Sequence record: PZ379549.1
Origin: a phage
Length of the DNA stretch: 46,532 bases
Direction: 5' to 3' (one strand)
In this document: piece by piece, positions 1-46,532 of the stretch
Position numbering within the stretch: position 1 is the first letter of the stretch
How the letters are laid out: each line of letters opens with the position of its first letter
Program-made: the position numbers and the translations under genes
The notes under the pieces: generated by a model
What the model was told of the DNA's origin: nothing
What the model saw: the letters and a program-made list of their open reading frames with translations, nothing else
The model's database searches: none

Positions 1-8
1 GTTGCCAT
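1..8 (-). CDS. 5' end (start codon) of tape measure gene, if window ends are joined
   Basis: Minus-strand ATG at 8..6 preceded by GGAGGA (17..12); in frame with ORF open to nt 46532; in-frame stop upstream at 44..42. Confidence 0.5.
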
Positions 9-99
9 TTTTCCTCCACTAGTAGCTAATAGCACCAAAAGTCAAAAACAATAAATCTCAGTATGTATAATACATTAACACTTCGACTTTGGGGGTAAA

Positions 100-585
100 A
101 TGTTTAAATATTTGTTTGATTATGATGGAATGAAATTGATATGGAAAAACCCAACATCACCTAGATTCACAAAGGGCGACGTTGCGGGAACTAAGCATAA
201 GAGAGGATACATTCAAGTTTGCTTTAATAGGAAGCTATACCTTGCTCATAGGATAATATGGGAGATGCATCATGGCGAGATACCTGAAGGGATGCAGATT
301 GACCATGTAAATCAGGACAAATCAGATAACAGGATTTCAAACCTAAGGCTAGTCACGCAGCAGGAAAACAAAAAGAACAAACCAAAGCAAGTAAGAAACT
401 CTAGCGGAGTTAATGGTGTATCTTGGAATAAATCAAATGGAAAATGGCAGGTAAGGATAGGTGTAGATGGAAAAGATGTTCATCTTGGGTATTTTGATAA
501 CATTTCAGACGCTAAAAAAGCAAGATTCGATGCTGACTTTAGATTTAAATACCATGAAAATCACGGTAACAAAAAGCGCCAGTAG
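100..585 (+). CDS. HNH homing endonuclease with AP2-like DNA-binding domain (free-standing)
   Basis: 161-aa ORF; HNH-type block DHVNQDKSDNRISNLRLVTQQEN followed by AP2-like block GVSWNKSNGKWQVRIGVDGKDVHLGYF; antisense between tail chaperone and tape measure genes; paralog at 28631-29110. Confidence 0.7.
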   Translation: MFKYLFDYDGMKLIWKNPTSPRFTKGDVAGTKHKRGYIQVCFNRKLYLAHRIIWEMHHGEIPEGMQIDHVNQDKSDNRISNLRLVTQQENKKNKPKQVRNSSGVNGVSWNKSNGKWQVRIGVDGKDVHLGYFDNISDAKKARFDADFRFKYHENHGNKKRQ

Positions 586-599
586 GCGCTTTATTTTTT
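576..599 (+). terminator. rho-independent terminator after HNH gene
   Basis: GCGCC-agta-GGCGC stem-loop followed by TTTATTTTTT. Confidence 0.55.
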
Positions 600-713
600 A
601 TCTCTCATCATATCTAAGGGCTTTAGCTTCCAGCACCCTGATATCGTTAAGTACCATTTCGTCTATCATCTGACTTCGTAAACATCAAACAAGAAAATTC
701 AAGGCAGTTGTAA

Positions 714-1007
714 TCAAGACCTGTGGCGCCGCATGTACCAACCCTCCACTGAGTAGACATGGCGCAGTACAAATCCCAACTTTGCATCATATGCCTCATC
801 GAAGTATAACTCTTCAGGCTCCTCACCGTCATAGTCTGATCTTTTCATTCCAATCGCTTCGAGTTCAGCGTCAGTTGGTGGTGATTGGTACTGCAAAAAT
901 ACAGCGCGCCTTAAATTTTTACCCTTTGTCCCGCTAACGCCTTCATGTATGAATCCATTAATGACGGAACTGCGGCAGGGAAAAGGTTCGCGAACTCTTC
1001 TACGTTC
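714..1007 (-). CDS. -1 frame extension of tail assembly chaperone (gpT-like part of a G-T fusion)
   Basis: -1 frame open from 1007 to stop at 714, overlapping the 3' end of the chaperone ORF; acidic C-terminal segment; position between major tail protein and tape measure. Confidence 0.4.
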   Translation of the reverse strand, partial: ERRRVREPFPCRSSVINGFIHEGVSGTKGKNLRRAVFLQYQSPPTDAELEAIGMKRSDYDGEEPEELYFDEAYDAKLGFVLRHVYSVEGWYMRRHRS

Positions 1008-1264
1008 TCATCGTTAAATGGTTCTTCTAAATCCCAATCAGAGCAGATTTCGTTAATCAATTCTTTGGTGCTGAAGTTCTCACGGTTAAGAATCTCCTGC
1101 AACTCAGATGATTTCTTGTGCTTAACTGTTAGCACTACTTCTGCATCATCGCCATTAGCTAACTGGAACTTAACTGGAAGTTTAAAGTCAGGCAGCGCCT
1201 TAAGTGAAAGTTTAAATTTTGCCATCTCGTTATCTCCTTTGTTTGTGTTTGTTGATTGTAGCAT
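911..1264 (-). CDS. tail assembly chaperone (lambda gpG-like)
   Basis: 117-aa acidic ORF directly downstream of major tail protein and upstream of tape measure, with overlapping -1 frame ORF. Confidence 0.55.
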   Translation of the reverse strand: MLQSTNTNKGDNEMAKFKLSLKALPDFKLPVKFQLANGDDAEVVLTVKHKKSSELQEILNRENFSTKELINEICSDWDLEEPFNDENVEEFANLFPAAVPSLMDSYMKALAGQRVKI

Positions 1265-1272
1265 AAAGTGCT

Positions 1273-1300
1273 ATCAATAAAAAACCCTCCGAAGAGGGTT
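1273..1300 (-). terminator. rho-independent terminator after major tail protein gene
   Basis: Minus-strand RNA AACCCUC-UUCG-GAGGGUU followed by UUUUAUUGAU. Confidence 0.7.
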
Positions 1301-1304
1301 AATT

Positions 1305-1964
1305 TTATACCAGTTCAGAAGCTACAGAACTCAGCCTACCACGGATAGATACTGCGATGGATACCGTTTCGATTTCGTTGACACCAATGCTAGGGGTGTC
1401 GTTGAAAGCGATAGTGCCAGACTGAAGGCGCATCTCACTAGCGCGAGGTACGAACAGACGAATAGCAACAACAGTACCAGCTTCGTCATAGTTACGCAGA
1501 ATCGGATATACCGGGTTGGTGTATTCGTGCGCAAACGTGTAGGTGTTGGTTACCGCAGACTTATAAGTTGGAATCTGCTGCTCACGATCATCAGATAAAC
1601 ACTGGAAGTTAACGAACTGCTGTTCGCCGCCATCAGTGGATACGTCCTGAACACAAGGAACTTCAAACCAAGTAAGAATCTTAACAACTTCACCAGTTAA
1701 GCCAGCTGGGAACTTAGTGGTGTTGGAGGTATCAATACCTTCAACAGTTACGGTTGAACCAGATACCTCGGTAACGCGAACTTGCTTATCAGCCAGCAGG
1801 GTCGAAGCTGAGCTGGTAAATAGCAGGTAATCACCGCGTGCAATATCAGCAACGCTGGACAAAGTTAAAACAGGAGTAACAGCATTGGAAATTGCAGTTA
1901 CGTCGATAGCAGCTCCGCGAGAGCCTTCTACGAACACCTGGGTGCCGTTTGATAAGTGAGCCAT
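1305..1964 (-). CDS. major tail (tube) protein
   Basis: 219-aa ORF with AAGGA RBS; immediately upstream of G/GT chaperones and followed by strong terminator. Confidence 0.6.
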   Translation of the reverse strand: MAHLSNGTQVFVEGSRGAAIDVTAISNAVTPVLTLSSVADIARGDYLLFTSSASTLLADKQVRVTEVSGSTVTVEGIDTSNTTKFPAGLTGEVVKILTWFEVPCVQDVSTDGGEQQFVNFQCLSDDREQQIPTYKSAVTNTYTFAHEYTNPVYPILRNYDEAGTVVAIRLFVPRASEMRLQSGTIAFNDTPSIGVNEIETVSIAVSIRGRLSSVASELV

Positions 1965-1979
1965 GTATTTTTCCTTTTG

Positions 1980-2381
1980 TTAGTCTAGACGAACATAAAA
2001 ACGAACCGGGATAAACCACCCAGACTTGGATTTGATAACGGGGTTAACAACTCCAGACTCATAAATGGTCCCGCTGTCAAGCATTGTACCATCAACGATA
2101 GATTCTGCCAATTTATTAGCGATTTGTCTGGGCCTGTCAATTCCAGTACCAGGACTGAAGAATACTGAAATTTGAACCATGCCTACGTAGTATTTGCACT
2201 TCCTGCTTAATCCGTAGGTTACGGTGTCAACCTCTGTATAGTCGTACTTAAGCCAGATTGATCCATCGGCAGGAGGAGTAAACTTACAGTTCTCCCAAGC
2301 GACTGGATATCTGACCGGAAATTCATTTACCAACAAATCGTTGACGAATTTCCTTGCTGCTAATGATAATTCATATTGCAC
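1980..2381 (-). CDS. putative tail terminator / neck protein
   Basis: 133-aa ORF between neck block and major tail protein; function inferred from position only. Confidence 0.35.
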   Translation of the reverse strand: MQYELSLAARKFVNDLLVNEFPVRYPVAWENCKFTPPADGSIWLKYDYTEVDTVTYGLSRKCKYYVGMVQISVFFSPGTGIDRPRQIANKLAESIVDGTMLDSGTIYESGVVNPVIKSKSGWFIPVRFYVRLD

Positions 2382-3927
2382 GACGTAGCCTCCTCTACAG
2401 CTTCCTGGAAATACCTGCCCAACCTTGCTTGCACCACGCCAAGAACGCCAGCCGGAGCCTGATTCGAAGCCCCATACTCAAGGTCAGCAGGCGTAATCAA
2501 GCCTGTTAGTTATGTAGATAACACTTTGTCGCTGGTGAATTAGCCACAGCTCGAGCTTGCCTTGCCAGATACCTTTTTGTATGCTCCACCTGTTTTGATC
2601 GTAATCATTCAGAGACTGAGCTGAGCTGGGGAGTTCGCTGTAATCTGCCAGTTAGCCTTAAACCTACCAGTATCAACAGGCGATAAATCCACGATGGCGT
2701 TAGCAGCCTTAATTACCGTGTCGGCAGACAACAATATCAGAGAAGTTATCATCAGCTCTATCAATCCAATCAGCAATAGCTATTCGTCAAAGGTAGCCAA
2801 CACCACCAATATTTCTAGCCATAGGTAGCCACCCTCCTTAGAATTGGTCTGTAAGCCAACTACTAGTTCCTGTTGGTTTGACTGGCCTCGGGTCGACTAC
2901 AGTGTAAGTTTCATCTTCAACTATAATCCTGATAGCCCTGCAAGATTGCGGACTTCAGACAGTGAAAATTCCACGCTTGTCACCAAACTGGATATATTCG
3001 CCATCAATATCTCTGCGTTTTAATCTCCCTCACCAAGCCCCTTGATTGAAATGCAGTTGCCGCCAGCTACAGGAACCTCAACGCCGTCAACGATTTCGAC
3101 ACCATCCTTTACCAGTATTCATCTCGTGAATGTACCATCTGCCATCACTAAAGATAGTTGATGCCCGTGCGCATTAATTGATTCTACTTGGGAGTAATTC
3201 ATTGGCAACCGCACTCACCGCCAGCAGCGGACGTAATCAAGCCAAATCCGCCGCCTTTCTTGCGCAGGAGATTCCTAGTAAAGTGCGGCCCCACGGCGTA
3301 GCTGATCAATGATGACCTTGAGTTTGCGAGGTGGATATCATAAGCTGATAGAAAATTCACCGCTCAGCGGAGTAACTTGCCACCTTCTATGGCCATATAT
3401 CATCCAGCGACTTCATTCTCGCCCTTAAGCGCGCCATCAAGAAAGGCATCATGTGCAGATGTGTATAGTCCGACAGCGCTTTATAAGCATCATGCACCAA
3501 ACTTACTGGTCGCAGATGTATAGACTTAGCTAACTCAAGCCATACGTCCAGCGATTCGTCATCTGGAATATTCTTAAGAGCAGGAACCAGCGACTTGCAT
3601 AAAGGCTAATGCTTGTATCGTTCATAAAACCTCCATACAATAAACGGACGCCGAAGCGCCCTGTTTGGTTATTTGTACTCGTTGACCAGTCTCAGCCTCG
3701 GCAGATGGTTTTCGGTTCTTTGCGCTTATATTCTTGCTAACAACTTCTTGCGACGATTTGTTTGGTTGCCTTGGTGTCACCCTCAACCTGGTGAGTTGAC
3801 CCTCTGCGATTAAACGCTTGAGCCCAGTCGCAAATTACCTCAACCTCGAATGAGTGTCACCAGGCAAATATTTCTCACCTTTGTAAACGATAATCGTGCA
3901 CGCTCCAGTGTGTTCTAAACGAATCAT
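2382..3927 (-). pseudogene. frame-disrupted block of head-tail connector/neck genes (at least 4 genes)
   Basis: No ORF >=60 aa on either strand over about 1.5 kb; good RBS+ATG starts at 3927 (AAGGAG) and 3625 (GGAGG, ATGA overlap with upstream stop) each run into stops within 15-30 codons while adjacent frames continue protein-like sequence. Confidence 0.45.
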
Positions 3928-3993
3928 TTATTGCTCTCCTTTTATTAATTGATGGTTGATTATAACCCAACAAATCCATTTAGGTACAGACGT

Positions 3994-4016
3994 AAAAAAG
4001 CCCTCCATAAGAGGGC
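3994..4016 (-). terminator. rho-independent terminator after major capsid gene
   Basis: Minus-strand RNA GCCCUC-UUAUG-GAGGGC followed by UUUUUU. Confidence 0.65.
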
Positions 4017-4098
4017 GATTTATTACGCGAAGGTGATGCCTTTGATTACAGCCATACAGTCAGCGGGCGATAAACAATCAATCCCGTCGCTTTTGAGG

Positions 4099-4977
4099 TT
4101 ACCGGGTAGCGTGAAATGCAGGTCCTTCGGCTGAGCCAGGTAGCACGTTCGTCACTTCTGGAATCTCAATACTCAGGTTGAGCGGATCCTTTTCAAACGC
4201 CAGTGCAGCTTTGCCACCAGCACCGTCGTAGTTATCCAGGAATTGCAGATAACGCAGAGTGATGCCGGAGTTATTGGTTGCAAACAACTGCGCGTAGCTG
4301 ATAGAGGTGTTCGGCACCAGTTCTTGCATCAGGCGGCGAGCGGAAGCAGGCAGCAGGATATCAGTCGCGGTGTGAGCACCATTGGTAGCTGTTTCGATAG
4401 CATCGATAAGCGCTGTGATATCAGTCATAGCAGCAGCCGCGGAGTTCCACGTACCAGCAACAACCTGGTTAACGTTCGGACGCATTGAATACGCCAGGAA
4501 TGCCGTGCGGTGCAGAGCCAGACCATACCAGTTTATCGAGCAGGTTGTCATGCGCTTCAAAAGCCAATGCCTGTTTACGAGCTGACAGTGACTGACCAGT
4601 TGCTGCGCCAGCTTTGATTTCGTCGGTGGAAATCAGGAACGCGTTACCAAAACGGAAAACTTTGCCTTGCTTCTCGGTCATGAACGCATCAACCAGCGGC
4701 AAGGTCATCAGAGTAATCAGCGATAATCTGAGCAATTACCAACACCATCAAACTCTGGATATTCGAAATACTTCGCGTGAGCCAGGAATTTCATTAGTTA
4801 CCGGGAAGATATTAACAACTGAGTTTTCTGCGATATTCTTTTTCGTAAGCGCGATGTCAGAGCTAGCGGTCAAGCTGGCTTAACGGTCCAGATACCAGCA
4901 GCATCAGCTTTATCTACACCCATTTGCTCAAGGTGAGCGGTGATTTTTGCTTGTTCTGCATCAAATTTAATGGCCAT
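4099..4977 (-). pseudogene. major capsid protein gene, interrupted by at least 3 frame changes
   Basis: ATG at 4977 (MAIKFDAEQAKITAHLEQMGVDKADAAGIWTVKPA then stop); capsid-like segments continue in other frames (ORFs 4469-4735 and 4099-4560); position between decoration gene and neck block. Confidence 0.55.
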
Positions 4978-5085
4978 TCTTGTTTATTCCTTTTCAGTTA
5001 GGTATGTACGAGTCAATTATACACGACTTTGTGGTTGTTACAATAGCATCATACATGAGGCTTAAATCTGGATGGCAAAATACAC

Positions 5086-5108
5086 AAAAAAAAACCTCCC
5101 GAAGGAGG
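5086..5108 (-). terminator. rho-independent terminator after decoration gene
   Basis: Minus-strand RNA CCUCC-UUCG-GGAGG followed by UUUUUUUUU. Confidence 0.7.
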
Positions 5109-5129
5109 CTTGTTTAATTAATGATAATC

Positions 5130-5627
5130 TTACTTCTGCTTAACCTGAACTTCTACCAGAGGACCATCAACGCTATCACCTTGAGTTGGCATTGCGCCAT
5201 CTGCGGTTGCTGCGGGAATGAATCCGCCAGCGAATGTCCAGCCAGTTGCCACTCCGCCAGCTGCTGCGTCTGCAACAACTACGCCAGTTGAATCCACCAA
5301 AACGGCAATACCGAAGTTTGGCGCTACTGTAAGGTTAGTGCGCATCCAGATTCGGCCAGCGGTCATTACGTTAACAGCCTCTTTCACTTTAGCGGTGCCA
5401 CCTGGAGTCTCGTAGTGAGAACGAACAACTACGCCATAAGCCGCGTTTGCAGCAATACCAGTTGCAACAACGGATTTGTGACCATCAACTAACGGTTCTA
5501 GCGTAGATACTCTAACAGCTACACCAACCGGAATTGCATCGCTGCCGCCAACCACGCAAGCTCCGTCGATGTTATACAGAGAAGTATCAGCCACCATACC
5601 TGCCAGTGCTACAGAACGAATTGCCAT
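5130..5627 (-). CDS. putative head decoration / cement protein
   Basis: 165-aa Gly/Ala/Val-rich ORF between scaffold/protease and major capsid genes, flanked by terminator. Confidence 0.45.
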   Translation of the reverse strand: MAIRSVALAGMVADTSLYNIDGACVVGGSDAIPVGVAVRVSTLEPLVDGHKSVVATGIAANAAYGVVVRSHYETPGGTAKVKEAVNVMTAGRIWMRTNLTVAPNFGIAVLVDSTGVVVADAAAGGVATGWTFAGGFIPAATADGAMPTQGDSVDGPLVEVQVKQK

Positions 5628-5674
5628 GTATCTATCTCCTTACTTTTTAATTTTTGCTAAACGAGCGCGCGGGT

Positions 5675-6748
5675 CTAATTTCTTAGGCTGCGTCGGCAGC
5701 TATCAGATTTGTCGGAAGCTGCGGTTGCCTTGCGAACTTCAGCCATTTTATCAGAATCTTTGGCAATGTCGAACGCTGCATCGATGTATGCGTCGGACTT
5801 CTCGGAAACATCAAGGCCGGAAACTTCTTTAACGTATAATACCTTAATGCCTTTAGCATCCAGGCCATCAGTCTTAACACCAGCTTCAGTGGCTACAGTA
5901 ACCAGAGCGGCAAGTGCTTCAGCGTCAGCTTTGGCAGCTTTGACTGCTTTCTCGATTTCAGCGGGCATTGCGTCTACTTTGGCTTTCAGTGCGTCACGCT
6001 CAGCTTCGATGGAATCAACCTTAGCTTTCTGTGCTTCAACAGCGGAGTTAATTTTGGAGATGTGGTCTGCAACCTCTTTAGACACCTCAACTTCAACAGA
6101 GTCAATCTTAATCTTAACTGTCATTTTGTTTTCCTTAGTATTTAAATCAACGTTGTCAGTATACGGGTTTTCTTGCTGCCCGTCCATATTTAGCTTAGCA
6201 ATTCCAGCCCTACCCCTGAAGACCATAGCTAAATGGTTTACCTTAATGTCTCTCTGGATTGCGTCGAACTCTTGCCAGTCAGGGGGTATATCCAAACCCT
6301 GCGTGTTGTCAGTCCTAAGAATGTACTTACCAGTTGCCGGGTCGCCCCAACCTGGAGTTTCATCAAGAACTGCCGAGTAACCTACAGATAATTCCTTAGC
6401 GTTACCTGAGCGAGCCTCGTCAATAGCTTCTTGAGAGTATACGACAATTGGCGCAATTACCGTACTTCCTAGAGCCTCAGCTTTACCAGTTACCGAGCCG
6501 ACCACTACGTCTTTAGCGTTATCGGAGTTTACAAAGACGTGGTCAAGAGTCATTGGCTTACCCTGGTAACTGGCTAGCGACTCCTCTTTGAAGACTTCTT
6601 CTGCTGGCCTGAACTCTCGAACAGTCGAACCATCCTCTGTGAAATAAACCTGCACACCAACCCTTGCTACTACTGGCGTATCGACGAGAAAACCATTCTC
6701 GTCAATGGTGGCTTTGAATGTTGCTGTATCAAAGCGATTCTTATACAT
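5675..6748 (-). CDS. putative prohead protease / scaffold protein
   Basis: N-terminal globular part plus C-terminal coiled-coil (KAKVDSIEAERDALKAKVDAMPAEIEKAVKAAKADAEALAAL); ATG 6748 with GAGGAG RBS preferred over GTG 6763. Confidence 0.45.
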   Translation of the reverse strand: MYKNRFDTATFKATIDENGFLVDTPVVARVGVQVYFTEDGSTVREFRPAEEVFKEESLASYQGKPMTLDHVFVNSDNAKDVVVGSVTGKAEALGSTVIAPIVVYSQEAIDEARSGNAKELSVGYSAVLDETPGWGDPATGKYILRTDNTQGLDIPPDWQEFDAIQRDIKVNHLAMVFRGRAGIAKLNMDGQQENPYTDNVDLNTKENKMTVKIKIDSVEVEVSKEVADHISKINSAVEAQKAKVDSIEAERDALKAKVDAMPAEIEKAVKAAKADAEALAALVTVATEAGVKTDGLDAKGIKVLYVKEVSGLDVSEKSDAYIDAAFDIAKDSDKMAEVRKATAASDKSDSCRRSLRN

Positions 6749-6796
6749 CCCAATTCTCCTCACTAAAATCCATCGAATTCATCTTTCATCCTCATG

Positions 6797-7525
6797 TTAT
6801 GACTCCCAATCCGGCACAGCCCAACAACGACAGCCGTATTCCTGACCAGGGAAGAGATCGTTACCGCCCAACCTGAAGCTTAGGCCCTCTTTCTTGAAAT
6901 GGGTCATTCGCTCCCTTTCATCAAGCATGCCGTGCCAAATGTAATGTGTAACACCAGCATCCTCTAGCCTCCTGCGCATGAACGTAGAGTTAATACTGGA
7001 CGTGATGCCTGAGGCTATATTAGCAGTTCTCTTGCGGTAAATCTTGTACCTTTCGTTAATCTTAAGGTAGTCACCACTCTGTATGATTGATGCAGACTGA
7101 ATAAAGTCGTCCTTGATATTGTTGAGTAACTTTTCAACGGACTTATTTGATGTGTAAAGCCACTGGTTTAAATCCGGCTGATACCAATCTTCATCTCCAT
7201 TTATACCGTTAAGTCTCAAGTCCATAACTGACTGGACCGAGCCGCCACCAGTCTTGATTGCCAGCACAAGAAACTGCGATGAATTATACCTGTATATTGA
7301 CGCTCCAATTGCCGGAAGTGTAGCTACAACAGAAGCTATAAGCGCTGCTATGATTGCGTCGAGATAATTATCTTCCTGCTCTAGCTCCTCGGCAGTGTCA
7401 ATCTTAAGCCGCGTAGCTGATTCTTTCATTGCAGATATTAGCTCAGTTACCGCAACGCTAAGGTTGCGGTTTACCTGATTCTCAATTGTCTGCGGGTACT
7501 TCCAGCGGGTCTTCACTGGTTTCAT
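6797..7525 (-). CDS. head morphogenesis protein (SPP1 gp7 / Mu F-like)
   Basis: C-terminal signature WHGMLDERERMTHFKKEG ... PGQEYGCRCW; follows portal. Confidence 0.65.
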   Translation of the reverse strand: MKPVKTRWKYPQTIENQVNRNLSVAVTELISAMKESATRLKIDTAEELEQEDNYLDAIIAALIASVVATLPAIGASIYRYNSSQFLVLAIKTGGGSVQSVMDLRLNGINGDEDWYQPDLNQWLYTSNKSVEKLLNNIKDDFIQSASIIQSGDYLKINERYKIYRKRTANIASGITSSINSTFMRRRLEDAGVTHYIWHGMLDERERMTHFKKEGLSFRLGGNDLFPGQEYGCRCWAVPDWES

Positions 7526-8759
7526 TGATTGTTACCTCTGTCTCAATTGAACCTTCACCAATCTTAACCTCAGGGGCTAATGCGCGCAAGGTATCTCGTG
7601 CTTCGTCTGCATCCATCACGCCGTTAGTGATAAGAGCAGTAATTGAATCAACGTTATTCTTCAGTACTTCAGCGCGGTCTTTCTTCGATTCCTGAGCTAG
7701 AGGGTTAAACTCAACTGACCATTCTTGCTCGGTTGTGACGAACGGGATTAAGAACCCAAGAACTGGAAGTAGCTCTTCGTTACGCTTGCGGTCAATCAAC
7801 TTATGGAATGTCTCTAGCGCTGTGTTTTGGCTAGATGATAACCCGCCAACGTTACGACCTTTGAGAATGATTTCATGGATACCGCTCAGAGCAACAATTC
7901 TGTCGAACTTCTTATCGAGGAATCCATCAATCCCACCAATATCCGAGTTAAGAACGCTGTACTCTTCAGCTTCAGCGTCGATACCAATCGCGCGACCAAC
8001 GCCAGAGTTATCATCAACCTGGGCAAGCCTCAACCTGGCCGCACCAAAACCTTCCGCGTCGTCACACAGTTCAGCAAGGCCTTTAGCCTTCCACACCGCC
8101 TGCTGCTTGCGGCGCAATAACTGAGTTGCCAGTTTCTCACACGTCTGATAATCCTTGATTGATTCAAGCAGGTCAGGAACCAGAACGCTAGCACCCCACC
8201 CGTCATTACCGCGACGCAATGAACTAGGAATCTTCTCGCCATCCATAATGTGAACTCGCGAGTAGTGCACATCATAAAACATGGCGCCACCTTCTGGCGT
8301 GATGCGGTACGTTAATGGCTTACCGAATCGCACATTGCGAGGGTTTTCCTCCTTAGTCTGAACTCTTACCTGGCTACGCTCATAAACGCGAAGTGATTCA
8401 AGTTCCGCGCCTTCACGTACCGGGCTAGTTAGCGCACGATTGTCCTTAGCGATAGCCACAATTGCAGAGCCGCCAAATAACCTCGCCCATGACCATGCGT
8501 CAGAGATTGACTCGTTAACCTTCAGGTAATCCCACCTGGACCAGAATTCACCTTCGTCATCAATACCATCGATATGGAAACCTGCGGCGATTGCTGTCTC
8601 CGGTATGGTGTCGACGATGCGGCGTACAATTGAGTTTGATGCGTACAGTGAATCAGCGAAAGGAGGTGTAAGATACGTGTTGCCAAAGTGCCCGTAAATC
8701 TCGCTACCATCACTGGAGCCACCAAGAAATTGCGTGGCGTATGAATCTGCTTTTACCAT
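7482..8759 (-). CDS. portal protein
   Basis: 425-434 aa ORF between terminase side and head morphogenesis gene; ATG 8759 with GGAG RBS preferred, since track start 8786 lies inside terminator stem. Confidence 0.8.
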   Translation of the reverse strand: MVKADSYATQFLGGSSDGSEIYGHFGNTYLTPPFADSLYASNSIVRRIVDTIPETAIAAGFHIDGIDDEGEFWSRWDYLKVNESISDAWSWARLFGGSAIVAIAKDNRALTSPVREGAELESLRVYERSQVRVQTKEENPRNVRFGKPLTYRITPEGGAMFYDVHYSRVHIMDGEKIPSSLRRGNDGWGASVLVPDLLESIKDYQTCEKLATQLLRRKQQAVWKAKGLAELCDDAEGFGAARLRLAQVDDNSGVGRAIGIDAEAEEYSVLNSDIGGIDGFLDKKFDRIVALSGIHEIILKGRNVGGLSSSQNTALETFHKLIDRKRNEELLPVLGFLIPFVTTEQEWSVEFNPLAQESKKDRAEVLKNNVDSITALITNGVMDADEARDTLRALAPEVKIGEGSIETEVTINETSEDPLEVPADN

Positions 8760-8772
8760 TTTATTTGCTCCA

Positions 8773-8795
8773 ATAAAAAGCCCCATTTAGGGGCT
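8773..8795 (-). terminator. rho-independent terminator between moron and portal
   Basis: Minus-strand RNA GCCCC-UAAAU-GGGGC followed by UUUUUAUUG. Confidence 0.65.
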
Positions 8796-8817
8796 TAGTT
8801 TAGCATAGCTTTTATGG

Positions 8818-9171
8818 TTACTCGAATTTTACTTCGAACTTGATTGATGATGTTTTCACTCCATTAAGTGTTAACTGGCGAACCTCCCTTCTGACTTCAT
8901 AAAATGCCTCTTTAGTTACTATGTCTTTGTTGATGAAGTATTTAATCCCAGCCTTTTCAACTTTAAAATTATCACCTTTAACGACAAAATCGGTAGGCTC
9001 TATAACTTCGAAATCATAAACACTAAGATTAATTACGCCCACATAGCCTTTATCATCCTTAACTTTGACGTATTCATTATTACTTTCAGACGTTCTTGAT
9101 AAGTCATAAATCTTACCAACGGTAAATTCAAAATAACCATATTTTTTATACCCTTTAAATACTGCTTTCAT
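8818..9171 (-). CDS. hypothetical protein (AT-rich moron)
   Basis: 117-aa Lys/Tyr/Phe-rich ORF with visibly lower GC than flanks; own box-promoter unit upstream and terminator downstream. Confidence 0.5.
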   Translation of the reverse strand: MKAVFKGYKKYGYFEFTVGKIYDLSRTSESNNEYVKVKDDKGYVGVINLSVYDFEVIEPTDFVVKGDNFKVEKAGIKYFINKDIVTKEAFYEVRREVRQLTLNGVKTSSIKFEVKFE

Positions 9172-9246
9172 TTTTTACTCCTCTCGTTTGCGTGAAGTAA
9201 CTATAAGCCATCCTTGGCGGCACGTCTTTAGCAAAACGTGCTATTT
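9172..9246 (-). promoter_or_regulatory. box-hairpin-(-10)-leader unit upstream of moron
   Basis: Box at 9226-9246 overlapping TerL stop (TAG), hairpin GCCAAGGATGGC, TATAGT, CACGCAAACGAGAGGAG, ATG 9171. Confidence 0.4.
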
Positions 9247-10824
9247 GATGCCAGCGAGGCGCATCATCCTCGATTTAGGGTCTTCTGCAATGTTCAGTAC
9301 CAGGTTTACGGCCATTGTCAAACAGTCTATCTGGTCATCGTGAACATGTGAATCATCTGCCGTGAATGCCGCAATCTCCGTTAGCAAGCCATTAAGCCAA
9401 GTAGCAGACTCCGGAAGGATTACGTTACCAGCTTTAATCTGCGGCAATGCACTCATTACGCGAGTCAGCTTATCGTTATCCGGAACGTACGGCTCGATAG
9501 GCGTTCGCATAACCCTTCCGGCTGATTGAATCAGGCCAATACCAGAGGCTTTCTTCTCGATGATGATTTTACGAAGGATGCCATCTATCTGATTGGATGC
9601 CCTAGCCATCTTCTCGAAATCCAATAACTCAGCCTCGAGCTCAGGAGCTTCAAATTTACCGCGCCGCTGGTCAAGCAGATAAATCTTCCCATCCTTATAA
9701 CCCCATAGCTGCATGACGCTAAAGTCGCTGTAACTTTTGGTTGTCATCGCAGTATCAAGGACCATAAACCTGTAATCGTACTTAGCTGGCGGTCGCAGAG
9801 TGTCGCTAATGCGTTGAAGCCAGTCTACGTTAATCAGGTTGCCGCCAAGTGCTACTGGTTCTTGCTGATACTGGCTAAGGAATGTATAGCTATCAGAATC
9901 CCACATTGCAACTAGGTCGTGAACAGATTCCTTGCCAGGGAAATAGCTATAGTACCTAACACCATCACGCTCAATATATTCGCTTGATAGAACGTCATCA
10001 ATGAATTGCCGCTTAATCCAGTCAGGAAGCGTGTCGACGTAATCCTCAGTTACGAGCGCCGGTATCTTAATCAAGTCGAAGCTAATACCCATACCGCCAT
10101 TCATCATGAACCACGTACTATCATTCACATGAAGGCGCTGTTGGATAGAGATAATCGGCGTCGCCTTTCCTTTTACGGAGCTCGCCCTACGAGAGCGTAT
10201 TGTATTCTTTAGCATCACGTGATTGTTAGCGCGAAAAACAGCAGAAAGCATGTCGGCTGGTTTGTCAAAATCATCTAACAGAACCGCTCCGCTATATGAA
10301 TCCGTTATATATCCACCCCTTGCGCCGGTTATTTGGCCTCCAGCAGCCTTAGATATTGACTCAAACCGAACCTTACCAGACTCATCCAGAACTTGAAGCT
10401 CATCATCCTTGCACGTACCGAACTTGCATGGGAATAACTCCTGGAACTCAACAGACTTAATCAGGTCCCGAACTCGCTTGGAGTTACGCTTAACAAGTGA
10501 GTCGGCAAACGAGATGTTCAGGTTCCTGACCTTCTTTAGCTTAACCATCGAGTAGGCCGGGAAGTGAATTGAAGCTATCTCTGTTTTTCCACTTCCTGGA
10601 GCGATGTTAATGATTGTGTCCTTGCGCTCACCAGCGATAATCTCGTCAATGATTCGACACAGGTATTTGTGATGCCAGTTAGGGATGTATCGCTCGCCCT
10701 GGGTAAGTTGGAACCACACCCGCAAGAATCCCTCGAAACTATGAGTGGATATAGCCTTAACTGCCATCTTTTCTGCTGGCGTCATTTCTTCCCATACTAA
10801 TGTTTCACTCATCCTACTCTCCAA
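9241..10824 (-). CDS. terminase large subunit
   Basis: 527-aa ORF with ATPase and nuclease-like halves; immediately upstream of portal module. Confidence 0.85.
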   Translation of the reverse strand: MESRMSETLVWEEMTPAEKMAVKAISTHSFEGFLRVWFQLTQGERYIPNWHHKYLCRIIDEIIAGERKDTIINIAPGSGKTEIASIHFPAYSMVKLKKVRNLNISFADSLVKRNSKRVRDLIKSVEFQELFPCKFGTCKDDELQVLDESGKVRFESISKAAGGQITGARGGYITDSYSGAVLLDDFDKPADMLSAVFRANNHVMLKNTIRSRRASSVKGKATPIISIQQRLHVNDSTWFMMNGGMGISFDLIKIPALVTEDYVDTLPDWIKRQFIDDVLSSEYIERDGVRYYSYFPGKESVHDLVAMWDSDSYTFLSQYQQEPVALGGNLINVDWLQRISDTLRPPAKYDYRFMVLDTAMTTKSYSDFSVMQLWGYKDGKIYLLDQRRGKFEAPELEAELLDFEKMARASNQIDGILRKIIIEKKASGIGLIQSAGRVMRTPIEPYVPDNDKLTRVMSALPQIKAGNVILPESATWLNGLLTEIAAFTADDSHVHDDQIDCLTMAVNLVLNIAEDPKSRMMRLAGIK

Positions 10825-10828
10825 ACTA

Positions 10829-11353
10829 TTACAGCTTACTAATCACAGACTCCAGCGCTTCCTTCATCGTATCGACGTCGTTAGCTGAAGAGTTGTTGCT
10901 GATGGTAATCTCCTGCGGCTTGTCGATTCCAAGCTCTTTGGAAATCATGCCAGGGTTAATGATGCCAGATGCTGCAAGCTGGTATTTCTGCTCGCGAATC
11001 ACGGAATCAATGAACGCAATCACCTCATCATAACCAGCCGACTTCCTCCATTTCTCGATGGCGCTATGGGTGACACCGCAGTAAAGGCAGAATCCGGTTA
11101 GCGTGAAGACTCGTGGTTTGTGCACCAGGCTCTCTTTTACCACACCCTGGAAGCTGGCTGTCTCGATTGCCTTGATTGCCTGGTTCTCAGCCCATGAGAA
11201 GTATTTCACGGCGAATTCAAATAGCTGTTCGGGTGTCATGCTTCGGTTTTTGGCTAGCGTTGTAATGTCTGAGTACTTTTTATTGTACATGGCTTTAAAG
11301 TTGCCAGAGCGGACCTTTTCTTGCGCCTGACTGGTGAAGTTTTCGTCTTTCAT
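10829..11353 (-). CDS. putative terminase small subunit
   Basis: 174-aa ORF immediately upstream of TerL, AAGGAGG RBS; assignment by position. Confidence 0.5.
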   Translation of the reverse strand: MKDENFTSQAQEKVRSGNFKAMYNKKYSDITTLAKNRSMTPEQLFEFAVKYFSWAENQAIKAIETASFQGVVKESLVHKPRVFTLTGFCLYCGVTHSAIEKWRKSAGYDEVIAFIDSVIREQKYQLAASGIINPGMISKELGIDKPQEITISNNSSANDVDTMKEALESVISKL

Positions 11354-11400
11354 TTTGTTACCTCCTTTGTTTAGAGATGCATTATATCATATAGCAAACG

Positions 11401-11424
11401 AAAAAAAGCCCTCAAGAAGAGGGC
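11401..11424 (-). terminator. rho-independent terminator upstream of TerS
   Basis: Minus-strand RNA GCCCUC-UUCUU-GAGGGC followed by UUUUUUU. Confidence 0.75.
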
Positions 11425-11477
11425 GAAGTATCGAACAACAACGAGAGATATGAAACAAACAGAGAGTAGAACTTCTT

Positions 11478-11666
11478 TTACTTTCGCTCACGAACGTAAG
11501 CTACTAGGAATTTGTGGTAATCCGGGTCGGCACCAGACATTACCTTAACTTTCGCTACTGCTTCCTCTGAGGACTTAGCAGTAACCGACGCGATAAATTC
11601 TTGAGTGCAACTTTTGCAACTACGACCCATTAATCGGATTGAAAGCTTAACATCCCAGAGCTGCAT
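11478..11666 (-). CDS. hypothetical protein
   Basis: 62-aa ORF; may be 3' part of a frame-shifted gene with 11647-11859. Confidence 0.3.
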   Translation of the reverse strand: MQLWDVKLSIRLMGRSCKSCTQEFIASVTAKSSEEAVAKVKVMSGADPDYHKFLVAYVRERK

Positions 11667-11859
11667 TTTTTATCTTCCCGCTCTGATTGCTATAGTTTTG
11701 AGTTTCTCTTTCAAGCTCGAGATAGCCTTTAATATCCGCGCTAACTGAAACCCCGCCAATCACACCCTTTAAGCATTTATGTTCACGGTCAAGTGTTGCG
11801 TTGAATTTTTGGGAAGTGCCGCTTTCAATATCTTTTACGATGATTGTTACTTTTTTCAT
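11647..11859 (-). CDS. hypothetical protein
   Basis: 70-aa ORF downstream of tRNA. Confidence 0.3.
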   Translation of the reverse strand: MKKVTIIVKDIESGTSQKFNATLDREHKCLKGVIGGVSVSADIKGYLELERETQNYSNQSGKIKNAALGC

Positions 11860-11890
11860 TTAATCCCCCAGGATTATTGGTTTCTTAATT

Positions 11891-11966
11891 TGGTGTTCCG
11901 CACTGGACTCGAACCAGTAACTAAGACTTAGGAGGTCTTTGCGTTATCCTGTTACGCCAGCAGAAC
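11891..11966 (-). tRNA. tRNA-Arg (anticodon CCU, reads AGG)
   Basis: Hand-folded 76-nt cloverleaf: acceptor GTTCTGC/GCGGAAC, D-arm GCGT-AACAGGATA-ACGC, anticodon arm AAGAC-CTCCTAA-GTCTT (U33, CCT, A37), variable AGTT, T-arm ACTGG-TTCGAGT-CCAGT, discriminator A, encoded CCA. Confidence 0.8.
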
Positions 11967-12154
11967 AAATCCTTGAGTAGCGATTGCGCTATTGAAGGAT
12001 TGCTGGTTACGCTTCCAGCGTCGAGTTTCTCGACCGATTTCGCCATATACGCTGCTTAGTGAGCTATGGACTTTGTGTTGCGCTCCGTGCGCCGTTGCCA
12101 CTTGGTGGCCTCGTCTGTCTACAGTTGTTAATGTACCAGTCAGGGTTAGATGTG

Positions 12155-12355
12155 TCAACTTACTCTTTCGAATTTCCCATAATTCTGGTCATACGGGTAG
12201 TCAATGCTCACCAATTCGCCATTATCGCTGTAGCAGAATACGTGGCCAGTCTTCGATACCTTTTCGACCTGGTAATCGCATCCATCCATGAAGTCATCAG
12301 ATACCGCCTTTGTGCACTTGATAGCATCGCCTTTCTTAATAATTTTATTCATCAA
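12155..12355 (-). CDS. hypothetical protein
   Basis: 66-aa ORF. Confidence 0.4.
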   Translation of the reverse strand: MMNKIIKKGDAIKCTKAVSDDFMDGCDYQVEKVSKTGHVFCYSDNGELVSIDYPYDQNYGKFERVS

Positions 12356-12543
12356 AACTCCTCAGTTATAAGCATCTTGCCACAATCTTTGCACTCGTAG
12401 AATGAACAGCTTTCACCAACAAATAGACTTTGTTTTGTTGACTCATGGTACTTGTCGTTTAGCGCTTTAATGTCAAAATCGTTAATATTTGATGTGAACA
12501 CGTAAACGTAGCGATGCTTGTGATTGATTTCTTTATTATTCAT
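12352..12543 (-). CDS. hypothetical protein (CxxC motif)
   Basis: ORF 12352-12567 trimmed to internal ATG (MNNKEINH...). Confidence 0.35.
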   Translation of the reverse strand: MNNKEINHKHRYVYVFTSNINDFDIKALNDKYHESTKQSLFVGESCSFYECKDCGKMLITEEF

Positions 12544-12775
12544 AAAGGCTATTCCCATTCTGATCATGGCCCACGCGCCCTCGTCGATAGCCCGCTATCC
12601 ACACAAACTTGTCTCGTGCGATTAGTCGTCGAATACCGGCCCCCACATCTTGAGTGATCAGCGCCGCCACTACCTTATCATCTTTCTTCTTTGCGCCAAG
12701 TTTGCCGTACTCTTCATTCAGCTTATCAGCCTGGCGCTTGACTGCGTTAAAGTATGCGTCGTTTAATCCGAACAT
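12536..12775 (-). CDS. hypothetical protein
   Basis: 79-aa ORF, start ATG overlaps upstream stop (TAATG). Confidence 0.35.
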   Translation of the reverse strand: MFGLNDAYFNAVKRQADKLNEEYGKLGAKKKDDKVVAALITQDVGAGIRRLIARDKFVWIAGYRRGRVGHDQNGNSLYE

Positions 12776-12912
12776 TATTCATCATCCTCCTGCATCCATG
12801 AGACTTCGCGATTATCACCATCGCAAATGAATTCGGTACCTTGTTTTTCGTGGAAGTAAATCAAGTCATCAATGAATTCAAATTCGTAAGGGAACCATCT
12901 CATTCGTTTCAT
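12775..12912 (-). CDS. hypothetical small protein
   Basis: 45-aa ORF MKRMRWFPYEFEFIDDLIYF... translated by hand; downstream of box unit. Confidence 0.3.
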   Translation of the reverse strand: MKRMRWFPYEFEFIDDLIYFHEKQGTEFICDGDNREVSWMQEDDE

Positions 12913-12990
12913 ATCTCTATCTCTCTTCGTTGTTTGATGGGTTAATTATATGGCATCCATGCCTGTCATGTTTAGCAATTCGTGCTATCC
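12913..12990 (-). promoter_or_regulatory. box-hairpin-(-10)-leader unit
   Basis: Box 12971-12990, hairpin GGCATGGATGCC, ATATAATT, CCCATCAAACAACGAAGAGAGA, ATG 12912. Confidence 0.4.
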
Positions 12991-13112
12991 ATTTTATCTT
13001 CACGCTCTTTCCATAGATTCATTAGCTCGAAGTACATCATGGCAACCTCGCCAGTCTTAGCCTCATCCATCATCCGTTTAGCCCACTGGCTTGGTGTTTC
13101 GTAGTTATCCAT
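12972..13112 (-). CDS. hypothetical small protein ending ...MDSTNC
   Basis: 46-aa ORF translated by hand; last 5 codons and stop encoded by the box. Confidence 0.3.
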   Translation of the reverse strand: MDNYETPSQWAKRMMDEAKTGEVAMMYFELMNLWKEREDKMDSTNC

Positions 13113-13273
13113 TAGTAAACAAGAGCCTCGTGGTTTGCTATGTAAAGCTCCTCATCGTGCTTGTTTTTAATGAAGTACCCATTGCCATCTTCGCTAGGCT
13201 CTGCATAGAATACGTCACCATGCTTCAAACAAGCCATATAATCATCCTCACCAATGAATACGATCTTAATCAT
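13112..13273 (-). CDS. hypothetical small protein
   Basis: 53-aa ORF MIKIVFIGEDDYMACLKHGDVFY... with GAGGTG RBS; TAATG overlap with next gene. Confidence 0.3.
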   Translation of the reverse strand: MIKIVFIGEDDYMACLKHGDVFYAEPSEDGNGYFIKNKHDEELYIANHEALVY

Positions 13274-13291
13274 GTAATCACCTCTTTTAAA

Positions 13292-13426
13292 TTATTGTTC
13301 GTTAGGATCGCTTTTAGCGTCATCTACGGCTGCTGAAATCATGTAAATAATCATGAAGCCCAATGACCAGAGTAACCATGGCAATGCTTCAACCAGAACT
13401 TCACCCATCACTAACCCAGTATGCAT
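13292..13426 (-). CDS. hypothetical small membrane protein
   Basis: 44-aa ORF with hydrophobic core LVEALPWLLWSLGFMIIYMISAAV, GAGGA RBS. Confidence 0.3.
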   Translation of the reverse strand: MHTGLVMGEVLVEALPWLLWSLGFMIIYMISAAVDDAKSDPNEQ

Positions 13427-13436
13427 TTCTCTATCC

Positions 13437-13859
13437 TCAGATTTTGTTAATTTGCTCAAACTTCTCAAACCAGAAAACAACTGGATCCTCAACTATGGAG
13501 ATGAGGCCGAACCGCTCTGCCGTGCGAAAATTCATGCTGCTCTTACGCCCGCGAGCGACTTGAAGAGACACCTGTTCCCTGAACATTTCAAGGGAATAGC
13601 AAGTTTTCATGAGGTTGCATGGAGCACATGCAGGGTAAAGGTTTTCCATTCGATCAGCTTGTGGTCGATTAAACTCACCTGTCGCCTTCAGCTTGAAAGT
13701 TCCTTTCTCCGCTGACTTCATGCATACCTCAGATTTACGTAGCACCGGTTCAACATGGTCAGCATGCCAGCCTTTCTCAGGTAGTTCACACCCACAATAA
13801 GCGCAGCGACCACCGAACTTGCCCTTCAACTCTTCCCTTTGAGATTTGCTTAATTTCAT
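13437..13859 (-). CDS. HNH endonuclease (classic CxxC...HxxH...N...CxxC type)
   Basis: CAYCGCEL...HADHVEP...NLYPACAPCN motifs. Confidence 0.7.
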   Translation of the reverse strand: MKLSKSQREELKGKFGGRCAYCGCELPEKGWHADHVEPVLRKSEVCMKSAEKGTFKLKATGEFNRPQADRMENLYPACAPCNLMKTCYSLEMFREQVSLQVARGRKSSMNFRTAERFGLISIVEDPVVFWFEKFEQINKI

Positions 13860-13869
13860 TTTATAAACC

Positions 13870-14049
13870 TTAAATTTTATTCAATTGATCAAGAATCTCG
13901 AAAGCCAGTTCTCGAGCTTGCTCTTCATTTAAGTGGATAGTATGAACCTTAGGTTCATCATGCAAACCGAAAGCCTGGGCGATGATAAATGTTGTGTAAC
14001 CATCGAAGTTGTTAGCCTGGAGCTTAGGGTTACTTTGCTGTAATTTCAT
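13870..14049 (-). CDS. hypothetical small protein
   Basis: 59-aa ORF translated by hand. Confidence 0.3.
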   Translation of the reverse strand: MKLQQSNPKLQANNFDGYTTFIIAQAFGLHDEPKVHTIHLNEEQARELAFEILDQLNKI

Positions 14050-14258
14050 TCTTCGACCACCTTGTACTCGCCTTCTTCAAAACTAACCATCTGTCCTATT
14101 GATACTAACTCAGTATCACGAATCGCTCGAGCTGATAAGCTACCACACCCGAACCGACCGGTTACTTCTAATACGTCACCAACCTTAAACCCGCATTCTT
14201 CAAGTGTCAGAACGCCTTCTTCTGGTATGTAGTTCACGTCGATAATTTTAATTTTCAT
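14046..14258 (-). CDS. hypothetical protein
   Basis: ORF 14046-14312 trimmed to ATG 14258 (MKIKIIDVNY...) with GGAG RBS. Confidence 0.4.
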   Translation of the reverse strand: MKIKIIDVNYIPEEGVLTLEECGFKVGDVLEVTGRFGCGSLSARAIRDTELVSIGQMVSFEEGEYKVVEE

Positions 14259-14335
14259 ATCTATACTCCATCTCGTTGTCGATGTGGTAATTATGCCGGA
14301 TTTCTCCGGCAATTGTTTAGCAATTCATGCTATTC
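14259..14335 (-). promoter_or_regulatory. box-hairpin-(-10)-leader unit
   Basis: Box 14315-14335, hairpin GCCGGAGAAATCCGGC, ATAATTAC, CACATCGACAACGAGATGGAG. Confidence 0.4.
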
Positions 14336-14482
14336 ACCGATTTCATCACGAAGAACATAACACTCAACACCCCCTCCAAGAACGTCCAGCTGAGATTTTG
14401 CATCTTCGTAACACTCATAAGCCCGAATATGCTTAACGCTGTTGAATTTTCCCGTATAGTATGTGTGAACGTAATAAATCAT
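14330..14482 (-). CDS. hypothetical small protein
   Basis: 50-aa ORF; stop TAG lies inside the box. Confidence 0.3.
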   Translation of the reverse strand: MIYYVHTYYTGKFNSVKHIRAYECYEDAKSQLDVLGGGVECYVLRDEIGE

Positions 14483-14712
14483 TTCTTTGTCGCCTTATCC
14501 CAGTTAGTGAGGTAGCCAGCATTCTGGATGCTTAGAGCTTCGTACTGGCGAGATGACTCGAAGTCTGATACGTCGAACTGCTGATTGTTGATTTGCGCGC
14601 TAGTCTCTTTTACGACACGCATCTGCTCAAAGGTGAGCGTAGAGTACATCGGCTTCATTATGATCGATTTAAGGATTGCTGCATCTTTCTCTGACAGGTT
14701 AATTGTAATCAT
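14479..14712 (-). CDS. hypothetical protein
   Basis: 77-aa ORF. Confidence 0.4.
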   Translation of the reverse strand: MITINLSEKDAAILKSIIMKPMYSTLTFEQMRVVKETSAQINNQQFDVSDFESSRQYEALSIQNAGYLTNWDKATKK

Positions 14713-14942
14713 TTCGTTTGTTCCAGGTAAGTTTTCATCTTGTTCAGTGAGTCTATTGCGTCATCAAGGTCAGTAATTACGTCCTTGTGGCCTCGCAAAC
14801 CCATGCATAGAAGCTTTTTAATTGCATGCTGACACGCCGGGTCTGTAACGTTGAACGCTGATAGCGTGCGATACACATCAACAATAGCACGCTCGCCATT
14901 AAGCCCGATAATCTCTCTTTCATATTTGCTCCTTTCCATCAC
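14709..14942 (-). CDS. hypothetical protein
   Basis: 77-aa ORF downstream of box unit. Confidence 0.4.
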   Translation of the reverse strand: MMERSKYEREIIGLNGERAIVDVYRTLSAFNVTDPACQHAIKKLLCMGLRGHKDVITDLDDAIDSLNKMKTYLEQTK

Positions 14943-15017
14943 ATCCTCTTTTGCTTTGCTTCAATAAGGCCACTATATCAAATGGCCTTGCGGAAGGTTT
15001 AGCAATTCGTGCTATTC
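14943..15017 (-). promoter_or_regulatory. box-hairpin-(-10)-leader unit
   Basis: Box 14998-15017 abutting stop of 15016-15201, hairpin AAGGCCA..TGGCCTT, TATAGT. Confidence 0.4.
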
Positions 15018-15201
15018 AAAACTTAACATCAATTATGACTTCAACCATCTCCTGCCCAAGCCGGTAGGAGTCGCCCCAAAGAAGTAGTCCCATAAACTCA
15101 TCCTTACTAAAAGTGTTGGCATTTACAGTTCTAAGATAGCCACGATGGATAACAGTATCGCCAATCTTAACTTCGCTCTTATGTACCATTTTAGTTTTCA
15201 T
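15016..15201 (-). CDS. hypothetical protein
   Basis: 61-aa ORF. Confidence 0.4.
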   Translation of the reverse strand: MKTKMVHKSEVKIGDTVIHRGYLRTVNANTFSKDEFMGLLLWGDSYRLGQEMVEVIIDVKF

Positions 15202-15256
15202 GCTGTTTCTCCAGTTGTCTTATTGAGGCACCCCGCGAGATGCCTTGTAAGATAAC

Positions 15257-15445
15257 TCAGTAGCAGGTAGCCAGGAAGTCGGCGATACCTTTTGAGGTTG
15301 CTTCCGGCATACTACGTACTGCAACATCGTAACCAGCCTCAACCTTTGCAATCGCTGACTCTTCGTTGTATCCGAACATTGTCAGGATGGTGATTACGTT
15401 TTCTTTATTCAGGACTTTAAGTTCTTTAGTGATGCGCTTAGCCAT
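15257..15445 (-). CDS. hypothetical protein
   Basis: ORF 15257-15517 trimmed to ATG 15445 (MAKRITKEL...) which follows the conserved leader. Confidence 0.35.
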   Translation of the reverse strand: MAKRITKELKVLNKENVITILTMFGYNEESAIAKVEAGYDVAVRSMPEATSKGIADFLATCY

Positions 15446-15530
15446 TTTCGTTTTCCTTTGTGCCTCTCGTTTCGATGAGATAATTATGCCATCCATGGCA
15501 TTATATGCGTTAGGCAAAAAGTGCTATTTC
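15446..15530 (-). promoter_or_regulatory. box-hairpin-(-10)-leader unit
   Basis: Variant box 15510-15530, hairpin GCCATGGATGGC, ATAATTAT, CTCATCGAAACGAG. Confidence 0.4.
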
Positions 15531-15634
15531 CATTCAGTAGTAATTTAGCTTTCCGATATAAATCCATAGCCACCCCAACCTCATCCTCATCCTCACTGTA
15601 CCGCGGATGGTATGGTAGTAGACTACCATACCCA

Positions 15635-16156
15635 CTATTTAGTCTCCTTAATCATTTCTTGGTATGCGTTAATCATTGATACTGCACCCTTAAGTTCATC
15701 ACCTTCAAGACCAGCGACGCTTGGTGATAGTTTCAACAATCGAGCCTTGAACCTTTCAATGGTAGCCCCCTCCTTCTCTTGCTCTGCTTTGCTTCTTGAG
15801 CCGGATTTTACAGCGCCAGGAACCAGGCTAAGTGATGCGCAGTATGTCTCACTCTCGCCCTCAAAGTCGGTAAAACTAAGTGAGAACCTTGAGCGCACGT
15901 CAGCCGCCTTAATCTCAGGCATTCGGCTTACGGTGTTTGAAACGTATGACGCTTTTAGTTTTGGCATGTGGTATTCACCACCAGGTAGAACCTCCTCACC
16001 ACTTAGCGATACGAACGTCTCACGACTCATGCCGAAGTATTGACGAGCAATCATGGTCACAGGGACTGTGCACACTTTGTCTTCTGACTTGAGCGCCTGA
16101 CTCGCCATGTATCGAATGATTTCACCCAAACTTACTGCTTCTTTATGTTCTGACAT
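15635..16156 (-). CDS. hypothetical protein (first gene of leftward unit)
   Basis: 173-aa ORF adjacent to AT-rich control region. Confidence 0.45.
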   Translation of the reverse strand: MSEHKEAVSLGEIIRYMASQALKSEDKVCTVPVTMIARQYFGMSRETFVSLSGEEVLPGGEYHMPKLKASYVSNTVSRMPEIKAADVRSRFSLSFTDFEGESETYCASLSLVPGAVKSGSRSKAEQEKEGATIERFKARLLKLSPSVAGLEGDELKGAVSMINAYQEMIKETK

Positions 16157-16277
16157 ATTCGTTACTCCTGATTGGTTGCTCTTCGTTAAGATGAAACCAT
16201 GGTATCATGAATATACGCGTTATCAAGTGTTATGTTGTGTTTATATCTGCATTGGTTACGCTTTTTGACCTCTCAGC

Positions 16278-16291
16278 CCAGCTATAGCTGG
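16278..16291. promoter_or_regulatory. perfect 14-bp palindrome CCAGCTATAGCTGG
   Basis: Read directly; core AGCTATAGCT recurs at 35217-35226. Confidence 0.4.
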
Positions 16292-16407
16292 TGTAATTAC
16301 CCTGTGTAAGATTTTACGCGGATTCGCCGGGGGTATGCATATGTATCTATATAGATAAAATTAGTAGTTTTCATAGAAAAACTATCGACCCATCCATACG
16401 ACCAATC

Positions 16408-16495
16408 TACACCATATACATACATATATATAATAATAATAATAATATAGTAAAAGGTTGATATATATAGATATTATTATGTAACCATTGCGTAA
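16408..16495. repeat. AT-rich control module copy A, includes (TAA)5 microsatellite at 16431-16447
   Basis: About 85 percent identical to 35357-35439 by eye. Confidence 0.6.
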
Positions 16496-16642
16496 TCTAG
16501 CGTGGTAGGCGTGTATGATTCTTCGGAAGCGCACCTCATATACACACCATAACTTCGATAACGTGTATATCCAAATTGGCTCAGCAAGAATCAAAATCAA
16601 CTTGTATGGTAGTCCATCCACCATTCATTCACCCCACATCGA

Positions 16643-16743
16643 TCATTGCAAATTCTGCAACAATCAAAAACATCATTGCATTCGATGCAATATTGCTATA
16701 TGTGCAATAATGATGATGAATCATTGCAATAGCTGCAACAATC
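16643..16743. promoter_or_regulatory. operator/iteron-like array of TTGCAA-family sites
   Basis: 23-bp direct repeats TCATTGCAA-N4-TGCAACAATC at 16643-16665 and 16721-16743 flanking inverted repeat ATTGCAT-tcg-ATGCAAT at 16675-16691. Confidence 0.4.
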
Positions 16744-16755
16744 TATAAATCCAAC

Positions 16756-16830
16756 GAATAGCACTTTTTGCTAATGCACAATCATTAGTAAGTTGCTACT
16801 ATGTATTCATCGAAACGGTGCTGGACTCTG
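16756..16830 (+). promoter_or_regulatory. box-(-10)-leader unit at head of rightward small-ORF cluster
   Basis: Variant box 16756-16776, then TATGTATT, CATCGAAACGG. Confidence 0.35.
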
Positions 16831-17005
16831 AGTCACTTCCGAAAGGAACCAAAAAGAGTGAACGACACCGCGCAATGTGAGGAAGCGTTACCTTACCCAC
16901 CAAAGCGCCTTGCGGGTCCTTTTGATAGGATGCCGGGCCGGGTTTAAAATCCCGAGTTGTAGTGAGTACGTTGAAGAGATTTCGATAACAAGAAAACATA
17001 GAGAG

Positions 17006-17176
17006 ATGACAGTGATGACAGAAAAAACAGTTGGTTACAGTTACAGTAATGGTCATTGGGTTGTTGAGTTAAAAGGGTTTCACAAGTACCCAAAATTAAG
17101 TTTCTTCATGACAGAAGATGATGCAAAGTCTTGGGTTCAGGTTCTTAAAGAAAGGTGGTTTAAAAATGAAACTTAA
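17006..17176 (+). CDS. hypothetical protein
   Basis: ORF 16877-17176 trimmed to internal ATG. Confidence 0.3.
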   Translation: MTVMTEKTVGYSYSNGHWVVELKGFHKYPKLSFFMTEDDAKSWVQVLKERWFKNET

Positions 17177-17351
17177 AGACGAAGCATTTGAGCAATTAAA
17201 GCAGGAATGTGCGCTGACTGGATTGAACAGTGACTATACTGATATGGTTTTACGCGGACGCATCGATATCGACCTTGCTAAGCAATTCCAGTCAGATGAT
17301 GAATATCTGTGCTGCGATGGCCTTGGCTGCGACGAATGTTTACCCTGGTAA
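17166..17351 (+). CDS. hypothetical protein (Cys-rich C-terminus)
   Basis: ORF 17118-17351 trimmed to ATG 17166 with GGTGG RBS. Confidence 0.4.
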   Translation: MKLKDEAFEQLKQECALTGLNSDYTDMVLRGRIDIDLAKQFQSDDEYLCCDGLGCDECLPW

Positions 17352-17362
17352 GGAGCCGAATA

Positions 17363-17554
17363 ATGAAAGTTAAGTGCTTAAATAATCTTAATGATGGAAC
17401 CTGGGAATTCAGTAGTGGAAAGCATTACAGTTATGATGAAATTTATGGTTACGTAGTTGGTGATAACTTCAAGCCAGTTTACTGCTACATTGAAAATGGC
17501 CTTGTTATTGCCGCTGTTAAGCGTCGATTGATTTTTGAAATTTTAGAGGATTAA
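17363..17554 (+). CDS. hypothetical protein
   Basis: ORF 17309-17554 trimmed to ATG 17363. Confidence 0.4.
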   Translation: MKVKCLNNLNDGTWEFSSGKHYSYDEIYGYVVGDNFKPVYCYIENGLVIAAVKRRLIFEILED

Positions 17555-17555
17555 C

Positions 17556-17759
17556 ATGAAACTTCTTTGCACTAACATAATTAAAGACTTTAACGACGCC
17601 TTCAATAAGGGCTCTGAATACAACGCTACCGAGTTTAAAGATGATATGTGCCTTGTTACCGGCGAACGTCCACACAAGCATCACGACACGTTCCAGGCGC
17701 TTAAATGCCTTGATTACGTAATCATCCACGGCATCGCAACTTTTAAGGTGATTGAATAA
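17556..17759 (+). CDS. hypothetical protein
   Basis: 67-aa ORF. Confidence 0.4.
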   Translation: MKLLCTNIIKDFNDAFNKGSEYNATEFKDDMCLVTGERPHKHHDTFQALKCLDYVIIHGIATFKVIE

Positions 17760-17923
17760 TGCTTTTACCATCTGATATAAACTATTTCGATCTGGAAATA
17801 ATTAGTGCTTACAGCGGAAAGGGTTGGCCTTGCGGGGACTGGTTTAACGAGGACCTGCTTGAGTCTCACGAGATTATGTTGAAGGCAATTGAGAAGGCCA
17901 GAAAAAATAGCACTAATTGCTAA
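17759..17923 (+). CDS. hypothetical small protein ending ...KNSTNC
   Basis: 54-aa ORF translated by hand; C-terminus and stop encoded by box. Confidence 0.3.
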   Translation: MLLPSDINYFDLEIISAYSGKGWPCGDWFNEDLLESHEIMLKAIEKARKNSTNC

Positions 17924-17982
17924 AACTCACCGCCACGGATGGCGTATATTTACTCCATCGAAACGAAAGAGAGCAAGAGATC
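17906..17982 (+). promoter_or_regulatory. box-hairpin-(-10)-leader unit
   Basis: Box 17906-17924, hairpin CGCCACGGATGGCG 17931-17944, TATATT 17945-17950, TACTCCATCGAAACGAAAGAGAG. Confidence 0.45.
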
Positions 17983-18102
17983 ATGTTCGACAACTTTTAT
18001 GACGAGATGGAAGAGGCGGTTTTCATGGCGTCGCTAGATGGTAAGATTTACGGTTTAGTTCAGAAGTTTGATAAGATTGTTGTGCGTATTGTGCGCAAAT
18101 AA
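17983..18102 (+). CDS. hypothetical small protein
   Basis: ORF 17917-18102 trimmed to ATG 17983 after conserved leader. Confidence 0.3.
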   Translation: MFDNFYDEMEEAVFMASLDGKIYGLVQKFDKIVVRIVRK

Positions 18103-18143
18103 GTACCAAACAAATTCATGTGGAAAACTAAGAGATTAAAATA

Positions 18144-18533
18144 ATGACTACTACGATAACCAAAAATTTCATTAGCAACGACAACAAGCTATTTAAAGCT
18201 CGCGTTAAAAAGATTCACCAGTGGGTTAACGGTGTCGCTGAGGAAGTTGAATTTGAGCAAATCAAAAAAGACGGCAAATGGATCAACCTGGAAGAACGTG
18301 GAAAATACATTAAAACCAAAACTCTTTACTGCACAAAGGTTAACCATAAGTCTGGCGTTAAGAAAGACTTCAAAGAAGGTAAGCGATACCAGGTCAACAT
18401 GCATAGCGGACTTGGTCAGTCAGCTGGATACATTTACGATGAAGATGGCAACGCCTGGCAGCTATATCGCAGCGAAGATGTTGGCTTTTATACGTTGTGT
18501 GAAACTTACCACTTTGAGGCTCAATACAAATGA
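18144..18533 (+). CDS. hypothetical protein
   Basis: 129-aa ORF. Confidence 0.45.
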   Translation: MTTTITKNFISNDNKLFKARVKKIHQWVNGVAEEVEFEQIKKDGKWINLEERGKYIKTKTLYCTKVNHKSGVKKDFKEGKRYQVNMHSGLGQSAGYIYDEDGNAWQLYRSEDVGFYTLCETYHFEAQYK

Positions 18534-18700
18534 AATTATACATTGTAAGTGGTTGCACACACTATGATGGAAGCGAAGTGATTGCCGCTTTCGATGAAGA
18601 ATTCAAAGCACAGGAGTTTAAATATAACAAAGAAATATCTTCAGAAAATCACTTTGACTACTACAAGATAGATTGCATCTTACTAAATAGCACTAATTGA
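18530..18700 (+). CDS. hypothetical small protein ending ...LNSTN
   Basis: 56-aa ORF translated by hand; ATGA overlap with upstream stop. Confidence 0.3.
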   Translation: MKLYIVSGCTHYDGSEVIAAFDEEFKAQEFKYNKEISSENHFDYYKIDCILLNSTN

Positions 18701-18760
18701 TAATGCATTATAAGCGGCTATTGATATAATGGCCGCTCAGAAACAATGCGGAGAGAAGTA
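18686..18760 (+). promoter_or_regulatory. box-hairpin-(-10) unit
   Basis: Variant box 18686-18703, hairpin GCGGC..GCCGC enclosing TATAAT. Confidence 0.4.
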
Positions 18761-20023
18761 ATGTTTGATTTCAATGAAGATAAACTATCTGTTGAGCAAG
18801 TTATGGCGATCGCTGCCAATGACAACCTACCACCGCTTCGCGTGGCTATTAATGCCAATGGCTATCGACAGTCTCAATCGTTCTGGAAAGCACCTGTCGA
18901 GATTGATACAGGTAATGATAAGTATCCAGTAATCTCACTCGGTAATGATATTGATGTTGTTGGTAAGCTATCGGCTAATATCGCTCGCTCGGTTCAGTTC
19001 CCTGAGTCGTCAGCTTACATGCACTTTCTTGGTTGTGTTTCTGCTGCAATGCTTGGGCGTTTTACTGTCGAGTATCATGGAACCCAACAGCCAACATCTT
19101 TGTACGTGGTAACAAGTCAGCCGCCTTCAACTGGTAAATCAGCCATTAACTCGCTATCAATTGCGCCGATGATTGCTGAGACTGAGCGGTTGAATGAAGT
19201 ACGTAAACGTGATCGAAAAAAGATTATGGCTAAACTGTCCGCTCTGGCTAAAGAGATGAAGCAGGAGAAATCACCTTCTGAAATGGCTTCACTTTTTGAG
19301 GAGAAGGAGGATTTAGAGGAGAAGCTCGAGAAGCTATGCGATATAGTATTCCCTGTCTCCGATACTACTCCGGAAGGTCTTGCGCGAATCAACAATCGCC
19401 AGGGTAATTTTGCGGTAATCTCTGATGAGGCTACTAGCGTCAACTCACTGTTAGGCATGACTTACGGTGATGGCTCGAAGAAAACGAACAGCGAGCTCGT
19501 GCTGAAAGCATGGGATGCAGGTAATGTGTCAATTGCCCGTGCGAACGCAGAAAATAACATGAGCTTTGTGGCTATGGGATGCATCTCCGTAATTGCTCAG
19601 GATGAAACAATCAATGCCATTATGAATGCTGGTGCGCGTGGTATTGGTGTATCTGAGCGTTTCCTTCTGGTGCGTGAAAAATCATTTCTTGGCGACCGTG
19701 TATTTGTTGATGAAAATGGTGATTCAACCTATGAGGCTATTGATGGCGGCCTGAAAGCAGACTATTTCCGTCTTGTTCATGAGATTATGAATGAAGTTGA
19801 AGTGAAACTTACTGTAAGCGCGTCATCAATGCGTTACCTTAACCGCGCTCGTCAAGAGATGGAGCCTCATCTTGGTGATGGTGGCAAGTATTCTCACACA
19901 ATGTTGCGCGGTGCTCTTGGTAAGTTTGATAAGCAAGCAATCCGCATCGCTTCTGTTCTGCACGTAATTCGTAACTGGTTCTCACCAGCCGGATCCAGCC
20001 CTCAAGAAGTCAAGAGAGATTGA
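18761..20023 (+). CDS. P-loop NTPase, DUF3987-like (replication-associated?)
   Basis: Walker A-like SQPPSTGKS and Walker B-like FAVISDEATS; ATG 18761 with GGAGAGAAG RBS (track start 18746). Confidence 0.45.
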   Translation: MFDFNEDKLSVEQVMAIAANDNLPPLRVAINANGYRQSQSFWKAPVEIDTGNDKYPVISLGNDIDVVGKLSANIARSVQFPESSAYMHFLGCVSAAMLGRFTVEYHGTQQPTSLYVVTSQPPSTGKSAINSLSIAPMIAETERLNEVRKRDRKKIMAKLSALAKEMKQEKSPSEMASLFEEKEDLEEKLEKLCDIVFPVSDTTPEGLARINNRQGNFAVISDEATSVNSLLGMTYGDGSKKTNSELVLKAWDAGNVSIARANAENNMSFVAMGCISVIAQDETINAIMNAGARGIGVSERFLLVREKSFLGDRVFVDENGDSTYEAIDGGLKADYFRLVHEIMNEVEVKLTVSASSMRYLNRARQEMEPHLGDGGKYSHTMLRGALGKFDKQAIRIASVLHVIRNWFSPAGSSPQEVKRD

Positions 20024-20033
20024 ACTGGATACA

Positions 20034-20246
20034 ATGCAGGAAGCGGTTATGATTTTCAACGAACTAAGCAAGACTTATTTATCATCCGCTAGTGCTGCTG
20101 GTCATGCTGGTGACAATGCCGAGATGAACAAGCTGGTTGATATCCTGATTAAGCAGGGCAAGAATGGTAAAGGTGTTGTTGGTGTTCGCTCGTTGTATGA
20201 GGCTGCACGCAAGGTTAAACCTTTTGAAGCTCAGGCTGGAATGTAA
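20034..20246 (+). CDS. hypothetical protein
   Basis: 70-aa ORF. Confidence 0.4.
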   Translation: MQEAVMIFNELSKTYLSSASAAGHAGDNAEMNKLVDILIKQGKNGKGVVGVRSLYEAARKVKPFEAQAGM

Positions 20247-20347
20247 TGACTCGCATTAAGGACCACTTGATTCCTATGCTTGATGAGAAAAACTACACAT
20301 GCCTGATTGGTGATAAAATTTACATTAATCCACGATTGCTGGGGTAA
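20246..20347 (+). CDS. hypothetical small protein
   Basis: 33-aa ORF between two overlapping-stop junctions. Confidence 0.25.
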   Translation: MTRIKDHLIPMLDEKNYTCLIGDKIYINPRLLG

Positions 20348-20350
20348 TTT

Positions 20351-20686
20351 ATGTACCTGCTCGACCTGTATAATTTCTGCGAAGGATACAAGAACTTCAA
20401 CCGCCAGCACCTGGCAAGATTCATCTATAAGCACAAGGATTGCGCAAGGATGGCCAAGGCTGCCGGGGTTGATGAAAGGTATTTTGCCTCAAGTTGCTCG
20501 AAGGAGTTTATGGCGAGAATGCTTACGGCTGGGTATCTTGATGGAGTTAATGGAGTGTACTGGTGTAAGGGTTCAATTAAGCGACCATTTCAGTTTGAAT
20601 TCATGAGCCTTGAAGGTAGGTCCAGTGATTACGTCAGTGAGATGATGAACATAGCCAACATGAGTGATGACGAATTGTTTGCATAA
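20351..20686 (+). CDS. hypothetical protein
   Basis: 111-aa ORF, last gene of rightward cluster. Confidence 0.4.
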   Translation: MYLLDLYNFCEGYKNFNRQHLARFIYKHKDCARMAKAAGVDERYFASSCSKEFMARMLTAGYLDGVNGVYWCKGSIKRPFQFEFMSLEGRSSDYVSEMMNIANMSDDELFA

Positions 20687-20691
20687 AAATA

Positions 20692-20712
20692 GCCCCATTA
20701 CGGGGCTTTTTT
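20692..20712. terminator. bidirectional rho-independent terminator
   Basis: GCCCC-attac-GGGGC then TTTTTT on plus strand; A-run on other side; sits between convergent genes. Confidence 0.8.
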
Positions 20713-21084
20713 GTTTTTCCTGAATATCATTAAGAGCAGAATGATGATGACGCAAAACATGATTCCACTCCCAATCCACGGGATTGCAGACGAATCATTG
20801 TTGGTGATTTCAATCTTCTCAGCCGTGATTGTTGATGCCTTGATTGAGTTATCAGAAGTCTTTTTACCGCTTGAACTATCAAGAGTGTCAACCTTAGAGT
20901 TCTTCACTTCAGCCTTTGCGCTGGAACTTGAATCAACCTTATTAGTTATCCCCACTCCAACCTTGTTATTCTCCGCACCTGCTTGAGCGCTAATCTCTGG
21001 CCTACTACCAATCAACCCGGTCAGCGCAGATGTTGCCGAGCAACCAGAAAGTATAATTACCGCAGCAATTAACGCAGCCTTCAT
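20698..21084 (-). CDS. unimolecular spanin (u-spanin)
   Basis: N-terminal lipoprotein signal with lipobox LSGC, Ser-rich periplasmic part, C-terminal transmembrane helix; last gene of lysis cassette. Confidence 0.55.
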   Translation of the reverse strand: MKAALIAAVIILSGCSATSALTGLIGSRPEISAQAGAENNKVGVGITNKVDSSSSAKAEVKNSKVDTLDSSSGKKTSDNSIKASTITAEKIEITNNDSSAIPWIGSGIMFCVIIILLLMIFRKNKKAP

Positions 21085-21567
21085 TTACCCACCCCACTTA
21101 AGCATAATTTAATCTCCTCGTTGCGCCTGTTGACGAGGCCTTTAACAACTTTTAGCTTGCCATTTACTCGAGCTTTATTCCAGGAGGCGAGAGCATTACA
21201 ACCCTGCTTCAATCTTGCCCTGATTAATCAGCCTTACTGCCGTTGACTTCCTCATTGCAGCGCCACCAACGTTGTAGCTAAAGCTGATTAACGCCGCCCT
21301 TGTCTGTGGAGAGATTGGGTAAGTTACTGCATCCTGCACATACTTTCCATGAATCTGGATGTGTTTCTCCAGTAAGTTCCTGCACTCCCTTGCACTGTAC
21401 TTTTTACCCCACACCACATCAGGACCAGTGATACCTGAACAAACCGTAGGAATGCCTGCAATGTCCATGTAAGGCTTGTATTCCACACCTTCTACTAGCT
21501 CAATAATCGGCGCTGCGATGTATATTGCCACAGCCGTCGCTGCACTAATTACCAGCTTCTGCTTCAT
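21081..21567 (-). CDS. SAR endolysin (phage lysozyme), apparent frame change near 21196-21215
   Basis: N-terminal SAR-like hydrophobic segment, catalytic region LVEGVEYKPYMDIAGIPTVCSGITG; C-terminal 34 codons (WNKARVNGKLKVVKGLVNRRNEEIKLCLSGVGK) lie in another frame ending at TGA overlapping spanin ATG. Confidence 0.6.
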
Positions 21568-21782
21568 TACTTACTCCTAATATTGATAGCTGTCTTTAAA
21601 TCACCCGACTCTAGAGCCTTCCTGATTGCCTGACTGTCCTTAAACTTCCAATATGCTCCCCACAGCCCGAAAACAACAAGAGCCACAAGGCTGATTATTG
21701 CTATAGTCATTTGACCAGTTGCGGCACCAGTTACAGCGGCTCCGCCGGTTGATGCCGTGGCGGCGTTAATTACTTCCCTCAT
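21567..21782 (-). CDS. holin
   Basis: 71-aa protein with one hydrophobic helix and charged C-terminus; directly upstream of endolysin; ATG 21782 preferred. Confidence 0.5.
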   Translation of the reverse strand: MREVINAATASTGGAAVTGAATGQMTIAIISLVALVVFGLWGAYWKFKDSQAIRKALESGDLKTAINIRSK

Positions 21783-21909
21783 GTGATCACCTTTAAATCC
21801 TAATTTGTCAATACATAGTGCAAATATCATACATTAGGCGGTGGCAAATTATAAGCAAAAAAAGGGGAGCCAAAAGGCCCCCCGCATGCAAATCTATGTT
21901 TTTGATGTG

Positions 21910-22083
21910 TTAATCTGCGATAATAAATTCCACCAAAGAGCCATCAATCGGCGCAAGGATGTGAGTCATATCGTCACCGTAAACTTTGTAGTAACCGTCA
22001 CCTAGAGACTCTGCGCTGTACGGCTGGTTTTCGGTGAACGGCAGTGTCTTTGAGTTGTTTTTAACGCAGTATAATTTAGTCAT
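21910..22083 (-). CDS. hypothetical small protein
   Basis: 57-aa ORF translated by hand, GAGGA RBS, downstream of box unit. Confidence 0.3.
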   Translation of the reverse strand: MTKLYCVKNNSKTLPFTENQPYSAESLGDGYYKVYGDDMTHILAPIDGSLVEFIIAD

Positions 22084-22160
22084 TTTTGAATCCTCTGTTG
22101 TTTTCGATGTAGTAATTATGCCGGATTACTCCGGCGATTGTTTAGCAATTCGTGCTATTT
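22084..22160 (-). promoter_or_regulatory. box-hairpin-(-10)-leader unit
   Basis: Box 22140-22160 (encodes kinase C-terminus NSTNC), hairpin GCCGGAttacTCCGGC 22120-22135, ATAATTAC, CATCGAAAACAACAGAGGA. Confidence 0.45.
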
Positions 22161-22696
22161 ATTACGTGCATTACCAAAGCAGAGGTTCCATCAATATCAC
22201 CATCTACAACATGAACGTCAATTTCTCTTGCGCAGACACCGCGAATGTAGGAGCGGCTATCTCCATCAAAAGTATAGCCAGGCCTAAAAAGTCTAATCAA
22301 AGTAACTTCAACCCCTGAATCAATGAGAGTATTAATCTCGCTAGCGAAGCCACCATCAGCACAGATATAGCAACCATCACCAAGTGATTGCGCTAGCCTT
22401 TTACCGAAAACATCATCACCAAAGACTGGCTTCATAACTGACTCACTAATCCAAATCATAAATTCACGAACCGTCATTCCACCAAGAAATTCATGTGGTG
22501 ATTCTTTGTACTCTCGGTCATCGTAATTCTTAATAAATTCATCAAACTCATCGCTTGATAGTATTCCTTTTGCAACATTAAACATTGGTGACTTGAATGA
22601 AACCTTATCCTTGCAAATTCCAAGATTAACAATGATATCTGCAACTGTATCTTTTCCAGCACCAGGGGGTGCATTAAGGATGATTAACTTTTTCAT
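22142..22696 (-). CDS. P-loop nucleotide/polynucleotide kinase
   Basis: Walker A LNAPPGAGKDT; ATG 22696 right after upstream stop; track start is upstream alternative. Confidence 0.55.
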   Translation of the reverse strand: MKKLIILNAPPGAGKDTVADIIVNLGICKDKVSFKSPMFNVAKGILSSDEFDEFIKNYDDREYKESPHEFLGGMTVREFMIWISESVMKPVFGDDVFGKRLAQSLGDGCYICADGGFASEINTLIDSGVEVTLIRLFRPGYTFDGDSRSYIRGVCAREIDVHVVDGDIDGTSALVMHVINSTNC

Positions 22697-22697
22697 T

Positions 22698-23171
22698 TTA
22701 TTCTCCGTGAGATTCGCAGTCTTTTGGTAATTCTTTATATTCACAAACTGACATTACAGTATATCCGCAATTCCTTAGGTGACTGATAACATTAGGATTA
22801 TCCTCAAAGATTATCACACTTGCTTTGTCACCATTACACAAATCATTTAGCCACATCTCTTTAATGATATAGTCATTTCTGTTATCCAATCTACTCCTCA
22901 TATATATTCCATCATAATTAATATTATTATACTGAAGCCATTCAAGCGTCATACATTCGACTTCGTCACTTCTTGAAGTCATGATGTAAACTGGCGATAA
23001 CTCAGCTAACGCATTCATCATGTTTATCATTGGAATTATCGGTGAATCTCCAGAACAGGCTCTATTGTAATCACTCCAACTTGAAGTCAAGTGAAGGTCA
23101 CTAGATGGTAAGAGGTGGCTTCTATGTTCATTGTTAGCAATAGTTCCATCAATATCAAACACGTAAATCAT
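22698..23171 (-). CDS. HAD-superfamily phosphatase
   Basis: N-terminal DxDGT motif (VFDIDGT); adjacent and co-oriented with kinase. Confidence 0.55.
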   Translation of the reverse strand: MIYVFDIDGTIANNEHRSHLLPSSDLHLTSSWSDYNRACSGDSPIIPMINMMNALAELSPVYIMTSRSDEVECMTLEWLQYNNINYDGIYMRSRLDNRNDYIIKEMWLNDLCNGDKASVIIFEDNPNVISHLRNCGYTVMSVCEYKELPKDCESHGE

Positions 23172-23250
23172 TACAACTCCTCATCTCGTTATCGTTTATT
23201 CATTTTGCCTCAATCCTTTGAGGCTTTATTAACAAAAAATGCTATTACTT
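23172..23250 (-). promoter_or_regulatory. box-hairpin-leader unit (variant box)
   Basis: AATAGCATTTTTTG box 23231-23250, 7-bp-stem hairpin GCCTCAA-tcct-TTGAGGC 23207-23224, leader TAAACGATAACGAGATGAGGAG. Confidence 0.35.
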
Positions 23251-24378
23251 AAACATTTCAGGTCGGCAAGTGAATCGACCAACTTCACCGTACTCTGAGC
23301 TATAGATAATTACTGAGGCCTGACGATAAGAGCGATACCCTCCGTTTGCGCTGTACGCATCTTTAGCACCCAACTGACCGTGTGACTCATCAATTCCAAG
23401 ATTACCCTCAGTAACCGTCTGATGATGATAATGGCCACTATGTGTATAAACGTATTCAGCATTACCAAATGCTTTGCGATGGTCGCGCGCAAGAGTTGAA
23501 AGACGAGTGTCAGGCTTTCGCAATTCATGACCATGGCAGTAACCCAACAATGTTTTACCAAACTCCGTCACGTGAAGAGCGGCTGGTGAGGCATCAACAT
23601 TTACACGAGGCTCATCCATGTAGAAGGCAGCCATTGCAGCTCGAAGCCAAATCATCCCAGAAAGGTCGTGGTTGCCTGGTATAATCTGAACCTCAACCTC
23701 TTTATGCTTGTCAAGCATCTTACTGACGGCGCGGCGAGTTGCACGAACAGCTACGTAGACAAGTTTATGATAACGGCTATCTTGATCAAGTACGTGCTTG
23801 CTGGTTGGAGTTACAGCTTCCATTCCATCCGAGTGAAGGAAGTCTCCACCAATCAGTAATACGGCTTTTGATGAATTCGGGGCCTTAGCAACTGCATAAT
23901 CAAAGTATTGGTTAAGCACTCGCTCTGCAATTTCTGTACTGTAGTTCTCCCCACACTCTGCATGGTGAGCCATTGCGCCAATATGCATATCAAACACGGG
24001 GTAGAGGCTCAAGGTGTCCTCATAGCTTGATTCACTGAGTGGTTTCGGAGTCTCTCGAGGGAGCTCATCTGTAAGCGCCTGAACAATCTGCTGAAGCATC
24101 TCTTCTTGTTTCTGTTCGTCGATGGAAGTTTTAACCCAGCGAAGCTTCTCATTACCATCCGCATCAATCATTGTTGAAGTGCCTTTAACAAGATAGCCAT
24201 CAGGAACTAGCTTCTTGATGCCTTCATTACCATGCCCAACCCCACTCTTAGCCAACTTGCTACGACGAAGCTCAACGTTTCGAATGTTCATTCCGTACTT
24301 CTCTGCAATCGCCTTGTTAGTCAGGCCGTTTTTCAGTTCTTCGATCAACTGCTCGGTGGTAATTTTTGCTGCTGCCAT
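23245..24378 (-). CDS. calcineurin-like metallophosphoesterase with N-terminal HTH
   Basis: HTH-like LTNKAIAEKYGMNIRNVELRRSKL; phosphoesterase motifs DMHIG, GGDFLH, GNHD, GHE, GHYHH. Confidence 0.55.
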   Translation of the reverse strand: MAAAKITTEQLIEELKNGLTNKAIAEKYGMNIRNVELRRSKLAKSGVGHGNEGIKKLVPDGYLVKGTSTMIDADGNEKLRWVKTSIDEQKQEEMLQQIVQALTDELPRETPKPLSESSYEDTLSLYPVFDMHIGAMAHHAECGENYSTEIAERVLNQYFDYAVAKAPNSSKAVLLIGGDFLHSDGMEAVTPTSKHVLDQDSRYHKLVYVAVRATRRAVSKMLDKHKEVEVQIIPGNHDLSGMIWLRAAMAAFYMDEPRVNVDASPAALHVTEFGKTLLGYCHGHELRKPDTRLSTLARDHRKAFGNAEYVYTHSGHYHHQTVTEGNLGIDESHGQLGAKDAYSANGGYRSYRQASVIIYSSEYGEVGRFTCRPEMFK

Positions 24379-24463
24379 TTTTAAGTCCTTAGTTCATCAC
24401 GATAAAATATAAGATAGTAAAGCTAACCAGTGGTGCTAATGCTACTAGGGCTACATATTTCAT

Positions 24464-24712
24464 TCAACCTCTTTCAACCAAAAGTCCAACAAAGTCAGCA
24501 CAAATTGCTAATTTCTTGTCCAGGTCAGTCATGCACAGGTTTCCACATGATGGTGAATAATAAATCTGTACCCACTTGCCATCTTTAGTCTTCGCATTAA
24601 CATCTACGTAGTCAGGAGGAAACCAGTCAGAAATAGGGATTGCTCTAAACTTATTCCCACTACTACCATGTACTAAGTCATAATGCCCAGGCTGAAAATC
24701 TAATCCCAACAT
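24464..24712 (-). CDS. hypothetical protein
   Basis: 82-aa ORF. Confidence 0.35.
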   Translation of the reverse strand: MLGLDFQPGHYDLVHGSSGNKFRAIPISDWFPPDYVDVNAKTKDGKWVQIYYSPSCGNLCMTDLDKKLAICADFVGLLVERG

Positions 24713-24714
24713 AA

Positions 24715-24957
24715 CTAAACCTTCGTTATCTTAAATTTGAATCCCTGTTCTTTCAGGAACTCATTCGTGTTTATCGTGACGCCAGGTTTAACACTGACAT
24801 ACTTGCGCGGCCTTTCATCCATGTACGTAAACTTACCGTTGAAGATGACACTGATATCTTTTATATCGAAGTACTTAGATATCATCTTAATGTCGTCCTG
24901 AATGCCAGCCTCTGCGCAGTGGGCCCAGACTGCGGCCCGTCCTGTTTCAACTATCAT
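24715..24957 (-). CDS. hypothetical protein
   Basis: 80-aa ORF. Confidence 0.35.
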   Translation of the reverse strand: MIVETGRAAVWAHCAEAGIQDDIKMISKYFDIKDISVIFNGKFTYMDERPRKYVSVKPGVTINTNEFLKEQGFKFKITKV

Positions 24958-25083
24958 AAGCCGTATGCCAATTTCAGGTATTCACGCGCACACATCCAAT
25001 GACTCATTCTGATTGAAACTCAACTGCATCAACTCAGTATAAATGTTGGGCAATCCTAAACATCTCCTTATCTACGATTTTCA

Positions 25084-25305
25084 TTATTCAAAATCCTCCG
25101 GGCAATCTTTTTTCATTTCCGCAATGTCTGCAACCATGCGTTCGCGCCATGTTTCGATGTCCGTTCGCAAGTAATCTTCTTCAAAGCTGTAATCAAGGCA
25201 TCCTGCTAAAAACCATGAGTCACCTTTATAACCAGCATTGTGTAGCTCCTGAACCCCCATTGCCTGAAATAGTTCCCATTGTTTGTCAAATGTTAAAATT
25301 GCCAT
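25084..25305 (-). CDS. hypothetical protein
   Basis: 73-aa acidic ORF. Confidence 0.4.
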   Translation of the reverse strand: MAILTFDKQWELFQAMGVQELHNAGYKGDSWFLAGCLDYSFEEDYLRTDIETWRERMVADIAEMKKDCPEDFE

Positions 25306-25310
25306 TACTC

Positions 25311-25505
25311 TTATACCTCATCAAATTTTTCGCCGAATTCGTTTTTAACAGTTTCCAGATCATATCTGTAAGTTGGGCTAACTTCGAATGCATATGTGCA
25401 GTCTTCAATGTCAACCAAAACATAACCATCTTCAGTTACTTGCATCTCGTAGATGTAGCCAGTCTTGCGTGATTCGTAGAATTTACCAGTATAGATAGTA
25501 GCCAT
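25311..25505 (-). CDS. hypothetical protein
   Basis: 64-aa ORF downstream of box unit. Confidence 0.4.
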   Translation of the reverse strand: MATIYTGKFYESRKTGYIYEMQVTEDGYVLVDIEDCTYAFEVSPTYRYDLETVKNEFGEKFDEV

Positions 25506-25590
25506 TTTCTTTCTCTCTTTGTGTGTTTCGTTTCGATGAGTTGATAATACACCAACTCACCAATTCGTCTTTAGCAATTCGTGCTATTTT
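25506..25590 (-). promoter_or_regulatory. box-(-10)-leader unit
   Basis: Box 25570-25590 overlapping upstream stop TAG, TATTAT, CTCATCGAAACGAAACACAC. Confidence 0.4.
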
Positions 25591-26007
25591 CTTATCATCT
25601 CTGCGAATGCCGCAAGAAAACCCTCTCTTCCATAAGCCACCGCTGCGAAACCGCCTGATTCCCTTACGCTTTTTAGGAATGACTTTTGCTCATTGCTAAC
25701 TGGGCTTGCTTGCGTTTTACCAGCCCTCTTTAACTCTATGGCGCCAAATGGATAACCGCCACGCAATGACTCAGGTATCAGAAATAAGCAGTCTGACACA
25801 CCTTTGAGAAGCCCCTTGGCTTGGTCTTTTCTTGCTTGACCAATGCTCTTTTTATTGATTCGTTAACTCGTGTGCCAGTAAACAATCTGCGGATAGTTGA
25901 TATTTCACCCAATCAGAGCAGAAGATTTGTTCATCGTCTTCCTTTGGGCATGACTTCACCGGTCCGCCATAGAACTCGAGGTAATCACCTTTGTCTGTGA
26001 TTTTCAT
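25584..26007 (-). pseudogene. VRR-NUC-type nuclease gene with about 3 frame changes
   Basis: ATG 26007 with GGAGG RBS gives EDDEQIFCSDWVKYQ; continuation YPQIVYWHT, NESIKRALVKQEKTKPRGFSK and GVSDCLFLIPESLRGGYPFGAIELKRAG...NEQKSFL lie in three other frames within about 150 nt. Confidence 0.45.
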
Positions 26008-26008
26008 A

Positions 26009-26263
26009 TCAATCCTCCATCGTAAATGATTTGTTGGCGATAATATCTTGCGACTTCTGATTCTTGCGGTGCGTAATCCTTAGCGGCGCACGGAAAAGAT
26101 GTGCATTTGTCATAATCATTTTAGCATTACGCAATCTGCCAATCCTAAAAGCCTCAGTCCTGTTCTCGATGTGAGTTGAGCAAAACGCCTTCCATTTGAC
26201 AGAACAAACACGATGGTCTGACTCCGGGAAGAATGTTTCATAAGCTCGGAATCTTGTCACCAC
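26009..26263 (-). CDS. hypothetical ORF (possible frame-shifted helicase tail or separate small gene)
   Basis: 84-aa ORF overlapping helicase 3' end. Confidence 0.25.
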   Translation of the reverse strand: MVTRFRAYETFFPESDHRVCSVKWKAFCSTHIENRTEAFRIGRLRNAKMIMTNAHLFRAPLRITHRKNQKSQDIIANKSFTMED

Positions 26264-28006
26264 TGTGAGCCATTACCTCATATGAAGCAACGATCCCTGA
26301 CTGGTTCTTTGTTAACCCAATCTTGAAGTCATAAACTCGCAACCAGTCCCCCTTACGATACATTTTTCCTGATAACTTAGCATTCGGGTCTATGAGCATC
26401 TCACCACAGCATCTGCAATTCTTAGCTGCAATATCATTCTTCTCACCGCATCCTTTCTTAATGATAGCTTTGGTCTGTGGGTCCGCTATATCTTCACACA
26501 GTCTAAACTGAAAGAAGTGCTCACAGCGCTTCCAGTCAATTACGTTATTGCAGCGCCTGGCTAATTGAGAGTTCACATAAGAGCATGCCGGACAGATTCT
26601 TGGCTTATCACCACGCTTTCTTGCTGACCTAAATTTCTGGTCTTGTACCTCTTCTATAATTGGGTCGAAGTAAAGTTCAGCCATATCATCAAGCGTTCCA
26701 GCAAAATCAAGAACAACATGGTCATCTTTTACCATTCCAGCTTCTTTGTGCTTCTTCTTAAGGATACGCATACCACGACCAAGCAACTGAATGAGTAGAG
26801 TAATGCTACCAACCTTCCTCAGGATAATGCTTGTATCCCACGGGGGGCAGTTTACGCCAGTTGTGAGGCAACCAATCTGAAATATGAACTTATATTCTCC
26901 GTTGGCTGCCTTCTCAAGTATCTCTCTACGCTTCTTCTCACCAGTGGAGTTGGTAACTATCGCCCAAGTAACACCTTCTAGGAAGTGCGGCTGCCGCCTC
27001 CATCGCAATGCTGTTTGCCAGCGCAAGTTACCAATGCAGCATTCCTTGTTTCCATAAACTTAGCAGCAAATCCCATTATCTTTTGTGTCATCGTTTGGTT
27101 TTCGTGAATCTTTGCAGCCATCGCATCCATTTCTTTCTTGCTGAAGTCCTTAACCCCATCACTTCCATCAGGAGTGAACTCACTAAGGTCGTAGCCCAAA
27201 TCACCAACTTCACCGTAGACAGTAGGAACAACGAACCCCAAGTCAACAAGGTAGCTGGTTGGCACTTGCATTACAGTTTTGCGCCAGAATCCACGGACAT
27301 TTGGGTTACTAACTACAATGTGGTCGTTGTTACGGTACGGGCTGCCAGTCAAACCGAAGATGCGTAGTTCGCGACCATACTTCTCTTTGCAGCGTCTCTT
27401 CATCTCAGTAATGATTAGCGTGTACTGCGCACGACCAGTTCCGAGCAATCCGGTATTCACTCCATCCTTGAAAACCATCTCACCCTTCTTCGTGCTCATC
27501 TGCTCGAATGTTTCCTCGTTCTCTTCAGCTTCTACGATATCCATATGGTCAACCATATGACATTCATCTATCGCAATAACGGCAGGAACATAGTCACCAA
27601 GGCCCTTAAACAAGCCGTTAGCAGCCGTGCCCTCACTAGCCACTATGGTTGGGTAGTAAACTGATTTAACGTTAAGGCCAGCGCAATAGACGCTATTACG
27701 GATGCCGAAGTTACGAAGCTCTTCAGCGTTCTGGCTGATAATTTCTGACTGGCGAGAAAGCACCATGTAAGGAAGCCCAAGCTGTTCCATGCGCTTTCCA
27801 ATCATGGCAAGAATAATTGTCTTACCAGCAGATACAGACAGGTCTGCGATGAATGGGGCCTCGTACTTTCCAATAGCCTTCCCAATTGCATCAAATGTCA
27901 CACACTGGAATGGGTAAGGAGTGATTTCTCCAAACTGGTAATCTCTCTGAATCTGCTTAATCTTCTCTTGATCGAAGTTGGCTACTAAGCGCTCTACTGG
28001 AAGCAT
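26238..28006 (-). CDS. SF2 DEAH-box helicase with C-terminal Cys-rich region, one frame change near 26978-27026
   Basis: N-part ORF 26978-28006 has Walker A SAGKT and DECH; C-part ORF 26238-27026 has motif VI QLLGRGMR; the two overlap in different frames. Confidence 0.65.
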
Positions 28007-28090
28007 TTTAAATATCCCGACATTTTGTTAGTTCGTTGCATTGCTGTATAATAACAACTATCGACCCTATTGTTTAACAAAAAATGCTAT
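28007..28090 (-). promoter_or_regulatory. box-(-10)-leader unit upstream of helicase
   Basis: Variant box 28073-28090, TATTAT, CAGCAATGCAACGAACTAAC. Confidence 0.35.
28024..28051 (+). promoter_or_regulatory. sigma70-like promoter for HTH gene
   Basis: TTGTTA (28024-28029), 16-nt spacer, TATAAT (28046-28051). Confidence 0.35.
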
Positions 28091-28102
28091 TGAGGTAATG
28101 AG

Positions 28103-28492
28103 ATGTGTGAAATTGACAAGCGAACTATCAACGGCAATAACGGAACCATCCGCACGCAAGACAAGAAACAGCGCAAACGACCGTCAGGCTACTACGTATT
28201 GAAAGATGAAGTAAAGGCTGGGCTAAGAGCTCGTCTGGAGATGGTTCTTGACTTCTACGGCACGAAGGCCAATATCGCCAAGCAGTTAAATGTATCTCAC
28301 CAGACTGTAGAACAATGGTTTGATCGCGGTATGATTTCGGCTCGAGGCGCCCAGCGAGCACATAATGCGTACAAGAGAAATAAGGGAGGGTTCCGAGCTA
28401 CTTTCTGCCGACCAGACCTGCAATTTGACGGTAACGGTAAGCCTCTGACGCTTACGATGCAAGAAGCGCCACATGCTACGCGTGGTTACTGA
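28103..28492 (+). CDS. HTH DNA-binding protein (candidate regulator)
   Basis: HTH-like GTKANIAKQLNVSHQTVEQWF; first gene of rightward unit; a +1 frame continues 36 codons past the stop. Confidence 0.45.
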   Translation: MCEIDKRTINGNNGTIRTQDKKQRKRPSGYYVLKDEVKAGLRARLEMVLDFYGTKANIAKQLNVSHQTVEQWFDRGMISARGAQRAHNAYKRNKGGFRATFCRPDLQFDGNGKPLTLTMQEAPHATRGY

Positions 28493-28585
28493 GGCTGAAC
28501 TAGCAACTAAAGCCACCTTGTCGACTCGTGGCGCAAGAATAAGATTGCCAACGAAGCCGCACGAAAAGCTAAAGAGTAAATAATT

Positions 28586-28618
28586 GGATGTGCCATAATC
28601 GGTACATCCTTTTTTATT
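28586..28618 (+). terminator. putative terminator before HNH-AP2 gene
   Basis: GGATGT...ACATCC stem with 12-nt loop followed by TTTTTTATT. Confidence 0.4.
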
Positions 28619-28630
28619 GGAGAGAAGAAA

Positions 28631-29110
28631 ATGAACTGGCATGATTATTTTTACTATGTAGATGGCAAATTGCATTGGAAGATTAGCACTGCAAGACGTG
28701 TTAAGGTTGGCGATGAGTGCAACTCACTATCTACATCTGGCTATTACAAAGTGTCTGTTAATGGCTTTAGGACTTATGTACATAGAGTTGTGTGGGAGAT
28801 GTTTAATGGAGAACTTCAAAATGGCGACTACATTGATCATATAAACCATAACAAATTAGATAACAGAATAGAAAACCTAAGAGTAACAACAAATCAAGGT
28901 AACTCAAGAAATTGCAAGCTTAGCGTTTTATCAACAACTGGTTATTGTGGAGTGGCAAAGCTAAATCACGGAAAATTTAAGGCTCACATCAAGGTTGACG
29001 GCAAGCAGCTACACCTTGGGAACTTCGATACTCCAGAGCGGGCGTATAAAGTAAGAATTGAAGCAGAGGGAAAATACAACTTTCACGAAAATCACGGGTT
29101 AAGCAAATGA
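28631..29110 (+). CDS. HNH homing endonuclease with AP2-like domain (paralog of 100-585)
   Basis: Same architecture: DHINHNKLDNRIENLRVTTNQGN then GVAKLNHGKFKAHIKVDGKQLHLGNF. Confidence 0.7.
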   Translation: MNWHDYFYYVDGKLHWKISTARRVKVGDECNSLSTSGYYKVSVNGFRTYVHRVVWEMFNGELQNGDYIDHINHNKLDNRIENLRVTTNQGNSRNCKLSVLSTTGYCGVAKLNHGKFKAHIKVDGKQLHLGNFDTPERAYKVRIEAEGKYNFHENHGLSK

Positions 29111-30030
29111 ATTACGATAAGAATGAAGTTATACCTAAGATGGCCGGATTGTGGAAATCATTTTATGCAAAGGAACTTGGTTGGAATGATAGACACCTAA
29201 GTAAGAAGCACGGACCATGCCCATACTGCTTTGGCACTGACAGATTCAGATTTACCGACGAAATAGGCAGTGAAAAAGGAAATGGCGCGGCAGTTTGTTC
29301 GAAATGCGGAAGTGACTCCGGTATAGGATGGGTCATGAAGTGCACTGGATTGTCCTTCGCTGATTCAGTAAATTTGCTTGGTGACTGGCTGAACTTAATA
29401 CCAATTGAGGTTATAGTTAAAGCAAACAAGCAAGCATCAAGAACGCAGCGTTATAAAATTTGCGCTCAAGTAGACCACAAGAAAGTTCTTGAGGTCATGG
29501 AGAGGACTCAGCGAGTTGAATCTAGTCCACTCACGACATACGAGGGTATTTATGACGAGTTTGGTTTTGATGTTGGTATAGCTAAAAATTGTTCAATGAT
29601 TCACGCAATCCCTTGTTCGATGGTTTATGAAGATGGGCTTAGTGATGAGTTCTGTAACGTAATGTTTATTGATGAGGATTCAAATGTTAAGTTCCTTGCT
29701 GGTGATTACACTCGTGATTCTGTTTCCGTTATTGGTTCTAAGCTGGATGATAGTTATACTTATGTTGTTGACAATTATATTGATGGCATACGTGTTCACC
29801 TTGCTACTGGTGGGCGCGAAGTGTTTGTTGCTTTCTCCTGTTACAATATGGAGATGGTTATCCACCGCGACAAGTCAAGGAAGTTCAGAATTGCTTGCCG
29901 TGATTCTGATAGCGATATACTCGCTGTTGCTGACGATAGGGGTGTTGATGTTGTAGTTCCTAATGACGGTGAGTCATTTAAAACAGGCATACGAAAGAAA
30001 GTGTACAAAGCAAACGACTTGCTAAACTAA
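29107..30030 (+). CDS. DNA primase (zinc-finger plus TOPRIM-like)
   Basis: CPYCFG...CSKCGSDSG zinc-binding motif, acidic TOPRIM-like C-terminal half. Confidence 0.65.
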   Translation: MNYDKNEVIPKMAGLWKSFYAKELGWNDRHLSKKHGPCPYCFGTDRFRFTDEIGSEKGNGAAVCSKCGSDSGIGWVMKCTGLSFADSVNLLGDWLNLIPIEVIVKANKQASRTQRYKICAQVDHKKVLEVMERTQRVESSPLTTYEGIYDEFGFDVGIAKNCSMIHAIPCSMVYEDGLSDEFCNVMFIDEDSNVKFLAGDYTRDSVSVIGSKLDDSYTYVVDNYIDGIRVHLATGGREVFVAFSCYNMEMVIHRDKSRKFRIACRDSDSDILAVADDRGVDVVVPNDGESFKTGIRKKVYKANDLLN

Positions 30031-30051
30031 CCTCCTTCGGGAGGTTTTTTA
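30030..30051 (+). terminator. rho-independent terminator after primase
   Basis: ACCTCC-ttcg-GGAGGT followed by TTTTTT. Confidence 0.8.
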
Positions 30052-30115
30052 TTGCCTGAAAGATGGTAGAATGAATTTTGGCAATTAGTGCTACTTTACA
30101 AATGGAGACTTTACA

Positions 30116-32647
30116 ATGGCAATTTATGACTTAGGAACAGCATCACTAGCCTCAAATGGCGAGGTTACTGGCGTAGGTACTACATGGAAAGCACCTCTTA
30201 CACTGATTCGTGTAGGTGCTACTATCATTTTCAAAACCAGCCCTCTGAAAATTTACACCATCTCTGAAATCATCAGCGATACTCAGGTTAATGTTTATAA
30301 TCCAAGTTCTGAAACTGTTCCCGCTGGTACTGGTTACGCAATTCTTGCTCATGATGGAATTACTGTTCAGGGGTTGGCGCAGGATGTTGCGGAAACATTG
30401 CGTTACTACCAGTCAAAAGAGACTTCTATTGAAAGTCTACTGCAATTTATCGGGCAAGATACTTTCGATTGGCCTCGCTTCGAGCAGCTTGCAACCCAAT
30501 CAACCACTGGGGCTGCTGAGGCGCTAGCTAGTCAGATCGCTGCCGCTGAAAGTGCGAGTGCAGCCGCCTCAGCAAGAGACGCTACGACAGAGGCACGCGA
30601 TGCTACTATTAGCGCAATTAATAATGCTGGTGACGCCGGAACATTAGCAACGCTTGCATCTTACAATATAGCAAACTCAGTAGCAATTAGAGCTACCTCA
30701 TTTGATTGGCAAACTTACGCATTTAAAAACGGCTCAAAAGTTTTAGTGTCAAAGTCAGCAATGGTAAACACTCCTTCTAGTGTAAATGACCTTATATCAA
30801 GTGCCGGTGCTAGTCTTGATTATGTAATTGAGTGCAAGATTGTTACAGCAGGAACTGGAGAGTTGCTTTTATCATCAGCAACAACATCAAATGCAAACTA
30901 CTATAACTTATCTATTAGATACTCAGTGTCAAACTCAGTAAGAACGTTTTATACAAGGGAGATTTTATCAATTCCATCAGGAGGTATAAGTGGAGGAGCA
31001 AGCTCATCAAGGGTTAGGGATTTGATTGATGTTTATTCAAAATCCGAGACGTTTCAAAAATCATTGAATCTTTCAGACATTGCAGATAAGTCCGTGGCAA
31101 GAACCAACCTTGATGTTTACTCAAAGGGTGAGGTGTCATCAATTTTAAATACAGATTCAAAAAGCACATCAAGCTATAGCGGCTCAATATCTTCAGCAAT
31201 AAAAGCCGCTGGCGATGGCGGGTCGGTAGTTATAAGTCCGGGAACTTATGAGAGTAATAACTACTCCTTTGCTGGCAGGAACATATCAGGCTCTGGATAT
31301 AATACCGTAATAAGTGTTAAACCTTTTGAAACCGGACTCACCTCAACGCTATCGGTTCCTCACTGGAGGCAAAAGCATTTATCGGATTTGCAGTTTACAG
31401 GTACTGCAATACAAGGTAATAACGGCTTTCAATTCCCGAATGACCCTTATGCTGGCAGGATTGTGATGGATAGGCTGTACTTCAGCGACATTGATGTTGG
31501 TATACGTAAAAACGCTGGCAACATTGGAAATACCTACAGAAACGTAAGTGTTAGAAATGCGAATTACGGGTATAGAGCAAAAGCTCATGACAAAATGCAT
31601 ATAGGAGCGGACACTTTATACGGATACCACTCAGATACAATCTCTCAATATTCAGTAATGCTAGATGCGACAAGCACAAGTAGCGCAACGAACCCTGGTG
31701 CTGGAGGAATTGGTGGGTGGTGGATTAGGGATTCAATAATGGAGGCCTCTGCTGGCGGCGGTATAAGGTTAAAGAATAAACCTGGAGATTGCCCAACATC
31801 ACCTTGCGGATTGTCTAACGTATGGTTTGAAGCGATAGCAACTGGTGGGGCAATTAACGTAGGTGAGGGAGCTGAACTCCCAAGGGTTTTGAAGCTCATC
31901 GATACGTCCGTTTTCTTTGCTGAGCATTCTTATATTAATAACATTGAGTTATCAAATTCAAACCTTGTAACTTATGGGTGCAGGTTTGATAACGCTGATG
32001 GGCACCAAAGTTTCTCTCTTGATTCGAACAGTATTATTTTTGCTAAGGATGCATACCTGAATGGATCTTCAACATCAAACGTTATAGTTGAGTCGCTGGT
32101 ATCACAGACAGCCAAGATAACTGGCACTTCAAACCTATCTGTTAGAGGATATGTTACTAAGGGTCGAGTTTTTAATCCCGATTCCGGAACTGTTTTAGTC
32201 AGGAGGCCTTTTGGTACTGGTGGGAACAACTTTGGTGGAACAGGGTCGGCAAGTGAAGGTTCTGATACAAGGGGTATACACTCGCAATCATCTGGATACT
32301 ACGAATTGGCTGGTGCGGCTCAGTACGAATTGATAAATGGTGGCTTTAATATAACTTCCGGCAAATGGTATGCTTGGGGTATTTCTGCAAACAGGATTCA
32401 AGGCGGTGCTGATGGTATTATAAACATTTTTGGTAGCGCATCATTAGGAACTGTATTCACAGAAGCTGGTAAGTGGGTTCATACATTTGGCGTTGGTAAG
32501 GCTTCGGTTTCTGGCGTTGCAAACCTTAACATTAACCTCAATGGATTAACTGGTATGGTATTAAGCCTTGCTGATTATTTTGTTGTAAAATTTGATAATC
32601 AAAGGGACGCCTTGATATTTGCAAACTCAAGAGTTTCTCTTGCATAA
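30116..32647 (+). CDS. tail fiber / tailspike with probable beta-helix (depolymerase-like) domain
   Basis: 843-aa ORF, Ser/Thr/Gly/Asn-rich; central region resembles right-handed beta-helix carbohydrate-active domains. Confidence 0.6.
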   Translation: MAIYDLGTASLASNGEVTGVGTTWKAPLTLIRVGATIIFKTSPLKIYTISEIISDTQVNVYNPSSETVPAGTGYAILAHDGITVQGLAQDVAETLRYYQSKETSIESLLQFIGQDTFDWPRFEQLATQSTTGAAEALASQIAAAESASAAASARDATTEARDATISAINNAGDAGTLATLASYNIANSVAIRATSFDWQTYAFKNGSKVLVSKSAMVNTPSSVNDLISSAGASLDYVIECKIVTAGTGELLLSSATTSNANYYNLSIRYSVSNSVRTFYTREILSIPSGGISGGASSSRVRDLIDVYSKSETFQKSLNLSDIADKSVARTNLDVYSKGEVSSILNTDSKSTSSYSGSISSAIKAAGDGGSVVISPGTYESNNYSFAGRNISGSGYNTVISVKPFETGLTSTLSVPHWRQKHLSDLQFTGTAIQGNNGFQFPNDPYAGRIVMDRLYFSDIDVGIRKNAGNIGNTYRNVSVRNANYGYRAKAHDKMHIGADTLYGYHSDTISQYSVMLDATSTSSATNPGAGGIGGWWIRDSIMEASAGGGIRLKNKPGDCPTSPCGLSNVWFEAIATGGAINVGEGAELPRVLKLIDTSVFFAEHSYINNIELSNSNLVTYGCRFDNADGHQSFSLDSNSIIFAKDAYLNGSSTSNVIVESLVSQTAKITGTSNLSVRGYVTKGRVFNPDSGTVLVRRPFGTGGNNFGGTGSASEGSDTRGIHSQSSGYYELAGAAQYELINGGFNITSGKWYAWGISANRIQGGADGIINIFGSASLGTVFTEAGKWVHTFGVGKASVSGVANLNINLNGLTGMVLSLADYFVVKFDNQRDALIFANSRVSLA

Positions 32648-32677
32648 AAAAAAGCCCCGAAAGGGGCTTTATCTTTT
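32646..32677. terminator. bidirectional rho-independent terminator
   Basis: A8-AGCCCC-gaaa-GGGGCT-TTATCTTTT between convergent tail fiber and SSB genes. Confidence 0.8.
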
Positions 32678-32678
32678 A

Positions 32679-33116
32679 TCAGAATGGAATATCTCCGTCG
32701 AATGTGTTTTGCTGTTGTTGTTGTTGTTGTTGCTGTTGATGTTGCGGTTGATGGCGCTGTTGTTGCTCTGTATTTTTATGTTGCTGTGCACCCTCACCAC
32801 GCTGACTAAACTCAAGACGAGGATTGTTCATGTTAATTGTTATGTAAGTCTTGCCATCTTTATCTCGAACATCTAATGCTAACGTCTCACAACTTACGCT
32901 AACAATCTTCCCTTCCTGAAACGCTTCGTTATACCATGTAAGCATTGATTCCTTTGCGAAGAAGACGGCACGATAGTTGCTATACTGAGATTGACCATCT
33001 TTATCCTTGTAACGCTCACTTAAATCAACCGCGTACATCTTCCAACTGCCATTTGCATTCTGACCTTCTTTAGTGAACGGAGCGCGACGGATAACACCAG
33101 TGATTACATGACTCAT
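32679..33116 (-). CDS. ssb: single-stranded DNA-binding protein
   Basis: OB-fold-like N-terminus, Gln-rich linker, canonical acidic C-terminal tail ending DGDIPF. Confidence 0.8.
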   Translation of the reverse strand: MSHVITGVIRRAPFTKEGQNANGSWKMYAVDLSERYKDKDGQSQYSNYRAVFFAKESMLTWYNEAFQEGKIVSVSCETLALDVRDKDGKTYITINMNNPRLEFSQRGEGAQQHKNTEQQQRHQPQHQQQQQQQQQQNTFDGDIPF

Positions 33117-33156
33117 TTTCTTTCTCTCTTAATGTTGGGGCCGCAGCCCCGTTAAA

Positions 33157-33807
33157 TTAGAATGTGTCGATTTCTTGAGATTGTACTTCAACTTTTTCTT
33201 CTTGAACAGACTTTTGTGCAACCTGTTTAGGTTTTGCAGGATTGAAGCCGTTAGTTGCATTAGCCTGAATTTCTGCCTTACGCTCAATGATGTGAGGTTC
33301 AATCACCAGCCAACCAGCTGAATCAAGAGACTGCTTGGCTTCTTTGTATACATCACGCAGGTCATCAAGAGTGTTGCACTTAGCTAAATCTTTCTTAAAT
33401 GAGTTGATACCCTTAACTGCAAGCTGACCATCATCATCTGCCTGGCTCAATCCTAATGCCGCTGTAATTGCATAACGGCGAGCATATGTAAGTGATGAGC
33501 CGTAACCTTGAGCATCTTGCTTGCTGATTGGGACGATTGTCAGGAAGCTGACCCACTCTCCAGATTCTGCATGATAGACAGTTGTTTCAACCTTAATTCT
33601 AGTTGTGGCTTCATCATCAATCATGCCTTGAAACATGACCAGGCCGCTATCTGCAAGGCCAGGCTCTACAGCCGCCAGTACGTCTTCCAGGGTGGCGTAC
33701 CTGTTCTTTAGGTGCGAGTTCTGCTTTGACTTTTCAGCCTTTGCAAACTTTGATTTGGCCTCAAATAAAGCCTTCAATACTTGCTTGTTTTGATCTGAAG
33801 TTTTCAT
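33157..33807 (-). CDS. Erf-family single-strand annealing protein
   Basis: Erf-like core ...QGYGSSLTYARRYAITAALGLSQADDD... Confidence 0.65.
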   Translation of the reverse strand: MKTSDQNKQVLKALFEAKSKFAKAEKSKQNSHLKNRYATLEDVLAAVEPGLADSGLVMFQGMIDDEATTRIKVETTVYHAESGEWVSFLTIVPISKQDAQGYGSSLTYARRYAITAALGLSQADDDGQLAVKGINSFKKDLAKCNTLDDLRDVYKEAKQSLDSAGWLVIEPHIIERKAEIQANATNGFNPAKPKQVAQKSVQEEKVEVQSQEIDTF

Positions 33808-33884
33808 TAACTATCTCTCTTTCGTTTAAGTGGGGCAATCATACCTCACCTTTTGATTTTGTCTTTAGCAATTAGTGCTATTTT
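33808..33884 (-). promoter_or_regulatory. box-(-10)-leader unit upstream of erf
   Basis: Box 33863-33884 containing exonuclease stop TAG, TATGAT, CACTTAAACGAAAGAGAGA. Confidence 0.4.
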
Positions 33885-34849
33885 AGAAGTTCTTGATACT
33901 GCTTACTTACCCACTCAGGAATCATCAAATCTTGCTCTGTAATCCCATTGCTATACCCAGGCCATACATCAAGCTCCTTGCACTGTTTGTATGTTGCTAG
34001 TGCCTCACAATATTGTAAACGACCAATGCGAAGCTGTTCATCTGTAAGCGTGTAGCTCATTGGTAAGTAAGGCTCCGTTTTTTCCTGCGCCAGAAGTCGA
34101 ACCACAACCTTACGCTTCTCGTTAAATGCCTTCACGAACAAGTCACGCTGAAGGCTCATTTTGCACAGGTATCCATGGTCATAAGCTGACTTGCCAAATC
34201 CTCTCGGGCTTGCGTCCGCCGTCGTCTTGTAGTCAGTAATGAAAACCACGCCATCAACAACATCCACGTGATCAAGCCTAACCTTAACACCACACCCAAG
34301 AATCTCACCAAAGATTGATAGCTCTTTCTGTGCTGTTGGTGAGTTAATAATCGCATCGTAAGCTGGGATATTAGTAAGAACCTCGCGCATTGAGATTACC
34401 TTATCGTAATCTTTCGCAGTAACGAGCTCTTTGCCACTAATTAACGCCTCAGCGCTCTCCTGCTGCTCAATTAACCATTTAACAGGCCAATCCTCACCAG
34501 ATTTATACATCATCTCCACGAGCTCGCTATATCCCTTCCCTGACGTGCCTGAAACTCCAACTTTTTTAAGCGCTGCGGATAAAGCCGTTTGGCTAGTAAT
34601 CAATCCTTCCACTTCGTCAAAGTCAGTAGCTCGCATGTATGTTGAGTCAAATACCTCGCGCTCTAGCATCATGCAGTGACTTAGTGTGCCAAATTTAAGT
34701 GCTGCGCTAGAGTTATTGCGCTGCTTAAACTTCCATTTAGCTGGTGAGGTAGCAAGAATCTCAGCCAGTGAAGAGCCAGAGATATGGTCTTGCTCTTCGT
34801 GATAGGATTCATTTGTTAGCTCGTCGTTCGTATAAACTTTAAATGTCAT
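33878..34849 (-). CDS. PD-(D/E)XK-type recombination exonuclease
   Basis: 323-aa ORF upstream of erf with D...ITDYKT nuclease-like motif. Confidence 0.5.
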   Translation of the reverse strand: MTFKVYTNDELTNESYHEEQDHISGSSLAEILATSPAKWKFKQRNNSSAALKFGTLSHCMMLEREVFDSTYMRATDFDEVEGLITSQTALSAALKKVGVSGTSGKGYSELVEMMYKSGEDWPVKWLIEQQESAEALISGKELVTAKDYDKVISMREVLTNIPAYDAIINSPTAQKELSIFGEILGCGVKVRLDHVDVVDGVVFITDYKTTADASPRGFGKSAYDHGYLCKMSLQRDLFVKAFNEKRKVVVRLLAQEKTEPYLPMSYTLTDEQLRIGRLQYCEALATYKQCKELDVWPGYSNGITEQDLMIPEWVSKQYQELLK

Positions 34850-34852
34850 GGT

Positions 34853-35047
34853 TCAATCCTTAATTTTAACAATCTTAACTGTTTTCAAATCTTCCTCAGT
34901 GAAGTACCCGGTCAGCAACTCCTTGGCCTCTTCCTTTGTCTCGAATTGGTCGGCTTCAGATTTGTTGGTAGTGTATCCAGCTGGGCCACCAAAGTAGCAG
35001 TCTCCGAACAGTGGGTTGTTTTTCTCTTTGATAATGTAGTAGGTCAT
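34853..35047 (-). CDS. hypothetical protein
   Basis: 64-aa ORF. Confidence 0.4.
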   Translation of the reverse strand: MTYYIIKEKNNPLFGDCYFGGPAGYTTNKSEADQFETKEEAKELLTGYFTEEDLKTVKIVKIKD

Positions 35048-35356
35048 TTCTGTATCTCTCTGTTTGCTTGCTTGCTTGCTTTCGATGGTTTAACTATATA
35101 TTCAGCGCCGCACCCAGTCCAATTGGTTTCGCCAATCGTTGATTTAAGTTTACGCGTGAATTCTTGTAATTCCGTGTGTACATTGGAACTAGTTACGTTT
35201 TTTGGTACCTGAGCCAAGCTATAGCTCAATGTAAATAGTGCGTATATCATGTATATCATTTATTGCTGAGGGTGCATTGGTATAGCTACCGCGCAATACT
35301 GTATAAATCCACATGATATTAAAATTATAACCGAAACACTCCATAAGAGCAGTTAC

Positions 35357-35439
35357 ATGATATACATAGTAATATATATAATAATAATAATAAGAGTAAA
35401 AGGTTGATATATATATATATTTTAATGTAACCAATGCGT
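35357..35439. repeat. AT-rich control module copy B, includes (TAA)n and (TA)n tracts
   Basis: About 85 percent identical to 16408-16495 by eye. Confidence 0.6.
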
Positions 35440-35515
35440 AAATTGGCGTAACATTGCGTATATCATTTTTCGCGGATGAGATTGCATACATCGAGTTACA
35501 TCGGTTACGCGTAAA

Positions 35516-35591
35516 CATAGCACTAATTGCTAAAACTGATCCGCAAAACCGGGTATAGTTAGCAACACAAACAACGAGAGAGAATTTTAAA
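35516..35591 (+). promoter_or_regulatory. box-(-10)-leader unit upstream of methyltransferase
   Basis: Box 35516-35535, TATAGT, CACAAACAACGAGAGAG. Confidence 0.4.
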
Positions 35592-36282
35592 ATGGTTATC
35601 TGGTCTTTATTTGATGGTTCTGGTCTGGCGGTAAAGGATTGGGCTGAAGCTGGCCACACTTGCTACTGTTTCAACTTTGATGAGTCTGACCACGGCAGCT
35701 ACAGTGACTTAAATGCAAAGGTTGAGCATGAGAACATCACATACGTTAACGCATGGATAGATGCTGACTTCGATTTTGATGTGAAACCTGATTTTATAAT
35801 GGCGTTCCCTCCATGCACTGACTTAGCCGTGAGCGGATCAAGACACTTTGAACGCAAGTGTACTAGCTAACCCTAACTTCCAAATTGAAGCTGCGGAGAC
35901 GTGCAAGATTGCTTTTAATCTTGCTGAAAAATACGGAGTACCATACATGATCGAGAACCCAATCAGCGTACTGTCATCACTTTGGCGAAAACCTGATAAC
36001 ACCTTCCACCCATATGAATACGGAGGCTATTTGCCGGAAGATGATTTACACCCGTTTTTTAGCGACCTAATAAAGCCAAAAGACGCATATCCCAAGAAGA
36101 CATGCATTTGGTATGGCAATGGGTTTAAATGGCCAGAGGCAATTCCAGTGGACGTTAACGGTGGATTCTCTGACCAATACAAGAAGCTAGGCGGGAAGAG
36201 CAATAAGACAAAGGTAATTCGCAGCCTAACTCCTCGCGGTTTTGCAAAAGCCGTCTTCATTGCAAATAGCACCAATTGCTAA
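35592..36282 (+). CDS. C5-cytosine DNA methyltransferase-like, one frame change near 35848-35870
   Basis: Motif I LFDGSGLA, PC motif FPPCTDLAVSG, ENV-like MIENP; two overlapping ORFs in different frames. Confidence 0.5.
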
Positions 36283-36350
36283 AGACAAATCTCAAGGATG
36301 AGATATCATTACTCCATTGAAACGAAACACACCTTCTAAGGAATACGAAA
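36264..36350 (+). promoter_or_regulatory. box-hairpin-(-10)-leader unit upstream of cor-like gene
   Basis: Box 36264-36284 encoding MTase C-terminus NSTNC and stop, hairpin ATCTCAaggaTGAGAT, TATCAT, ACTCCATTGAAACGAAACACACC. Confidence 0.4.
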
Positions 36351-36596
36351 ATGACTAACTTAATCAAACTTTCAATCATCGCAGCAGCAGCAATCATGAT
36401 GGTGGGTTGTTCTTCTGCTCCGCGTCCTGACGGATGGTGTGCAACGCAAGCAAACGGCGTGTGCGTGGCTAAATGGGAAAATGGTGTGGTTGTACCGTCT
36501 GGTGAAGTTGATGTGCGATACGCTGGTATTGAGAGCAAGGCTGGCGGCGGTTACGGTGGCTCTGTTGCTGACCATGGGTCTAAGGAGTGGAAATAA
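36351..36596 (+). CDS. cor: Cor-like outer-membrane lipoprotein (superinfection exclusion)
   Basis: 81-aa ORF with lipoprotein signal and lipobox MMVGCSS; adjacent to tail fiber genes. Confidence 0.55.
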
Positions 36597-37558
36597 TGCC
36601 TCAAGGAATATTGATTGACCTTAATGATGGAAGGCCACCTATGGAAATAACGGCAGGATTAAGAGCGCCCGCTGTGACTGGCTCAATAAATACCAATGGA
36701 CTTTCGACGCCAGCATCATCATGGGATTTTGGTTTAACCATGTCCCCAGGCTCAACAGCATTCTGCCTTCCAACAAAGGCTGTGCACGTTGACGCTTATG
36801 ATGTTGTACCTGAAGTTTATTATATGAACGGGTTCCAGAAGGTAAATGACGGAACTGGCAGGATAACGCTTAGTGACTTCAATGGCGCAAGAGGTCGTAT
36901 AATTGACTTTGCTGGAAATTGCTTTGAAATACTCCCAGCCTCGTCTTCATCAAGCCCAGGAATACTGGTTGAGAACTCAACTGACTTTTTGGCAATTTCA
37001 AGCAATTCGCGGTTAATGTCTGCGGCATGGGTTGGTGGAATACAGGTTAACGGCGCCGCCTCACTACCAGTCAGTGGGATTCCATTTGGTAAATGGGATA
37101 ACCCAAACGTTTCTCTGGAGAGCGACGGTAATACAATTTGGTGCCGCAACATAAACTACAGCGGCATAGATGACGTTGCAGCAAGTACTTACGTACAGTT
37201 AGTGATATTCAGGAATGACCCTCCAGTAGCTGGCCCAGGACTCACAATGTCTAATAGTTCTGGACAGATTGTTTTTTCAAGCGTCAGGCGACCGTTCGTG
37301 CTTGGTGGCTTTATACAAATAACCAATGGTTTCCAGTCAATAAATGGAGGGTTCTTCCCACTGCTCAGGTGCGGCGCTACAACAAGAGTTACTGGAGGGT
37401 ATAACAACTTAAGGTACAAGGGAATATGCATGTCTGGTGGTGCCGTAAGGGCAGTTCCAGGCACTGTGATAGGGAACTACTCAACGCAGACGGGGGCCCA
37501 ATTCCCATTCGACACAAACATATCAATGGCTCTACCATTCATACCAAACTTCTACTAA
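36596..37558 (+). CDS. hypothetical tail-associated protein
   Basis: 321-aa Gly/Ser/Asn-rich ORF convergent with J; TAATG overlap with cor stop. Confidence 0.4.
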   Translation: MPQGILIDLNDGRPPMEITAGLRAPAVTGSINTNGLSTPASSWDFGLTMSPGSTAFCLPTKAVHVDAYDVVPEVYYMNGFQKVNDGTGRITLSDFNGARGRIIDFAGNCFEILPASSSSSPGILVENSTDFLAISSNSRLMSAAWVGGIQVNGAASLPVSGIPFGKWDNPNVSLESDGNTIWCRNINYSGIDDVAASTYVQLVIFRNDPPVAGPGLTMSNSSGQIVFSSVRRPFVLGGFIQITNGFQSINGGFFPLLRCGATTRVTGGYNNLRYKGICMSGGAVRAVPGTVIGNYSTQTGAQFPFDTNISMALPFIPNFY

Positions 37559-37565
37559 AAGAAAA

Positions 37566-37581
37566 GGCCCCGAAAGGGGCC
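37566..37581. terminator. bidirectional terminator hairpin
   Basis: GGCCCC-gaaa-GGGGCC flanked by A/T runs between convergent genes. Confidence 0.75.
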
Positions 37582-37588
37582 TAATCAT

Positions 37589-40500
37589 TTACCACACTCC
37601 AACTACAACCCTTCCACCATTCGGTAAATTAACTGTAATTCCATTATTGTTAATCTGAACAGTGTTGTTGGTTCCGTTAAACGCAAAGTTGCCGTTACTT
37701 GCGTACAGACTACCCCTTACAGTTGCATTGTTAAGTTCCGCACTGCCTGACTTATCAATGGCCCAACCCTGAGAACCAGCCACGTAGTTATTAGATTGAA
37801 TCCGGTTACCAATCTTCGCGTTAGTGATTGAACCATCCTGAATCACTGCGCTTTGAATGAATACCTGATTACCTTCAACTACGAAAGGCAATGACCACTG
37901 ACCGGATCCAGAGCTAATGCCGTTACTGATTGCTAACCTGTTAGCATCAAAGATGACCTGACTACGAACATTGCCATCAGAACCAGTTAGCTCCATACTC
38001 ATGCCAGAACTGTACTCAACGCCATTGTATTTGAGGCCAAGTTTAATCCCGTACTGAGCACCAATTGAATCGGCAGTAACGTAAGTGTCCAACTTCTCAT
38101 TTAACGCAGCCTCATTATCACCTAGCCTTGCAGATAAAGCAGTGTCCGCAGTGGTCCTTGCTTGCGTCTCTTCCGCTAGCGCCGTATCAATCCTTGTCAA
38201 TGAAGCTACAATCTCATCATCAATCTGCGCCTTAAGCTGCGTCAGAGCCTCTACGCGAGCCCTTTCTTCATCGGCGATAAGATTCACAGCCTGAACAAAT
38301 TCGGCCTTCCTCTTGCCGTTTTCCTTCGTCATTCTACGCACGTCACCATCATTAGCCAGGGCGTTCTCAATTATTGATTCCGCTTGCGCCTGAATAGCTC
38401 CGTTTGACTCAATGGCATTCTGTTGGAGATACTTGAACCCATCTGAGTTTTCTATATCAACCTTAATATCACCAATGATTGACGACACATCATCGCTTGC
38501 CATACCCCTTACAAAATCAGTCCATGGTGAGACGTTACCAATCTTGTCAATCAGTCGCGCCCTGTACCAGATGACCTTTCCAGCAGGAAGTGTAGTATGC
38601 CAGTACTCGTAACTCGGGTAAGGCACCAGAGTCAGAAGGCTAGCATTCTCTGGTGTATAAGTACCATCACCATTGTCGGCTACTTGCTGCAATTCAGTGT
38701 ATGACGTATCGGCTGAGTTTTCAGGAAATCCCCACTTAACCCTAATGCCGAATATTTCATCATCTGAAGCGGTGATTACTGTAGGTGAAGAAGGGGTCCC
38801 AATCTTGCCTGTGAGGCTTACTGAAACAATGTCAGACCATGCGGATACGTTTTCAGTATCAGAAACGGCCCTTACGCGAACCTGGTAAATTCCGGCATAG
38901 ATACCTTCAATATCAACCTCTGTGCTTGCTGTGCGCGGCACGTTAATCCAGTTTCCGTTCTCCTTGCGCCACTGTACCGTGTAGGTTTTCGCGTACTGAA
39001 CCTTGTCCCACGTGATTACCATTGTCTCAACTGATAAACCCTGAACAACCTTACTGTAACTGCTAACCTGAACATTCTCGGGTGCCAGTAATGTATCTGG
39101 CTCCACGATTGAAGTTGGCCTGTCCTGAATGTTTACGCCGTAATCAATCTCGTCGTATTTGTTCGGGTCGTACTCAACTGCGGTAATCGTGTAACCAAAC
39201 GCATCATCTCCATCGCTGTCTGCTTTTTGAATACCGGTCACAACATATTGCTGAAGAGCAAGATTTTCCTTATCAATCGCAAATACTGTGTCAGGCTGAG
39301 GAGTAAAGCTAAACGCTGTATTAAGTTGCAGCGTCATACCATCTTCAGATACAGATGCAATGGTCCTGTACTCCGGCATTCCATCAGGCTTGTTTATTAG
39401 AATCCTGTCGCCAGCAGTAGCATCAATCTTAAATGGCACAAAAACTTGCAACCCACTTACTGACTCGATACGACCAGAAAGGTTAAGGGTGTAGTTGCTA
39501 GACCATGCCTGGTCATTAACTGCAATAACCTCACCAATCATTGGAATCATACCTTCCAGACCAGTAGTGAAACTAATAGTCTCGCTGCGAATGTTCGTCT
39601 TTAATAACCAGCGCCCGCGGCGGTTTGCCTCACTCCTGCGAGTACATCCAATAGCTGTAAGGTCGACCGGGTTGTAACCAAAACGCCTTGTTGCCTCTAA
39701 CTCGAATACTGGCTCAACATCCTGTTGGTATGAGTTTTCAACGTCATCAAACTGAACGTTGGCAACCGTGTAAAGTGACTTATCGCTACCAAATGTACGG
39801 TTGAACAATCCATCAACAACGTTGTCATTGGTGAATACGTACGATGGTTGACGCGGCTTATCGACAACAATCCCTATCTGCTCGCCGTCATAGAATGTCA
39901 GCCCACGGAAGATAGAGCAAATATCACGGATTACCTGATATGCTTCAACTTTCTGCTGAATGACAACATCACACAGGTAGCGCGGCTCAACTCCACCCTT
40001 ACCATCTGGAACCATCTGGTCACAGAATTGCGCCGCCTCATACAGACCCCACTTATCAATAGTAATGCCAAGCTCTCGCTGGTCAAGTCCGTAACGCTGA
40101 TTCGTCACCAAGTCGTAAAGAACCCACGCCGGGTTATTGGAATACGCCATCTTAAAGGTGCCGTTCCAGGTTCCGCTGTAAGTCCTTGTCTCTGGGTTGT
40201 AGTTAGTTGGAACGCGAATCAACTTCCACTTCTTCTTGATTGAAATCGTCGGGATTCCGTTAGGGAAGAGGTCAGAACTGAACTCAACGTAAACCAGCGC
40301 TGTAAGTGGGTAGCGGAATTTCGCATCAATTACTTCCTGATAGGTCGTAATTTGCATATTGTTAACCAGCGTCGAACTTTCTGAATCTGCCGTGATCTTA
40401 CGAACCCTCACCAACGCACTCGAGAACTCAGCAGGAAGGTTAACCCTGATACTTCTGTCGTACCCGCTAGTTGTCTTGCCATTAGCTACTCCGCGCGTGT

Positions 40501-41014
40501 ACTCAGTGTATGTAGCGCCATCAACGGACAGGTCAATCGCATACTCGCAAGTGGTACCGTTAAGATCTCCGTTACTTTCCTGATTAATCAGACGAGGCCA
40601 AAACAGCTTAACCCTAATCGCTGATAGCTGGGTGTTATTAACAGCAATGATGTAAGGAGTTGAGTTTTTAATCTCCCTGTTCACTTGCACTTCCGAGTTA
40701 GCACCCTCTAGCCCGGCAATGTAATCCTGACTCTGTGTGCCAGGGCGAAACTCTGCCGTTACACCCTCGTAGTTGTATGTGCCATTCTGGTTCTGTACAG
40801 GAACGTCAGCAAGGTAAAGGTCCTTTAGGGAGAATGAGCTATCAACCTCACCATCAGAAACAGCTAGCAAAACCTTAACCTTGTTTACGGATATCAGGTT
40901 ATCAGGCTGCTCTACAGGTTGGTGCTGCTTTGGCTGTCCGCCCTTACTTCCATAAATCTTAATTTCTTCCGCCATATCACATAGCTCCGCATTTGTTTTG
41001 ACCATTTGTGCCAT
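37589..41014 (-). CDS. host specificity / central tail fiber protein (lambda J-like)
   Basis: 1141-aa ORF at distal end of lambda-like tail module after I, K, L, M. Confidence 0.8.
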   Translation of the reverse strand: MAQMVKTNAELCDMAEEIKIYGSKGGQPKQHQPVEQPDNLISVNKVKVLLAVSDGEVDSSFSLKDLYLADVPVQNQNGTYNYEGVTAEFRPGTQSQDYIAGLEGANSEVQVNREIKNSTPYIIAVNNTQLSAIRVKLFWPRLINQESNGDLNGTTCEYAIDLSVDGATYTEYTRGVANGKTTSGYDRSIRVNLPAEFSSALVRVRKITADSESSTLVNNMQITTYQEVIDAKFRYPLTALVYVEFSSDLFPNGIPTISIKKKWKLIRVPTNYNPETRTYSGTWNGTFKMAYSNNPAWVLYDLVTNQRYGLDQRELGITIDKWGLYEAAQFCDQMVPDGKGGVEPRYLCDVVIQQKVEAYQVIRDICSIFRGLTFYDGEQIGIVVDKPRQPSYVFTNDNVVDGLFNRTFGSDKSLYTVANVQFDDVENSYQQDVEPVFELEATRRFGYNPVDLTAIGCTRRSEANRRGRWLLKTNIRSETISFTTGLEGMIPMIGEVIAVNDQAWSSNYTLNLSGRIESVSGLQVFVPFKIDATAGDRILINKPDGMPEYRTIASVSEDGMTLQLNTAFSFTPQPDTVFAIDKENLALQQYVVTGIQKADSDGDDAFGYTITAVEYDPNKYDEIDYGVNIQDRPTSIVEPDTLLAPENVQVSSYSKVVQGLSVETMVITWDKVQYAKTYTVQWRKENGNWINVPRTASTEVDIEGIYAGIYQVRVRAVSDTENVSAWSDIVSVSLTGKIGTPSSPTVITASDDEIFGIRVKWGFPENSADTSYTELQQVADNGDGTYTPENASLLTLVPYPSYEYWHTTLPAGKVIWYRARLIDKIGNVSPWTDFVRGMASDDVSSIIGDIKVDIENSDGFKYLQQNAIESNGAIQAQAESIIENALANDGDVRRMTKENGKRKAEFVQAVNLIADEERARVEALTQLKAQIDDEIVASLTRIDTALAEETQARTTADTALSARLGDNEAALNEKLDTYVTADSIGAQYGIKLGLKYNGVEYSSGMSMELTGSDGNVRSQVIFDANRLAISNGISSGSGQWSLPFVVEGNQVFIQSAVIQDGSITNAKIGNRIQSNNYVAGSQGWAIDKSGSAELNNATVRGSLYASNGNFAFNGTNNTVQINNNGITVNLPNGGRVVVGVW

Positions 41015-41023
41015 TCTACACTA

Positions 41024-41048
41024 AATAAAAAACCCGCACTAGGCGGGT
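41024..41048 (-). terminator. rho-independent terminator between I and J
   Basis: Minus-strand RNA ACCCGC-CUAGU-GCGGGU followed by UUUUUUAUUU. Confidence 0.7.
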
Positions 41049-41054
41049 CTTAAT

Positions 41055-41630
41055 TTAAGCGATATCTTCTGAGTAACTCCCAGCACTAAATACAGAGCCG
41101 CCAACACTTCGATAACCGTATGGCAAACATATTGGGTATCCAGCAGCTACAGTGTTAACAGCCGACCCGAATGCGTATGAAGCCCTGTTTTGCGCAGACT
41201 CCTGCGTCTTTAATCCAGTTGCTTGTGGGGAAAGTAACTGAGCTACACCGCCAGCAGCTAGTGAGATACCAGCACCAAGAACAGCGGTTGCAATACCACC
41301 AGTAAGGAAGAAGCTAGCACCAATGAGCGCCGCACCTAGTACTGTCTGGAATAACCCTCCGCTTTTTCTTCCTTGAGGTATTGGCATAATACGAATCTCA
41401 CCAACTGCCTTAAAATCCTTGATACGATGTTCATTAAGGTTCTTCCCGTCAGCAAATATTGCGAACCTAGTCCTTTGTCCAGCATGGCTTTGCATGAACT
41501 CTTTAAATGCTGGAATGTTTACCGATAATGCTCGAAGTGCTTCCGGTACAGACTCCACGCACAACTCATGGACTTTCCCGTACCTTCTGCCAAGTGACAA
41601 GCCCAGCTTAACCTTAATCAGTCTCTGCAT
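41055..41630 (-). CDS. tail assembly protein (lambda gpI-like)
   Basis: Hydrophobic Gly/Ala-rich C-terminal half; ATG 41630 with AAGGAG RBS preferred. Confidence 0.55.
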   Translation of the reverse strand: MQRLIKVKLGLSLGRRYGKVHELCVESVPEALRALSVNIPAFKEFMQSHAGQRTRFAIFADGKNLNEHRIKDFKAVGEIRIMPIPQGRKSGGLFQTVLGAALIGASFFLTGGIATAVLGAGISLAAGGVAQLLSPQATGLKTQESAQNRASYAFGSAVNTVAAGYPICLPYGYRSVGGSVFSAGSYSEDIA

Positions 41631-42372
41631 TGTAATTTGCTCCTTCTGGTAAATCTTTGTGGCGAACGATTCGAACGGTACGCTCACGCCAGTAATCACT
41701 ATAGGTATCCACTTTACTCATCTTGCCGTAAAGATGGTGCAAGAACTTATTGTCTCCAATGTAGATTCCTGCGTGGTTTGTGGCCTCACTTTGAATCTGC
41801 ATCATAATCATGGAGCCAACTGGAATATCATCAGTTTCGACTAGCTCAAATCCTTCCTTAATCCAGTTGTCATCATAGATATTTTCTCCATACTCCTTGT
41901 TCCACCATGGGTAATTAACGCGGTAGTCAGCCAGTTTGACGCCGTGCTTTGCGTGGAATGACATTATCAATCCCCAGCAATCGAAGCTACCCAAACCCCA
42001 CGGTCTTCCTGCTAGCGGCATATCAACTGGTTCAAGGATTCGCAGATCTCCTTCCGGGTAACTAACGATGACATATGGAATCTCGCACTCATTGCAACTG
42101 CATATGTCTGCCGGGCTAGGCCTTGTAGTTGCACCATCTCCAGTGTGTGAGTGAGCTACGTAAACAATTGACTCGCTGTAGCCAAGATTAAAGACAATAT
42201 TCATGTACTCACTGGCGTCAAGAATGAACTCATTTTCAGGGTCTTTCGATGCGTTGGTGATTCTATGGTATTTTTGTGCCATGCCTTTTTGGGTGACTAC
42301 GCCGCAGCACTCGTTTGGGTAATCCTCTTTTGCGTGGCGCATGATTTCTAGTTTAACTTTTGGTGTAAGCAT
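41614..42372 (-). CDS. tail assembly protein (lambda gpK-like, MPN/JAB plus NlpC/P60)
   Basis: JAB/MPN-like HAKEDYPNECCGVV...AHSH and NlpC/P60-like Cys/His region; ATG 42372 with AAGGAG RBS. Confidence 0.7.
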   Translation of the reverse strand: MLTPKVKLEIMRHAKEDYPNECCGVVTQKGMAQKYHRITNASKDPENEFILDASEYMNIVFNLGYSESIVYVAHSHTGDGATTRPSPADICSCNECEIPYVIVSYPEGDLRILEPVDMPLAGRPWGLGSFDCWGLIMSFHAKHGVKLADYRVNYPWWNKEYGENIYDDNWIKEGFELVETDDIPVGSMIMMQIQSEATNHAGIYIGDNKFLHHLYGKMSKVDTYSDYWRERTVRIVRHKDLPEGANYNAETD

Positions 42373-42382
42373 TTTATACTCC

Positions 42383-43138
42383 TTAGTTCTGGTTATTCTT
42401 GGCTTGCAAGCTAGCAGAGGCACAACCTCCAAATGATAGCTGGTTGTTTTCACCAAACCTTAACTTACATGCATCAACAGTTCCGGCGCAGAAATCCAGG
42501 CCAGGGTCATCAACCGGATTATTGTCTTTATCAAAGTATCGATTCCCGGCATAATCACAACCGTTACCACTACGATACCAGCCACGGGAAGCGAAGTAGC
42601 ATACTGACTGGACTAACCTCGCTGGAATATAAATGCCATCCATATCAATTGGGCTAGATAACTCAAAAGAGGCAGTTTTGTAGTCAACCTGCTTTGGACG
42701 CTCAATAAAGTAAACCATCTTACGATAATCACCATCTGCAATGCTGCCGTCCTCATTGATATTATCCCTGATAGTAACCCAAATTGTCACCTTAGCCTTA
42801 ACCATGCCATTATACTGACGTATTAGCGCGGAAACAGCCTGGTCTACGTTTGATAAAATTAGCGTGAGCTTGTTTGCTTTGCCGTCAGAAGTAAGATTAA
42901 TGCCGCTAATACCGAAAGGCCTGGCTCCATACTCTTCTCCACGGAAAGTGATTGTCTTGGATGGTAGTGGCTGGCCGGACGCTTGGGCTTGCATGATTTC
43001 TTCAGGCGTGTATGAGATGTTCTCCCCATGAAACCTGTAAACCCTTGCCCCGAATTTACTTCCGTCAACCTCAATAAGCGTAACCACTTCACCAGGAAAA
43101 AGTGATTGAAGCTGGTTTTCAAACTTTAAACTTGCCAT
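42383..43138 (-). CDS. minor tail protein (lambda gpL-like)
   Basis: 251-aa ORF with C-terminal conserved cysteines; GGAGAG RBS. Confidence 0.65.
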   Translation of the reverse strand: MASLKFENQLQSLFPGEVVTLIEVDGSKFGARVYRFHGENISYTPEEIMQAQASGQPLPSKTITFRGEEYGARPFGISGINLTSDGKANKLTLILSNVDQAVSALIRQYNGMVKAKVTIWVTIRDNINEDGSIADGDYRKMVYFIERPKQVDYKTASFELSSPIDMDGIYIPARLVQSVCYFASRGWYRSGNGCDYAGNRYFDKDNNPVDDPGLDFCAGTVDACKLRFGENNQLSFGGCASASLQAKNNQN

Positions 43139-43149
43139 ATTCTCTCCAA

Positions 43150-43171
43150 TAAAAAAGGCCCTCTATGGGCC
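43150..43171 (-). terminator. rho-independent terminator between M and L
   Basis: Minus-strand RNA GGCCC-AUAGA-GGGCC followed by UUUUUUAUUGG. Confidence 0.65.
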
Positions 43172-43176
43172 TTAGT

Positions 43177-43527
43177 TTAACTCATTGAAGTAAAAACTTC
43201 AGTAAATTGCATGCTAACAGTCTGGACTTCTTTTGTGCTAGGAGTGACGCTGATACTATCCTGCTGAATAACAAACAGCTTTAATTCACCCTGTGGCGTA
43301 GTCCATGCGAAAGGTTTTACAATGTGATCAAAGCAGAAGTTCATTACTGCCTCCCACTCACGACCAACGTAGCTAACCGTATACGTCCTTTTGTTTGTCC
43401 TGTATCCTCCAGTACCCCTTTGTTCAAAGCCGTTGCCAAAGGATACAATTCTAACGTTGTTCTTGTTACTAAATAATGATCCACCGTTGAGAACGTTCAA
43501 GCACCAGTTAAATGTTTGCAATGCCAT
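43177..43527 (-). CDS. minor tail protein (lambda gpM-like)
   Basis: 116-aa ORF immediately downstream of tape measure. Confidence 0.55.
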   Translation of the reverse strand: MALQTFNWCLNVLNGGSLFSNKNNVRIVSFGNGFEQRGTGGYRTNKRTYTVSYVGREWEAVMNFCFDHIVKPFAWTTPQGELKLFVIQQDSISVTPSTKEVQTVSMQFTEVFTSMS

Positions 43528-43558
43528 TTAAAATCCTTAGGGGCCGAAGCCCCGTTAA

Positions 43559-46532
43559 TTAGTTGTAACCCCTCAGATAAGCAAAGGCTCTTCCGCCCTG
43601 CTGGAATGACTTGCTGATTTCCTCAGCAACGATAACCTTGACTCCAGATTCTATCGCCTTAGCATCATTTCCGCCACCAATTCCAGAGTTTACGTTAACC
43701 GTCACGCCGCCAACACTGACATTCGTGCCACCAACAACTCCACCATTAGCATAGCCAGAGGGCCCACCAACAGCGCCGCCATTTGCATAACCTCGCATTA
43801 GCTTGTACAGGTTCTTAACGCCAATCCTGCTTGTAGCTTCTTTTGTGAATACAAACTCACCGCGGTGCACAGTTCCAGCAGGTTGATACTTCCCGCCGTC
43901 TCCAGTGTAGCCGCCACCAGCAAAGCCAATTGCTGACTTTATTGACTCAAAGGCACTACCTGCTCCAGTGTCACCACCAAAGCTCTTAATTGTAGATTCA
44001 ATAGCCTTTACCAAAAGTAGCTGAGTTGCAATTTTCGCAATCATTTTCAGTATGTTTGCCGTGAACTCCCTGAAATTAGTCTCTCCAGTGGTTACAAGGT
44101 TTGTAATCTGGTCGGTAATTCCATCAAAAGCTGCGACAGTCAAATCCTTAGCAATTTGGTTGAAGTCAGTGTACTTCTCAGTTAAGTCAGCAAGCGTTGA
44201 AGTTACACCAGCTTGCCAGTCTGACCTTAGGTTATCTTCCTGCCTGTAGTATTCTTTTCTTGCTTCCAGCAGATTTTGGAAATCAACATCATTTACAGAG
44301 CCACCCTTGTTTACCTGATTGGACTCTAGCGCCTGAAGTTCTCCTGCCCTTTGCCGCTCCCTTTCGGATAGACCCGCAGCAAGTGAAACATTCTTCGCCT
44401 CATTGGTAATCTGTATTGTCTTCTTAAGGTTGTCATCAAGTAACTTGTTTGACCTCTCCTGAAGCACAATCTGGTCACCAAGTTCAGCCTTCTGTTTAGC
44501 CTGTTCAAGAATGATATTCTTCTGCGCAAGTAGCTTAGCCTGTGATTTTGTAAGCGTACCATCCGCTTGTCTTTGTTCAAGTATTGCAAACTTCGCTTCT
44601 TCCTGGAATAACTGCTTTCTTTCATTGCTTATTACATCATTTATCGTTCTGTGCTCTTGTAAGACCTTTAACTGAGCCTGAAGTGCAAGAACGCCAGATT
44701 CATAAGATAAAGTTAAATCACTTTCTTCTTTTACAGCCTTTTTCCTCTCACTCCTTGCTTTCTTTATCGCATCATACTCATCGGCAAGAGCCTTCTTCCT
44801 TGCTGCAAACTCCTTATCGGTTGATGCATTATTGCCGCTAAGGTTGGTGTTATTGTTGTTCTCGACATAACCAAGCTCACCCTTCCTGATTCTCGCATCT
44901 CGCTCAGCTATGCTTTTTGCTAACTCCTCATTTTGCTTCTTAGCTGCATCAACAATCTTTTGCTGCTCAGCGATTGCTTCATTGCCTAAATCGCCAAGTC
45001 CAGGTATTGACTGAAGTGTCTTGGTTGCTGCTATTGCAAACTCGCCCAATAGGATATCACCGGAGTTTATTAACGACCTTATCTGCTCAATAGTCCCAGC
45101 AACAACGTCAGTTATTAAGTTAAGCGCCCCAAGCGTCCTTTTGCTTATATCATCCCAAATCTCACTTACAAACTTCCTGAAGCTATTCCATGCGCTCTCA
45201 AGAGGGTTAAGGCTTAGTGCTACGTCTGCTAGCCTGTTTTCCATAACGTTAGCGAATAGCTCAGTAGCTGCGGTTACAGCCTCTGTTTCTCCAGCCGTCT
45301 TCCTGATATTCTCAATGTATTTCAATTGCCCAGACTGAAGGAAGTTGAACTGCTTATCGAGTGCAATCAGACCTTGAATTGGGTCCTTTGTAATCTGATC
45401 AAAGTATCCAAGAATAGTTTTCGAGTCTGTTGATGTTACAGTTGCCCATTGTGCTGTCGCCTTGGTTATCTTATCTATCTGCGTAAGAGTCAGATTACCG
45501 TTTGCTACCAGGCTGTTAGCTATCTCCTGGATAAGTCCGCGCGTGGCTAGTGTTGAACTCTCAATTCCATCAACAACCTGATTTATCTGCGCTGTCGACG
45601 TGATAGTTGAGTTGCCAACCAATGTTATCGTTGATGCTAGTCCGCGAGTGTTCTTGTCAGCCTGATAAGCAGCAACACCAAGAGCGCCGAGGGCCAAGCC
45701 CAAAGTCCCAACAACTGCCGTTAATGGGTTAATGGCTGCCAGTGCGAACCTTGCGGTGTTAGCAATACCACCAAAGCTATCCTTAATCTGCCCACCCTGC
45801 TGAATTGCAATTAGCCAGATTGGGATACCACCAGCTAGAGAGGTTCCGATATCTGTAATCTGCGCTGGAAGCTGTCGAATTGCTTGCTTGTATTGACCGG
45901 CACTAAGCCCAGACTTAACAAAAGCGGAGCTTTGCTTCTGCAATTGTACCGCAGATGCCTCGGCAGCCTTTCCAATCCTGTCGATAATCGGTGCAGCCTG
46001 GTCACCAACTCCTAGCTGAGCAGCCTTAAGCTGAAGAAGTTCAGTCCTTGTCAGGCTTGCTGCATTCGCCTCGTTCTCAAGAGATTGAATGAACTTTTGC
46101 GCTGCTGTTGTTGCTTTCTCTTTATCTATTGATGCCTGTAGTGCAGCCCTGCCTTCTTCGCTAAGAGCGGCTTTAGACCTGTTTAGCTTATTGATTTGAG
46201 TTTCAATAACAGAGCCAAGCCTGAAGAATTCATCATCAGGAACTATCCCGGATTCAAATGCTTTGTCCAAATCTGTTGCTGCTTTCTGCAACTTCAGGAA
46301 TTTAGCAGCGGTTGGGTCTATGGCTTGCTGAAGTGATGCGAAAGATTTGCGCTGCTCCTCAAGCTGCCTTGCAGTGTCCCTTGCTTGAGTCTTGGCTACA
46401 AGTTCGGCGTTGACGAAGCTATTAATGCCTGTTGCAGCTTGCTCGTTTGCTTGCCTGAATTTCTGTAAGGATTGCGTACCCTTATCGACCTGAGCTACGT
46501 CGACGGCTAGCGTGATACCAGCAATTTCGTTA
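43559..46532 (-). CDS. tail tape measure protein, 5' end runs off window
   Basis: Long alpha-helical Ala/Gln/Lys-rich ORF; track start 46291 is TTG; hand translation shows frame open from 46291 to 46532. Confidence 0.8.
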   Translation of the reverse strand, partial: NEIAGITLAVDVAQVDKGTQSLQKFRQANEQAATGINSFVNAELVAKTQARDTARQLEEQRKSFASLQQAIDPTAAKFLKLQKAATDLDKAFESGIVPDDEFFRLGSVIETQINKLNRSKAALSEEGRAALQASIDKEKATTAAQKFIQSLENEANAASLTRTELLQLKAAQLGVGDQAAPIIDRIGKAAEASAVQLQKQSSAFVKSGLSAGQYKQAIRQLPAQITDIGTSLAGGIPIWLIAIQQGGQIKDSFGGIANTARFALAAINPLTAVVGTLGLALGALGVAAYQADKNTRGLASTITLVGNSTITSTAQINQVVDGIESSTLATRGLIQEIANSLVANGNLTLTQIDKITKATAQWATVTSTDSKTILGYFDQITKDPIQGLIALDKQFNFLQSGQLKYIENIRKTAGETEAVTAATELFANVMENRLADVALSLNPLESAWNSFRKFVSEIWDDISKRTLGALNLITDVVAGTIEQIRSLINSGDILLGEFAIAATKTLQSIPGLGDLGNEAIAEQQKIVDAAKKQNEELAKSIAERDARIRKGELGYVENNNNTNLSGNNASTDKEFAARKKALADEYDAIKKARSERKKAVKEESDLTLSYESGVLALQAQLKVLQEHRTINDVISNERKQLFQEEAKFAILEQRQADGTLTKSQAKLLAQKNIILEQAKQKAELGDQIVLQERSNKLLDDNLKKTIQITNEAKNVSLAAGLSERERQRAGELQALESNQVNKGGSVNDVDFQNLLEARKEYYRQEDNLRSDWQAGVTSTLADLTEKYTDFNQIAKDLTVAAFDGITDQITNLVTTGETNFREFTANILKMIAKIATQLLLVKAIESTIKSFGGDTGAGSAFESIKSAIGFAGGGYTGDGGKYQPAGTVHRGEFVFTKEATSRIGVKNLYKLMRGYANGGAVGGPSGYANGGVVGGTNVSVGGVTVNVNSGIGGGNDAKAIESGVKVIVAEEISKSFQQGGRAFAYLRGYN

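Follow-up and report, generated by a model that had tools for sequence, protein, structure and literature searches.

Two copies of an AT-rich module in the intergenic regions of an Rtp-like phage as candidate replication origins

The R6K gamma and pSC101 origins contain an AT-rich tract, an IHF site and helically phased direct repeats, and in SPP1 (oriL/oriR) and P4 (ori/crr) two related cis-acting sites carrying the same short repeats lie kilobases apart. The replication of T1, one of the seven classic T phages, was reported to be DnaA-independent, and its origin has never been located. SaPI Reps load themselves as initiator-helicases: iterons of five or six nucleotides on either side of an AT-rich centre are recognised by their C-terminal winged helix (PMC9371898). 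Authors of T1-like genome papers state that they found no origin (PMC7718038, PMC11447400). The literature that we covered, outside which the original T1 and Rtp genome papers fall, yielded nothing on the mapping of a T1-like origin or of transcription starts, and nowhere mentioned the duplicated AT-rich module, its conservation throughout the family or the lineage repeats reported here.

We analysed the window, i.e., the whole 46,532-nucleotide stretch of phage DNA in sequence record PZ379549.1. It derives from an Rtp-like phage (Drexlerviridae, Braunvirinae) and is colinear with phage Rtp over its whole length, in reverse orientation. Two intergenic regions (IGRs) are central to the analysis:

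16157 to about 16876: IGR1, equivalent to the rtp75/rtp1 junction, which holds position 1 of the Rtp record
35048-35591: IGR2, equivalent to the gap between rtp45 and rtp46/recE in Rtp

Both are divergent, with minus-strand genes at left and plus-strand genes at right, which bears out the strand switch described in an earlier note on this DNA. IGR1 is flanked at left by a DUF7174 gene followed by many small genes and at right by small genes and a gp09-like helicase gene, while IGR2 lies between a 64-aa gene with the recE-erf-ssb operon at left and a split C5-methyltransferase gene at right. BLAST searches with both IGRs retrieved about 135 phage records, nearly all of them Escherichia phages of the Drexlerviridae.

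These regions had been called the only two long non-coding ones, which holds for intergenic regions; positions 2381-3949 likewise contain no open reading frame of at least 60 aa. The latter segment is 80% identical to the Rtp structural genes rtp29-32 and is therefore frameshift-fragmented coding sequence, not an intergenic region. Conserved genes occur as short open reading frames at 2381-3949 (head-tail connector), 26238-28006, 18746-20246 and 35592-36282; among them are an Rtp53-like helicase split into 342 and 262 aa (26238-28006) and the C5 methyltransferase split into 92 and 144 aa (35592-36282). The connector and helicase genes are 77-80% identical to Rtp at the DNA level, and the methylase gene has no Rtp counterpart. 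From the fragmented 2381-3949 segment and the split helicase and methylase genes, we conclude that the assembly carries frameshift errors, probably indels. The module sequence can be considered reliable, since phage ES and an independent Logan assembly carry exactly the same module.

The identity of the two module copies, estimated by eye as about 85 percent in the earlier note, proved accurate: gapped global alignment of 16408-16503 with 35354-35449 gave 83 matches in 98 columns (85%) with two 2-nt gaps. A repeat search of the genome gave 76% for the same segments without gaps, and the narrower limits used previously (16408-16495 and 35357-35439) give 73/90 (81%). The local alignment score of 119 lies 18 SD above the 29 +/- 5 (maximum 49) obtained with 500 context-preserving shuffles of copy 2, made by single-base swaps between positions with identical neighbours, and the remaining low-GC windows of the genome all score 30 or less. 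The resemblance is consequently one of colinear homology and not of AT-richness alone. Aligned with MAFFT, the homology pairs about 16245-16520 with 35183-35470 (~280 bp), with a diverged middle segment, and passes leftward through GTTACG(C/T)TTTTTG and the palindrome AGCTATAGCT, of which the window holds two exact copies only. As had been noticed, this palindrome precedes both copies (119 and 128 bp to the left), its first coordinate having been off by one base.

Part order and orientation are the same in both copies, namely two T(A/C)TACA units, a (TA)n(TAA)5 tract, AGTAAAAGGTTGATATATATAGATATT and four phased hexamers:

16408-16514, plus strand: core of module copy 1, made of TACAnnnTATACA, (TA)n(TAA)5, an IHF core and four phased hexamers
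35354-35461, plus strand: core of module copy 2, with the part order and orientation of copy 1
16408-16422, plus strand: left block of copy 1, TACACCATATACATA, two T(A/C)TACA units 10 bp apart (Tandem Repeats Finder, period 10 at 16413-16432)
35354-35369, plus strand: left block of copy 2, TACATGATATACATAG
16424-16449: pure A/T run of 26 nt holding (TAA)5 at 16431-16445, proposed unwinding element
35366-35425: second least stable 60-bp window of the genome (dG -54.7), holding (TAA)5 at 35379-35393, proposed unwinding element
16451-16463, minus strand: perfect match TATCAACCTTTTA to the IHF consensus WATCAANNNNTTR, AT-rich on its 5' side
35397-35409, minus strand: perfect match TATCAACCTTTTA to the IHF consensus
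16480-16514, plus strand: four iteron-like hexamers of copy 1, TGTAAC at 16480, GCGTAA at 16490, GCGTGG at 16500 and GCGTGT at 16509 (spacing 10, 10, 9)
35426-35461, plus strand: four phased hexamers of copy 2, TGTAAC at 35426, GCGTAA at 35436, GCGTAA at 35446 and GCGTAT at 35456 (spacing 10, 10, 10)
16245-16320, plus strand: upstream arm 1, with GTTACGCTTTTTG, the palindrome AGCTATAGCT at 16280-16289, and G[CT]GTAA at 16256 (minus), 16291 (plus), 16304 (plus) and 16314 (minus)
35183-35265, plus strand: upstream arm 2, with GTTACGTTTTTTG, the palindrome AGCTATAGCT at 35217-35226, then TGTAAA, GCGTAT and ATGTAT (Tandem Repeats Finder, period 9 at 35242-35263)

The (TAA)n microsatellite claimed for both copies is thus present in each as (TAA)5. 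By nearest-neighbour calculation, the least stable 60-bp window of the genome is 16420-16479 (dG -54.2); set against a genome-wide mean of -80.8 (SD 4.8) and a third-lowest value of -63.9, the modules lie about 5.5 SD off. Each core therefore holds an AT-rich segment far less stable than its surroundings. The match TATCAACCTTTTA lies inside the reverse complement of AGTAAAAGGTTGATATATATAGATATT and is preceded by an AT-rich tract, so that the sequence presents an IHF core together with the expected 5' flank; the window contains four perfect consensus matches in all, two of them being these predicted sites at the module centres. Beside the AT core, the four hexamers stand on the right (in copy 2, Tandem Repeats Finder reports period 10 at 35435-35460) and further units on the left. 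G(C/T)GTA(A/T) units also occur further out, in either orientation and on either side of the modules, and the two IGRs together hold 17 matches to G[CT]GTA[ATC] where 2.9 would be expected. Tandem Repeats Finder detected the period-10 and period-3 arrays independently, 9 of its 20 rows for the genome falling in the two IGRs. In Rtp, the 7-mer CCGCGGA, which is part of TTCCGCGGAA palindromes, is confined to its two IGRs, with six occurrences; in the window, these palindromes are present in degenerate form only, TTACGCGGATTC at 16316-16327 and TTTCGCGGATGAG at 35469-35481.

The order of AT tract, IHF site and direct repeats phased by the helical turn recalls the R6K gamma and pSC101 origins, and iterons next to an AT-rich region likewise recall the lambda origin. 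The iterons of these three origins, however, are 18-22 bp long and bound by RepA/pi/O-type initiators whereas the units described here are hexamers, and the window shows no DnaA box enrichment. Two related sites kilobases apart in a small genome are reminiscent of SPP1 oriL/oriR and P4 ori/crr, and a P4-alpha-type primase is common to P4 and T1-like phages. The repeated 5'-TA(A/G)-3' of the DnaA-trio, located in the unwinding region of bacterial origins beside initiator sites, is comparable to the (TAA)n run, although DnaA boxes are neither adjacent nor enriched in the window and the trinucleotide run is absent from the corresponding T1 and A127 islands. Hexanucleotide repeats on both sides of a central AT-rich region are shared with the SaPI origins of S. 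aureus and with SCCmec Cch, and so is the combination of an MCM-like AAA+ helicase bearing a C-terminal winged helix with a separate primase. Unlike the window modules, the SaPI origin is single and lies immediately downstream of rep, while two copies exist here, copy 1 being about 2.2 kb from the helicase gene; the IHF consensus and the (TAA)n microsatellite are further features that set the window modules apart.

Conservation was examined in six Braunvirinae (window, Rtp, MSK, 12397V, A110b and T145P1), all six of which keep both copies. Orthologous identity at copy 1 is 0.78 in the core vs 0.49 in the left flank (200 bp leftward), a signature of selection on the core, and at copy 2 it is 0.95 vs 0.85. 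Copies 1 and 2 of one genome share an identity of 0.69-0.82, and the copies group by locus rather than by genome, meaning that the duplication is old and the copies are not being homogenised. The sequences thus point to an old duplication under purifying selection, with no gene conversion, and concerted evolution or recombination between the copies was rejected on the same pattern of identity. The non-repetitive blocks GTAAAAGGTTGATA and TGTAACCAnTGCGTAA are conserved in the 12 copies of the six phages while the flanks diverge. The IHF consensus is present in 11 of these 12 copies; substitutions in its core are few and mostly at N positions, the events being too few for a formal test. The (TAA)n tract varies from 3 to 7 units over the subfamily and is constant among near-identical isolates. 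A phase-variable microsatellite was discarded, (TAA)5 being identical in the window, phage ES and the independent assembly. Of the module parts, Rogunavirinae retain the (TAA)n tract, the left block and four phased GCGTA units; their central block differs and their IHF consensus is degenerate.

We then compared 10 Drexlerviridae genomes taken from GenBank phage records, namely the six Braunvirinae, T1 (Tunavirinae), A127 (Tempevirinae), Webervirus mtp23 and Enterobacter phage BHUENT1. In all ten, the two 80-bp windows of lowest GC (10-19%, the third-lowest having 20-29%) occupy two fixed positions, one in the pac region and the other about 270 bp upstream of recE. Within T1, A127, mtp23 and BHUENT1, each island is similar to its counterpart in the same genome (blastn E 3e-10 to 4e-22); between lineages the islands are largely unalignable, and only weak blastn matches (E 1e-3 to 8e-5) link them to the Braunvirinae modules. 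Each of these lineages has a short repeat of its own. TGTAACA of T1 is confined to the islands (6 of 6 genome-wide occurrences), and the islands also hold 8 of the 13 copies of GATAACA in A127, 14 of the 18 copies of GTAAGAT in Webervirus mtp23 and 12 of the 16 copies of the same heptamer in BHUENT1. The lineage repeats and the Braunvirinae unit have a GTAA or TAAC core in common, which suggests that a single conserved DNA-binding protein with drifted specificity may stand behind all of them. A127 carries a perfect but different IHF core, AATCAATAAGTTA, at both island centres (2/2); the exact IHF consensus is absent from the islands of T1, Webervirus and BHUENT1. In three recE-carrying phages outside the family (DS8, PJN025, Border_ER3), no intergenic region precedes recE, so that the arrangement ends at the family boundary. 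In complete E. coli genomes and PLSDB plasmids, nothing matched IGR2; the module has therefore not been taken over from the origin of a host or plasmid, and no satellite bearing it was seen. Scans of IMG/VR by flanking proteins returned 5 loci with the DUF7174 query and none with the recE query.

Two phage proteins were retained as candidate partners of the modules:

18746-20246, plus strand: gp09-like DUF3987 helicase, fragmented here (425 aa + 70 aa) and intact in relatives
15635-16156, minus strand: DUF7174 protein, first leftward gene of IGR1, whose model has a winged-helix-like domain at the N-terminus and two long helices at the C-terminus

The full-length homologue of the gp09-like protein is MCM-like and ends in a C-terminal winged helix. 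This C-terminal domain is 94-100% conserved within the Braunvirinae and has diverged faster than the ATPase core between lineages with different repeats (identity 0.38 vs 0.76 for Webervirus, 0.58 vs 0.79 for A127, 0.49 vs 0.62 for T1). Such divergence would fit a specificity domain, yet terminal domains may diverge faster for other reasons than co-evolution with the repeats. ST77 of T1 is a marginal homologue of the DUF7174 protein encoded at the equivalent position. The window also encodes a primase with a P4-type zinc ribbon (Zn_Ribbon_Prim) and a Cro-like regulator (gp23 homologue).

Promoter-like elements flank both modules:

16199-16226, minus strand: sigma-70-like promoter TTGATA-16-(TG)TACCAT of the leftward DUF7174 gene (15635-16156), conserved in Rtp
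35093-35121, minus strand: sigma-70-like promoter TGGACT-17-TATAGT of the leftward 64-aa gene and recE-erf-ssb operon
16758-16774, plus strand: family-wide box ATAGCACTTTTTGCTAA, heading the rightward unit of IGR1
35517-35533, plus strand: box ATAGCACTAATTGCTAA, heading the rightward unit of IGR2

Each copy is thus followed by a box, as claimed earlier, and the modules can be said to head rightward transcription units by position only, the box promoters being separate elements downstream. Within the modules, promoter-like matches reach only 9-10 of 12 hexamer positions and are generated by the (TAA)n tract.

Of the three candidate roles put forward in the earlier note (origin, early-promoter or UP region, recombination hotspot), origin is the best supported, by the stability minima, the phased repeats, the IHF consensus, the conservation and the MCM-like helicase. 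The combination of these predicted features is the standard grammar of a replication origin. Since the genome papers cited above report no origin for the family, we favour the reading of the two modules as the phage's two replication origins, to which we attach about an even chance of being right; it accounts for an unwinding-prone core, repeats that track the lineage, an IHF site in two lineages, divergent promoters and a helicase of the self-loading class. Each repeat would then be the core of a ~280-bp cis-acting assembly site, one adjoining pac and the other upstream of recE-erf-ssb. A phage protein, most likely the gp09-like MCM-type helicase through its C-terminal winged helix or alternatively the DUF7174 protein, would bind the phased G(C/T)GTA(A/T) hexamers flanking the AT-rich core, and host IHF would sharply bend the DNA at the central consensus site. 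The (TA)n(TAA)n tract, the easiest-melting DNA of the genome, would open, whereupon the helicase would self-load, the phage primase would prime and host DNA polymerase III would extend. Divergent transcription from the flanking promoters may add negative supercoiling and thereby aid melting. In a more elaborate and improbable version, the modules would form a coupled origin pair for the self-loading helicase, perhaps with looping between the two sites 19 kb apart as in P4 ori/crr, and (TAA)n, more than an AT-rich filler, would act by analogy with bacterial DnaA-trios as a single-strand element in trinucleotide register, read by the AAA+ helicase after IHF bending.

Several observations count against two origins. 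The hexamer of the Braunvirinae is degenerate as well as short, outside the Braunvirinae and A127 the IHF consensus is missing in its exact form (T1, Webervirus, BHUENT1) or degenerate (Rogunavirinae), and two origins in a 46-kb genome are unusual. One hexamer unit, GCGTAT at 16213, falls within the leftward promoter's spacer, and the ST77 promoter region of T1 lies between the members of an inverted GTGTAACA pair, a pattern that looks operator-like. Moreover, the in-silico annotation of phage EC3a places two divergent phiSITE promoters inside copy 2. These last points are also what would be seen if the modules were early-transcription control regions, i.e., a paired operator or enhancer with a loose resemblance to lambda OL/OR or to the IHF-containing early operator of Mu; this is the main rival reading, real but less likely. 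The DUF7174 protein or the Cro-like gp23 homologue would set, together with IHF, the activity of the divergent early promoters, and the AT tract would trap RNA polymerase, act like a UP element or contain a weak promoter itself. The modules do lie between divergent clusters with small early-type genes, hexamer units are also found at or near the leftward promoters, and the product of the gene on the left of IGR1 has a winged-helix-like N-terminal domain, the position of that gene being conserved out to T1. Both copies match TATACA-16/17-AATAAT at 9 of 12 positions, because (TAA)n offers a -10-like hexamer every 3 bp. Against this reading, promoter-like matches in the two regions stand at or below those of shuffles (5 vs 7.3 and 5 vs 5.2), no hexamer pair in the module beats chance, and the invariant block GGTTGATATATATAGATATT puts no -10 at 16-18 bp from its own TTGATA. 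The identifiable promoters stand off from the AT core by about 180-290 bp on its left and about 70-270 bp on its right, too distant for a UP element, which would lie immediately upstream of a promoter (-40 to -60). The early-promoter/UP candidate of the earlier note loses ground accordingly but keeps some probability. Lambda OL/OR and the Mu operator are similar in being paired or IHF-containing control regions with divergent early promoters and repeated regulator sites, but they are not extreme AT-rich stability minima, and lack microsatellites, and in the window no promoter demonstrably overlaps the module core. Operators would also leave two extreme stability minima in every family genome unexplained, and with 14 of 18 copies of one 7-mer gathered there, the two Webervirus islands look more like iterons than like operators. 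Both readings could hold together, given that transcription-activated origins exist in T4 and T7.

An architectural or accessory role, in which IHF or H-NS bends organise the injected or packaged genome, assist pac or provide a RecE/Erf recombination entry for concatemers, appears unlikely. Copy 1 is located 130-230 bp from four TTGCA-N5-TGCAA palindromes (16646-16738) matching the starts of the Rtp and T1 records, in phage MSK a reported PhageTerm start lies about 90 bp to the right of copy 1, copy 2 adjoins the recE-erf-ssb operon, and IHF sites serve packaging in lambda cos. Copy 2, however, has no pac-type palindrome, no such role explains phased lineage-specific hexamers, and recombination between direct repeats 18.9 kb apart would be lethal through deletion of essential genes. 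This last argument, together with the lack of concerted evolution between the copies, leaves the recombination hotspot proposed earlier without support. As for a chance likeness of low-complexity AT-rich DNA devoid of function, (TA)n and (TAA)n runs arise easily by slippage; the alignment score relative to shuffles and to other AT-rich windows, and the maintenance of the two non-repetitive blocks, refute it and leave it almost no probability.

Should the favoured two-origin reading be correct, the question of the T1-type origin narrows to two conserved ~100 bp targets for which host IHF, the phage primase and the MCM-like helicase with its winged-helix tail are plausible trans-acting partners. 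Fermentations are notoriously contaminated by T1-like phages, which are also candidates for therapy, and a defined origin would aid phage engineering, packaging and replication vectors, and the understanding of MCM-type self-loading helicases in Gram-negative viruses. The coupled-pair version, if true, would provide the first origin architecture for the T1 family and, for a virus of bacteria, an example of origin melting of the MCM type that involves a trio-like element. Were early control the actual role, the modules would be master switches of early transcription in the T1-like family.

Other candidates were tried and rejected. A hairpin or cruciform origin or a small RNA is disfavoured as both modules fold no better than shuffles on both strands (z -1.3 to +1.0), and a search for structured RNA with Rfam at the gathering threshold returned only a tRNA-Arg. 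This single tRNA (anticodon CCT; 11891-11966, minus strand) is as reported for other T1-like phages. An oriC-like DnaA-dependent origin was set aside because DnaA boxes (TTWTNCACA) form no cluster at the modules and are under-represented genome-wide; with one mismatch allowed, such 9-mers number 73 in the whole window against 112 +/- 12 in shuffles. GC skew merely tracks the direction of transcription and is of no use as an origin signal.

The palindrome cluster at 16646-16738, which has no further exact copies in the genome, is a probable pac or small-terminase recognition site: position 1 of Rtp corresponds to 16697 of the window, and position 1 of T1 starts in the equivalent palindrome. With the cluster and these record starts 130-230 bp to its right and no TTGCA-N5-TGCAA palindrome near copy 2, the modules themselves do not coincide with pac. 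Genome ends at the pac-side position were already known for T1-like phages (PMC7718038, PMC11447400).

The box corresponds to a 21-nt repeat, aaATAGCACnnnTTGnTAAAA, already described without assigned function for TLS, T1, Rtp and Rogue1 (PMC11447400). This Drexlerviridae repeat resembles the modules in sitting in both IGRs, right of each module (PMC11447400), and differs in being a separate element outside the duplicated module, present once per transcription unit. In the form ATAGCACnnnTTGnTAA, it has 18 copies in the window against 1.7 expected, e.g., at 9228-9244 (minus), 12972-12988 (minus), 16758-16774 (plus), 17907-17923 (plus), 33865-33881 (minus), 35517-35533 (plus) and 36266-36282 (plus). 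The boxes point along local transcription, bar two among the weakest matches (24495-24511 and 30078-30094). The spacing fits neither sigma-70 -35/-10 nor sigma-54 elements, and ATAGCAC-N3-TTGC was rejected as a sigma-54 -24/-12 promoter since the GG/GC distance is 2 bp short and AG takes the place of GG. In the copies that were inspected, the box precedes a variable short hairpin and a TATAnT hexamer about 22 bp after TTGCTA.

Two other repeats lie near the genes left of IGR2. A (TGT)n or 12-nt TGTTGCTGTTGA repeat array at 32705-32762, at the 3' end of a 145-aa minus-strand open reading frame (ssb homologue region), encodes a low-complexity tail. A perfect (TTGC)4.5 repeat at 35064-35081 occupies the 5' leader of the leftward 64-aa gene (start 35047), just upstream of its RBS region.

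Follow-up and report, generated by a model that had tools for sequence, protein, structure and literature searches.

Results

Genomic setting of the repeat array

The window (the whole stretch of DNA that was analyzed, 46,532 nucleotides, record PZ379549.1) belongs to a T1-like siphophage of the Drexlerviridae, Braunvirinae. Its leftward gene cluster, on the left, and its rightward cluster of small ORFs, on the right, are separated by an 850-bp noncoding region that houses a compact repeat array (16641-16743). The leftward cluster starts with the gene for a 173-aa DUF7174 protein, and the terminase small and large subunit genes and the portal gene lie 5 to 9 kb to the left of the array region. 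Of the genes next to the array, some code for DUF7174 and DUF7421 proteins, and the others matched no family. Used as the sole query in a single-protein search, the DUF7174 protein matched only 5 known phages, and a comparison of it with PDB sequences gave no meaningful match. The region around the array was closest to that of Escherichia phages ES and AN_ECEAS (98% identity), with weaker matches to Rtp-, Rogue1-, and T1-type phages. When the array region was sought in 5,426 complete E. coli genomes, no copy was found, and there was no sign of borrowing involving a satellite or prophage.

Some other features of the surroundings were recorded. A tRNA-Arg gene (anticodon CCT; 11891-11966, minus strand) separates the early leftward cluster from the terminase genes, an arrangement seen in other T1-like phages too. 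An Rfam search of the whole window at gathering thresholds returned nothing beyond this tRNA, a search of 16100-17100 at E ≤ 1 gave no match, and the predicted RNA fold of the 5' leader (16809-17010) was no better than that of shuffled sequence (z = -0.56). The leader and the first rightward ORF (16810-17170) had no homologue in 19 aligned relatives; phage IMM-001 matched 16701-17209 at 94%, and a short motif, GAGTCACTTCCGAA, is common to the leader of the window and that of Rtp. Farther right, the DUF3987 helicase ORF (18746-20023) codes for 425 aa versus 522 to 528 aa in T1, TLS, and ES, and a 70-aa ORF (20034-20246) starts 10 nt past its stop; the helicase gene looks to be split by a stop codon, frameshift, or sequencing error.

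Architecture and uniqueness of the array

The array consists of four 15-bp palindromes of the form TTGCW-N5-TGCAA, located at 16646, 16676, 16693 (with one mismatch), and 16724 (sites S1 to S4; Table 1). Their centers are spaced by 30, 17, and 31 bp, and each palindrome carries AATCA/CAATC flanks. The outer sites, S1 and S4, are 25-bp units with the pattern (G/A)ATCA-TTGCA-N5-TGCAA-CAATC and are direct repeats of each other; a repeat search reported this direct-repeat family as 29 nt long with 83% identity. An earlier note, made from the letters of this DNA, had described two direct repeats with a 4-nt spacer, a 17-bp inverted repeat between them, and further TGCAATA half-sites. All of these were recovered: the direct repeats are where the note had placed them, the inverted repeat is a perfect palindrome (ATTGCATTCGATGCAAT, 16675-16691) inside S2, and the additional half-sites are found at 16686 and 16703. 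Taken together, S2 and S3 form an imperfect palindrome of about 43 bp centered on GCAAT/ATTGC.

Table 1. Coordinates of the array and of related features in the window
Feature	Position	Strand	Sequence or remark
Small terminase gene, putative reader of the array	10829-11353	-	5.3 kb downstream in packaging direction
173-aa DUF7174 protein, first gene of leftward cluster	15635-16156	-
AT-rich tract, nested inverted repeats	16400-16480	none	ATAATAATAATAATAATATA...TATATATAGATATTATTAT
AATCAAAATCA doublet and putative first-cut zone	16589-16610	-	MSK and SU57 ends by homology
Site S1, 25-bp composite unit	16641-16665	+	GATCA-TTGCAAATTCTGCAA-CAATC; palindrome plus AATCA/CAATC flanks
Direct repeat, copy 1	16643-16665	+	TCATTGCAA-ATTC-TGCAACAATC
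Site S2	16671-16691	none	CATCA-TTGCATTCGATGCAA-T
Site S3, one mismatch to palindrome	16693-16711	none	TTGCTATATGTGCAA-TAAT
Site S4, second 25-bp composite unit	16719-16743	+	AATCA-TTGCAATAGCTGCAA-CAATC
Direct repeat, copy 2	16721-16743	+	TCATTGCAA-TAGC-TGCAACAATC
T1-like "DR box"	16758-16774	+	ATAGCACTTTTTGCTAA; matches TLS consensus aaATAGCACnnnTTGnTAAAA (PMC11447400)
Putative core promoter of rightward cluster	16774-16802	+	-35-like ATGCAC (16774-16779), 17 nt, -10 TACTAT (16797-16802)
Rightward small-ORF cluster	from ~17006	+

The palindromes are confined to this locus. Exact copies of TTGCW-N5-TGCAA occur three times in the 46.5 kb, all within the array, as do the exactly three copies of ATCATTGCA in the window. 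The number of exact palindromes expected by chance was between 0.05 (analytic) and 0.16 (first-order Markov simulations), and in 400 Markov simulations, neither a count of three or more nor a pair within 100 nt ever arose. The earlier note had allowed that the half-sites might be no more frequent than the AT-rich composition would give. They clearly are more frequent, since the 101 nt of the array hold 9 half-sites compared with 3.5 per kb in the window overall, a density about 25 times the average. The exact sites of T1 likewise form one cluster, with nothing comparable elsewhere in the T1 genome, so that in both genomes all exact sites lie at a single locus, as would be expected of a pac (packaging initiation) signal. 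A scan of IMG/VR for two perfect sites 10 to 40 nt apart proved to be of little use: it returned at least 120 loci, of which only 2 were T1-like and nearly all were tandem repeats with a 10-nt period in unrelated coding DNA.

Two ORFs are predicted to overlap the array (16382-16624, minus strand, and 16515-16748, plus strand), and the earlier note had suspected both of being spurious. Our comparison bears out this suspicion. Both ORFs are hit by 1-nt indels in relatives, including an indel within 16515-16748 in the 98% identical phage ES and further ones in other relatives, and most of the related GenBank records have no annotated gene across the array. Because relatives break both ORFs and mostly annotate nothing here, we conclude that the ORFs are spurious and the array is noncoding.

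DR box and putative promoter

The earlier note had seen a box promoter just downstream of the array. This element is real and is a T1-like DR box, one of 14 copies in the window (0.06 expected), all of which are oriented with local transcription. The T1-like 21-nt repeat was described for TLS, and its function was listed as an open question by the authors of that study (PMC11447400). The DR box (for example, the copy beside the array and those at 12972-12988, 14999-15015, and 22142-22158) also fits the MarA/SoxS/Rob marbox, AYnGCACnnWnnRYYAAAY (PMC3709825). Allowing at most one mismatch, this consensus had 15 hits in the window versus 1.07 expected; 3 of the hits were perfect, and 12 were DR boxes. 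T1-like promoters may recruit Rob, MarA, or SoxS, and a link between DR box and marbox was not found in the literature searched. Immediately next to the box lies a putative core promoter for the rightward cluster. A consensus promoter scan did not call it; at the same alignment columns, relatives carry (A/T)TGACA or AAGACA, a 17-nt spacer, and TATAGT, CATAAT, or TATTAT.

Conservation in relatives and distribution among lineages

Conservation was measured in 19 relatives belonging to four subfamilies or genera. Across the array and the box (16625-16775), each position was identical in 15 to 17 of the 19 relatives, versus 5 to 6 in the adjacent coding DNA. The internal spacing of 30, 17, and 30 bp was invariant among relatives, and the window carries one extra base in the last spacer. 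The most conserved site was S4, found in 17 of 19 relatives, and T1 also has the S4-type composite unit (AATCATTGCATTCTAAGCAACAATC). The right half of S1, TGCAACAATC, was kept in all Braunvirinae, Rogunavirinae, and Nouzillyvirus relatives, while its left half was variable. In S2, the half-sites were kept, and the central 5 bp varied (TTCGA, TCTGA, TCAGA, ATCGA, or AACGA). T1 has two TTGCA-type sites 30 bp apart. The general picture in the earlier note, an organized half-site array in noncoding DNA, stands: the array is unique, is kept beyond the flanking genes, and has a fixed internal spacing. A second peak of conservation coincides with the AT-rich tract, where 12 of 13 aligned relatives were identical at 16425-16475; T1, TLS, and Shelby have AT-rich tracts in the corresponding position. 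The tract of the window may be a site of DNA bending or unwinding, or it may be a promoter region.

For a wider survey of lineages, IMG/VR contigs were recovered via the small terminase. Pairs of sites 29 to 31 bp apart were found in the same untranslated region in Tunavirus, Braunvirinae/Rogunavirinae, Webervirus (with the variant site TTTCA-N5-TGCAA), and two other lineages. The TTGCA palindromes were absent from the TLS type and from lineages L171, L177, L178, L183, L188, L181, and L196, and phages of the TLS type and several other lineages had no TTGCA sites anywhere.

Three further repeats were observed during this survey. The TLS type (L030/L023, 49796-49826; L193) carries two overlapping 16-bp palindromes, TAGACC-N4-GGTCTA, beside the box, and this pair occupies the place of S4 of the window. 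An inverted repeat, TATTCC-N6-8-GGAATA (ATTCC...GGAAT), is located between the array and the box in T1, Webervirus, and some other lineages (T1, L029, 48750-48836; Shelby, L151, ~60-110; L171, L178, and L198) and is absent from the window. Finally, one metagenomic Drexlerviridae lineage has a second perfect TTGCA-N5-TGCAA pair, 31 bp apart, inside structural genes about 4 kb downstream of the small terminase gene (L207, 14042-14087; L222, 9678-9723; L197, 14058-14103).

The flanks of the palindromes were more widely shared. In the 170 nt upstream of the box in 16 lineages, AATCA was the top enriched 5-mer, with 59 occurrences observed versus 6.4 expected, and it was strand biased, with the complement TGATT occurring 23 times. 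Two or more copies were found in 13 of the 16 lineages. In the window, AATCA occurs in the palindrome flanks and in the doublet at 16589-16599, which lies in the putative cut zone. On this evidence, the motif common to the family is a one-strand cluster of AATCA, and the TTGCA palindromes are present in some lineages only. The family-wide presence of AATCA agrees with the family-wide conservation of the small terminase.

Genome ends reported for relatives

The genome ends of relatives were placed on the window by homology mapping. Five ends reported in five relatives (T1, Rtp, MSK, SU57, and TLS) lie in a stretch of about 150 bp to which the array belongs. The RefSeq record of T1 has an annotated terminal repeat at 1..2800, and its position 1 reads g/TTGCATGGTGTGCAAC...GATTGTTGCTTAGAATGCAATGAT, which is the same motif and opens with the first of the two TTGCA sites. 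Position 1 of the Rtp GenBank record splits the S3 homologue at its center. The forward-strand terminus of MSK determined by PhageTerm is at position 36862 of MW057918 (PMC8421802); it aligns to 16609 of the window, 33 nt left of S1, and points leftward. For SU57, the record starts at an end called by PhageTerm, at which coverage also shows a step (PMC7718038); the junction of this record aligns to 16591/16592. The pac end of TLS was placed by restriction mapping (PMC11447400) and falls in the homologous untranslated region, inside the AATCA repeats. The ends thus span about 150 bp and do not all lie on one side of the array: that of T1 is at the right edge, that of Rtp at the center, and those of MSK and SU57 are to the left. 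The authors of the SU57 study located the pac of T1-like phages in this untranslated region, with its sequence not identified (PMC7718038), and T1-like genomes are conventionally opened here because the pac end is here. By homology with the ends of the relatives, a physical end at the array, as a pac would have, is predicted for the window.

Small terminase as the putative reader

The small terminase gene of the window matched PHROG 606, terminase small subunit (E = 2e-57), and the Pfam family GP3_package (E = 1e-12), and its product was homologous to the P22 gp3 structure 3P9A (E = 1.4e-13). Near-identical small terminases were found in lineages with and without the palindromes (L179 versus L171/L177 and L230 versus L183/L188). 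Since lineages lacking the palindromes have similar small terminases, the palindromes are not an obligatory terminase recognition element; covariation with the small terminase was negative for the TTGCA palindromes and compatible for the AATCA repeats. We also considered an exact copy of the 12-nt P22 pac core, AAGATTTATCTG (13 nt with the preceding G), at 9676-9687 on the minus strand in the large terminase gene, for which about 0.006 occurrences were expected. Because it was absent from all 311 of 311 related loci, we judged it to be a probable coincidence.

Discussion

Tentatively, we interpret the array as part of the pac region of a T1-like headful phage. This reading rests on the co-location of the array with the mapped ends, and we hold it with somewhat less than even confidence. 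The location of pac in T1-like phages is already known, and what is new, within the literature searched, is the sequence architecture described here. Under this interpretation, a ring-shaped small terminase of the P22 gp3 type would assemble on the array late in infection and position the large terminase, which would make the first cut about 35 to 50 bp to the left, at ~16590-16610. The first headful would then be packaged toward lower coordinates, via the gene for the 173-aa protein to the terminase genes, and the array would stay on the nonencapsidated side of the first cut. We infer both the binding of terminase to the array and the type of repeat that gives specificity: the AATCA repeats are the likelier candidates for terminase contact, whereas some lineages may have added the TTGCA palindromes for the terminase or for an accessory dimeric factor. 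In an elaborated form, pac would have two layers, with an ancient, family-wide AATCA array read by a P22-type ring and, in some lineages, four strictly spaced palindromes bound by a separate dimeric phage or host factor that gates the first cut or couples it to the shutoff of the adjacent early promoter. We regard this elaboration as quite improbable; if true, it would add a form of regulated pac that has not been described with terminases of the P22 type.

The earlier note had proposed that the array consists of repressor operators or origin iterons. The underlying observation, that these are organized half-sites of a protein-binding type, was upheld, whereas both specific readings fit worse than pac and are weaker explanations. 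In the regulatory version, a dimeric protein on the four palindromes (a Cro-like helix-turn-helix [HTH] protein, a small early protein, or a host factor) would activate or silence the rightward cluster, which we consider unlikely. Sites of 15 bp with dyad symmetry are found more typically with dimeric HTH regulators than with terminase rings, and the array, with its conserved half-sites and the variable center of S2, has the look of a classic HTH dimer footprint within the 14- to 20-bp range of operator dyads. In Braunvirinae, the DR box and promoter lie immediately beside the array. However, the palindromes overlap no -35, -10, or start: they are upstream of the rightward start by about 66 to 167 bp, with the leftward promoter candidate about 420 bp away, and only 1 of the 14 box promoters has such sites. 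Moreover, the array and the box are 13 nt apart in Braunvirinae but about 110 nt apart in T1 and Webervirus, and in T1 the array is followed on its far side by a second box; an operator or activator site would hold register, so this drift argues against a promoter-coupled role. The only evident HTH protein of the window is Cro/CI-like (28103-28492, a homologue of T1 ST23, with a subthreshold match to Pfam P22_Cro at E = 5e-5); its counterparts in T1, TLS, and Shelby are annotated as transcriptional regulators, and TLS, which has the different palindrome pair and no TTGCA sites, also has a different recognition helix (NLKTVWGW versus S-x-Q). Against this candidate, no regulator gene is adjacent to the array, the promoter of the HTH gene itself had no such site in four genomes, and the helix classes did not partition with the sites in 47 paired contigs: sites were present with SHQTVEQW and absent with SHQTIQQW, and were present with THQTIQQW and absent with THQVIQQW. 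When ORF families in the leftward cluster and from the untranslated region to the terminase gene were compared, none tracked the palindromes.

That none of the phage proteins examined tracked the palindromes leaves room for a host protein, and a host regulator or nucleoid protein could dock on the array and bend the DNA at pac or at the promoter. The half-sites, (G/A)TTGCA(T/A), resemble the CytR octamer, GTTGCATT. Such docking is nevertheless highly improbable, as the hosts (E. coli and Shigella) are the same whether or not a lineage has the palindromes, and the E. coli genomes that were screened have no copy of the array. We also give little credence, if slightly more, to a replication origin in which the 25-bp direct repeats and AATCA would serve as iterons for an initiator of the phage, such as the DUF3987 helicase or the primase, and the AT-rich tract would unwind. 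The array does contain repeats (two 25-bp direct repeats and 4 to 6 strand-biased AATC(A) repeats) near a conserved AT-rich tract, in a large noncoding region between divergent early operons and 2 kb to the left of a replication helicase gene; the same untranslated region of T1 holds further tandem repeats (CGATTAACA three times and AAATTACGCC twice), and the origin has not been identified in T1-like phages (PMC11447400, PMC7718038). Nonetheless, the AT-rich tract is 160 to 240 bp from the array with the mapped cut zone in between, the repeats are neither beside nor inside any candidate initiator gene, and the turn in GC skew at 16 to 17 kb is explained by the switch in gene strand. Nor would an origin be expected to coincide with the genome ends reported for five relatives.

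The pac signal of T1, a classic phage that is notorious as a laboratory contaminant, is not defined at the sequence level in the literature searched. A conserved repeat architecture at the mapped ends offers a concrete target for footprinting, would allow Drexlerviridae genome records to be opened rationally, and could be used in pac-plasmid transduction tools. It also raises the question of how such an array is read by a terminase ring of the P22 type whose gene lies far away. Even if the pac reading is wrong, the array remains the most conserved noncoding element of this phage group.

Comparison with known operators and packaging signals

Compared with the OR/OL operators of lambdoid phages, the array shares the presence of several dyad-symmetric sites of 15 to 17 bp in a divergent intergenic region. 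It differs from them in that the sites do not overlap a core promoter, there is no adjacent repressor or Cro gene, the sites are at a single locus, and the phage is virulent. In the cosB of lambda (R3-I1-R2-R1), small-terminase sites are ordered at fixed spacing next to the cut, with some inverted and a bend between them. The array resembles cosB in its ordered, fixed-spacing sites near the putative cut. However, lambda is a cos phage with precise nicks, its cosB is on the packaged side, and an IHF site is required, whereas no convincing IHF site was seen in the array.

With P22, the phage shares a homologous small terminase (gp3) and headful packaging with an imprecise series of cuts around the site. 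In P22-like phages, pac is located within the small terminase gene; that of P22 is one asymmetric sequence of 22 bp, and its core, AGATTT, was used by the TLS authors to place the TLS pac (PMC11447400). The complement of AATCA reads TGATT/GATTT on the packaging strand. In contrast to P22, the signal in the array would be about 150 bp of repeats located 5.3 kb upstream of the small terminase gene. In the P1 pac, TGATCA/G hexamers spread across about 160 bp flank the cut and are read by a packaging protein, and the short repeat (A/G)ATCA of the array is comparable in size and partly in sequence. The P1 hexamers hold Dam sites that gate cleavage; the array differs in having a single GATC (16641-16644), and the terminase family is different as well. 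In the headful Bacillus phage SPP1, the small terminase binds repeated short boxes in a nonencapsidated pacL beside the cut region pacC. The array similarly lies on the nonpackaged side, 35 to 50 bp from mapped ends. Unlike in the array, the SPP1 boxes are not 15-bp palindromes, its small terminase belongs to a different family, and its pacR is inside the terminase gene. Overall, by analogy, the proposed working of the array would be like the pacL/pacC arrangement of SPP1 or like the P1 pac with its clustered short repeats.

What the first reader, a model, noticed from the sequence alone, without database searches (positions are those of the whole stretch)
16877..20686. Rightward cluster of about twelve small ORFs plus one P-loop ATPase, several under box promoters
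These genes follow the major AT-rich control region, overlap by ATGA/TAATG junctions, and mostly encode proteins of 33-130 aa with no motifs I recognise. This is typical of early host-takeover or anti-defence genes. The 420-aa protein has Walker A and B motifs; I suspect a DUF3987-type replication-associated ATPase but cannot confirm it.
Basis: inference. Interest (0 to 1): 0.4.

Follow-up and report, generated by a model that had tools for sequence, protein, structure and literature searches.

The report
T1-type phage small-gene and helicase module
This is the well-conserved but poorly understood "genes 1-10" block of a T1-like coliphage: variable small genes followed by a DUF3987 replicative helicase. 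It is ordinary for this family, and two of the reported small genes are only helicase fragments created by sequence errors.

Summary
The rightward cluster is real. It is the counterpart of phage T1 genes ST1-ST10 (Rtp 66-75, ACG-M12 gp01-gp10).

- **Helicase.** The 420-aa ORF is a bona fide DUF3987 protein (Pfam E=3.7e-37) with Walker A and B motifs. It is truncated. In six relatives the gene is one ORF of 522-527 codons.
- **Sequence quality.** The window has insertion-biased indels throughout: 28 of 29 indels versus a close relative are insertions. They break the capsid, endolysin and other essential genes, so the split is an artefact.
- **Real content.** There are nine small genes, one helicase, three copies of the known Drexlerviridae 21-nt box repeat, and a bidirectional terminator.
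- **Conservation.** Only g7, the helicase and g10 are conserved to T1. The other small genes are patchy accessory cassettes whose junctions fall at the boxes.
- **Function.** No small protein matches a known function. "Early/anti-defence" remains untested.
- **First ORF.** That leader is constrained at the nucleotide level and shows compensatory base-pair changes, so it is probably structured RNA rather than coding sequence.

The parts
16757..16802 (+). Box-1 promoter module: 21-nt Drexlerviridae box (AATAGCACTTTTTGCTAA, TTGCTA at 16768-16773), a 23-nt spacer, and a -10-like TACTAT at 16797-16802
   Evidence: The box and its upstream region are conserved in ES, IME542, AugustePiccard and L008. 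The motif is described for phage TLS in PMC11447400.
16809..16986 (+). 178-nt leader conserved at the nucleotide level, probably structured RNA.
   Evidence: RNAalifold predicts 51 pairs, 4 with compensatory double changes. 99% of cells pair, against 37-43% when partners are slid. No other frame stays open in all 6 phages. The thermodynamic z-score is only -1.08 and there is no Rfam match.
17015..17176 (+). g1, 53 aa (56 aa if started at ATG 17006). Homologue of ACG-M12 gp02. No PHROG or Pfam family. Part of a cassette (leader + g1) absent from ES, IME542 and AugustePiccard.
   Evidence: dN/dS 0.13 versus ACG-M12.
17166..17351 (+). g2, 61 aa, phrog_9053 (unknown function), with a Cys-rich C-terminus (CCDGLGCDEC)
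17363..17554 (+). g3, 63 aa, no PHROG or Pfam family. Found in 7 other Drexlerviridae records (phiA2-1, Rao1, TR1-3, CY1, SU57); absent from ES.
17556..17759 (+). g4, 67 aa, phrog_4448 (unknown function)
   Evidence: dN/dS 0.14 versus ES.
17759..17923 (+). g5, 54 aa, phrog_4548 (unknown function), rtp72-like. Its 3' end carries box 2.
   Evidence: dN/dS 0.05.
17906..17964 (+). Box-2 promoter module: box, 22-nt spacer with hairpin CGCCAcggaTGGCG, -10-like TATATT at 17945-17950, and leader CATCGAAAC at 17956-17964. It lies 77 nt upstream of the g6 ATG.
17983..18102 (+). g6, 39 aa, phrog_5407, rtp70-like. Truncated by TCA->TAA at codon 40; homology to the 53-aa relatives continues to about 18132.
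   Evidence: dN/dS 0.05.
18144..18533 (+). g7, 129 aa, phrog_2684, rtp69-like. Its C-terminal half is 52% identical to T1 ST7. Predicted all-beta, with no fold match.
   Evidence: dN/dS 0.09.
18530..18700 (+). g8, 56 aa, Pfam DUF7336 (31.8 bits, cut-off 25). Very rare: one 98%-identical relative among 5.8 billion proteins and no tblastn hit in 50,697 phage records. Its 3' end carries box 3.
18686..18730 (+). Box-3 promoter module: box with TTGATA at 18697-18702, a 22-nt spacer, and -10 TATAAT at 18725-18730. It lies 75 nt upstream of the helicase ATG. The equivalent box precedes T1 ST9.
18761..20347 (+). g9, DUF3987 (SF6/MCM-like) replicative helicase. It is 527 codons in five Braunvirinae relatives (T1 ST9 is 522). 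Here it reads as three ORFs (420 + 70 + 33 aa) because of a +1 nt insertion near 20010 and a +2 nt insertion near 20242.
20351..20686 (+). g10, 111 aa, phrog_2794. Always immediately downstream of the helicase (T1 ST10, rtp66). Confident model of four helices plus a beta-hairpin, winged-helix-like.
   Evidence: dN/dS 0.07.
20691..20707 (.). Bidirectional intrinsic terminator (AGCCCCattaCGGGGCT flanked by T-runs), shared with the convergent spanin/endolysin/holin cassette
   Evidence: The same arrangement is annotated in T1.

Best explanation
The region is the Braunvirinae version of the Drexlerviridae 'gene 1-10' module. It runs rightward from the divergent, AT-rich, pac-proximal control region and is organised as three transcription units. 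Each unit is headed by the family-specific box / -10 / CATCGAAAC-leader module.

- TU1 is a structured leader plus g1-g5.
- TU2 is g6-g8.
- TU3 is the DUF3987 helicase plus g10.
- All three stop at a bidirectional terminator shared with the lysis cassette.

Functionally it has two layers. The first is a conserved replication core (g7, the DUF3987 MCM-like hexameric helicase, and the winged-helix-like g10). Because the phage has no DNA polymerase, this core presumably unwinds phage DNA for the host replisome together with the distant primase. The second layer is a set of interchangeable accessory genes of 39-67 aa with unknown function, swapped between phages at or next to the conserved boxes.

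The apparent split of the helicase into 420 + 70 + 33 aa is a sequencing or assembly artefact.

Shown: homology, gene boundaries, purifying selection, box architecture, the artefact, and the mosaic structure.

Inferred: helicase activity, the replication roles of g7 and g10, early timing, and promoter function of the box module.
For: - Synteny and homology with T1 ST1-ST10, ACG-M12 gp01-10, IME542, AugustePiccard and ES.
- DUF3987 membership and PHROG 'DNA helicase'. The SF6 replicative-helicase assignment comes from the literature. TLS/T1 lack a polymerase and rely on a primase and a helicase (PMC11447400).
- dN/dS of 0.02-0.14 for g1, g4, g5, g6, g7, g9 and g10.
- Box statistics and fixed geometry: 16 copies versus 0.16 expected, and 15 of 16 followed by a -10-like hexamer 22+/-1 nt after TTGCTA. 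T1 has boxes at equivalent positions before ST1, ST5, ST7 and ST9.
- Terminator.
- Artefact evidence. Both insertions are absent from all relatives compared at nucleotide level (ES, IME542, AugustePiccard, L008), and the gene is intact in all six. 28 of 29 indels versus L008 are insertions in the window. Capsid, head-closure, neck, endolysin, SNF2 helicase and VRR-NUC genes are also frame-broken.
- Mosaic junctions versus ES fall at 16781/2, 17968/9 and 18684/5, at or next to the boxes.
Against: - No experimental or transcriptomic data exist for timing or promoter activity.
- The generic sigma-70 scan found fewer sites than in shuffles (8 versus 14.5).
- TTGCTA sits 22 nt from the -10, too far to be a canonical -35, so how the box works is unknown.
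- No solved structure or MCM link could be reached by sequence.
- The winged-helix assignment of g10 rests on non-significant Foldseek hits (E>=0.7).
- The primase is about 9 kb away rather than adjacent, unlike many DUF3987 systems.
- g7 has no detectable fold relative.
Confidence: 0.8

Rival explanations
1. One reading: the small ORFs are early host-takeover or anti-defence genes. Under this view they are expressed immediately after DNA entry to disable host functions or immune systems.
For: - g1-g6 and g8 are short, patchily distributed and cassette-like, which is typical of arms-race accessory genes.
- The cluster abuts the pac/terminal-repeat region (PMC7718038).
- Functions of about 50% of T1 proteins, mostly small ORFs, are unknown (PMC13164509).
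Against: - There is no match to any characterised family.
- No anti-defence library was available.
- g7 and g10 are core genes conserved with the helicase down to T1.
- The box promoters are not specific to this cluster.
- No temporal data were found.
Confidence: 0.3
2. The three-piece helicase is biologically real: a gene fission into ATPase core plus two translationally coupled C-terminal peptides, a pseudogene, or programmed frameshifting.
For: - The net insertion is +3 nt.
- Native internal Met codons (20034, 20246) could serve as restarts.
- The 2-nt insertion creates a TAATG stop-start overlap.
Against: - The gene is intact in all six relatives, including the 96%-identical L008.
- The same window has many other frame breaks in essential genes.
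- The indel bias is 28:1 towards insertions, a technical signature.
- There is no slippery heptamer at the sites.
Confidence: 0.04
3. The 16877-17176 ORF is a genuine 99-aa protein: an ACG-M12 gp01-like peptide fused to g1. Under this view the leader is coding rather than structured RNA.
For: - The + frame 2 is open in all six phages over 47 codons.
- ACG-M12 annotates a 51-aa gp01 with an ATG there.
- Two variable sites are synonymous (CTT/CTA/CTC, AGT/AGC).
- The fusion is shared by IMM-001.
Against: - dN/dS is about 1.3 with pS seven-fold lower than in adjacent g1.
- The ATG is present only in ACG-M12, and there is no SD before the conserved GTG.
- The amino-acid changes are radical (L/E/D, I/P/L, F/S).
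- One 'non-synonymous' change is the compensatory partner of the closing stem.
- The frame relation to g1 differs between phages.
Confidence: 0.3

Closest known systems
Phage T1 genes ST1-ST10 (NC_005833 44105-48674), equivalent to Rtp rtp66-rtp75 and ACG-M12 gp01-gp10
   Same: - Same position: between the pac-proximal divergent region and the convergent spanin/endolysin/holin cassette.
- Same order: small ORFs, then a g7-like gene, then the DUF3987 helicase, then a g10-like gene, then a terminator.
- Box repeats precede the first gene, the g7-like gene and the helicase.
   Different: - Only g7 (C-terminal half, 52%), g9 (57%) and g10 (54%) have T1 orthologues.
- T1 has an HNH gene (ST8) before the helicase, which is absent here.
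- The window's combination of g1 cassette, g3, g6 and DUF7336 g8 was not seen in any single relative examined.
DUF3987 / SF6 MCM-like phage replicative helicases (Kazlauskas et al. 2016, PMC4889955)
   Same: - Pfam DUF3987 domain, Walker A and Walker B.
- A C-terminal region of about 110 aa, where that paper places a winged HTH.
- The phage lacks its own polymerase and has a separate primase.
   Different: - The primase is neither fused nor adjacent: it lies at 29107-30030, about 9 kb away.
- The window's copy is frame-broken by sequence errors.
TLS/T1 21-nt direct repeat aaATAGCACnnnTTGnTAAAA (PMC11447400)
   Same: - Same consensus and same orientation with transcription.
- About 76 nt upstream of start codons (77 and 75 nt for boxes 2 and 3).
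- 16-21 copies per genome.
   Different: This analysis adds three observations:
- A -10-like hexamer follows at a fixed 22+/-1 nt.
- The spacer often holds a short hairpin of variable sequence.
- The leader CATCGAAAC(GA) is conserved.

Box 1 in the window is followed by a 178-nt inserted leader rather than a short one.
T4-type mobile regulatory cassettes (Arbiol et al. 2010, PMC2839356; known to me only from the abstract listed)
   Same: Conserved promoter-associated sequence blocks flank small, variable early genes, and indel or replacement junctions coincide with them. L008 is rearranged at the boxes.
   Different: The phage family and the motif are unrelated. Recombination at the boxes is inferred from junction positions only, and the L008 joins could be assembler artefacts.

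Membership tests
Pfam DUF3987 (PF13148) | Profile HMM score above the gathering threshold | tested here: met
   128.8 bits against a cut-off of 27, E=3.7e-37, residues 86-410. PHROG 2373 'DNA helicase' E=1.4e-205, covering profile positions 2-409 of 515.
Pfam DUF3987 (PF13148) | P-loop NTPase motifs (Walker A GKS/T and Walker B hhhhDE) | tested here: met
   PPSTGKS and AVISDE read directly from the translation. Both are invariant in the six-orthologue alignment.
SF6/MCM-like replicative helicase (Kazlauskas 2016) | C-terminal winged-HTH domain contiguous with the ATPase | tested here: inconclusive
   The C-terminal 107 codons are present and 96-97% identical to IME542, but they lie in two other frames because of +1 and +2 insertions. 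The gene is contiguous in all six relatives. The fold of the domain was not modelled.
SF6/MCM-like replicative helicase (Kazlauskas 2016) | Detectable relationship to MCM or solved AAA+ helicases | tested here: inconclusive
   phmmer and profile searches of PDB sequences gave nothing below E=0.07. The published link needed HHsearch, which was not run against Pfam here.
SF6/MCM-like replicative helicase (Kazlauskas 2016) | Primase fused or encoded immediately upstream | tested here: not met
   The upstream genes are g6-g8, small proteins with no primase homology. The primase homologue is at 29107-30030.
SF6/MCM-like replicative helicase (Kazlauskas 2016) | ATP-dependent DNA unwinding; essential for replication | not testable with these tools
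   Requires biochemistry or genetics.
Drexlerviridae 21-nt direct repeat (TLS DR) | Consensus aaATAGCACnnnTTGnTAAAA, co-oriented with genes, about 76 nt upstream of the start codon | tested here: met
   16 copies versus 0.16 expected, with strand following the gene direction at 15 of 16 copies. Boxes 2 and 3 lie 77 and 75 nt from the ATG.
Canonical sigma-70 promoter | -35 hexamer 17+/-1 nt upstream of the -10 hexamer | tested here: not met
   TTGCTA lies 22+/-1 nt from the -10-like hexamer in 15 of 16 copies. The generic scan found fewer promoter-like sites than in shuffles.
Pfam DUF7336 (PF24024), for g8 | Profile HMM score above the gathering threshold | tested here: met
   31.8 bits against a cut-off of 25, E=1.3e-07.
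Winged-helix DNA-binding proteins, for g10 | Helix-turn-helix plus beta-hairpin wing with significant structural similarity to known wHTH domains | tested here: inconclusive
   The model has pLDDT 83.5, with four helices followed by a beta-hairpin at residues 63-72. The top PDB hits are almost all IclR, MarR, GntR, DtxR or E2F-type domains, but E>=0.7 and TM<=0.5.
Known anti-defence or host-takeover proteins | Homology to a characterised inhibitor family | tested here: not met
   No significant hit for g1-g8 or g10 in Pfam, PHROGs (all 'unknown function'), NCBIfam, PADLOC or PDB sequences. No dedicated anti-defence library was available.
Structured non-coding RNA (leader 16809-16986) | Compensatory base-pair changes exceeding controls; no conserved coding signal | tested here: inconclusive
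   4 compensatory pairs; covariation score 0.119 against 0.071 in shuffles (0 of 500 reach it) and <=0.048 when slid. dN/dS is about 1.3. However, there are only 6 sequences from about 3 lineages, helices 5-9 are invariant, the MFE z-score is -1.08, and there is no Rfam family.

The most novel reading that the evidence does not exclude
The 178-nt leader (16809-16986) may be a previously undescribed structured phage RNA. It begins at the predicted start of the first rightward transcript and is closed by a covarying 7-bp stem that uses the family-wide CATCGAAAC leader motif. It could be a cis-regulatory 5'-UTR or a stable small RNA. It travels with g1 as a mobile cassette found in only about ten Braunvirinae genomes.
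Probability: 0.4. Interest if true: 0.5.

Novelty: new member of a known kind. Interest (0 to 1): 0.25.

Why it matters
- **For annotation.** The window cannot be taken at face value.
- **For biology.** The module is the least understood part of T1-like phages: about half of T1's proteins have no assigned function. The analysis separates a conserved replication core (g7, DUF3987 helicase, g10) from exchangeable accessory cassettes. That tells experimenters which genes to test for replication and which for host interaction.
- **Two side observations could be tested directly.** One is the fixed box / 22 nt / -10 / leader geometry. The other is the covarying leader RNA. Both bear on the unresolved question of how T1-like phages, which encode no RNA polymerase or sigma factor, organise transcription.

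Tried and rejected
- **Rfam** at E<=1 over 15900-20900 returned only a sub-threshold terminator-like hit at 20674-20711.
- **ARAGORN** found no tRNA-like element in the leader; its one gene is elsewhere, at 11891-11966.
- **PDB sequence searches** for the helicase (single sequence and profile), g7 and g10 gave nothing significant.
- **Foldseek against the PDB** gave no significant match for g10 or g7.
- **BFVD** returned only uncharacterised family members for g10, plus weak local matches inside a primase and a helicase of Vibrio phage Vc1.
- **A profile search of 1.84 billion representatives** with the g10 alignment found only 23 proteins, none with an informative extra domain.
- **PADLOC and NCBIfam** returned only sub-threshold noise.
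- **Searches for more leader copies** failed. An exact 25-mer was absent from IMG/VR. An 18-mer in JGI metagenomes gave four chance hits with no flanking similarity.
- **The T1 genome paper** was not available, and one literature query failed on term length.
- **Literature searches** for Drexlerviridae temporal transcriptomics or anti-defence screens covering this module found nothing relevant.
- **The leader as a coding region** was first accepted (after), then reversed by the dN/dS and covariation results.
- **The minus-strand 85-aa ORF** at 16799-17056 was rejected because it carries stops in the other five phages.

Full report
**Identity of the window.** Megablast of 16000-21500 finds 114 phage records, almost all Escherichia Drexlerviridae. 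The best are phages ES and AN_ECEAS (94% identity over 83% of the query), followed by TR1-3, IME542, AugustePiccard and others. Annotated context in ES, IME542, AugustePiccard, ACG-M12 and T1 shows the same layout. A divergent non-coding region is followed by a run of small ORFs, a 'DNA helicase' of about 527 aa, a protein of 111-135 aa, a terminator, and a convergent spanin/endolysin/holin cassette. In T1 these are genes ST1-ST10. ACG-M12's notes link its genes to Rtp rtp66-rtp74.

**The observation.** ORF listing confirms a same-strand series from 16877 to 20686. I refined the starts using SD motifs and relatives:

| Gene | Coordinates | Size |
|---|---|---|
| g1 | 17015 (or 17006)-17176 | 53 (56) aa |
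| g2 | 17166-17351 | 61 aa |
| g3 | 17363-17554 | 63 aa |
| g4 | 17556-17759 | 67 aa |
| g5 | 17759-17923 | 54 aa |
| g6 | 17983-18102 | 39 aa |
| g7 | 18144-18533 | 129 aa |
| g8 | 18530-18700 | 56 aa |
| 420-aa ORF | 18761-20023 | 420 aa |
| 70-aa ORF | 20034-20246 | 70 aa |
| 33-aa ORF | 20246-20347 | 33 aa |
| g10 | 20351-20686 | 111 aa |

A bidirectional terminator sits at 20691-20707. The AT-rich core upstream has GC 0.21-0.23 at 16350-16499.

**The helicase and the two false genes.** The 420-aa protein hits Pfam DUF3987 at 128.8 bits (cut-off 27) and PHROG 2373 'DNA helicase', but only profile positions 2-409 of 515. tblastn of the intact 527-aa orthologues shows residues 1-416 in frame 2, 415-494 in frame 3 and 494-527 back in frame 2, at 96-97% identity. 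The nucleotide alignment pinpoints one extra A (CCCTCAAGAAG versus CCCGC-AGAAG) and two extra bases (GGAATGTAATGA versus GGAA--TTATGA). So the 70-aa and 33-aa ORFs are the helicase C-terminus. This is the region where Kazlauskas et al. place a winged HTH in DUF3987 SF6 helicases.

Is the split real? Several results say no.
- A proteome-wide tblastn of IME542 against the window shows frame breaks in the SNF2-type helicase (three pieces), VRR-NUC, endolysin, major capsid protein, head-closure and neck proteins, among others.
- Against the closely related contig L008, which has an intact 527-aa helicase and an intact 161-aa endolysin, 28 of 29 indels are insertions in the window. These include the two in the helicase and one in the endolysin.
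- Such a one-sided bias, together with broken essential genes, is a technical signature.

I therefore treat the split as an artefact (rival probability about 0.04).

**Are the small ORFs genes?** Nei-Gojobori comparisons give dN/dS of 0.05-0.14 for g1, g4, g5, g6, g7 and g10, and 0.02 for the helicase. These are genuine coding sequences. Family assignments are all 'unknown function': phrog_9053 (g2), 4448 (g4), 4548 (g5), 5407 (g6), 2684 (g7), 2794 (g10), and Pfam DUF7336 (g8). g1 and g3 have no family. PADLOC, NCBIfam and PDB sequence searches are negative. g6 carries a TCA->TAA change at codon 40, with conserved sequence continuing beyond the stop.

**Core versus accessory.** Only g7 (C-terminal half), the helicase and g10 have T1 orthologues, at 52%, 57% and 54% identity.
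- Against ES, the window-specific segments are 16782-17165 (leader + g1), 17368-17555 (g3), 17969-18125 (g6) and 18535-18684 (g8).
- Three junctions lie at or next to the boxes: just after box 1, after the box-2 promoter, and at the start of box 3.
- g3 occurs in seven other phage records, and the g1 cassette in ten.
- g8 occurs in none of 50,697 phage records and has a single near-identical protein among 5.8 billion.
- L008 is rearranged relative to the window exactly at box copies. This could be recombination or assembler mis-joining.

**g10 and g7.** g10's family is confined to contigs of about 45-51 kb and has only 23 representatives among 1.84 billion proteins. AlphaFold gives pLDDT 83.5: four helices followed by a beta-hairpin. 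The top PDB Foldseek hits are nearly all winged-helix regulators, but none is significant. BFVD returns family members plus weak matches of about 55 residues (about 40% identity) inside a primase and a helicase of Vibrio phage Vc1. g7 is predicted all-beta (pLDDT 73, pTM 0.44) with no fold match. A replication-accessory role for both is inferred from strict co-conservation with the helicase.

**'Box promoters'.** The motif AATAGCACnnnTTGnTAA occurs 16 times (0.16 expected). At 15 of 16 copies it is oriented with the local genes; the copy at 30078 is opposite to its flanking genes. It is the 21-nt direct repeat already reported for TLS, T1, Rtp and Rogue1, whose function is unresolved (UP element, enhancer site or stoperator). 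T1 has 20 copies, four of them in ST1-ST10 and at equivalent positions.

In the window, 15 of 16 copies are followed by a -10-like hexamer at 22+/-1 nt from TTGCTA. Most have a short inverted repeat of variable sequence in the spacer. Six copies match a loose CATCGAAAC-like pattern (four match it exactly), followed by SD and ATG. The 22-nt spacing rules out TTGCTA as a canonical -35. The TAGCA-N5-TGCTA dyad would centre near -42. Because the motif also precedes structural, lysis and recombination genes, it says nothing about early timing.

**The first ORF and the leader.** The region from the predicted TSS (about 16809) to 16986 is about 92% identical between the window and ACG-M12, while g1 itself is about 80%.
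- For 16877-17005, pS is 0.089 and dN/dS about 1.3. The adjacent g1 body has pS 0.68 and dN/dS 0.13.
- Across six phages, RNAalifold predicts nine helices (51 pairs). Four pairs show compensatory double changes. One is in a 7-bp closing stem pairing CATCGA(A/C)A with T(T/G)TCGAT, and two are in a GNRA-loop hairpin.
- 99% of cells pair, against 37-43% when partners are slid. The covariation score exceeds all 500 shuffles.
- G.U pairs make the structure specific to the + strand.
- The overlapping minus-strand ORF has stops in the other five phages. The + frame 2 stays open but lacks a conserved ATG or SD and shows radical substitutions.
- Caveats: only about three lineages are represented, five helices are invariant, the MFE z-score is -1.08, Rfam has no match, and no further copies were found.

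I rate a structured non-coding leader as more likely than a 99-aa protein, but unproven.

**Timing and function.** No Drexlerviridae transcriptome or functional screen covering this module was found. The SU57 paper places the terminal repeat and pac in the untranslated region between the two divergent small-ORF clusters. The TLS paper notes that these phages lack a polymerase and depend on a primase and a helicase. 'Early' is therefore a reasonable inference for the helicase unit but is untested.

**Verdict.** This is an ordinary, family-typical module. The gene count is inflated by sequence errors. The anti-defence idea is untested. Interest is low (0.25). The covarying leader RNA and the box geometry are the only features worth a follow-up.

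Noticed in passing
whole window; e.g. 27002, 26980, 26252, 25900, 25867, 25858, 21206, 20010, 20242, 4026-4977, 2818-3202: The window carries many insertion-type indels that break essential genes: SNF2 helicase, VRR-NUC, endolysin, major capsid, head-closure and neck proteins. 28 of 29 indels versus contig L008 are insertions in the window. Any small ORF elsewhere in this window should be checked against relatives before it is believed.
   Followed up: yes
window 16809-16986 (+): A 178-nt leader starts at the predicted TSS of box 1. It is constrained at the nucleotide level (pS 0.09 versus 0.68 next door) and has 4 compensatory base-pair changes across 6 phages, including a long-range closing stem and a GNRA hairpin. 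It is a candidate novel structured RNA. It moves with g1 as a cassette found in only about 10 Braunvirinae genomes.
   Followed up: partly
window 16590-16756 (+), just upstream of box 1: This non-coding stretch is far more conserved across ES, IME542, AugustePiccard and L008 than the neighbouring genes. It holds repeated ATCATTGCAA/CTGCAACAATC units and an ATTGCAT-TCG-ATGCAAT palindrome, next to the AT-rich core at 16350-16499. It could be an operator, origin or pac element. The T1-like pac/terminal repeat is reported to lie in this untranslated region.
   Followed up: partly
16 sites: 9228, 12972, 14317, 14999, 15511, 16757, 17906, 18686, 22142, 23229, 25571, 28074, 30078, 33865, 35516, 36265: The known Drexlerviridae box is followed at a fixed 22+/-1 nt by a -10-like hexamer. 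The spacer usually holds a short inverted repeat of variable sequence (often around GGAT), followed in several copies by a CATCGAAAC(GA) leader. That spacing is non-canonical for sigma-70 and puts the TAGCA-N5-TGCTA dyad near -42. Some spacer hairpins score as terminator-like.
   Followed up: partly
window 30078-30095 (-); T1 (L007) 15070 and 18834 (-): A few box copies point against the surrounding genes. The window's copy at 30078 lacks a downstream -10-like hexamer. These may be antisense or decayed copies.
   Followed up: no
window 16781/2, 17968/9, 18684/5; L008 5338-5396 and 9564-9627: Cassette junctions relative to phage ES, and the rearrangement breakpoints of contig L008, coincide with box copies. 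This suggests the boxes act as homology patches for shuffling small genes. Alternatively they may cause assembler mis-joins.
   Followed up: partly
window 18100-18102: g6 (rtp70 family, 53 aa in relatives) ends prematurely at a TAA where relatives have TCA. Conserved sequence continues after the stop. This is either a real nonsense mutation or a base error.
   Followed up: partly
window 11891-11966 (-): ARAGORN finds a tRNA-Arg (anticodon CCU) within the leftward small-ORF cluster.
   Followed up: no
window 100-585 (+) and 28631-29110 (+): Two HNH homing-endonuclease paralogues each match several IME542 HNH genes at 38-97% identity. T1 has an HNH gene (ST8) directly upstream of its DUF3987 helicase, but the window does not.
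   Followed up: no

Follow-up and report, generated by a model that had tools for sequence, protein, structure and literature searches.

How does a phage that has neither a polymerase nor a sigma factor of its own control its transcription? This is the question that T1, a founding model phage, raises, and on which the locus considered here bears. The locus belongs to a T1-like coliphage of the Drexlerviridae (Braunvirinae), analyzed as a stretch of 46,532 nt (PZ379549.1), which we call the window, and it contains one copy of a box that the original prediction described as a repeated palindrome. The box is present at 17/17 of the positions listed there, and its number exceeds the shuffled expectation, since TAGCA-N5-TGCTA with at most one mismatch is found 18 times, compared with 2.2 expected and no more than 5 in any of 100 shuffles.

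The original prediction considered that this was not a known host-factor site. Judged by its letters, however, the box is a consensus, asymmetric, forward-oriented marbox, that is, the binding site of MarA, SoxS, and Rob, the stress and antibiotic-resistance activators of the E. coli host, whose motifs, together with that of RamA, are "nearly indistinguishable" (PMC10268841). The core GCACTAATTGCTAAA is identical, letter for letter, to gcactaattgctaaa, which is printed as the consensus marbox in PMC5684230, and the same 15-mer constitutes the yneO site of E. coli, bound by MarA in ChIP-seq and scored "+++" in vitro (PMC5684230, Table 1). An independent BLAST search recovered this host site, which has 22 nt in common with the phage, in 3637 of 5426 E. 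coli genomes. The core also agrees at 15/15 positions both with GCAHWWWWTGYYAAA (PMC6900184) and with gcannwwntgnnaaa (PMC12052159). It occurs three times in the window, at 17910-17924 and in the boxes of the cassettes at 33808..33881 and 35517..35591, while 14 nt of the box in the 9172..9244 cassette, CACGTTTTGCTAAA, are identical to the mar marbox of E. coli.

At the scale of the window, the degenerate marbox consensus gives 5 exact matches (0.05 expected), and 18 when one mismatch is allowed (1.7 expected). When a position weight matrix was built exclusively from 31 host MarA ChIP-seq sites, the 17 top-scoring 15-mers of the window were the boxes of the original list, with 15-20.5 bits, the highest score (20.5 bits) being that of the core at 17910-17924; for the host sites, the same matrix gives a leave-one-out median of 11.8 bits and at most 20.1 bits. 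The phage marboxes are much nearer to the consensus than typical host sites are.

A wider set of 236 non-identical cassettes, taken from T1-like genomes, permits a more precise description. In its logo, the variable positions of the box (8, 9, 10, 14, 19, and 20) coincide exactly with those at which the host consensus is degenerate, with only A or T at positions 9 and 10, and C or T at position 14. The palindrome holds in part: positions 2/16, 3/15, 5/13, and 6/12 mirror each other, and only these, whereas the strongly conserved positions 0, 1, 7, 11, 17, and 18 violate two-fold symmetry, and the invariant G at position 4 is mirrored by a Y at position 14. The dimeric regulator that had been postulated is not supported by such a pattern, because asymmetry of the conserved positions is what is expected for MarA, SoxS, and Rob, which are monomeric proteins with two HTH motifs (PMC6900184). 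One feature could point toward a different reader, namely that T2, A3, T11, and T12 show less variation than the host consensus would allow; against this hint, the TAG at positions 2-4 doubles as the stop codon of the upstream gene in 36% of the cassettes.

The box forms part of a larger unit (Table 1). The window contains 15 complete cassettes and several partial copies, whose oriented alignment reveals a constant order: a 20-bp box, a gap of 17-19 nt, a TATAAT-like -10, C-1/A+1, a leader of about 25 nt, an RBS, and an ATG, the start codon, preceded by a Shine-Dalgarno sequence, lying 73-85 nt from the start of the box in all 15.

Table 1. Positions of the marbox cassettes of the window, of the parts of the cassette under study, and of related elements.
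Feature	Position	Strand	Details
Marbox of the cassette under study	17907..17926	+	ATAGCACTAATTGCTAAAAC; core 17910-17924 = consensus marbox
ORF upstream of it	17759-17923		Stop TAA = box positions 15-17
Spacer hairpin CGCCA-CGGA-TGGCG	17931..17944	+	Between box and -10; terminator-like on both strands
-10 TATATT	17945..17950	+	18 nt past the 20-bp marbox, gap as at micF
Predicted start and leader CATCGAAACGAAAGAGAGCAAGAGATC	17956..17982	+	C-1 17956, A+1 17957; ATG 17983
Degenerate cassette	29..99	+	Box ATAGCACCAAAAGTCAAAAA (29-48), 17-nt gap, TATAAT 66-71; HNH endonuclease ORF from 100
Weak box-only copy	1255..1274	-	After terminator, without -10; upstream of tape-measure chaperone homologue
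Complete cassette	9172..9244	-	Box ATAGCACGTTTTGCTAAAGA, -10 TATAGT 9200-9205, ATG 9171; upstream of virion structural protein and portal operon
Complete cassette	12913..12988	-	-10 TATAAT 12945-12950, ATG 12912
Complete cassette	14259..14333	-	Hairpin GCCGGAgaaaTCCGGC, -10 CATAAT 14290-14295, ATG 14258
Complete cassette	14940..15015	-	Arms AGGCCA/TGGCCT flank -10 TATAGT 14972-14977
Complete cassette	15446..15527	-	Box ATAGCACTTTTTGCCTAACG, -10 CATAAT 15483-15488, exact CATCGAAACGA leader, ATG 15445
Cassette	16758..16820	+	Box, -10 TACTAT 16797-16802, leader CATCGAAACGG; then ~200 nt without obvious ORF
Complete cassette	18687..18760	+	-10 TATAAT 18725-18730, flanked by arms GCGGC/GCCGC; upstream of DUF3987-type helicase
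Complete cassette	22084..22158	-	Upstream of small ORF and holin/endolysin/spanin genes
Cassette, weak -10 CAAAAT	23172..23245	-	Upstream of polynucleotide kinase/phosphatase gene
Complete cassette	25506..25587	-	Exact CATCGAAACGA leader; arms GAGTTG/CAACTC flank -10 TATTAT
Helicase cassette	28007..28090	-	-10 28048-28053 (-) overlaps TATAAT 28047-28052 (+) of divergent gp23-like promoter
Isolated reverse-oriented marbox	30075..30094	-	Without -10; 22 nt upstream of tail-fibre ATG 30116
Complete cassette	33808..33881	-	Box core = consensus marbox; upstream of Erf/SSB recombination genes
Complete cassette	35517..35591	+	Box core = consensus marbox; upstream of DNA methylase gene
Complete cassette	36266..36350	+	Upstream of Cor-type lipoprotein gene
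Weak in-ORF look-alikes of the box	24495, 30677, 40996

The fixed distance between box and hexamer extends to the wider set, in which the gap measures 18 nt in 183/236 cassettes (78%) and 17-19 nt in 221/236 (94%). The orientation agrees with that of the gene downstream in all complete cassettes of the window (15/15 forward), and an ORF start with its Shine-Dalgarno sequence is found 69-108 nt downstream (median 76) in 192 of the 236 cassettes, compared with 15 of the 236 when these are read in the opposite direction. The -10 is well conserved (T-12 0.85, A-11 1.0, T-7 1.0), is frequently preceded by G at -14 (0.80), and is followed about 7 nt later by the predicted start (C-1 0.68, A+1 0.84), relative to which the box spans -50 to -31. 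The slot of the canonical -35 is filled by the box bases AAAACn, and sigma-70-type -35/-10 pairs are not enriched in the window (39, versus 43 in shuffles). The original prediction is borne out in these respects: the sequence supports a phage-wide promoter class devoid of -35, whose site of activator type has its centre at about -41, counted from the predicted start.

A box situated at -50 to -31 and surrounded by A-rich flanks could also be taken for an UP element, as has been suggested for phage TLS (PMC11447400), or for some other element that needs no transcription factor and is touched solely by the RNA polymerase, through alpha-CTD or sigma. We find this extremely improbable, firstly, because UP elements are A/T tracts, located at -40 to -60, whereas G4, C5, C7, and G13 of the box are invariant; secondly, because 22 nt separate the -10 from the TTGCTA inside the box, a distance too great for a -35; and finally, because the sequence is identical to a verified MarA site.

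The arrangement has a close parallel in the host. In the class II promoter of E. coli micF, the marbox (334-353) is followed by an 18-nt gap, TAGAAT, and a +1 at 385, so that micF and the phage cassette both have a forward marbox and 18 nt between it and the -10, and both lack a -35. The rules known for class II promoters, that is, forward orientation, overlap with the -35, sites near -41, and no recognizable -35 (PMC12052159, PMC8811837, PMC10268841), describe the phage cassettes as well, with position taken relative to the predicted +1. The phage departs from the host class II promoters in that its marbox is fused to the upstream stop codon and accompanied by a spacer hairpin and a conserved leader, and also in density, as there are 15-25 marbox promoters per virulent phage genome of ~46-50 kb, compared with the 11 class II promoters assigned in a study of the Salmonella chromosome (PMC10268841).

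Given that a perfect marbox copy is placed as in activator-dependent host promoters, the phage probably uses the host regulators, and it would probably do so for the activation of the majority of its non-structural genes; that the cassettes are class II promoters served by MarA, SoxS, and Rob is the explanation that we consider likely. According to this proposal, a monomer of a host activator of the AraC family with two HTH motifs (Rob, MarA, or SoxS in E. coli, and also RamA in Klebsiella) would bind the box and recruit the E. coli sigma-70 RNA polymerase by class II contacts with sigma region 4 and alpha-CTD, sigma would be moved off the -35 region, as happens in the micF complexes, and the downstream phage unit would then be transcribed. 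The reader by default would most likely be Rob, since its synthesis is constitutive, while drug or oxidative stress in the host would raise the expression of the cassettes through MarA and SoxS.

Several counterpoints have to be set against this proposal. The classical genetics of T1 resistance yields fhuA and tonB, and is not known to yield rob, mar, or sox, although redundancy of MarA, SoxS, and Rob, or a partial dependence on them, could be hiding the effect. MarA and SoxS are scarce without stress, and Rob is largely aggregated and inactive in standard growth (PMC5684230, PMC10268841); yet T1-like phages thrive on ordinary laboratory cultures. In addition, the phage encodes a conserved Cro-type protein beside one of the boxes, and many small ORFs without known function.

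Another possibility is that the physiological reader is a phage protein, either the T1 gp23 homologue at 28103-28492 or a small early protein, in which case the likeness to the marbox would be mimicry of the host regulators or competition with them. A phage-made activator would account for robust growth in unstressed cells, several of the small ORFs without known function are conserved, and the gp23-like gene is in a suggestive position: it possesses its own sigma-70-type promoter (TTGTTA-16-TATAAT) and lies back-to-back with a box promoter, with the box in its 5′ leader, an operator-like layout that is conserved in T1, where the helicase cassette is likewise divergent from the gp23 gene. The family is confined to T1-like phages, and all the T1-like genomes checked possess the gene; the protein is annotated in PHROG as "transcriptional regulator," has sub-threshold Pfam matches to HTH families of the Cro/CI type, and gives an AlphaFold model with pLDDT 87 whose best PDB matches are all-alpha Cro proteins (TM ~0.7, target-relative, with weak E-values).

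The original prediction had named this protein as a candidate reader, but it contains a single Cro-type HTH, usually a symmetric dimer, whereas the box is asymmetric at six positions. Moreover, nowhere is the family less conserved than in the HTH, the mean top-residue frequency in the HTH and recognition helix being 0.50-0.57, versus 0.79-0.82 in the rest of the protein, so that the recognition helix varies among the same phages in which the box is constant. The second candidate, at 23245-24378, is lost for another reason: only a weak Metallophos match and no HTH were detected in it, and its homologue in T1 is the gp16 exonuclease.

The search for further readers was equally negative. No homologue of MarA, SoxS, or Rob was found in the window by tblastn (best E 5.8), nor any AraC/MarA-like ORF by phmmer and profile search among 1614 ORFs of four T1-like genomes (best E 0.037, for a tape-measure protein), with query sequences that recognize each other at 1e-28 to 1e-39; the remaining conserved small ORFs yielded no DNA-binding family either. 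No two-HTH protein like AraC was found, and the unrelated specificity of a phage reader would need to match, by coincidence, about 22 bits of host consensus, in addition to orientation and class II spacing. Finally, most of the early-looking clusters of small ORFs are themselves behind boxes, which implies that the reader should already be in the cell at infection. In view of all this, a phage-encoded reader seems to us unlikely.

The boxes that lack a -10 raise a different possibility, namely that the role of the element is mainly negative or structural, with the boxes serving as stoperator roadblocks, as decoys for MarA, SoxS, and Rob, or as parts of terminators, and the -10s working without them. 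Such boxes are found at 1255-1274 and 30075-30094 of the window and at 8362 and 35995 of T1. That at 30075-30094, which has a conserved counterpart in T1 at 34902, is located just downstream of TGgTAGAAT, an extended -10, at about +1 to +20 of this tail-fibre promoter, a repressor-like position. Stoperators have already been invoked for TLS (PMC11447400), the hairpin plus the box, when read on the opposite strand, resembles a terminator, and the G at -14 could give some activity independent of an activator. Nevertheless, roadblocks or decoys would have no need of the rigid 18-nt phasing, the forward orientation, or the ORF at about 76 nt, which are traits of promoters; there is no -35 for unaided initiation; and the phage is virulent, without an identifiable repressor. 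We judge this explanation highly unlikely.

The remaining parts of the cassette could have a function of their own with respect to the preceding gene. The spacer hairpin, for its part, is real as a tendency (MFE -7.7 kcal/mol, versus -3.5 kcal/mol for shuffles; mean z -2.15), and it follows two designs, being situated upstream of the -10 or having arms that flank or overlap it. It would be read only in transcripts arriving from upstream, and, together with the U-rich -10 region, it would probably end or stabilize the upstream transcript, the upstream gene itself usually stopping inside the box. A stop within the box combined with a hairpin suggests that the cassette may act as a compact punctuation mark that unites stop, terminator, and promoter. 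The leader is conserved to a lesser degree than had been stated, as CATCGAAACGA is present exactly, or with one mismatch, in only 5 cassettes, and elsewhere gives way to a looser CAyCrAAAC.

As a separate observation, GGAT is enriched in the spacers of the cassettes. CsrA-type GGA hairpins were considered as a mechanism and rejected, because the hairpin precedes the predicted start and is absent from most cassettes. In Rfam, the only match in the window is a tRNA.

Among the phages, the middle promoters of T4 offer a similar case, as they also form a class in which the -35 has been replaced by an activator box containing TGCT, together with a good -10. T4 encodes AsiA and MotA, and the MotA box is centred near -30, at 11-13 bp from the -10. 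The geometry of the T1-like box is another, since it ends 18 nt before the -10 and spans -50 to -31. Sigma appropriation of the T4 type, by AsiA, was also discarded, as no AsiA-like ORF was found among the ORFs of four T1-like genomes. The PeSL cassettes of T4-type phages reportedly combine a promoter with a stem-loop, and are early promoters that use the host sigma-70 and possess a -35. Both PeSL and the cassettes described here are numerous, near-identical units of promoter plus stem-loop that punctuate small gene modules; unlike PeSL, the cassettes would have a host-activator site as their upstream element.

The box is conserved in related phages: T1, the TLS-like phages, and the Klebsiella Webervirus carry 17-25 copies of the cassette, and the box is invariant both across the subfamilies of the Drexlerviridae and across Escherichia and Klebsiella hosts. 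It had been described before in another guise. The "21-nt intergenic direct repeat" aaATAGCACnnnTTGnTAAAA of TLS, noted too in T1, Rtp, and Rogue1 (PMC11447400), is the same element: it shares the consensus, is likewise oriented with transcription, and also lies about 76 nt away from start codons. The 2024 re-annotation of TLS proposed stoperators, enhancer sites, or UP elements as its function, which was listed as an unanswered question, and made no mention of the marbox, of the fixed phasing with the -10, or of the overlap with stop codons (PMC11447400). The repeat was already known in TLS and T1, and no earlier paper was found that links it to the marbox; the open-access literature searched yielded neither a marbox or Rob link for T1-like phages, nor binding, start-site, transcriptome, or genetic data on the cassettes. 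Recognition of the marbox makes the question of its function experimentally tractable.

At the level of the family, a broader reading can be formulated, for and against which the balance seems to us about even: the Drexlerviridae would have handed nearly their whole non-structural programme (early small ORFs, replication, recombination, nucleotide metabolism, lysis, and superinfection exclusion) over to MarA, SoxS, and Rob (and RamA) by means of 15-25 idealized class II marbox promoters per genome, in such a way that phage development would be tuned by the state of antibiotic, oxidative, or bile-salt stress of the cell, and the replicating phage DNA would be a large sink for the regulators. 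If this were so, a family of gut and laboratory coliphages would be tied to the regulators of multidrug resistance, with several consequences: (i) susceptibility to T1-like and Webervirus therapy phages could be altered by antibiotics, salicylate, and bile salts, as well as by mutations in mar, sox, rob, or ramA, which are common in clinical isolates; (ii) infection could disturb the host resistance regulon through titration of the activators; (iii) and finally, the cassettes would represent compact, ready-made promoter parts, strongly responsive to MarA, SoxS, and Rob.

With regard to individual copies, the core of the 14940..15015 cassette has an identical copy in T1 at 3535, and the same cassettes are present in the "Pseudomonas" phage Motto and the "Vibrio" phage Vc1, both of which are TLS-like genomes whose hosts are such by label only.

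Judged by its sequence, the 20-bp repeated box in its oriented copies is the E. coli marbox, the asymmetric site of the monomeric two-HTH activators MarA, SoxS and Rob, and it agrees with both printed definitions, GCAHWWWWTGYYAAA (PMC6900184) and gcannwwntgnnaaa (PMC12052159), at all specified positions. The 15-mer of the flagged copy, GCACTAATTGCTAAA (17910-17924), which recurs at 33864-33878 on the minus strand and at 35520-35534, is the consensus marbox of a 2017 paper; Table 1 of that paper lists the same 15-mer for yneO, where MarA was located by ChIP-seq, and gives it the top in-vitro binding grade (PMC5684230). The original remark that the box is not recognisable as a known host-factor site is not supported. 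When the flagged cassette was compared with complete E. coli genomes by BLAST, this chromosomal site, beside lsrK, was found in 3637 of 5426, and in the one example inspected the phage segment 17907-17928 and the host yneO-lsrK site share 22 consecutive identical nucleotides, ATAGCACTAATTGCTAAAACTC, which take in flanks beyond the 15-mer core. This host copy occupies 1205-1226 of the examined chromosomal segment, between lsrK and an ECSE_1600-family autotransporter gene that we take to be yneO, and no class II -10 stands 18 nt from it in the segment inspected.

At a quantitative level, exact matches to the marbox definition in the window number 5 against 0.05 expected, and 18 against 1.7 with at most one mismatch; the 19-mer AYNGCACNNWNNRYYAAAY, reportedly the marbox of Martin et al. 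1999, occurs 15 times against 0.9 expected. According to a weight matrix made from 31 host ChIP-seq sites alone, without phage input, the boxes are the 17 best 15-mers across all 46.5 kb, with scores of 15-20.5 bits, the leave-one-out scores of the host sites having a median of 11.8 and a maximum of 20.1. The pattern TAGCA-N5-TGCTA, with at most one mismatch, is likewise above chance (18 copies against 2.2 expected), and a copy is present at every coordinate first listed.

The oriented copies in the window align as a single type of cassette, 15 of them complete, in which the box ATAGCACnAATTGCTAAAnn is followed after 17-19 nt by a TATAAT-like hexamer and, about 5 nt further on, by CA. A purine-rich ribosome-binding site comes next, and the start codon lies 73-85 nt from the base at which the box begins. 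The leader that had been called conserved is exact (CATCGAAACGA) in about a third of the window cassettes only, and looser elsewhere.

Further box copies and other features of the window
Feature	Coordinates	Strand
Degenerate cassette	29-48	
Box-only copy	1255-1274	minus
Box-only copy, reverse-oriented	30075-30094	minus
Spacer hairpins (examples)	9212-9221, 12953-12962, 15489-15500, 17934-17943, 23209-23224, 36291-36303	
tRNA-Arg gene (anticodon CCU)	11891-11966	minus
Split-gene stretches	26009-28006, 4099-4735, 2360-2776, 18746-20246, 28103-28580	
HNH_3-family endonuclease genes	100-585, 28631-29110	

The symmetry of the box was considered in a pooled set of 236 non-identical cassettes from the window, T1 and T1-like IMG/VR contigs, in which conservation at the pattern positions is partly circular, because the set was gathered by the box pattern, the non-pattern positions being unaffected. 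The box varies only at positions 8 (T/G), 9 and 10 (A/T only), 14 (C/T), 19 and 20, which are the degenerate positions of the host consensus. The palindromic GCA...TGC appearance is already inherent in that consensus. A0, A1, C7, T11, A17 and A18 are strongly conserved and yet break two-fold symmetry, and G4 is invariant although the position that mirrors it, 14, varies. This speaks against a symmetric dimer, and therefore against the dimeric regulator initially proposed, and suits a monomer whose two reading heads differ.

In the E. coli class II archetype micF (MG1655 sequence), 18 nt separate the marbox ACAGCACTGAATGTCAAAAC from TAGAAT, after which comes the annotated +1. The phage cassettes have the same spacing, the gap from box to -10 being exactly 18 nt in 183 of the 236 and 17-19 nt in 221, so that the box is centred about -40.5 relative to the predicted start; everything the published class II rules describe is found in them, that is, forward orientation, overlap with -35, a cluster near -41, and a canonical -10 and start. 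As originally noted, there is no recognisable -35: its slot reads AAAACn, and in the central 20 kb sigma-70-like pairs that include a -35 are no commoner than in shuffled sequence (39 against 43). The orientation with the downstream gene also holds, as an SD-preceded ORF lies 69-108 nt (median 76) downstream in 192/236 cassettes, and in the opposite direction in 15/236. Anchored on the hexamer, the core promoter consists of G-14 (0.80), T-12, A-11, T-10, T-7, C-1 (0.68) and A+1 (0.84), the predicted A+1 being followed by a looser UCGAAAC.

The identity with a verified MarA site, the asymmetry, orientation and spacing, the missing -35, the family-wide conservation and the want of a phage AraC-type protein together make it fairly probable that the cassettes are class II marbox promoters served by the host, in which Rob, MarA or SoxS (RamA in Klebsiella) would bind the box on the phage DNA and, once bound, would switch on transcription at the predicted start. 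The chief difficulty is physiological, since unstressed cells contain little MarA or SoxS, and most Rob is aggregated under standard conditions (PMC5684230, PMC10268841), and T1-like phages nevertheless thrive in ordinary cultures. The idealised phage sites may catch basal Rob, the promoters may have some basal activity owing to G-14 and a good -10, or an early phage product may activate or release a host regulator. The leading alternative, that the phage encodes a reader of its own which imitates the marbox specificity, is unlikely: neither the window nor T1, Motto or RAD2 encodes an AraC/MarA-like protein, and the other core small ORFs have no DNA-binding signature, although unfamiliar folds could escape detection.

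Neither of the readers originally nominated is supported in this role. The 28103-28492 protein is a T1 gp23 homologue (58% identity) of a family confined to T1-like phages, and its model (pLDDT 87) appears closest to all-alpha Cro proteins, with one HTH. An alignment of 46 sequences shows the N-terminal IDKRTINGNNGT..KDKK and C-terminal G(F/Y)RAxFCRPDLxFDxNGKP segments as nearly invariant and the HTH and recognition helix as the least conserved part (0.50-0.57 vs 0.79-0.82), whereas a protein that reads an invariant site should show the reverse. As for the supposed HTH domain of 23245-24378, none was detected, and this protein, a metallophosphoesterase, was rejected. The gp23-like gene has a sigma-70-type promoter of its own on the plus strand (TTGTTA-16-TATAAT, within 28025-28103), back to back with the divergent helicase marbox promoter on the minus strand, the box of which sits within the 5′ leader of this Cro-type gene; their -10 hexamers overlap at 28047-28053, so the two should exclude each other, and the pair, found in the same arrangement at T1 36431-36525, looks like a small genetic switch.

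The box is kept in related phages, with about 25 copies in T1 (Tunavirinae), 18 in Motto (TLS-like) and 17 in the Klebsiella phage RAD2 (Webervirus), and the cassette is present in Vc1 (TLS-like), with 10 PWM hits in 20 kb; in an exact-pattern scan of IMG/VR, the multi-copy contigs were solely genomes of ~46-52 kb, the size of T1-like phages. Its consensus is constant across these subfamilies, in Escherichia and Klebsiella hosts alike, and the motifs of the marbox-binding proteins of the two genera are nearly indistinguishable (PMC10268841). The bare repeat is not a new observation, because the 2024 re-annotation of TLS already describes 18 intergenic copies of aaATAGCACnnnTTGnTAAAA, oriented with transcription ~76 nt 5′ of start codons, and points to similar ones in T1, Rtp and Rogue1 (PMC11447400). 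Marbox and class II promoter are themselves well-known element types; full-text searches of the open-access literature did not turn up the identification of the repeat as a marbox, and papers beyond it might have it. Both "Pseudomonas" phage Motto and "Vibrio" phage Vc1 belong to the TLS-like Drexlerviridae and carry these marbox cassettes; the hosts given in their names, neither of them enterobacterial, seem questionable. In Motto a superinfection-exclusion gene occupies the Cor position.

The upstream co-directional gene usually stops inside or against the box: among 220 cassettes (window, T1, T1-like IMG/VR), the stop is TAG at box positions 2-4 in 79, TAA at 15-17 in 24 (for example, window 17921-17923), at 8-10 in 6, and abuts position 1 in 39. 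T2 and A3 may be more invariant than the host consensus needs because the box doubles as a stop codon. From box to +1 the region is more structured than composition-matched shuffles (MFE -7.7 vs -3.5 kcal/mol). Some cassettes have a GC hairpin immediately 5′ of the -10, continued by TTTG..TAT(A/T)AT in several from T1, Motto and RAD2, and these hairpins are annotated as rho-independent terminators in the T1 and Motto records; in others the arms flank or overlap the -10 (GGGGTT..TATAGT..AACCCC) and thus are not classical terminators. Stop, hairpin and promoter therefore form a very compact gene-end/terminator/promoter junction, in which the hairpin would be transcribed from upstream promoters only. 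The spacer hairpins, often CA-NGGA-TG, resemble CsrA-binding hairpins in this form, and GGAT is enriched, occurring in 6/17 window spacers against 1.3 expected and in 40/198 IMG/VR cassettes against 16.8.

The reverse-oriented marbox lies between a primase terminator with a TGgTAGAAT extended -10 and the tail-fibre start codon (30029-30116), at about +1 to +20 relative to that promoter, where it would be well placed for repression; the arrangement recurs in T1 at 34902. Another region, 16200-17010, is non-coding, AT-rich and divergent, with (ATA)n and TATATA runs, repeated CATTGCA/TGCAATG motifs at 16640-16740 and no match in Rfam, and may be an origin, pac, an early-control region or a non-coding RNA; the cassette at 16758 (plus strand) follows it, with ~200 nt of predicted transcript before a convincing ORF.

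By megablast, the window belongs to the Drexlerviridae, subfamily Braunvirinae, nearest to Escherichia phage ES (95% identical), with TR1, phiA2-1, CEB_EC3a and the BASEL Piccard phages as more distant kin; these relatives are T1-like virulent coliphages. Several conserved genes, among them the helicase, major capsid, tail completion and DUF3987 helicase genes, are split into 2-3 ORFs when compared with T1, Motto and RAD2, and the gp23-like gene runs on in another frame (HMLRVVTEAELATKPP... at 28470-28580), which suggests frameshift sequencing errors in the window. The two HNH_3-family enzymes, one with a weak, sub-threshold AP2-domain match, are probably homing endonucleases, and each of their genes lies directly behind a cassette or beside the gp23-like gene.

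Follow-up and report, generated by a model that had tools for sequence, protein, structure and literature searches.

Frame changes in the record of a T1-like coliphage genome are probably insertion-only consensus errors

Do the broken reading frames in the phage record PZ379549.1 belong to the phage or to its deposited sequence? The window analyzed here is the whole stretch of 46,532 nucleotides, a complete, circularly closed genome of a T1-like coliphage of the Drexlerviridae (Braunvirinae). A sequence-only reading had located frame changes in its endolysin, helicase and methyltransferase genes and possibly in an HTH gene, had likened each break to an indel of one nucleotide in a conserved gene, and had placed these breaks under the same question of artefact versus biology as the capsid block. 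All four frame changes are present, ortholog alignments make every one of them an insertion, and the capsid block shows the same insertion signature, pointing to a shared cause. From these sequence comparisons we put the probability at roughly 0.9 that the frame changes are insertion-only consensus errors in the deposited or assembled sequence, and not phage features.

Sites were compared with the phages AN_ECEAS, ES, phiA2-1, JeanPiccard, AugustePiccard and A110b, with two independent Logan assemblies (DRR232302 and ERR4228857), and with four IMG/VR contigs; the Logan contig L008 was used in the alignments, as were L009 and L003. The closest relatives, which are 96–99.6% identical to the window, are separate isolates from the sequenced phage, and against any single one of them the genome is mosaic. 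Inserted bases were positioned from nucleotide alignments, in which exact placement is ambiguous by 1–2 nt. At each site two to four references agreed and none contradicted them, and no relative whose alignment spans a site has the extra base there. Deletions in the relatives are ruled out as the source of the differences, since two to four divergent references concur at each site and their ORFs are intact. An apparent insertion at 34156 proved to be an alignment artefact with no real difference behind it.

Extra bases gene by gene

The affected features are as follows.

2488..4877, minus strand: capsid and head-completion block, with the same signature at higher density
18746..20347, plus strand: DUF3987 (primase/helicase-like) gene, immediately upstream of the flagged range; extra bases near 20005, 20243 and 20245
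21081..21567, minus strand: SAR-endolysin (Phage_lysozyme), broken at codon 121 by extra base 21206 (G on the plus strand)
24464..25084, minus strand: two small early ORFs, with extra bases at 24496 and within 24999–25047
25584..26007, minus strand: VRR-NUC nuclease, with extra bases at 25900, 25867 and 25857–25858
26009..28006, minus strand: SF2 DNA helicase, with extra bases at 27002 (codon 335), 26980 (codon 343) and 26252 (codon 585)
28103..28579, plus strand: HTH transcriptional regulator, with extra bases at about 28454(/5), 28509 (28508/9) and 28526 (28525/6)
35592..36282, plus strand: Dcm-like DNA methyltransferase, with an extra base at 35862 (codon 91)

The endolysin gene is the simplest case. 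As it stands it comprises two minus-strand ORFs (21081..21212 and 21196..21567), and across 487 nt it differs from that of AN_ECEAS by one mismatch and one inserted base. Deleting base 21206 in silico yields an ORF of 161 aa, exactly the ortholog length, in which the Pfam lysozyme domain (residues 25–151) and the PHROG endolysin match (14–159) both cross the break. The number of C-terminal codons displaced from the frame had been read as 34; it is 40. Searches of IMG/VR and JGI metagenomes with 26–32-mers of this site, both exact and gap-tolerant, returned no match for either allele.

The helicase is more heavily damaged. Its two halves do overlap in different frames at 26978–27026, as the sequence-only reading had it, but the gene contains three insertions and not one indel, and a third piece, the last 79 codons (26009–26251), had been missed. 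Beyond the ORFs at 26238..27026 and 26978..28006 (minus strand), the reading frame runs from −2 through 22 nt of the third frame to −1 and back to −2, and tblastn with orthologs as queries returns three HSPs, which lie in frames −2, −1 and −2. Over 26009–27300 (1,292 nt), 16 mismatches and three one-base gaps separate the window from L008. With the three bases deleted, a helicase of 664 aa results, the same length as phiA2-1 GP36; its Helicase_C domain (residues 319–414) crosses the first break, and its last 79 codons are identical to those of AN_ECEAS. In the adjoining VRR-NUC gene, which the sequence-only reading had not listed, the frame passes from −3 to −1 by tblastn, and 424 nt aligned with AN_ECEAS hold one mismatch and four inserted bases. 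Taken together, the mismatch and insertion counts of the endolysin, VRR-NUC and helicase genes show that the indels are too many for the divergence.

The suspicion about the HTH gene near 28470 is confirmed: a stretch of 73 nt contains three insertions. Its present ORF (28103..28492, plus strand) is shorter than the orthologs, the shifted frame ending at a TGA at 28490–28492, and the same three one-base gaps appear in the alignments with AN_ECEAS, with phiA2-1 and with L008. Once repaired, the regulator has 157 aa, and residues 1–157 match phrog_2856. The methyltransferase likewise consists of two ORFs in different frames (35592..35870 and 35848..36282, plus strand), as had been described, and a single 1-nt insertion at 35862, between the FPPC and ENP motifs, accounts for their overlap at 35848–35870. 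Its nearest relatives are just 85–89% identical; alignment with JeanPiccard, AugustePiccard and A110b leaves one column found only in the window, and four IMG/VR relatives have the gene in a single frame. The repaired protein has 229 aa, and its match to phrog_757 covers residues 1–227. The repaired ORFs are exactly as long as their orthologs and match PHROG families end to end.

Further genes carry the same kind of change. The base at 24496 changes the C-terminal end of an 83-aa protein, and a 41-aa ORF gains 5 nt within 24999–25047. The DUF3987 gene, which tblastn places in frames 2, 3 and 2, shows three one-base gaps relative to L008, L009 and L003 and repairs to an ORF of 532 aa. In the capsid block, about 35 insertions and no deletions are found in the window against IMM-001, and by tblastn two head-completion genes, as well as the gene for the major capsid protein, are divided among frames. 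Intergenic DNA contains insertions as well, at 15505, 16714 and 16777.

Selection has left the same trace on both sides of the breaks. In the restored frame, omega is 0.03–0.08 on either side in the endolysin, methyltransferase and helicase genes: 0.081 downstream versus 0.077 upstream for the endolysin, 0.057 versus 0.025 for the helicase, and 0.045–0.063 versus 0.026–0.054 for the methyltransferase. Downstream omega (about 0.05) is as low as upstream, and therefore there has been no decay past the breaks.

Direction, spacing and sequence context

Considered together, the indels are strongly one-sided. Among window-private indels not divisible by three, there are 15 insertions versus one deletion (binomial p = 5e-4). 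In four relatives, comparable indels are balanced between insertions and deletions and are mostly intergenic. The changes had been taken for isolated single events; instead, the helicase and HTH genes contain three apiece, no fewer than four further genes in or near the range are hit, and the clustering is significant. A neighbor lies within 75 nt for 12 of 17 events, where 2.7 were expected (P = 5e-5), and large genes totaling 21.5 kb contain no event at all (P = 4e-12). Since insertions fall in intergenic DNA and also strike presumably essential genes several times over, selection has not filtered them. The profile is directional, clustered and blind to coding status, which is to say non-biological.

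The inserted bases also ignore their sequence context. They differ from both neighbors in 30 of 40 cases overall and in seven of eight in the flagged genes, and none of these eight lengthens a run of three or more, with the possible exception of 28509 (AA to AAA). A check for homopolymer runs at the breakpoints, which had been suggested, shows that signature to be absent: a homopolymer or slippage origin is ruled out, with only one of the 40 inserted bases inside a run of at least three. By eye, no GATC or CCWGG was seen at the eight insertion contexts, which disfavors methylation-motif miscalls. The flanks of the insertions are 98–100% identical to independent assemblies that carry intact genes. 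Setting insertion against deletion by means of orthologs and independent assemblies thus places the insertions in the window and strongly favors an artefact.

If the changes are consensus errors, the record would contain spurious extra bases, mostly of 1 nt and sometimes of 2 nt, of any kind, untied to homopolymers and arriving in local bursts. There seem to be few substitution errors, given that the flanks are 98–100% identical to relatives. Such bases could have entered through consensus calling that retains minority insertion columns, for instance by ignoring gaps, or through a consensus built from noisy, insertion-prone reads where coverage was poor. The exact technical cause is a guess, since insertion-only errors outside homopolymers are unlike the usual residual profile of any mainstream platform. 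The circle is cut open in the record within codon 3 of the tape-measure gene; such a cut would resemble raw assembler output, and would count toward the artefact reading.

The true genome would most likely carry intact genes, and the repaired ORFs (161 aa for the SAR endolysin, 664 aa for the helicase, 229 aa for the methyltransferase and 157 aa for the HTH regulator) are probably the best estimate of them. The record itself would then serve as a quality flag, with dozens of spurious bases, of which the early, replication and lysis region would hold at least 20 and the capsid block about 35. Gene calls, protein family seeds, pseudogene counts and recoding claims drawn from it would mislead until the genome is resequenced or polished.

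Biological explanations

The insertions might instead be real, marking a defective or mutagenized genome with true pseudogenes, such as a non-viable variant, a dead genome assembled from a metagenome or one complemented by a helper. We regard this as unlikely. Real mutation would be possible for the methyltransferase and the HTH regulator alone, which may be dispensable. In addition, the HNH gene of the relative L008 is itself split, which shows that real or apparent frameshifts arise now and then in this phage group. However, the present case would require at least 20 frame-breaking insertions at once in presumably essential genes, including the helicase (three), major capsid, head-completion and endolysin genes, with selection not relaxed downstream of them. 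Spontaneous frameshifts favor runs and include deletions, whereas the indels here are insertion-only and lie outside repeats. The phage has no copy in 5,426 complete E. coli genomes and is therefore not a decaying prophage. Nor did exact look-ups in the protein collection, or searches of IMG/VR and JGI metagenomes, turn up the frameshifted alleles a second time.

It is very unlikely that the errors sit where a chimeric assembly joined two related phages that were present together, or that they mark real mosaic recombination joints. The visible mosaicism of the genome against each single relative is in keeping with such joints, as is the fall in identity to AN_ECEAS from 100% to 91% at insertion 26252. 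Against L008, however, both sides are 97–100% identical at 26252, 26980, 27002, 24496, 25867, 21206 and most other sites, and so the insertions are not indicators of switch points.

A further proposal accepts the extra bases as part of the packaged DNA and has functional helicase, endolysin and capsid proteins made nonetheless, through motif-independent +1 recoding or RNA-level correction, or else has a defective genome maintained by a helper; we consider it extremely improbable. For a phage to be viable with many frameshifts in genes that are presumably essential, an unknown decoding mechanism would have to exist, and nothing supports one.

Decoding of real extra bases into full-length proteins by conventional programmed recoding, whether +1/−2 ribosomal frameshifting or transcriptional slippage, is close to untenable. 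In every case the upstream frame does reach a stop 2–23 codons past the insertion, a superficial likeness to stop-stimulated +1 sites, but at the six sites checked there is neither an X XXY YYZ heptamer nor a run of five or more bases, the codons preceding the stops (TTG, TCC, TGG, TTA, AGC and TAC) have no common feature, and the downstream RNA folds are unremarkable (z-scores of +0.94 to −1.75 versus shuffles). Known programmed shifts are conserved, whereas here all orthologs are single-frame and the two-frame arrangement is not shared. The helicase would also require three separate recoding events, and to our knowledge none of the affected genes has been reported to use recoding.

Comparison with known systems

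The window shares with the tail assembly chaperone G/GT, with dnaX and with prfB-type +1 shifts the arrangement of overlapping ORFs in different frames that make up one functional gene. It differs from programmed frameshifting in having no slippery motif, stimulatory structure or conservation among orthologs, and in having several shifts per gene. The helicases of AN_ECEAS, ES and L008 are annotated as two CDSs, a likeness to the broken gene of the window. In these relatives, however, the split is an in-frame Hint/LAGLIDADG intein at motif II (codon 148/149), whereas the window helicase has no intein and is interrupted by single bases at codons 335, 343 and 585. An intein or intron split is ruled out for it: AIDECHMVDH is uninterrupted at the relatives' intein site, and the 1-nt events lie elsewhere.

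Frameshift pseudogenes born of slippage resemble the window in having ORFs truncated by single-base changes in length. Unlike them, the changes in the window lie outside repeats, come without deletions, leave selection intact and strike presumably essential genes of a virulent phage. The usual artefacts of 454, Ion Torrent and Nanopore sequencing concentrate in homopolymers and are often deletions; in the window, by contrast, 30 of 40 inserted bases are non-adjacent to a like base and virtually all events are insertions. The closest likeness is to frameshifted or "UNVERIFIED" draft phage records, in which record-private indels also fall in conserved, presumably essential genes. As in draft-genome consensus errors, the breaks in the window are repaired exactly by single bases, are followed by no decay, and follow a directional, clustered profile.

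Broken genes and their repair

The window sequence holds private extra bases, present there and absent from the relatives aligned to it, and their removal restores all of the genes. The sequence-only reading had placed single frame changes in the endolysin, helicase and methyltransferase genes, taking them for single-base indels in need of an artefact test. Our ORF map and alignments bear out the frame changes at its coordinates but show that they were understated. The suspected class of event was right, since each break is one or more extra bases in the alignments.

Broken genes in the window
21081..21212 and 21196..21567, minus strand: overlapping endolysin ORFs (ORF map)
26238..27026 and 26978..28006, minus strand: overlapping helicase ORFs (ORF map)
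35592..35870 and 35848..36282, plus strand: overlapping methyltransferase ORFs (ORF map)
28103..28492, plus strand: short HTH ORF (ORF map)
25584-26007: VRR-NUC gene, extra bases at 25900, 25867 and 25857-8 (4 bases); not flagged earlier
24464-25084: two small early ORFs, extra bases at 24496 and 24999-25047; not flagged earlier
18746-20347: DUF3987 gene, just upstream of the flagged range, extra bases at 20005, 20243 and 20245; not flagged earlier

By nucleotide alignment, two differences separate the endolysin gene from that of the relative AN_ECEAS: a substitution, and an extra base at 21206 (codon 121). Searches of the IMG/VR and JGI metagenomes turned up neither endolysin allele. The methyltransferase gene has a single window-only column, 35862 (codon 91), against the relatives JeanPiccard, AugustePiccard and A110b. 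The helicase, previously credited with one change, carries three extra bases (27002, 26980 and 26252), only the first junction having been caught; tblastn splits the match to orthologs into three pieces, read in frames -2, -1 and -2. Suspicion about an HTH gene near 28470 proved justified, as three extra bases fall inside 73 nt (about 28454, 28509 and 28526) and the shifted frame meets a TGA stop.

Deleting the listed bases yields single ORFs of 161 (endolysin), 664 (helicase), 229 (methyltransferase) and 157 aa (HTH), exactly the ortholog lengths. All four repaired proteins have end-to-end PHROG matches in one stretch (endolysin, DNA helicase, DNA methyltransferase and transcriptional regulator, respectively), and the Phage_lysozyme (residues 25-151 of the endolysin) and Helicase_C (residues 319-414 of the helicase) domains cross the breaks. 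In the restored frame, purifying selection is as strong downstream of each break as upstream: omega is 0.081 versus 0.077 for the endolysin and 0.045-0.063 versus 0.026-0.054 for the methyltransferase. The middle helicase segment has an omega of 0.057 in that frame, and the final 79 codons are identical to AN_ECEAS.

The repaired Dcm-like methyltransferase (35592-36282) scores 16.4 bits against Pfam DNA_methylase, below the cut-off of 22, and matches phrog_757 strongly. It is carried by the BASEL phages JeanPiccard and AugustePiccard and is missing in AN_ECEAS and ES.

Direction, density and context of the inserted bases

The choice between insertion and deletion, previously left to ortholog comparison, falls on insertion in the window at every site, with two to four references per site concordant and none matching the window. 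Frames are intact in L008 and AN_ECEAS, which are near-identical to the window around the breaks and are the closest available equivalent to independent isolates. Among private indels whose length is no multiple of 3 and that two or more references support, we counted 15 insertions and 1 deletion in the window (binomial p = 5e-4), the sole deletion adjoining an insertion 4 nt away. Four relatives had 1-4 insertions and 1-5 deletions each; private indels of the two relatives checked, L003 and L008, are almost all intergenic. Over 1,292 nt, the helicase shows 3 extra bases and 16 mismatches against L008, and over 424 nt the VRR-NUC gene shows 4 extra bases and 1 mismatch against AN_ECEAS.

The parallel drawn with the capsid and head-completion genes (2488-4877) also holds: against the relative IMM-001, this block has the same insertion-only signature, with about 35 window insertions and 0 deletions. 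Its error signature is that of the flagged genes, at roughly ten times the density.

The changes are not isolated, as had been thought. A neighbour lies within 75 nt for 12 of 17 events (expected 2.7, P = 5e-5), and the VRR-NUC, DUF3987 and two small early ORFs are similarly broken. Large genes totalling 21.5 kb contain no insertions (P = 4e-12); these take in terminase, portal, scaffold, tape measure, tail genes, tail fibre, exonuclease, recombinase and primase. Insertions also occur between genes (e.g., 15505, 16714 and 16777), and therefore the events are unfiltered by selection. The homopolymer runs sought at breakpoints did not materialize: 30 of 40 inserted bases are unlike both neighbours, which argues against in vivo strand slippage and classic homopolymer sequencing errors, and only 1 of 40 lies in a run of 3.

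Genome identity and layout

The window (46,532 bp) is a T1-like coliphage genome (Drexlerviridae, Braunvirinae). Among deposited genomes it comes closest to those of Escherichia phages ES and AN_ECEAS, with which it shares about 91-97% identity along most of its length; phiA2-1 is next. L008 (Logan DRR232302) and L009 (ERR4228857), independent assemblies made from public sequencing runs, are 96-98% identical to it across the early, replication and lysis region. Joining its end to its start (46532/1) rebuilds a Shine-Dalgarno GGAGG, an ATG and the tape-measure N-terminus MATNEIAGITLAVDVAQVDKG, identical to AN_ECEAS. Thus, the window is a complete, circularly closed assembly, cut open at an arbitrary point, within codon 3 of the tape-measure gene.

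Other features of the window
11891-11966, minus strand: a single tRNA-Arg(CCT) gene
100-585, plus strand: free-standing HNH homing-endonuclease gene, between tail chaperone and tape-measure gene
28631-29110, plus strand: free-standing HNH homing-endonuclease gene, between HTH regulator and primase

The HNH gene at 28631-29110 is shared with phiA2-1 and L008 and missing in AN_ECEAS. The window copy is intact, unlike that of L008 (L008 3550-4030), which its own 1-nt insertion at L008 3835 splits into 96-aa and 62-aa pieces.

Proposed origin and alternatives

The frame changes are not a biological feature; judged from sequence, we put the probability that they are an artefact at about 0.9. The extra bases most likely entered during consensus building, perhaps through retention of insertion columns backed by few reads, as in gap-ignoring consensus calling, or through reliance on noisy, insertion-prone reads where coverage was poor. 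Either route would leave insertions only, of any base, in local bursts and with almost no substitution errors. In practice, our analysis yields positions to correct and a warning against using the gene calls of PZ379549.1.

Real pseudogenisation is formally possible for the methyltransferase and HTH genes, which may be dispensable. For the helicase, capsid, head-completion and endolysin genes it is implausible: it would need three helicase hits plus hits to the other three in a virulent phage, and it leaves the insertion-only, non-repeat, clustered profile unexplained. Programmed recoding finds neither a slippery heptamer nor a run of at least 5 bases at any site, downstream RNA folds are ordinary (z +0.94 to -1.75), and the split over two frames is seen in no ortholog. 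Recombination or chimera junctions are countered by 97-100% identity to L008 on both sides of most sites, and a decaying prophage by 0 matches among 5,426 complete E. coli genomes.

An intein-type helicase split also fails, as the window is intein-free and breaks at other sites. Intein-bearing helicases lie at 6398-9532 in L001 and at 4652-7786 in L008. Unlike the window and phiA2-1 helicases, which have no intein at AIDE/CHMVDH, those of AN_ECEAS, ES and L008 carry one there, in motif II (codons 148/149; window 27560-27565), with Hint ends LTGDTMI...VVAHN and a LAGLIDADG_2 match.

Follow-up and report, generated by a model that had tools for sequence, protein, structure and literature searches.

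A repeated DNA box next to putative promoters and the shared C-terminal ends of unrelated proteins in T1-like phages

Why should unrelated proteins of one phage end in the same few residues? The question arose from a 46,532-nucleotide stretch of phage DNA (PZ379549.1; hereafter the window), in which a first-pass annotation noted that five unrelated ORFs carry STNC-type C-terminal tails and that four others, namely TerL, the exonuclease, a VRR-NUC fragment and ORF 14330-14482, end on the TAG inside the same short DNA box. All of these ends were reproduced on re-translation, with 9 of 9 hand translations correct when recomputed and the TAG placed at box positions 3-5 (Table 1). Of the 14 promoter-linked boxes found in the window, ~11 contain or touch the stop codon of the upstream ORF, compared to a chance expectation of ~0.4 from our own arithmetic with ~75 genes placed at random.

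The window derives from a T1-like coliphage of the Braunvirinae (Rtp-like), with ~94% identity to Braunvirinae phages. Several of its genes, among them those for the helicase, VRR-NUC, methyltransferase and regulator, contain apparent frameshifts, making some ORF calls unreliable; the methyltransferase ORF 35848-36282, for example, represents the C-terminal part of a dcm-like gene with a frameshift. The kinase ORF 22142-22744, whose true start is probably an internal ATG, gave no Pfam match and matched PHROG 139, deoxynucleoside monophosphate kinase (E=1.5e-43). The tails themselves are corroborated by relatives.

In the window the box takes the 18-base form AATAGCAC-N-WWTTG(C/T)TAA, and the consensus of 107 units is AATAGCAC-T/G-WW-TTG-C/T-TAA-A. 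A search with the pattern AATAGCACNAATTGMTAA, allowing <=2 mismatches, returned 13 matches in the window; shuffled sequences averaged 0.01 matches and never had more than 1. A relaxed scan found 18 copies in the window and 17-23 in relatives. Every match is co-oriented with local genes; the separately listed site at 30078..30095 (-) is antisense to both of its neighbors. Comparison with published data established that the box is a copy of the 21-nt direct repeat known from TLS, T1 and Rtp, since the Drexlerviridae consensus aaATAGCACnnnTTGnTAAAA, the orientation, the distance to start codons and the copy number all agree. In TLS, this repeat follows the direction of transcription, lies ~76 nt 5' of start codons and occurs in ~18-21 copies per genome, and T1, Rtp and Rogue1 were stated to carry it as well (PMC11447400). 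The repeats were treated as intergenic and their function was posed as an open question, with a stoperator, an enhancer-binding site and an UP element suggested (PMC11447400). A literature search with the box sequence itself returned nothing relevant. The arms of the box may resemble the Lrp consensus.

Table 1. Boxes, adjoining ORF ends and cassettes in the window
Feature	Position	Strand	Details
TerL ORF	9241-10824	-	stop is box TAG, positions 3-5
Box	9228..9245	-	TAG at positions 3-5 is TerL stop (...AGIK-stop); -10 TATAGT 9200-9205
ORF	12972-13112	-	end ...KMDSTNC-stop
Box, GATAGCAC variant	12972..12989	-	D-S-T-N-C-stop of ORF 12972-13112; -10 TATAAT 12945-12950
Box	14317..14334	-	TAG is stop of ORF 14330-14482; -10 CATAAT 14290-14295
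Box	14999..15016	-	position 1 is last base of TGA ending ORF 15016-15201; -10 TATAGT 14972-14977
Degenerate box AATAGCACTTTTTGCCTA	15511..15528	-	TAA lost; -10 CATAAT 15483-15488
Box heading rightward early operon	16757..16774	+	no long upstream ORF enters; TAG and TAA still intact
ORF	17759-17923	+	54 aa; end ...RKNSTNC-stop
Box	17906..17923	+	N-S-T-N-C-stop of ORF 17759-17923; -10 TATATT 17945-17950
ORF	18530-18700	+	end ...LLNSTN-stop; TGA made by box variant TTGATAA
Box variant TTGATAA	18686..18703	+	TGA at position 13 ends ORF 18530-18700 (...LNSTN-stop); -10 TATAAT 18725-18730
dNMP-kinase-like P-loop ORF	22142-22744	-	end ...VMHVINSTNC-stop
Box AATAGCACGAATTGCTAA	22142..22159	-	frame 1: N-S-T-N-C-stop of upstream dNMP-kinase-like ORF
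Hairpin GCCGGA-GTAA-TCCGGC	22120..22135	-	between box 22142..22159 and -10; fold -11.9 kcal/mol
-10-like hexamer CATAAT	22115..22120	-	21 nt past box 22142..22159
ORF downstream of box 22142..22159	start 22083	-	76 nt from box start
PNKP-phosphatase + dNMP-kinase cassette	22160..23228	-	bounded by boxes at 22159 and 23246
Box, TTTTTGTTAA flavor	23229..23246	-	left boundary of phosphatase/kinase cassette; repair-exonuclease-like ORF 23245-24378 ends TAA-TAG on box positions 0-5
Box	25571..25588	-	TAG is stop of VRR-NUC C-terminal fragment 25584-25799; -10 TATTAT 25544-25549
Box of helicase-operon promoter	28074..28091	-	within 5'UTR of divergent HTH-regulator gene (28103-)
Box-like site AGTAGCACTAATTGCCAA	30078..30095	-	antisense to both neighboring genes; without -10; adjoins strong terminator hairpin
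Exonuclease VIII-like ORF	33878-34849	-	stop is box TAG, positions 3-5
Box	33865..33882	-	TAG is stop of exonuclease VIII-like ORF; -10 TATGAT 33838-33843
Box 1 flanking methyltransferase cassette	35516..35533	+	-10 TATAGT 35554-35559
Methyltransferase cassette	35534..36264	+	between box 1 and box 2; promoter remainder and frameshifted dcm-like gene
Methyltransferase ORF	35848-36282	+	end ...FIANSTNC-stop
Box 2	36265..36282	+	N-S-T-N-C-stop of methyltransferase ORF; -10 TATCAT 36304-36309

Analysis of the DNA downstream of the box revealed a recurring arrangement. A 21-nt spacer leads to a -10 resembling TATAAT, in many cases with G at -14; next come the start-of-transcript motif (T)AC(C/T)CATCGAAACGA and a Shine-Dalgarno sequence of the GAGG type preceding the start codon. 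Across eight genomes, 131 of 151 box matches have a -10-like hexamer 20-22 nt downstream (exactly 21 nt in 107), which bears out the first-pass proposal that the upstream stop lies physically tight against the promoter. The information profile of the hexamer is of the σ70 -10 type, with A2 and T6 at 2.0 bits. Eleven promoter-linked boxes in the window have an identified start codon, always on the same strand and at a distance of 74-86 nt. No conserved -35 was found 16-18 nt upstream of the box-linked -10, where only TAAA is conserved, and canonical -35/-10 promoters were not enriched (38 found compared to 40.8±6.6 in shuffled sequences).

Several known elements were considered as identities for the box. 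A normal -35 was rejected because the 22 nt that separate TTG(C/T)TA of the box from the -10 exceed the usual spacing. A σ54 promoter (TGGCAC-N5-TTGC) was rejected because the box reads TAGCAC-N3-TTGC, in which the first G is absent and the spacing is 2 nt short, and also because a σ70-type -10 follows. The T4 MotA box, (a/t)(a/t)(a/t)TGCTT(t/c)A, is centered at -30, 11-13 nt from the -10, and a MotA-type middle promoter was rejected on spacing, since TTGCTAA of the box ends 21 nt before the -10. UP elements, which are sites for the α-CTD of RNA polymerase, consist of A/T-rich tracts between ~-60 and -38 and have no invariant G/C positions. Placed at -51 to -34, the box overlaps the proximal subsite of an UP element and its TTTTTGTTAAAA flavor is A/T-rich, but ATAGCAC and TTG carry 1.6-1.9 bits at their G/C positions, unlike UP elements.

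This geometry suggests that host σ70 RNA polymerase uses the -10 and that a factor bound to the box, whose center is at ~-42, stands in for the missing -35; this factor could be a phage HTH regulator, a host protein or the α-CTD of RNA polymerase. A Cro-like HTH regulator (T1 gp23/Rtp52 family) is conserved and has a promoter of canonical type with a box in the 5'UTR; a PDB sequence search with this protein gave marginal Cro/wHTH matches only. The searchable literature contains no mapping of transcription starts or 3' ends for any T1-like phage, and the promoter and terminator roles ascribed here to the box unit rest on its geometry and on analogy to the PeSL cassettes described below.

A hairpin begins ~4-9 nt past the box in the units of the window. 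Box-unit hairpins have a mean MFE of -8.5, compared to -3.7 for shuffled sequences and -4.4 for random genomic 36-mers, and 85% of 120 units fold at <= -4 kcal/mol; the arms flank the -10 in 68 of these 120 units and lie upstream of it in 24. Internal mismatches in 200 distinct stems comprised 72 G·T and 7 A·C (p=1e-14), a bias that points to a hairpin functioning as sense-strand RNA. Four annotated rho-independent terminators of T1 lie inside box units, and an Rfam search of the window recovered only tRNA-Arg, with no family for the hairpins or the leader. We infer that the hairpin acts as a terminator, an attenuator or a 3'-end stabilizer of the upstream transcript.

To what extent do protein ends follow the box across related phages? 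Because an IMG/VR query with the kinase ORF returned only four distant loci, a T1-like sample of 120 stretches was instead retrieved by exact box search. Among 590 promoter-linked boxes in 1.34 Mb of T1-like DNA, ~73% of upstream ORFs have a stop codon that lies inside or abuts the box. These counts were obtained with duplicates and families collapsed, and phylogenetic inflation remains in them since related sequences are not independent. Stops fell on TAG at position 3 (231 cases), TAA at position 16 (125) or TGA at position 13 (6), and further stops fell at position -1 (39) or 0 (29). They come from 163 protein families, and 17 of these families use more than a single frame. The STNC tails noted initially are correct as described, but they are one of three frame outcomes, and what was reported for five proteins of one phage is a property of the whole family Drexlerviridae. 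Use of the frames is uneven (frame 3 > frame 1 > frame 2, with frame 3 ~2-fold above frame 1), a bias not expected from a purely passive model on its own.

Comparison of orthologues showed that the tail tracks the box and not the protein family, as the first-pass annotation had anticipated. Members of the dNMP-kinase family end in NSTNC, NSTNR or NSTN in Braunvirinae, and in INK or FLK via the TAG in T1 and TLS; the methyltransferase ends in IANSTNC in the window and LANQK in TLS; and orthologues of ORF 12972-13112 that lack the box also lack the tail. These changes with box frame or box absence indicate that the DNA element, rather than protein function, sets the shared tail. None of 89 distinct xST[NF]C tails came from non-box DNA, and their codons are nearly uniform, with Ser encoded by AGC in 88 of 89 and by TCN in none, the fourth-position Asn by AAT in 61 of 61 and the stop by TAA in 89 of 89. 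PHROG family profiles end short of the tails, and RefSeq CDS ends in Rtp and T1 fall on box stops. The box keeps its TAG and TAA intact in 94-100% of cases, used as stops or not, and the non-stop positions GCAC and TTG are as invariant as the neighboring stop triplets.

The boxes also coincide with places where related genomes diverge. Homology ends within 60 nt of a box unit in 37 of 179 cases, compared to 7.9±2.8 at random, and a box contains or adjoins 8 of 80 distinct breakpoint sites, where 0.7 were expected, suggesting that boxes bound gene cassettes, but the excess could be partly due to BLAST extension through a conserved island or to module boundaries between genes. For example, the 5' edge of box 18686..18703 (+) is a homology breakpoint relative to five relatives, and IME542 and TR1 lack the methyltransferase cassette, carrying one box where the window has box-methyltransferase-box. 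The phosphatase/kinase cassette is missing at this position in IME542 and Rtp; a polynucleotide-kinase gene is instead found in the left early region of Rtp, T1 and TLS, and a dNMP-kinase orthologue in the left early region of T1 and TLS also ends in a box.

Building on the observed anatomy, frame statistics, DNA-level constraint and breakpoints at box edges, we propose that the box is the upstream part of a composite promoter cassette that precedes most early and middle gene groups in Drexlerviridae, with the tails as a by-product; we consider this reading quite probable. Selection on the DNA would keep the box constant and, with no spare DNA available, an upstream gene would run into the box and stop at the first in-frame stop codon. 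Entry in frame 3 would lead to the TAG at positions 3-5, and because the preceding codon is NAA the protein would end in K, E or Q. Frame 1 would lead to the TAA at positions 16-18, or to TGA at 13, giving the tail (N/D)ST(N/F)C, and in frame 2 the stop would be a T(A/G)A that overlaps the box only by its last base, at box position 1. Since the tails would be set by box DNA, the shared pentapeptide would arise passively and have no function in itself. Boxes would mark spots of cassette insertion, loss or movement between related phages, any gene landing upstream of one would automatically be terminated by it, and recombination between boxes may drive the exchange. The pattern, real and family-wide, looks like a by-product of tight gene packing and cassette swapping and not like a new mechanism. 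The functional coupling of upstream stop to downstream promoter that the first-pass annotation had proposed would not be needed to account for the pattern, which genome compaction and cassette exchange at the boxes explain. A bolder possibility, which we hold only tentatively, is a new class of promoter in which a dedicated factor reads the box near -42 in place of a -35, the same unit serving also as stop, hairpin and exchange patch. The reader could be the Cro-like HTH regulator or a host protein and, if true, this proposal would answer the question that the TLS study raised about the function of the repeat.

The conservation of unused stops bears directly on the idea that the stops themselves are selected, the box being a multi-frame translational stop that releases ribosomes before the hairpin and promoter, with the distance from stop to hairpin (TAG at 3 or TAA at 16) tuning read-through. 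Such a role would fit the two frames with stops inside the box and the third overlapping position 1, their use by most upstream ORFs, the RNA-like hairpin only a few nucleotides past the box and the preference for frame 3, which leaves that hairpin clear of the ribosome. Nevertheless, frame 2 has no stop inside the box, and TAG and TAA are equally conserved where no upstream ORF enters or another frame is used; together with the equal invariance of GCAC and TTG, this means that stop function is not needed to explain the conservation, and we regard this explanation as unlikely. The same codon-level data weigh against a functional peptide, for example a degradation or localization tag, in which protein-level selection would come before DNA conservation. 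No C-termini are commoner than STNC and STFC among ORFs of T1-like DNA, in line with such a peptide, but the codons are frozen at synonymous sites, orthologues switch to a K/E/Q end or lose the tail as the box frame or its presence changes, and the box is equally conserved where untranslated and at a fixed distance from the -10. These results largely refute a peptide function, which we consider highly improbable. That the pattern is an artifact of spurious ORFs or wrong translations has a negligible chance of being true: several window genes carry frameshifts and some of the small ORFs have no known function, but the translations were recomputed, ORFs match PHROG or Pfam families, and independently annotated CDS in Rtp, T1, TLS, IME542 and OzMSK end at the same box positions.

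Under a different reading of the DNA constraint, the box would not belong to a promoter but would be a stoperator-like site, bound by a repressor or acting as a roadblock, or else a site dedicated to recombination, with the -10 part of an independent promoter and the coding overlap the same by-product. The asymmetry of the site, its ~20 copies per genome and its co-orientation with transcription are as in L5 stoperators, a box lies in the 5'UTR of the conserved HTH regulator gene, the site at 30078-30095 sits between two genes without a -10, and breakpoints at box edges would suit a recombination site. However, 107 of 151 copies lie exactly 21 nt from the -10, and this strict phasing, combined with the missing -35, argues for one composite promoter; T1-like phages are described as virulent in the literature consulted, with no repressor or integrase annotated in the genomes examined. 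We therefore give a separate roadblock or recombination site little weight relative to the composite cassette.

These results have several consequences. The (N/D)ST(N/F)C and K/E/Q ends of Drexlerviridae proteins that are dictated by DNA should be disregarded in work on homology, structure and function. An unexplained 21-base repeat becomes a testable model, comprising a -35-less promoter, a box in fixed phase, a hairpin acting at the RNA level and cassette boundaries. BASEL-type collections and therapy make use of T1-like phages, and the boxes may offer natural, self-terminating insertion points for engineering them.

Comparison with known systems places the box unit among several partial likenesses. 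The TLS repeat shares its sequence, co-orientation, ~76 nt to the start codon, copy number and GAA/TTT/AAA sub-types; new here, and not in the TLS paper, are the 21-nt phasing to the -10, the hairpin, the box as a family-wide source of stops and C-terminal tails, and the cassette boundaries. Class II CRP/FNR-type sites are centered near -41.5, and T4 MotA-box middle promoters have a good -10 and no -35. Like these activator-dependent promoters, the box unit pairs a good -10 with a specific box placed upstream, over the -35 region, and has no -35; the likeness to class II CRP/FNR sites is one of geometry, with the box centered at ~-42 if transcription starts 7 nt after the -10. In contrast, the MotA box lies ~12 nt from the -10, compared to 22 nt for TTG(C/T)TAA of the box, and the box shows no clear palindrome. 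Stoperators of cluster A mycobacteriophages (L5 gp71 sites) are likewise short and asymmetric; they number >20, lie in short intergenic spaces and strictly follow the direction of transcription. The immunity repressor of temperate phages binds to them, and elongation is blocked in a manner that depends on orientation (PMC9283540). The T1-type box differs in being phased to a -10 and in occurring in phages described as virulent.

The closest analogue of the box unit, judged by architecture, is the PeSL (promoter-early stem-loop) promoter/terminator cassette of the T4-type phages RB49, phi1, PST and nt-1 (PMC2839356, PMC4122927). Both are composite intergenic cassettes that open with the stop codon of the upstream gene and close with a Shine-Dalgarno sequence, both combine a promoter (putative in the box unit) with a stem-loop upstream of or overlapping the -10, and both occur in many copies among small accessory genes and at insertion, deletion or replacement junctions between close relatives. 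Of the defining features of PeSLs, the stem-loop, the stop-to-Shine-Dalgarno layout and the indel junctions were found in the box unit and the -35/-10 spacing was not: PeSLs have consensus σ70 -35 and -10 elements and an AT-rich upstream region, whereas the box unit lacks a normally spaced -35 and carries instead a highly specific 18-21-nt box. Promoter activity, terminator activity and mini-circles have been demonstrated experimentally for PeSLs, by reporter fusions and inverse PCR, whereas the T1-type unit is known from sequence, and the two have no sequence homology, making the PeSL an analogue and not a relative. That a PeSL-like architecture was reached with unrelated sequence suggests that composite stop/terminator/promoter cassettes may be a recurrent way for virulent phages to shuffle accessory genes.

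The box, a conserved 18-base element carrying TAG at positions 3-5 and TAA at positions 16-18, reads AATAGCACGAATTGCTAA on the minus strand at 22142-22159. A pattern search allowing at most two mismatches revealed 13 matches in the window, compared with 0.01 expected from shuffles, each oriented like its adjacent genes. The nine hand translations of the first-pass annotation were all reproduced: five ORFs run into the box in frame 1, translated from AAT AGC ACN AAT TGC TAA to give NSTNC (one frame-1 ORF ends NSTN, where the variant box TTGATAA makes a TGA), and four ORFs stop in frame 3 on the TAG at positions 3-5. Frame 3 also sets the last residue, since the codon before TAG is NAA, encoding K, E or Q. 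Two further ORFs adjoin a box: the TGA of ORF 15016-15201 overlaps box position 1, and ORF 23245-24378 terminates TAA-TAG on the box at 23229-23246. The observed C-terminal overlap of ORFs with the box thus holds up and far exceeds chance.

The window is the genome of a T1-like siphovirus of the Rtp group, because, with a 6-kb query around the 22142-22159 box, Escherichia phages ES and AN_ECEAS matched at ~94% and Rtp-like and Christensenvirus phages at 76-86%, and AN_ECEAS, IME542, Rtp and TR1 are classified as Drexlerviridae, subfamily Braunvirinae. The window's one Rfam match is a tRNA-Arg (anticodon CCT), which is likewise present in TR1; OzMSK also has a tRNA-Arg. TerL, the PDDEXK exonuclease and the C-terminal half of VRR-NUC were confirmed, and the kinase is a deoxynucleoside monophosphate (dNMP) kinase by PHROG (E=1.5e-43) with no match in Pfam, preceded by an ORF for a PNKP-type phosphatase. 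The methyltransferase is indeed dcm-like, but the ORF is only the distal piece of a frameshifted gene. Compared with Rtp and TLS proteins, this gene (35565-36282) and VRR-NUC (25587-26007) are each broken over two reading frames, the helicase (26009-28006) is split over three, and the HTH regulator (28103-28576) has an in-frame stop at ~28490. These breaks reflect either errors in the assembly or genuine decay, and ORF calls therefore need care. Several HNH homing endonucleases occur in relatives, where their positions differ.

Comparison of orthologues showed that the tail tracks the box rather than the protein family. The dNMP-kinase family ends NSTNC in the window phage and AN_ECEAS, NSTNR in TR1 (one box base changed) and NSTN* in OzMSK; the T1 and TLS orthologues enter the box in frame 3, ending ...INK* or ...FLK*. 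For the methyltransferase the ending is IANSTNC in the window and LANQK* in TLS, and both box and tail are lacking from the Rtp, TLS and TR1 orthologues of ORF 12972-13112. TerL ends ...AGIK* via the box TAG in four phages and by an ordinary stop, with the box absent, in TR1 and OzMSK. The exonuclease stops on TAG in the window; in Rtp, OzMSK and TLS it uses a TAA that overlaps position 1 of the box. RefSeq CDS ends fall at the same box positions in Rtp and T1.

An exact 19-mer search of IMG/VR yielded 120 stretches, all on contigs with a T1-like size, which together with eight genomes gave 1.34 Mb. Scoring, at 590 promoter-linked boxes, the closest ORF upstream with 40 codons or more, we found its stop in or against the box in ~73%: TAG at position 3 (231), TAA at position 16 (125), position -1 (39), position 0 (29) and TGA at position 13 (6). 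The 395 unique junctions represent 163 protein families, 96 using frame 3, 62 frame 1 and 24 frame 2, with 17 using more than one frame. Of all C-termini in the ORFs of this DNA, STNC and STFC occur most often. In the 89 distinct ORFs with an xST[NF]C ending, the Ser codon is AGC in 88, the Asn4 codon always AAT and the stop always TAA, and none has the tail encoded outside box DNA. When boxes were ascertained without the stop triplets (core CAC-N3-TTG, -10 and CATYRA), TAG and TAA were intact in 94-100%, whether the first, the second or neither was used as a stop; it is therefore the DNA that is constrained, with the peptide as a by-product. The first-pass inference that a DNA element imposes the shared tail was right; any functional coupling of the upstream stop to the downstream promoter is putative. 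The phenomenon is family-wide and has three frame versions.

The box is an already described element: a 2024 re-annotation of TLS reported a 21-nt direct repeat, consensus aaATAGCACnnnTTGnTAAAA, in 21 copies, 18 of them called intergenic, oriented with transcription ~76 nt upstream of start codons, and stated that T1, Rtp and Rogue1 have similar repeats (PMC11447400). Its authors found only three sigma-70-like promoters, suggested stoperator-like sites, enhancer-binding sites or UP elements, and posed the repeat's function as an open question (PMC11447400). A relaxed scan found 17-23 boxes per genome in the window, AN_ECEAS, IME542, Rtp and T1. Our literature search found no transcript mapping for any T1-like phage.

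Across eight genomes, 131 of 151 box matches are followed at 20-22 nt by a TATAAT-like hexamer, 107 of them at exactly 21 nt. The hexamer has the information profile typical of a sigma-70 -10 (A2 and T6, 2.0 bits), with moderate conservation of G at -14 and no -35-like sequence 16-18 nt upstream. The TTG(C/T)TA inside the box is too far away, 22 nt from the -10, to be a normal -35, and generic -35/-10 matches show no excess over shuffled sequence. Some 7-20 nt downstream of the -10 (e.g. 22097-22113) lies a start-of-transcript motif, (T)AC(C/T)CATCGAAACGA, kept in most units of T1, TLS and Rtp-like phages, and next come a ribosome-binding site of GAGG type and the start codon, in the window 74-86 nt away from where the box starts. 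With a transcription start 7 nt past the -10, the box would cover about -51 to -34, where class II activator sites lie. The box arms, TAGCA-N5-TGCTA (positions 3-17, all copies), may fit the outer positions of the E. coli Lrp SELEX consensus, YAGHAWATTWTDCTR, a tentative lead.

A possible lead to a box-acting factor comes from the conserved Cro-like HTH regulator (T1 gp23/Rtp52 family, PHROG 2856). Its plus-strand promoter is canonical (TTGTTA-16-TATAAT) and overlaps the minus-strand box promoter of the helicase operon face to face, -10 against -10, and the helicase-operon box lies in the regulator's 5'UTR, a layout that would suit an autoregulating factor acting on boxes. Another box-like site, between the plus-strand primase and tail fibre genes, has no -10 and adjoins a strong GC hairpin with a T run; this antisense arrangement is kept, with a perfect box, in AN_ECEAS, IME542, Rtp, TR1 and OzMSK.

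Almost every unit contains an inverted repeat between box and start site, with a mean folding energy of -8.5 kcal/mol compared with -3.7 in shuffled sequence and -4.4 in randomly chosen genomic 36-mers. Of 120 units, 68 have the -10 between the two arms and 24 have the arms just upstream of it. Among 200 distinct stems of near-balanced base composition, internal transition mismatches on the sense strand were G·T in 72 cases and A·C in 7 (p=1e-14), an asymmetry that G·U pairing in sense-strand RNA would produce. Together with compensatory changes between relatives (e.g. window GGTGAGTTG/CAACTCATC and TR1 GATGAAGTG/CACTTCATC), this bias indicates selection on sense-strand RNA pairing. Lying upstream of its unit's own start site, the hairpin must therefore act in transcripts from the upstream gene, putatively as terminator, attenuator or 3'-stabiliser. 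Four features listed as rho-independent terminators in the T1 annotation correspond to the hairpin and -10 of box units, DNA read by others as terminator and here as promoter.

Boxes also mark cassette boundaries. Blastn comparisons of the window with seven relatives gave 179 ends of homology, 37 of them within 60 nt of a box unit (7.9±2.8 at random), and 8 of 80 distinct breakpoint sites, collapsed across genomes, lay inside a box or at most 3 nt from one (0.7 expected), although this signal may arise partly from BLAST entering a conserved island and partly from module boundaries being intergenic anyway. Homology with IME542 and Rtp extends precisely between two box edges, 18686 and 22159. 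The phosphatase/kinase pair (22160-23228), flanked by a box on either side, is missing from that place in IME542 and Rtp. Rtp, T1 and TLS have a polynucleotide-kinase gene instead in the left early region, where the dNMP-kinase orthologue of T1 and TLS also stops on a box TAG. Where the window has box, promoter, methyltransferase and box, IME542 and TR1 have a single box. The tail pattern is best viewed as resulting from compaction and from cassettes bounded by boxes.

Features of the window and of the T1 record
Feature	Position	Strand	Remarks
tRNA-Arg, anticodon CCT	11891-11966	-	Rfam
ORF with partial HNH endonuclease family match (PHROG 2118)	13437-13859	-	C-terminal profile positions 161-272 of 301 only
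PNKP phosphatase and dNMP kinase cassette	22160-23228		Between two boxes; absent there in IME542 and Rtp
Divergent control region	28025-28103	regulator +, helicase operon -	
Box-like site AGTAGCACTAATTGCCAA	30078-30095	-	Antisense to both flanking genes
Methyltransferase cassette	35534-36264		Between two boxes; absent at this position in relatives
Example hairpins of box units	22120-22135, 14295-14311, 18712-18736, 25535-25562		
T1 terminator features inside box units	38973-39001, 39998-40024, 41980-42007, 35930-35971		T1 record

The overlap of box and stop is a further example of a known arrangement, on an already described repeat. Readings of the box as a sigma-54 promoter or a MotA box have the wrong spacing. 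L5-type stoperators resemble the box in copy number and strict orientation but are repressor sites of temperate phages (PMC9283540). The closest known architecture is that of the promoter-early stem-loops (PeSLs) of T4-type phages, in which an upstream stop codon is followed by promoter boxes and a Shine-Dalgarno sequence, with a stem-loop between the promoter boxes or over the -10 (PMC2839356, PMC4122927). For PeSLs, activity both as promoter and as terminator has been demonstrated, and they mediate the shuffling of cassettes (PMC2839356, PMC4122927). Unlike PeSLs, with which it has no common sequence, the T1-type unit lacks a -35 and carries a highly specific box.
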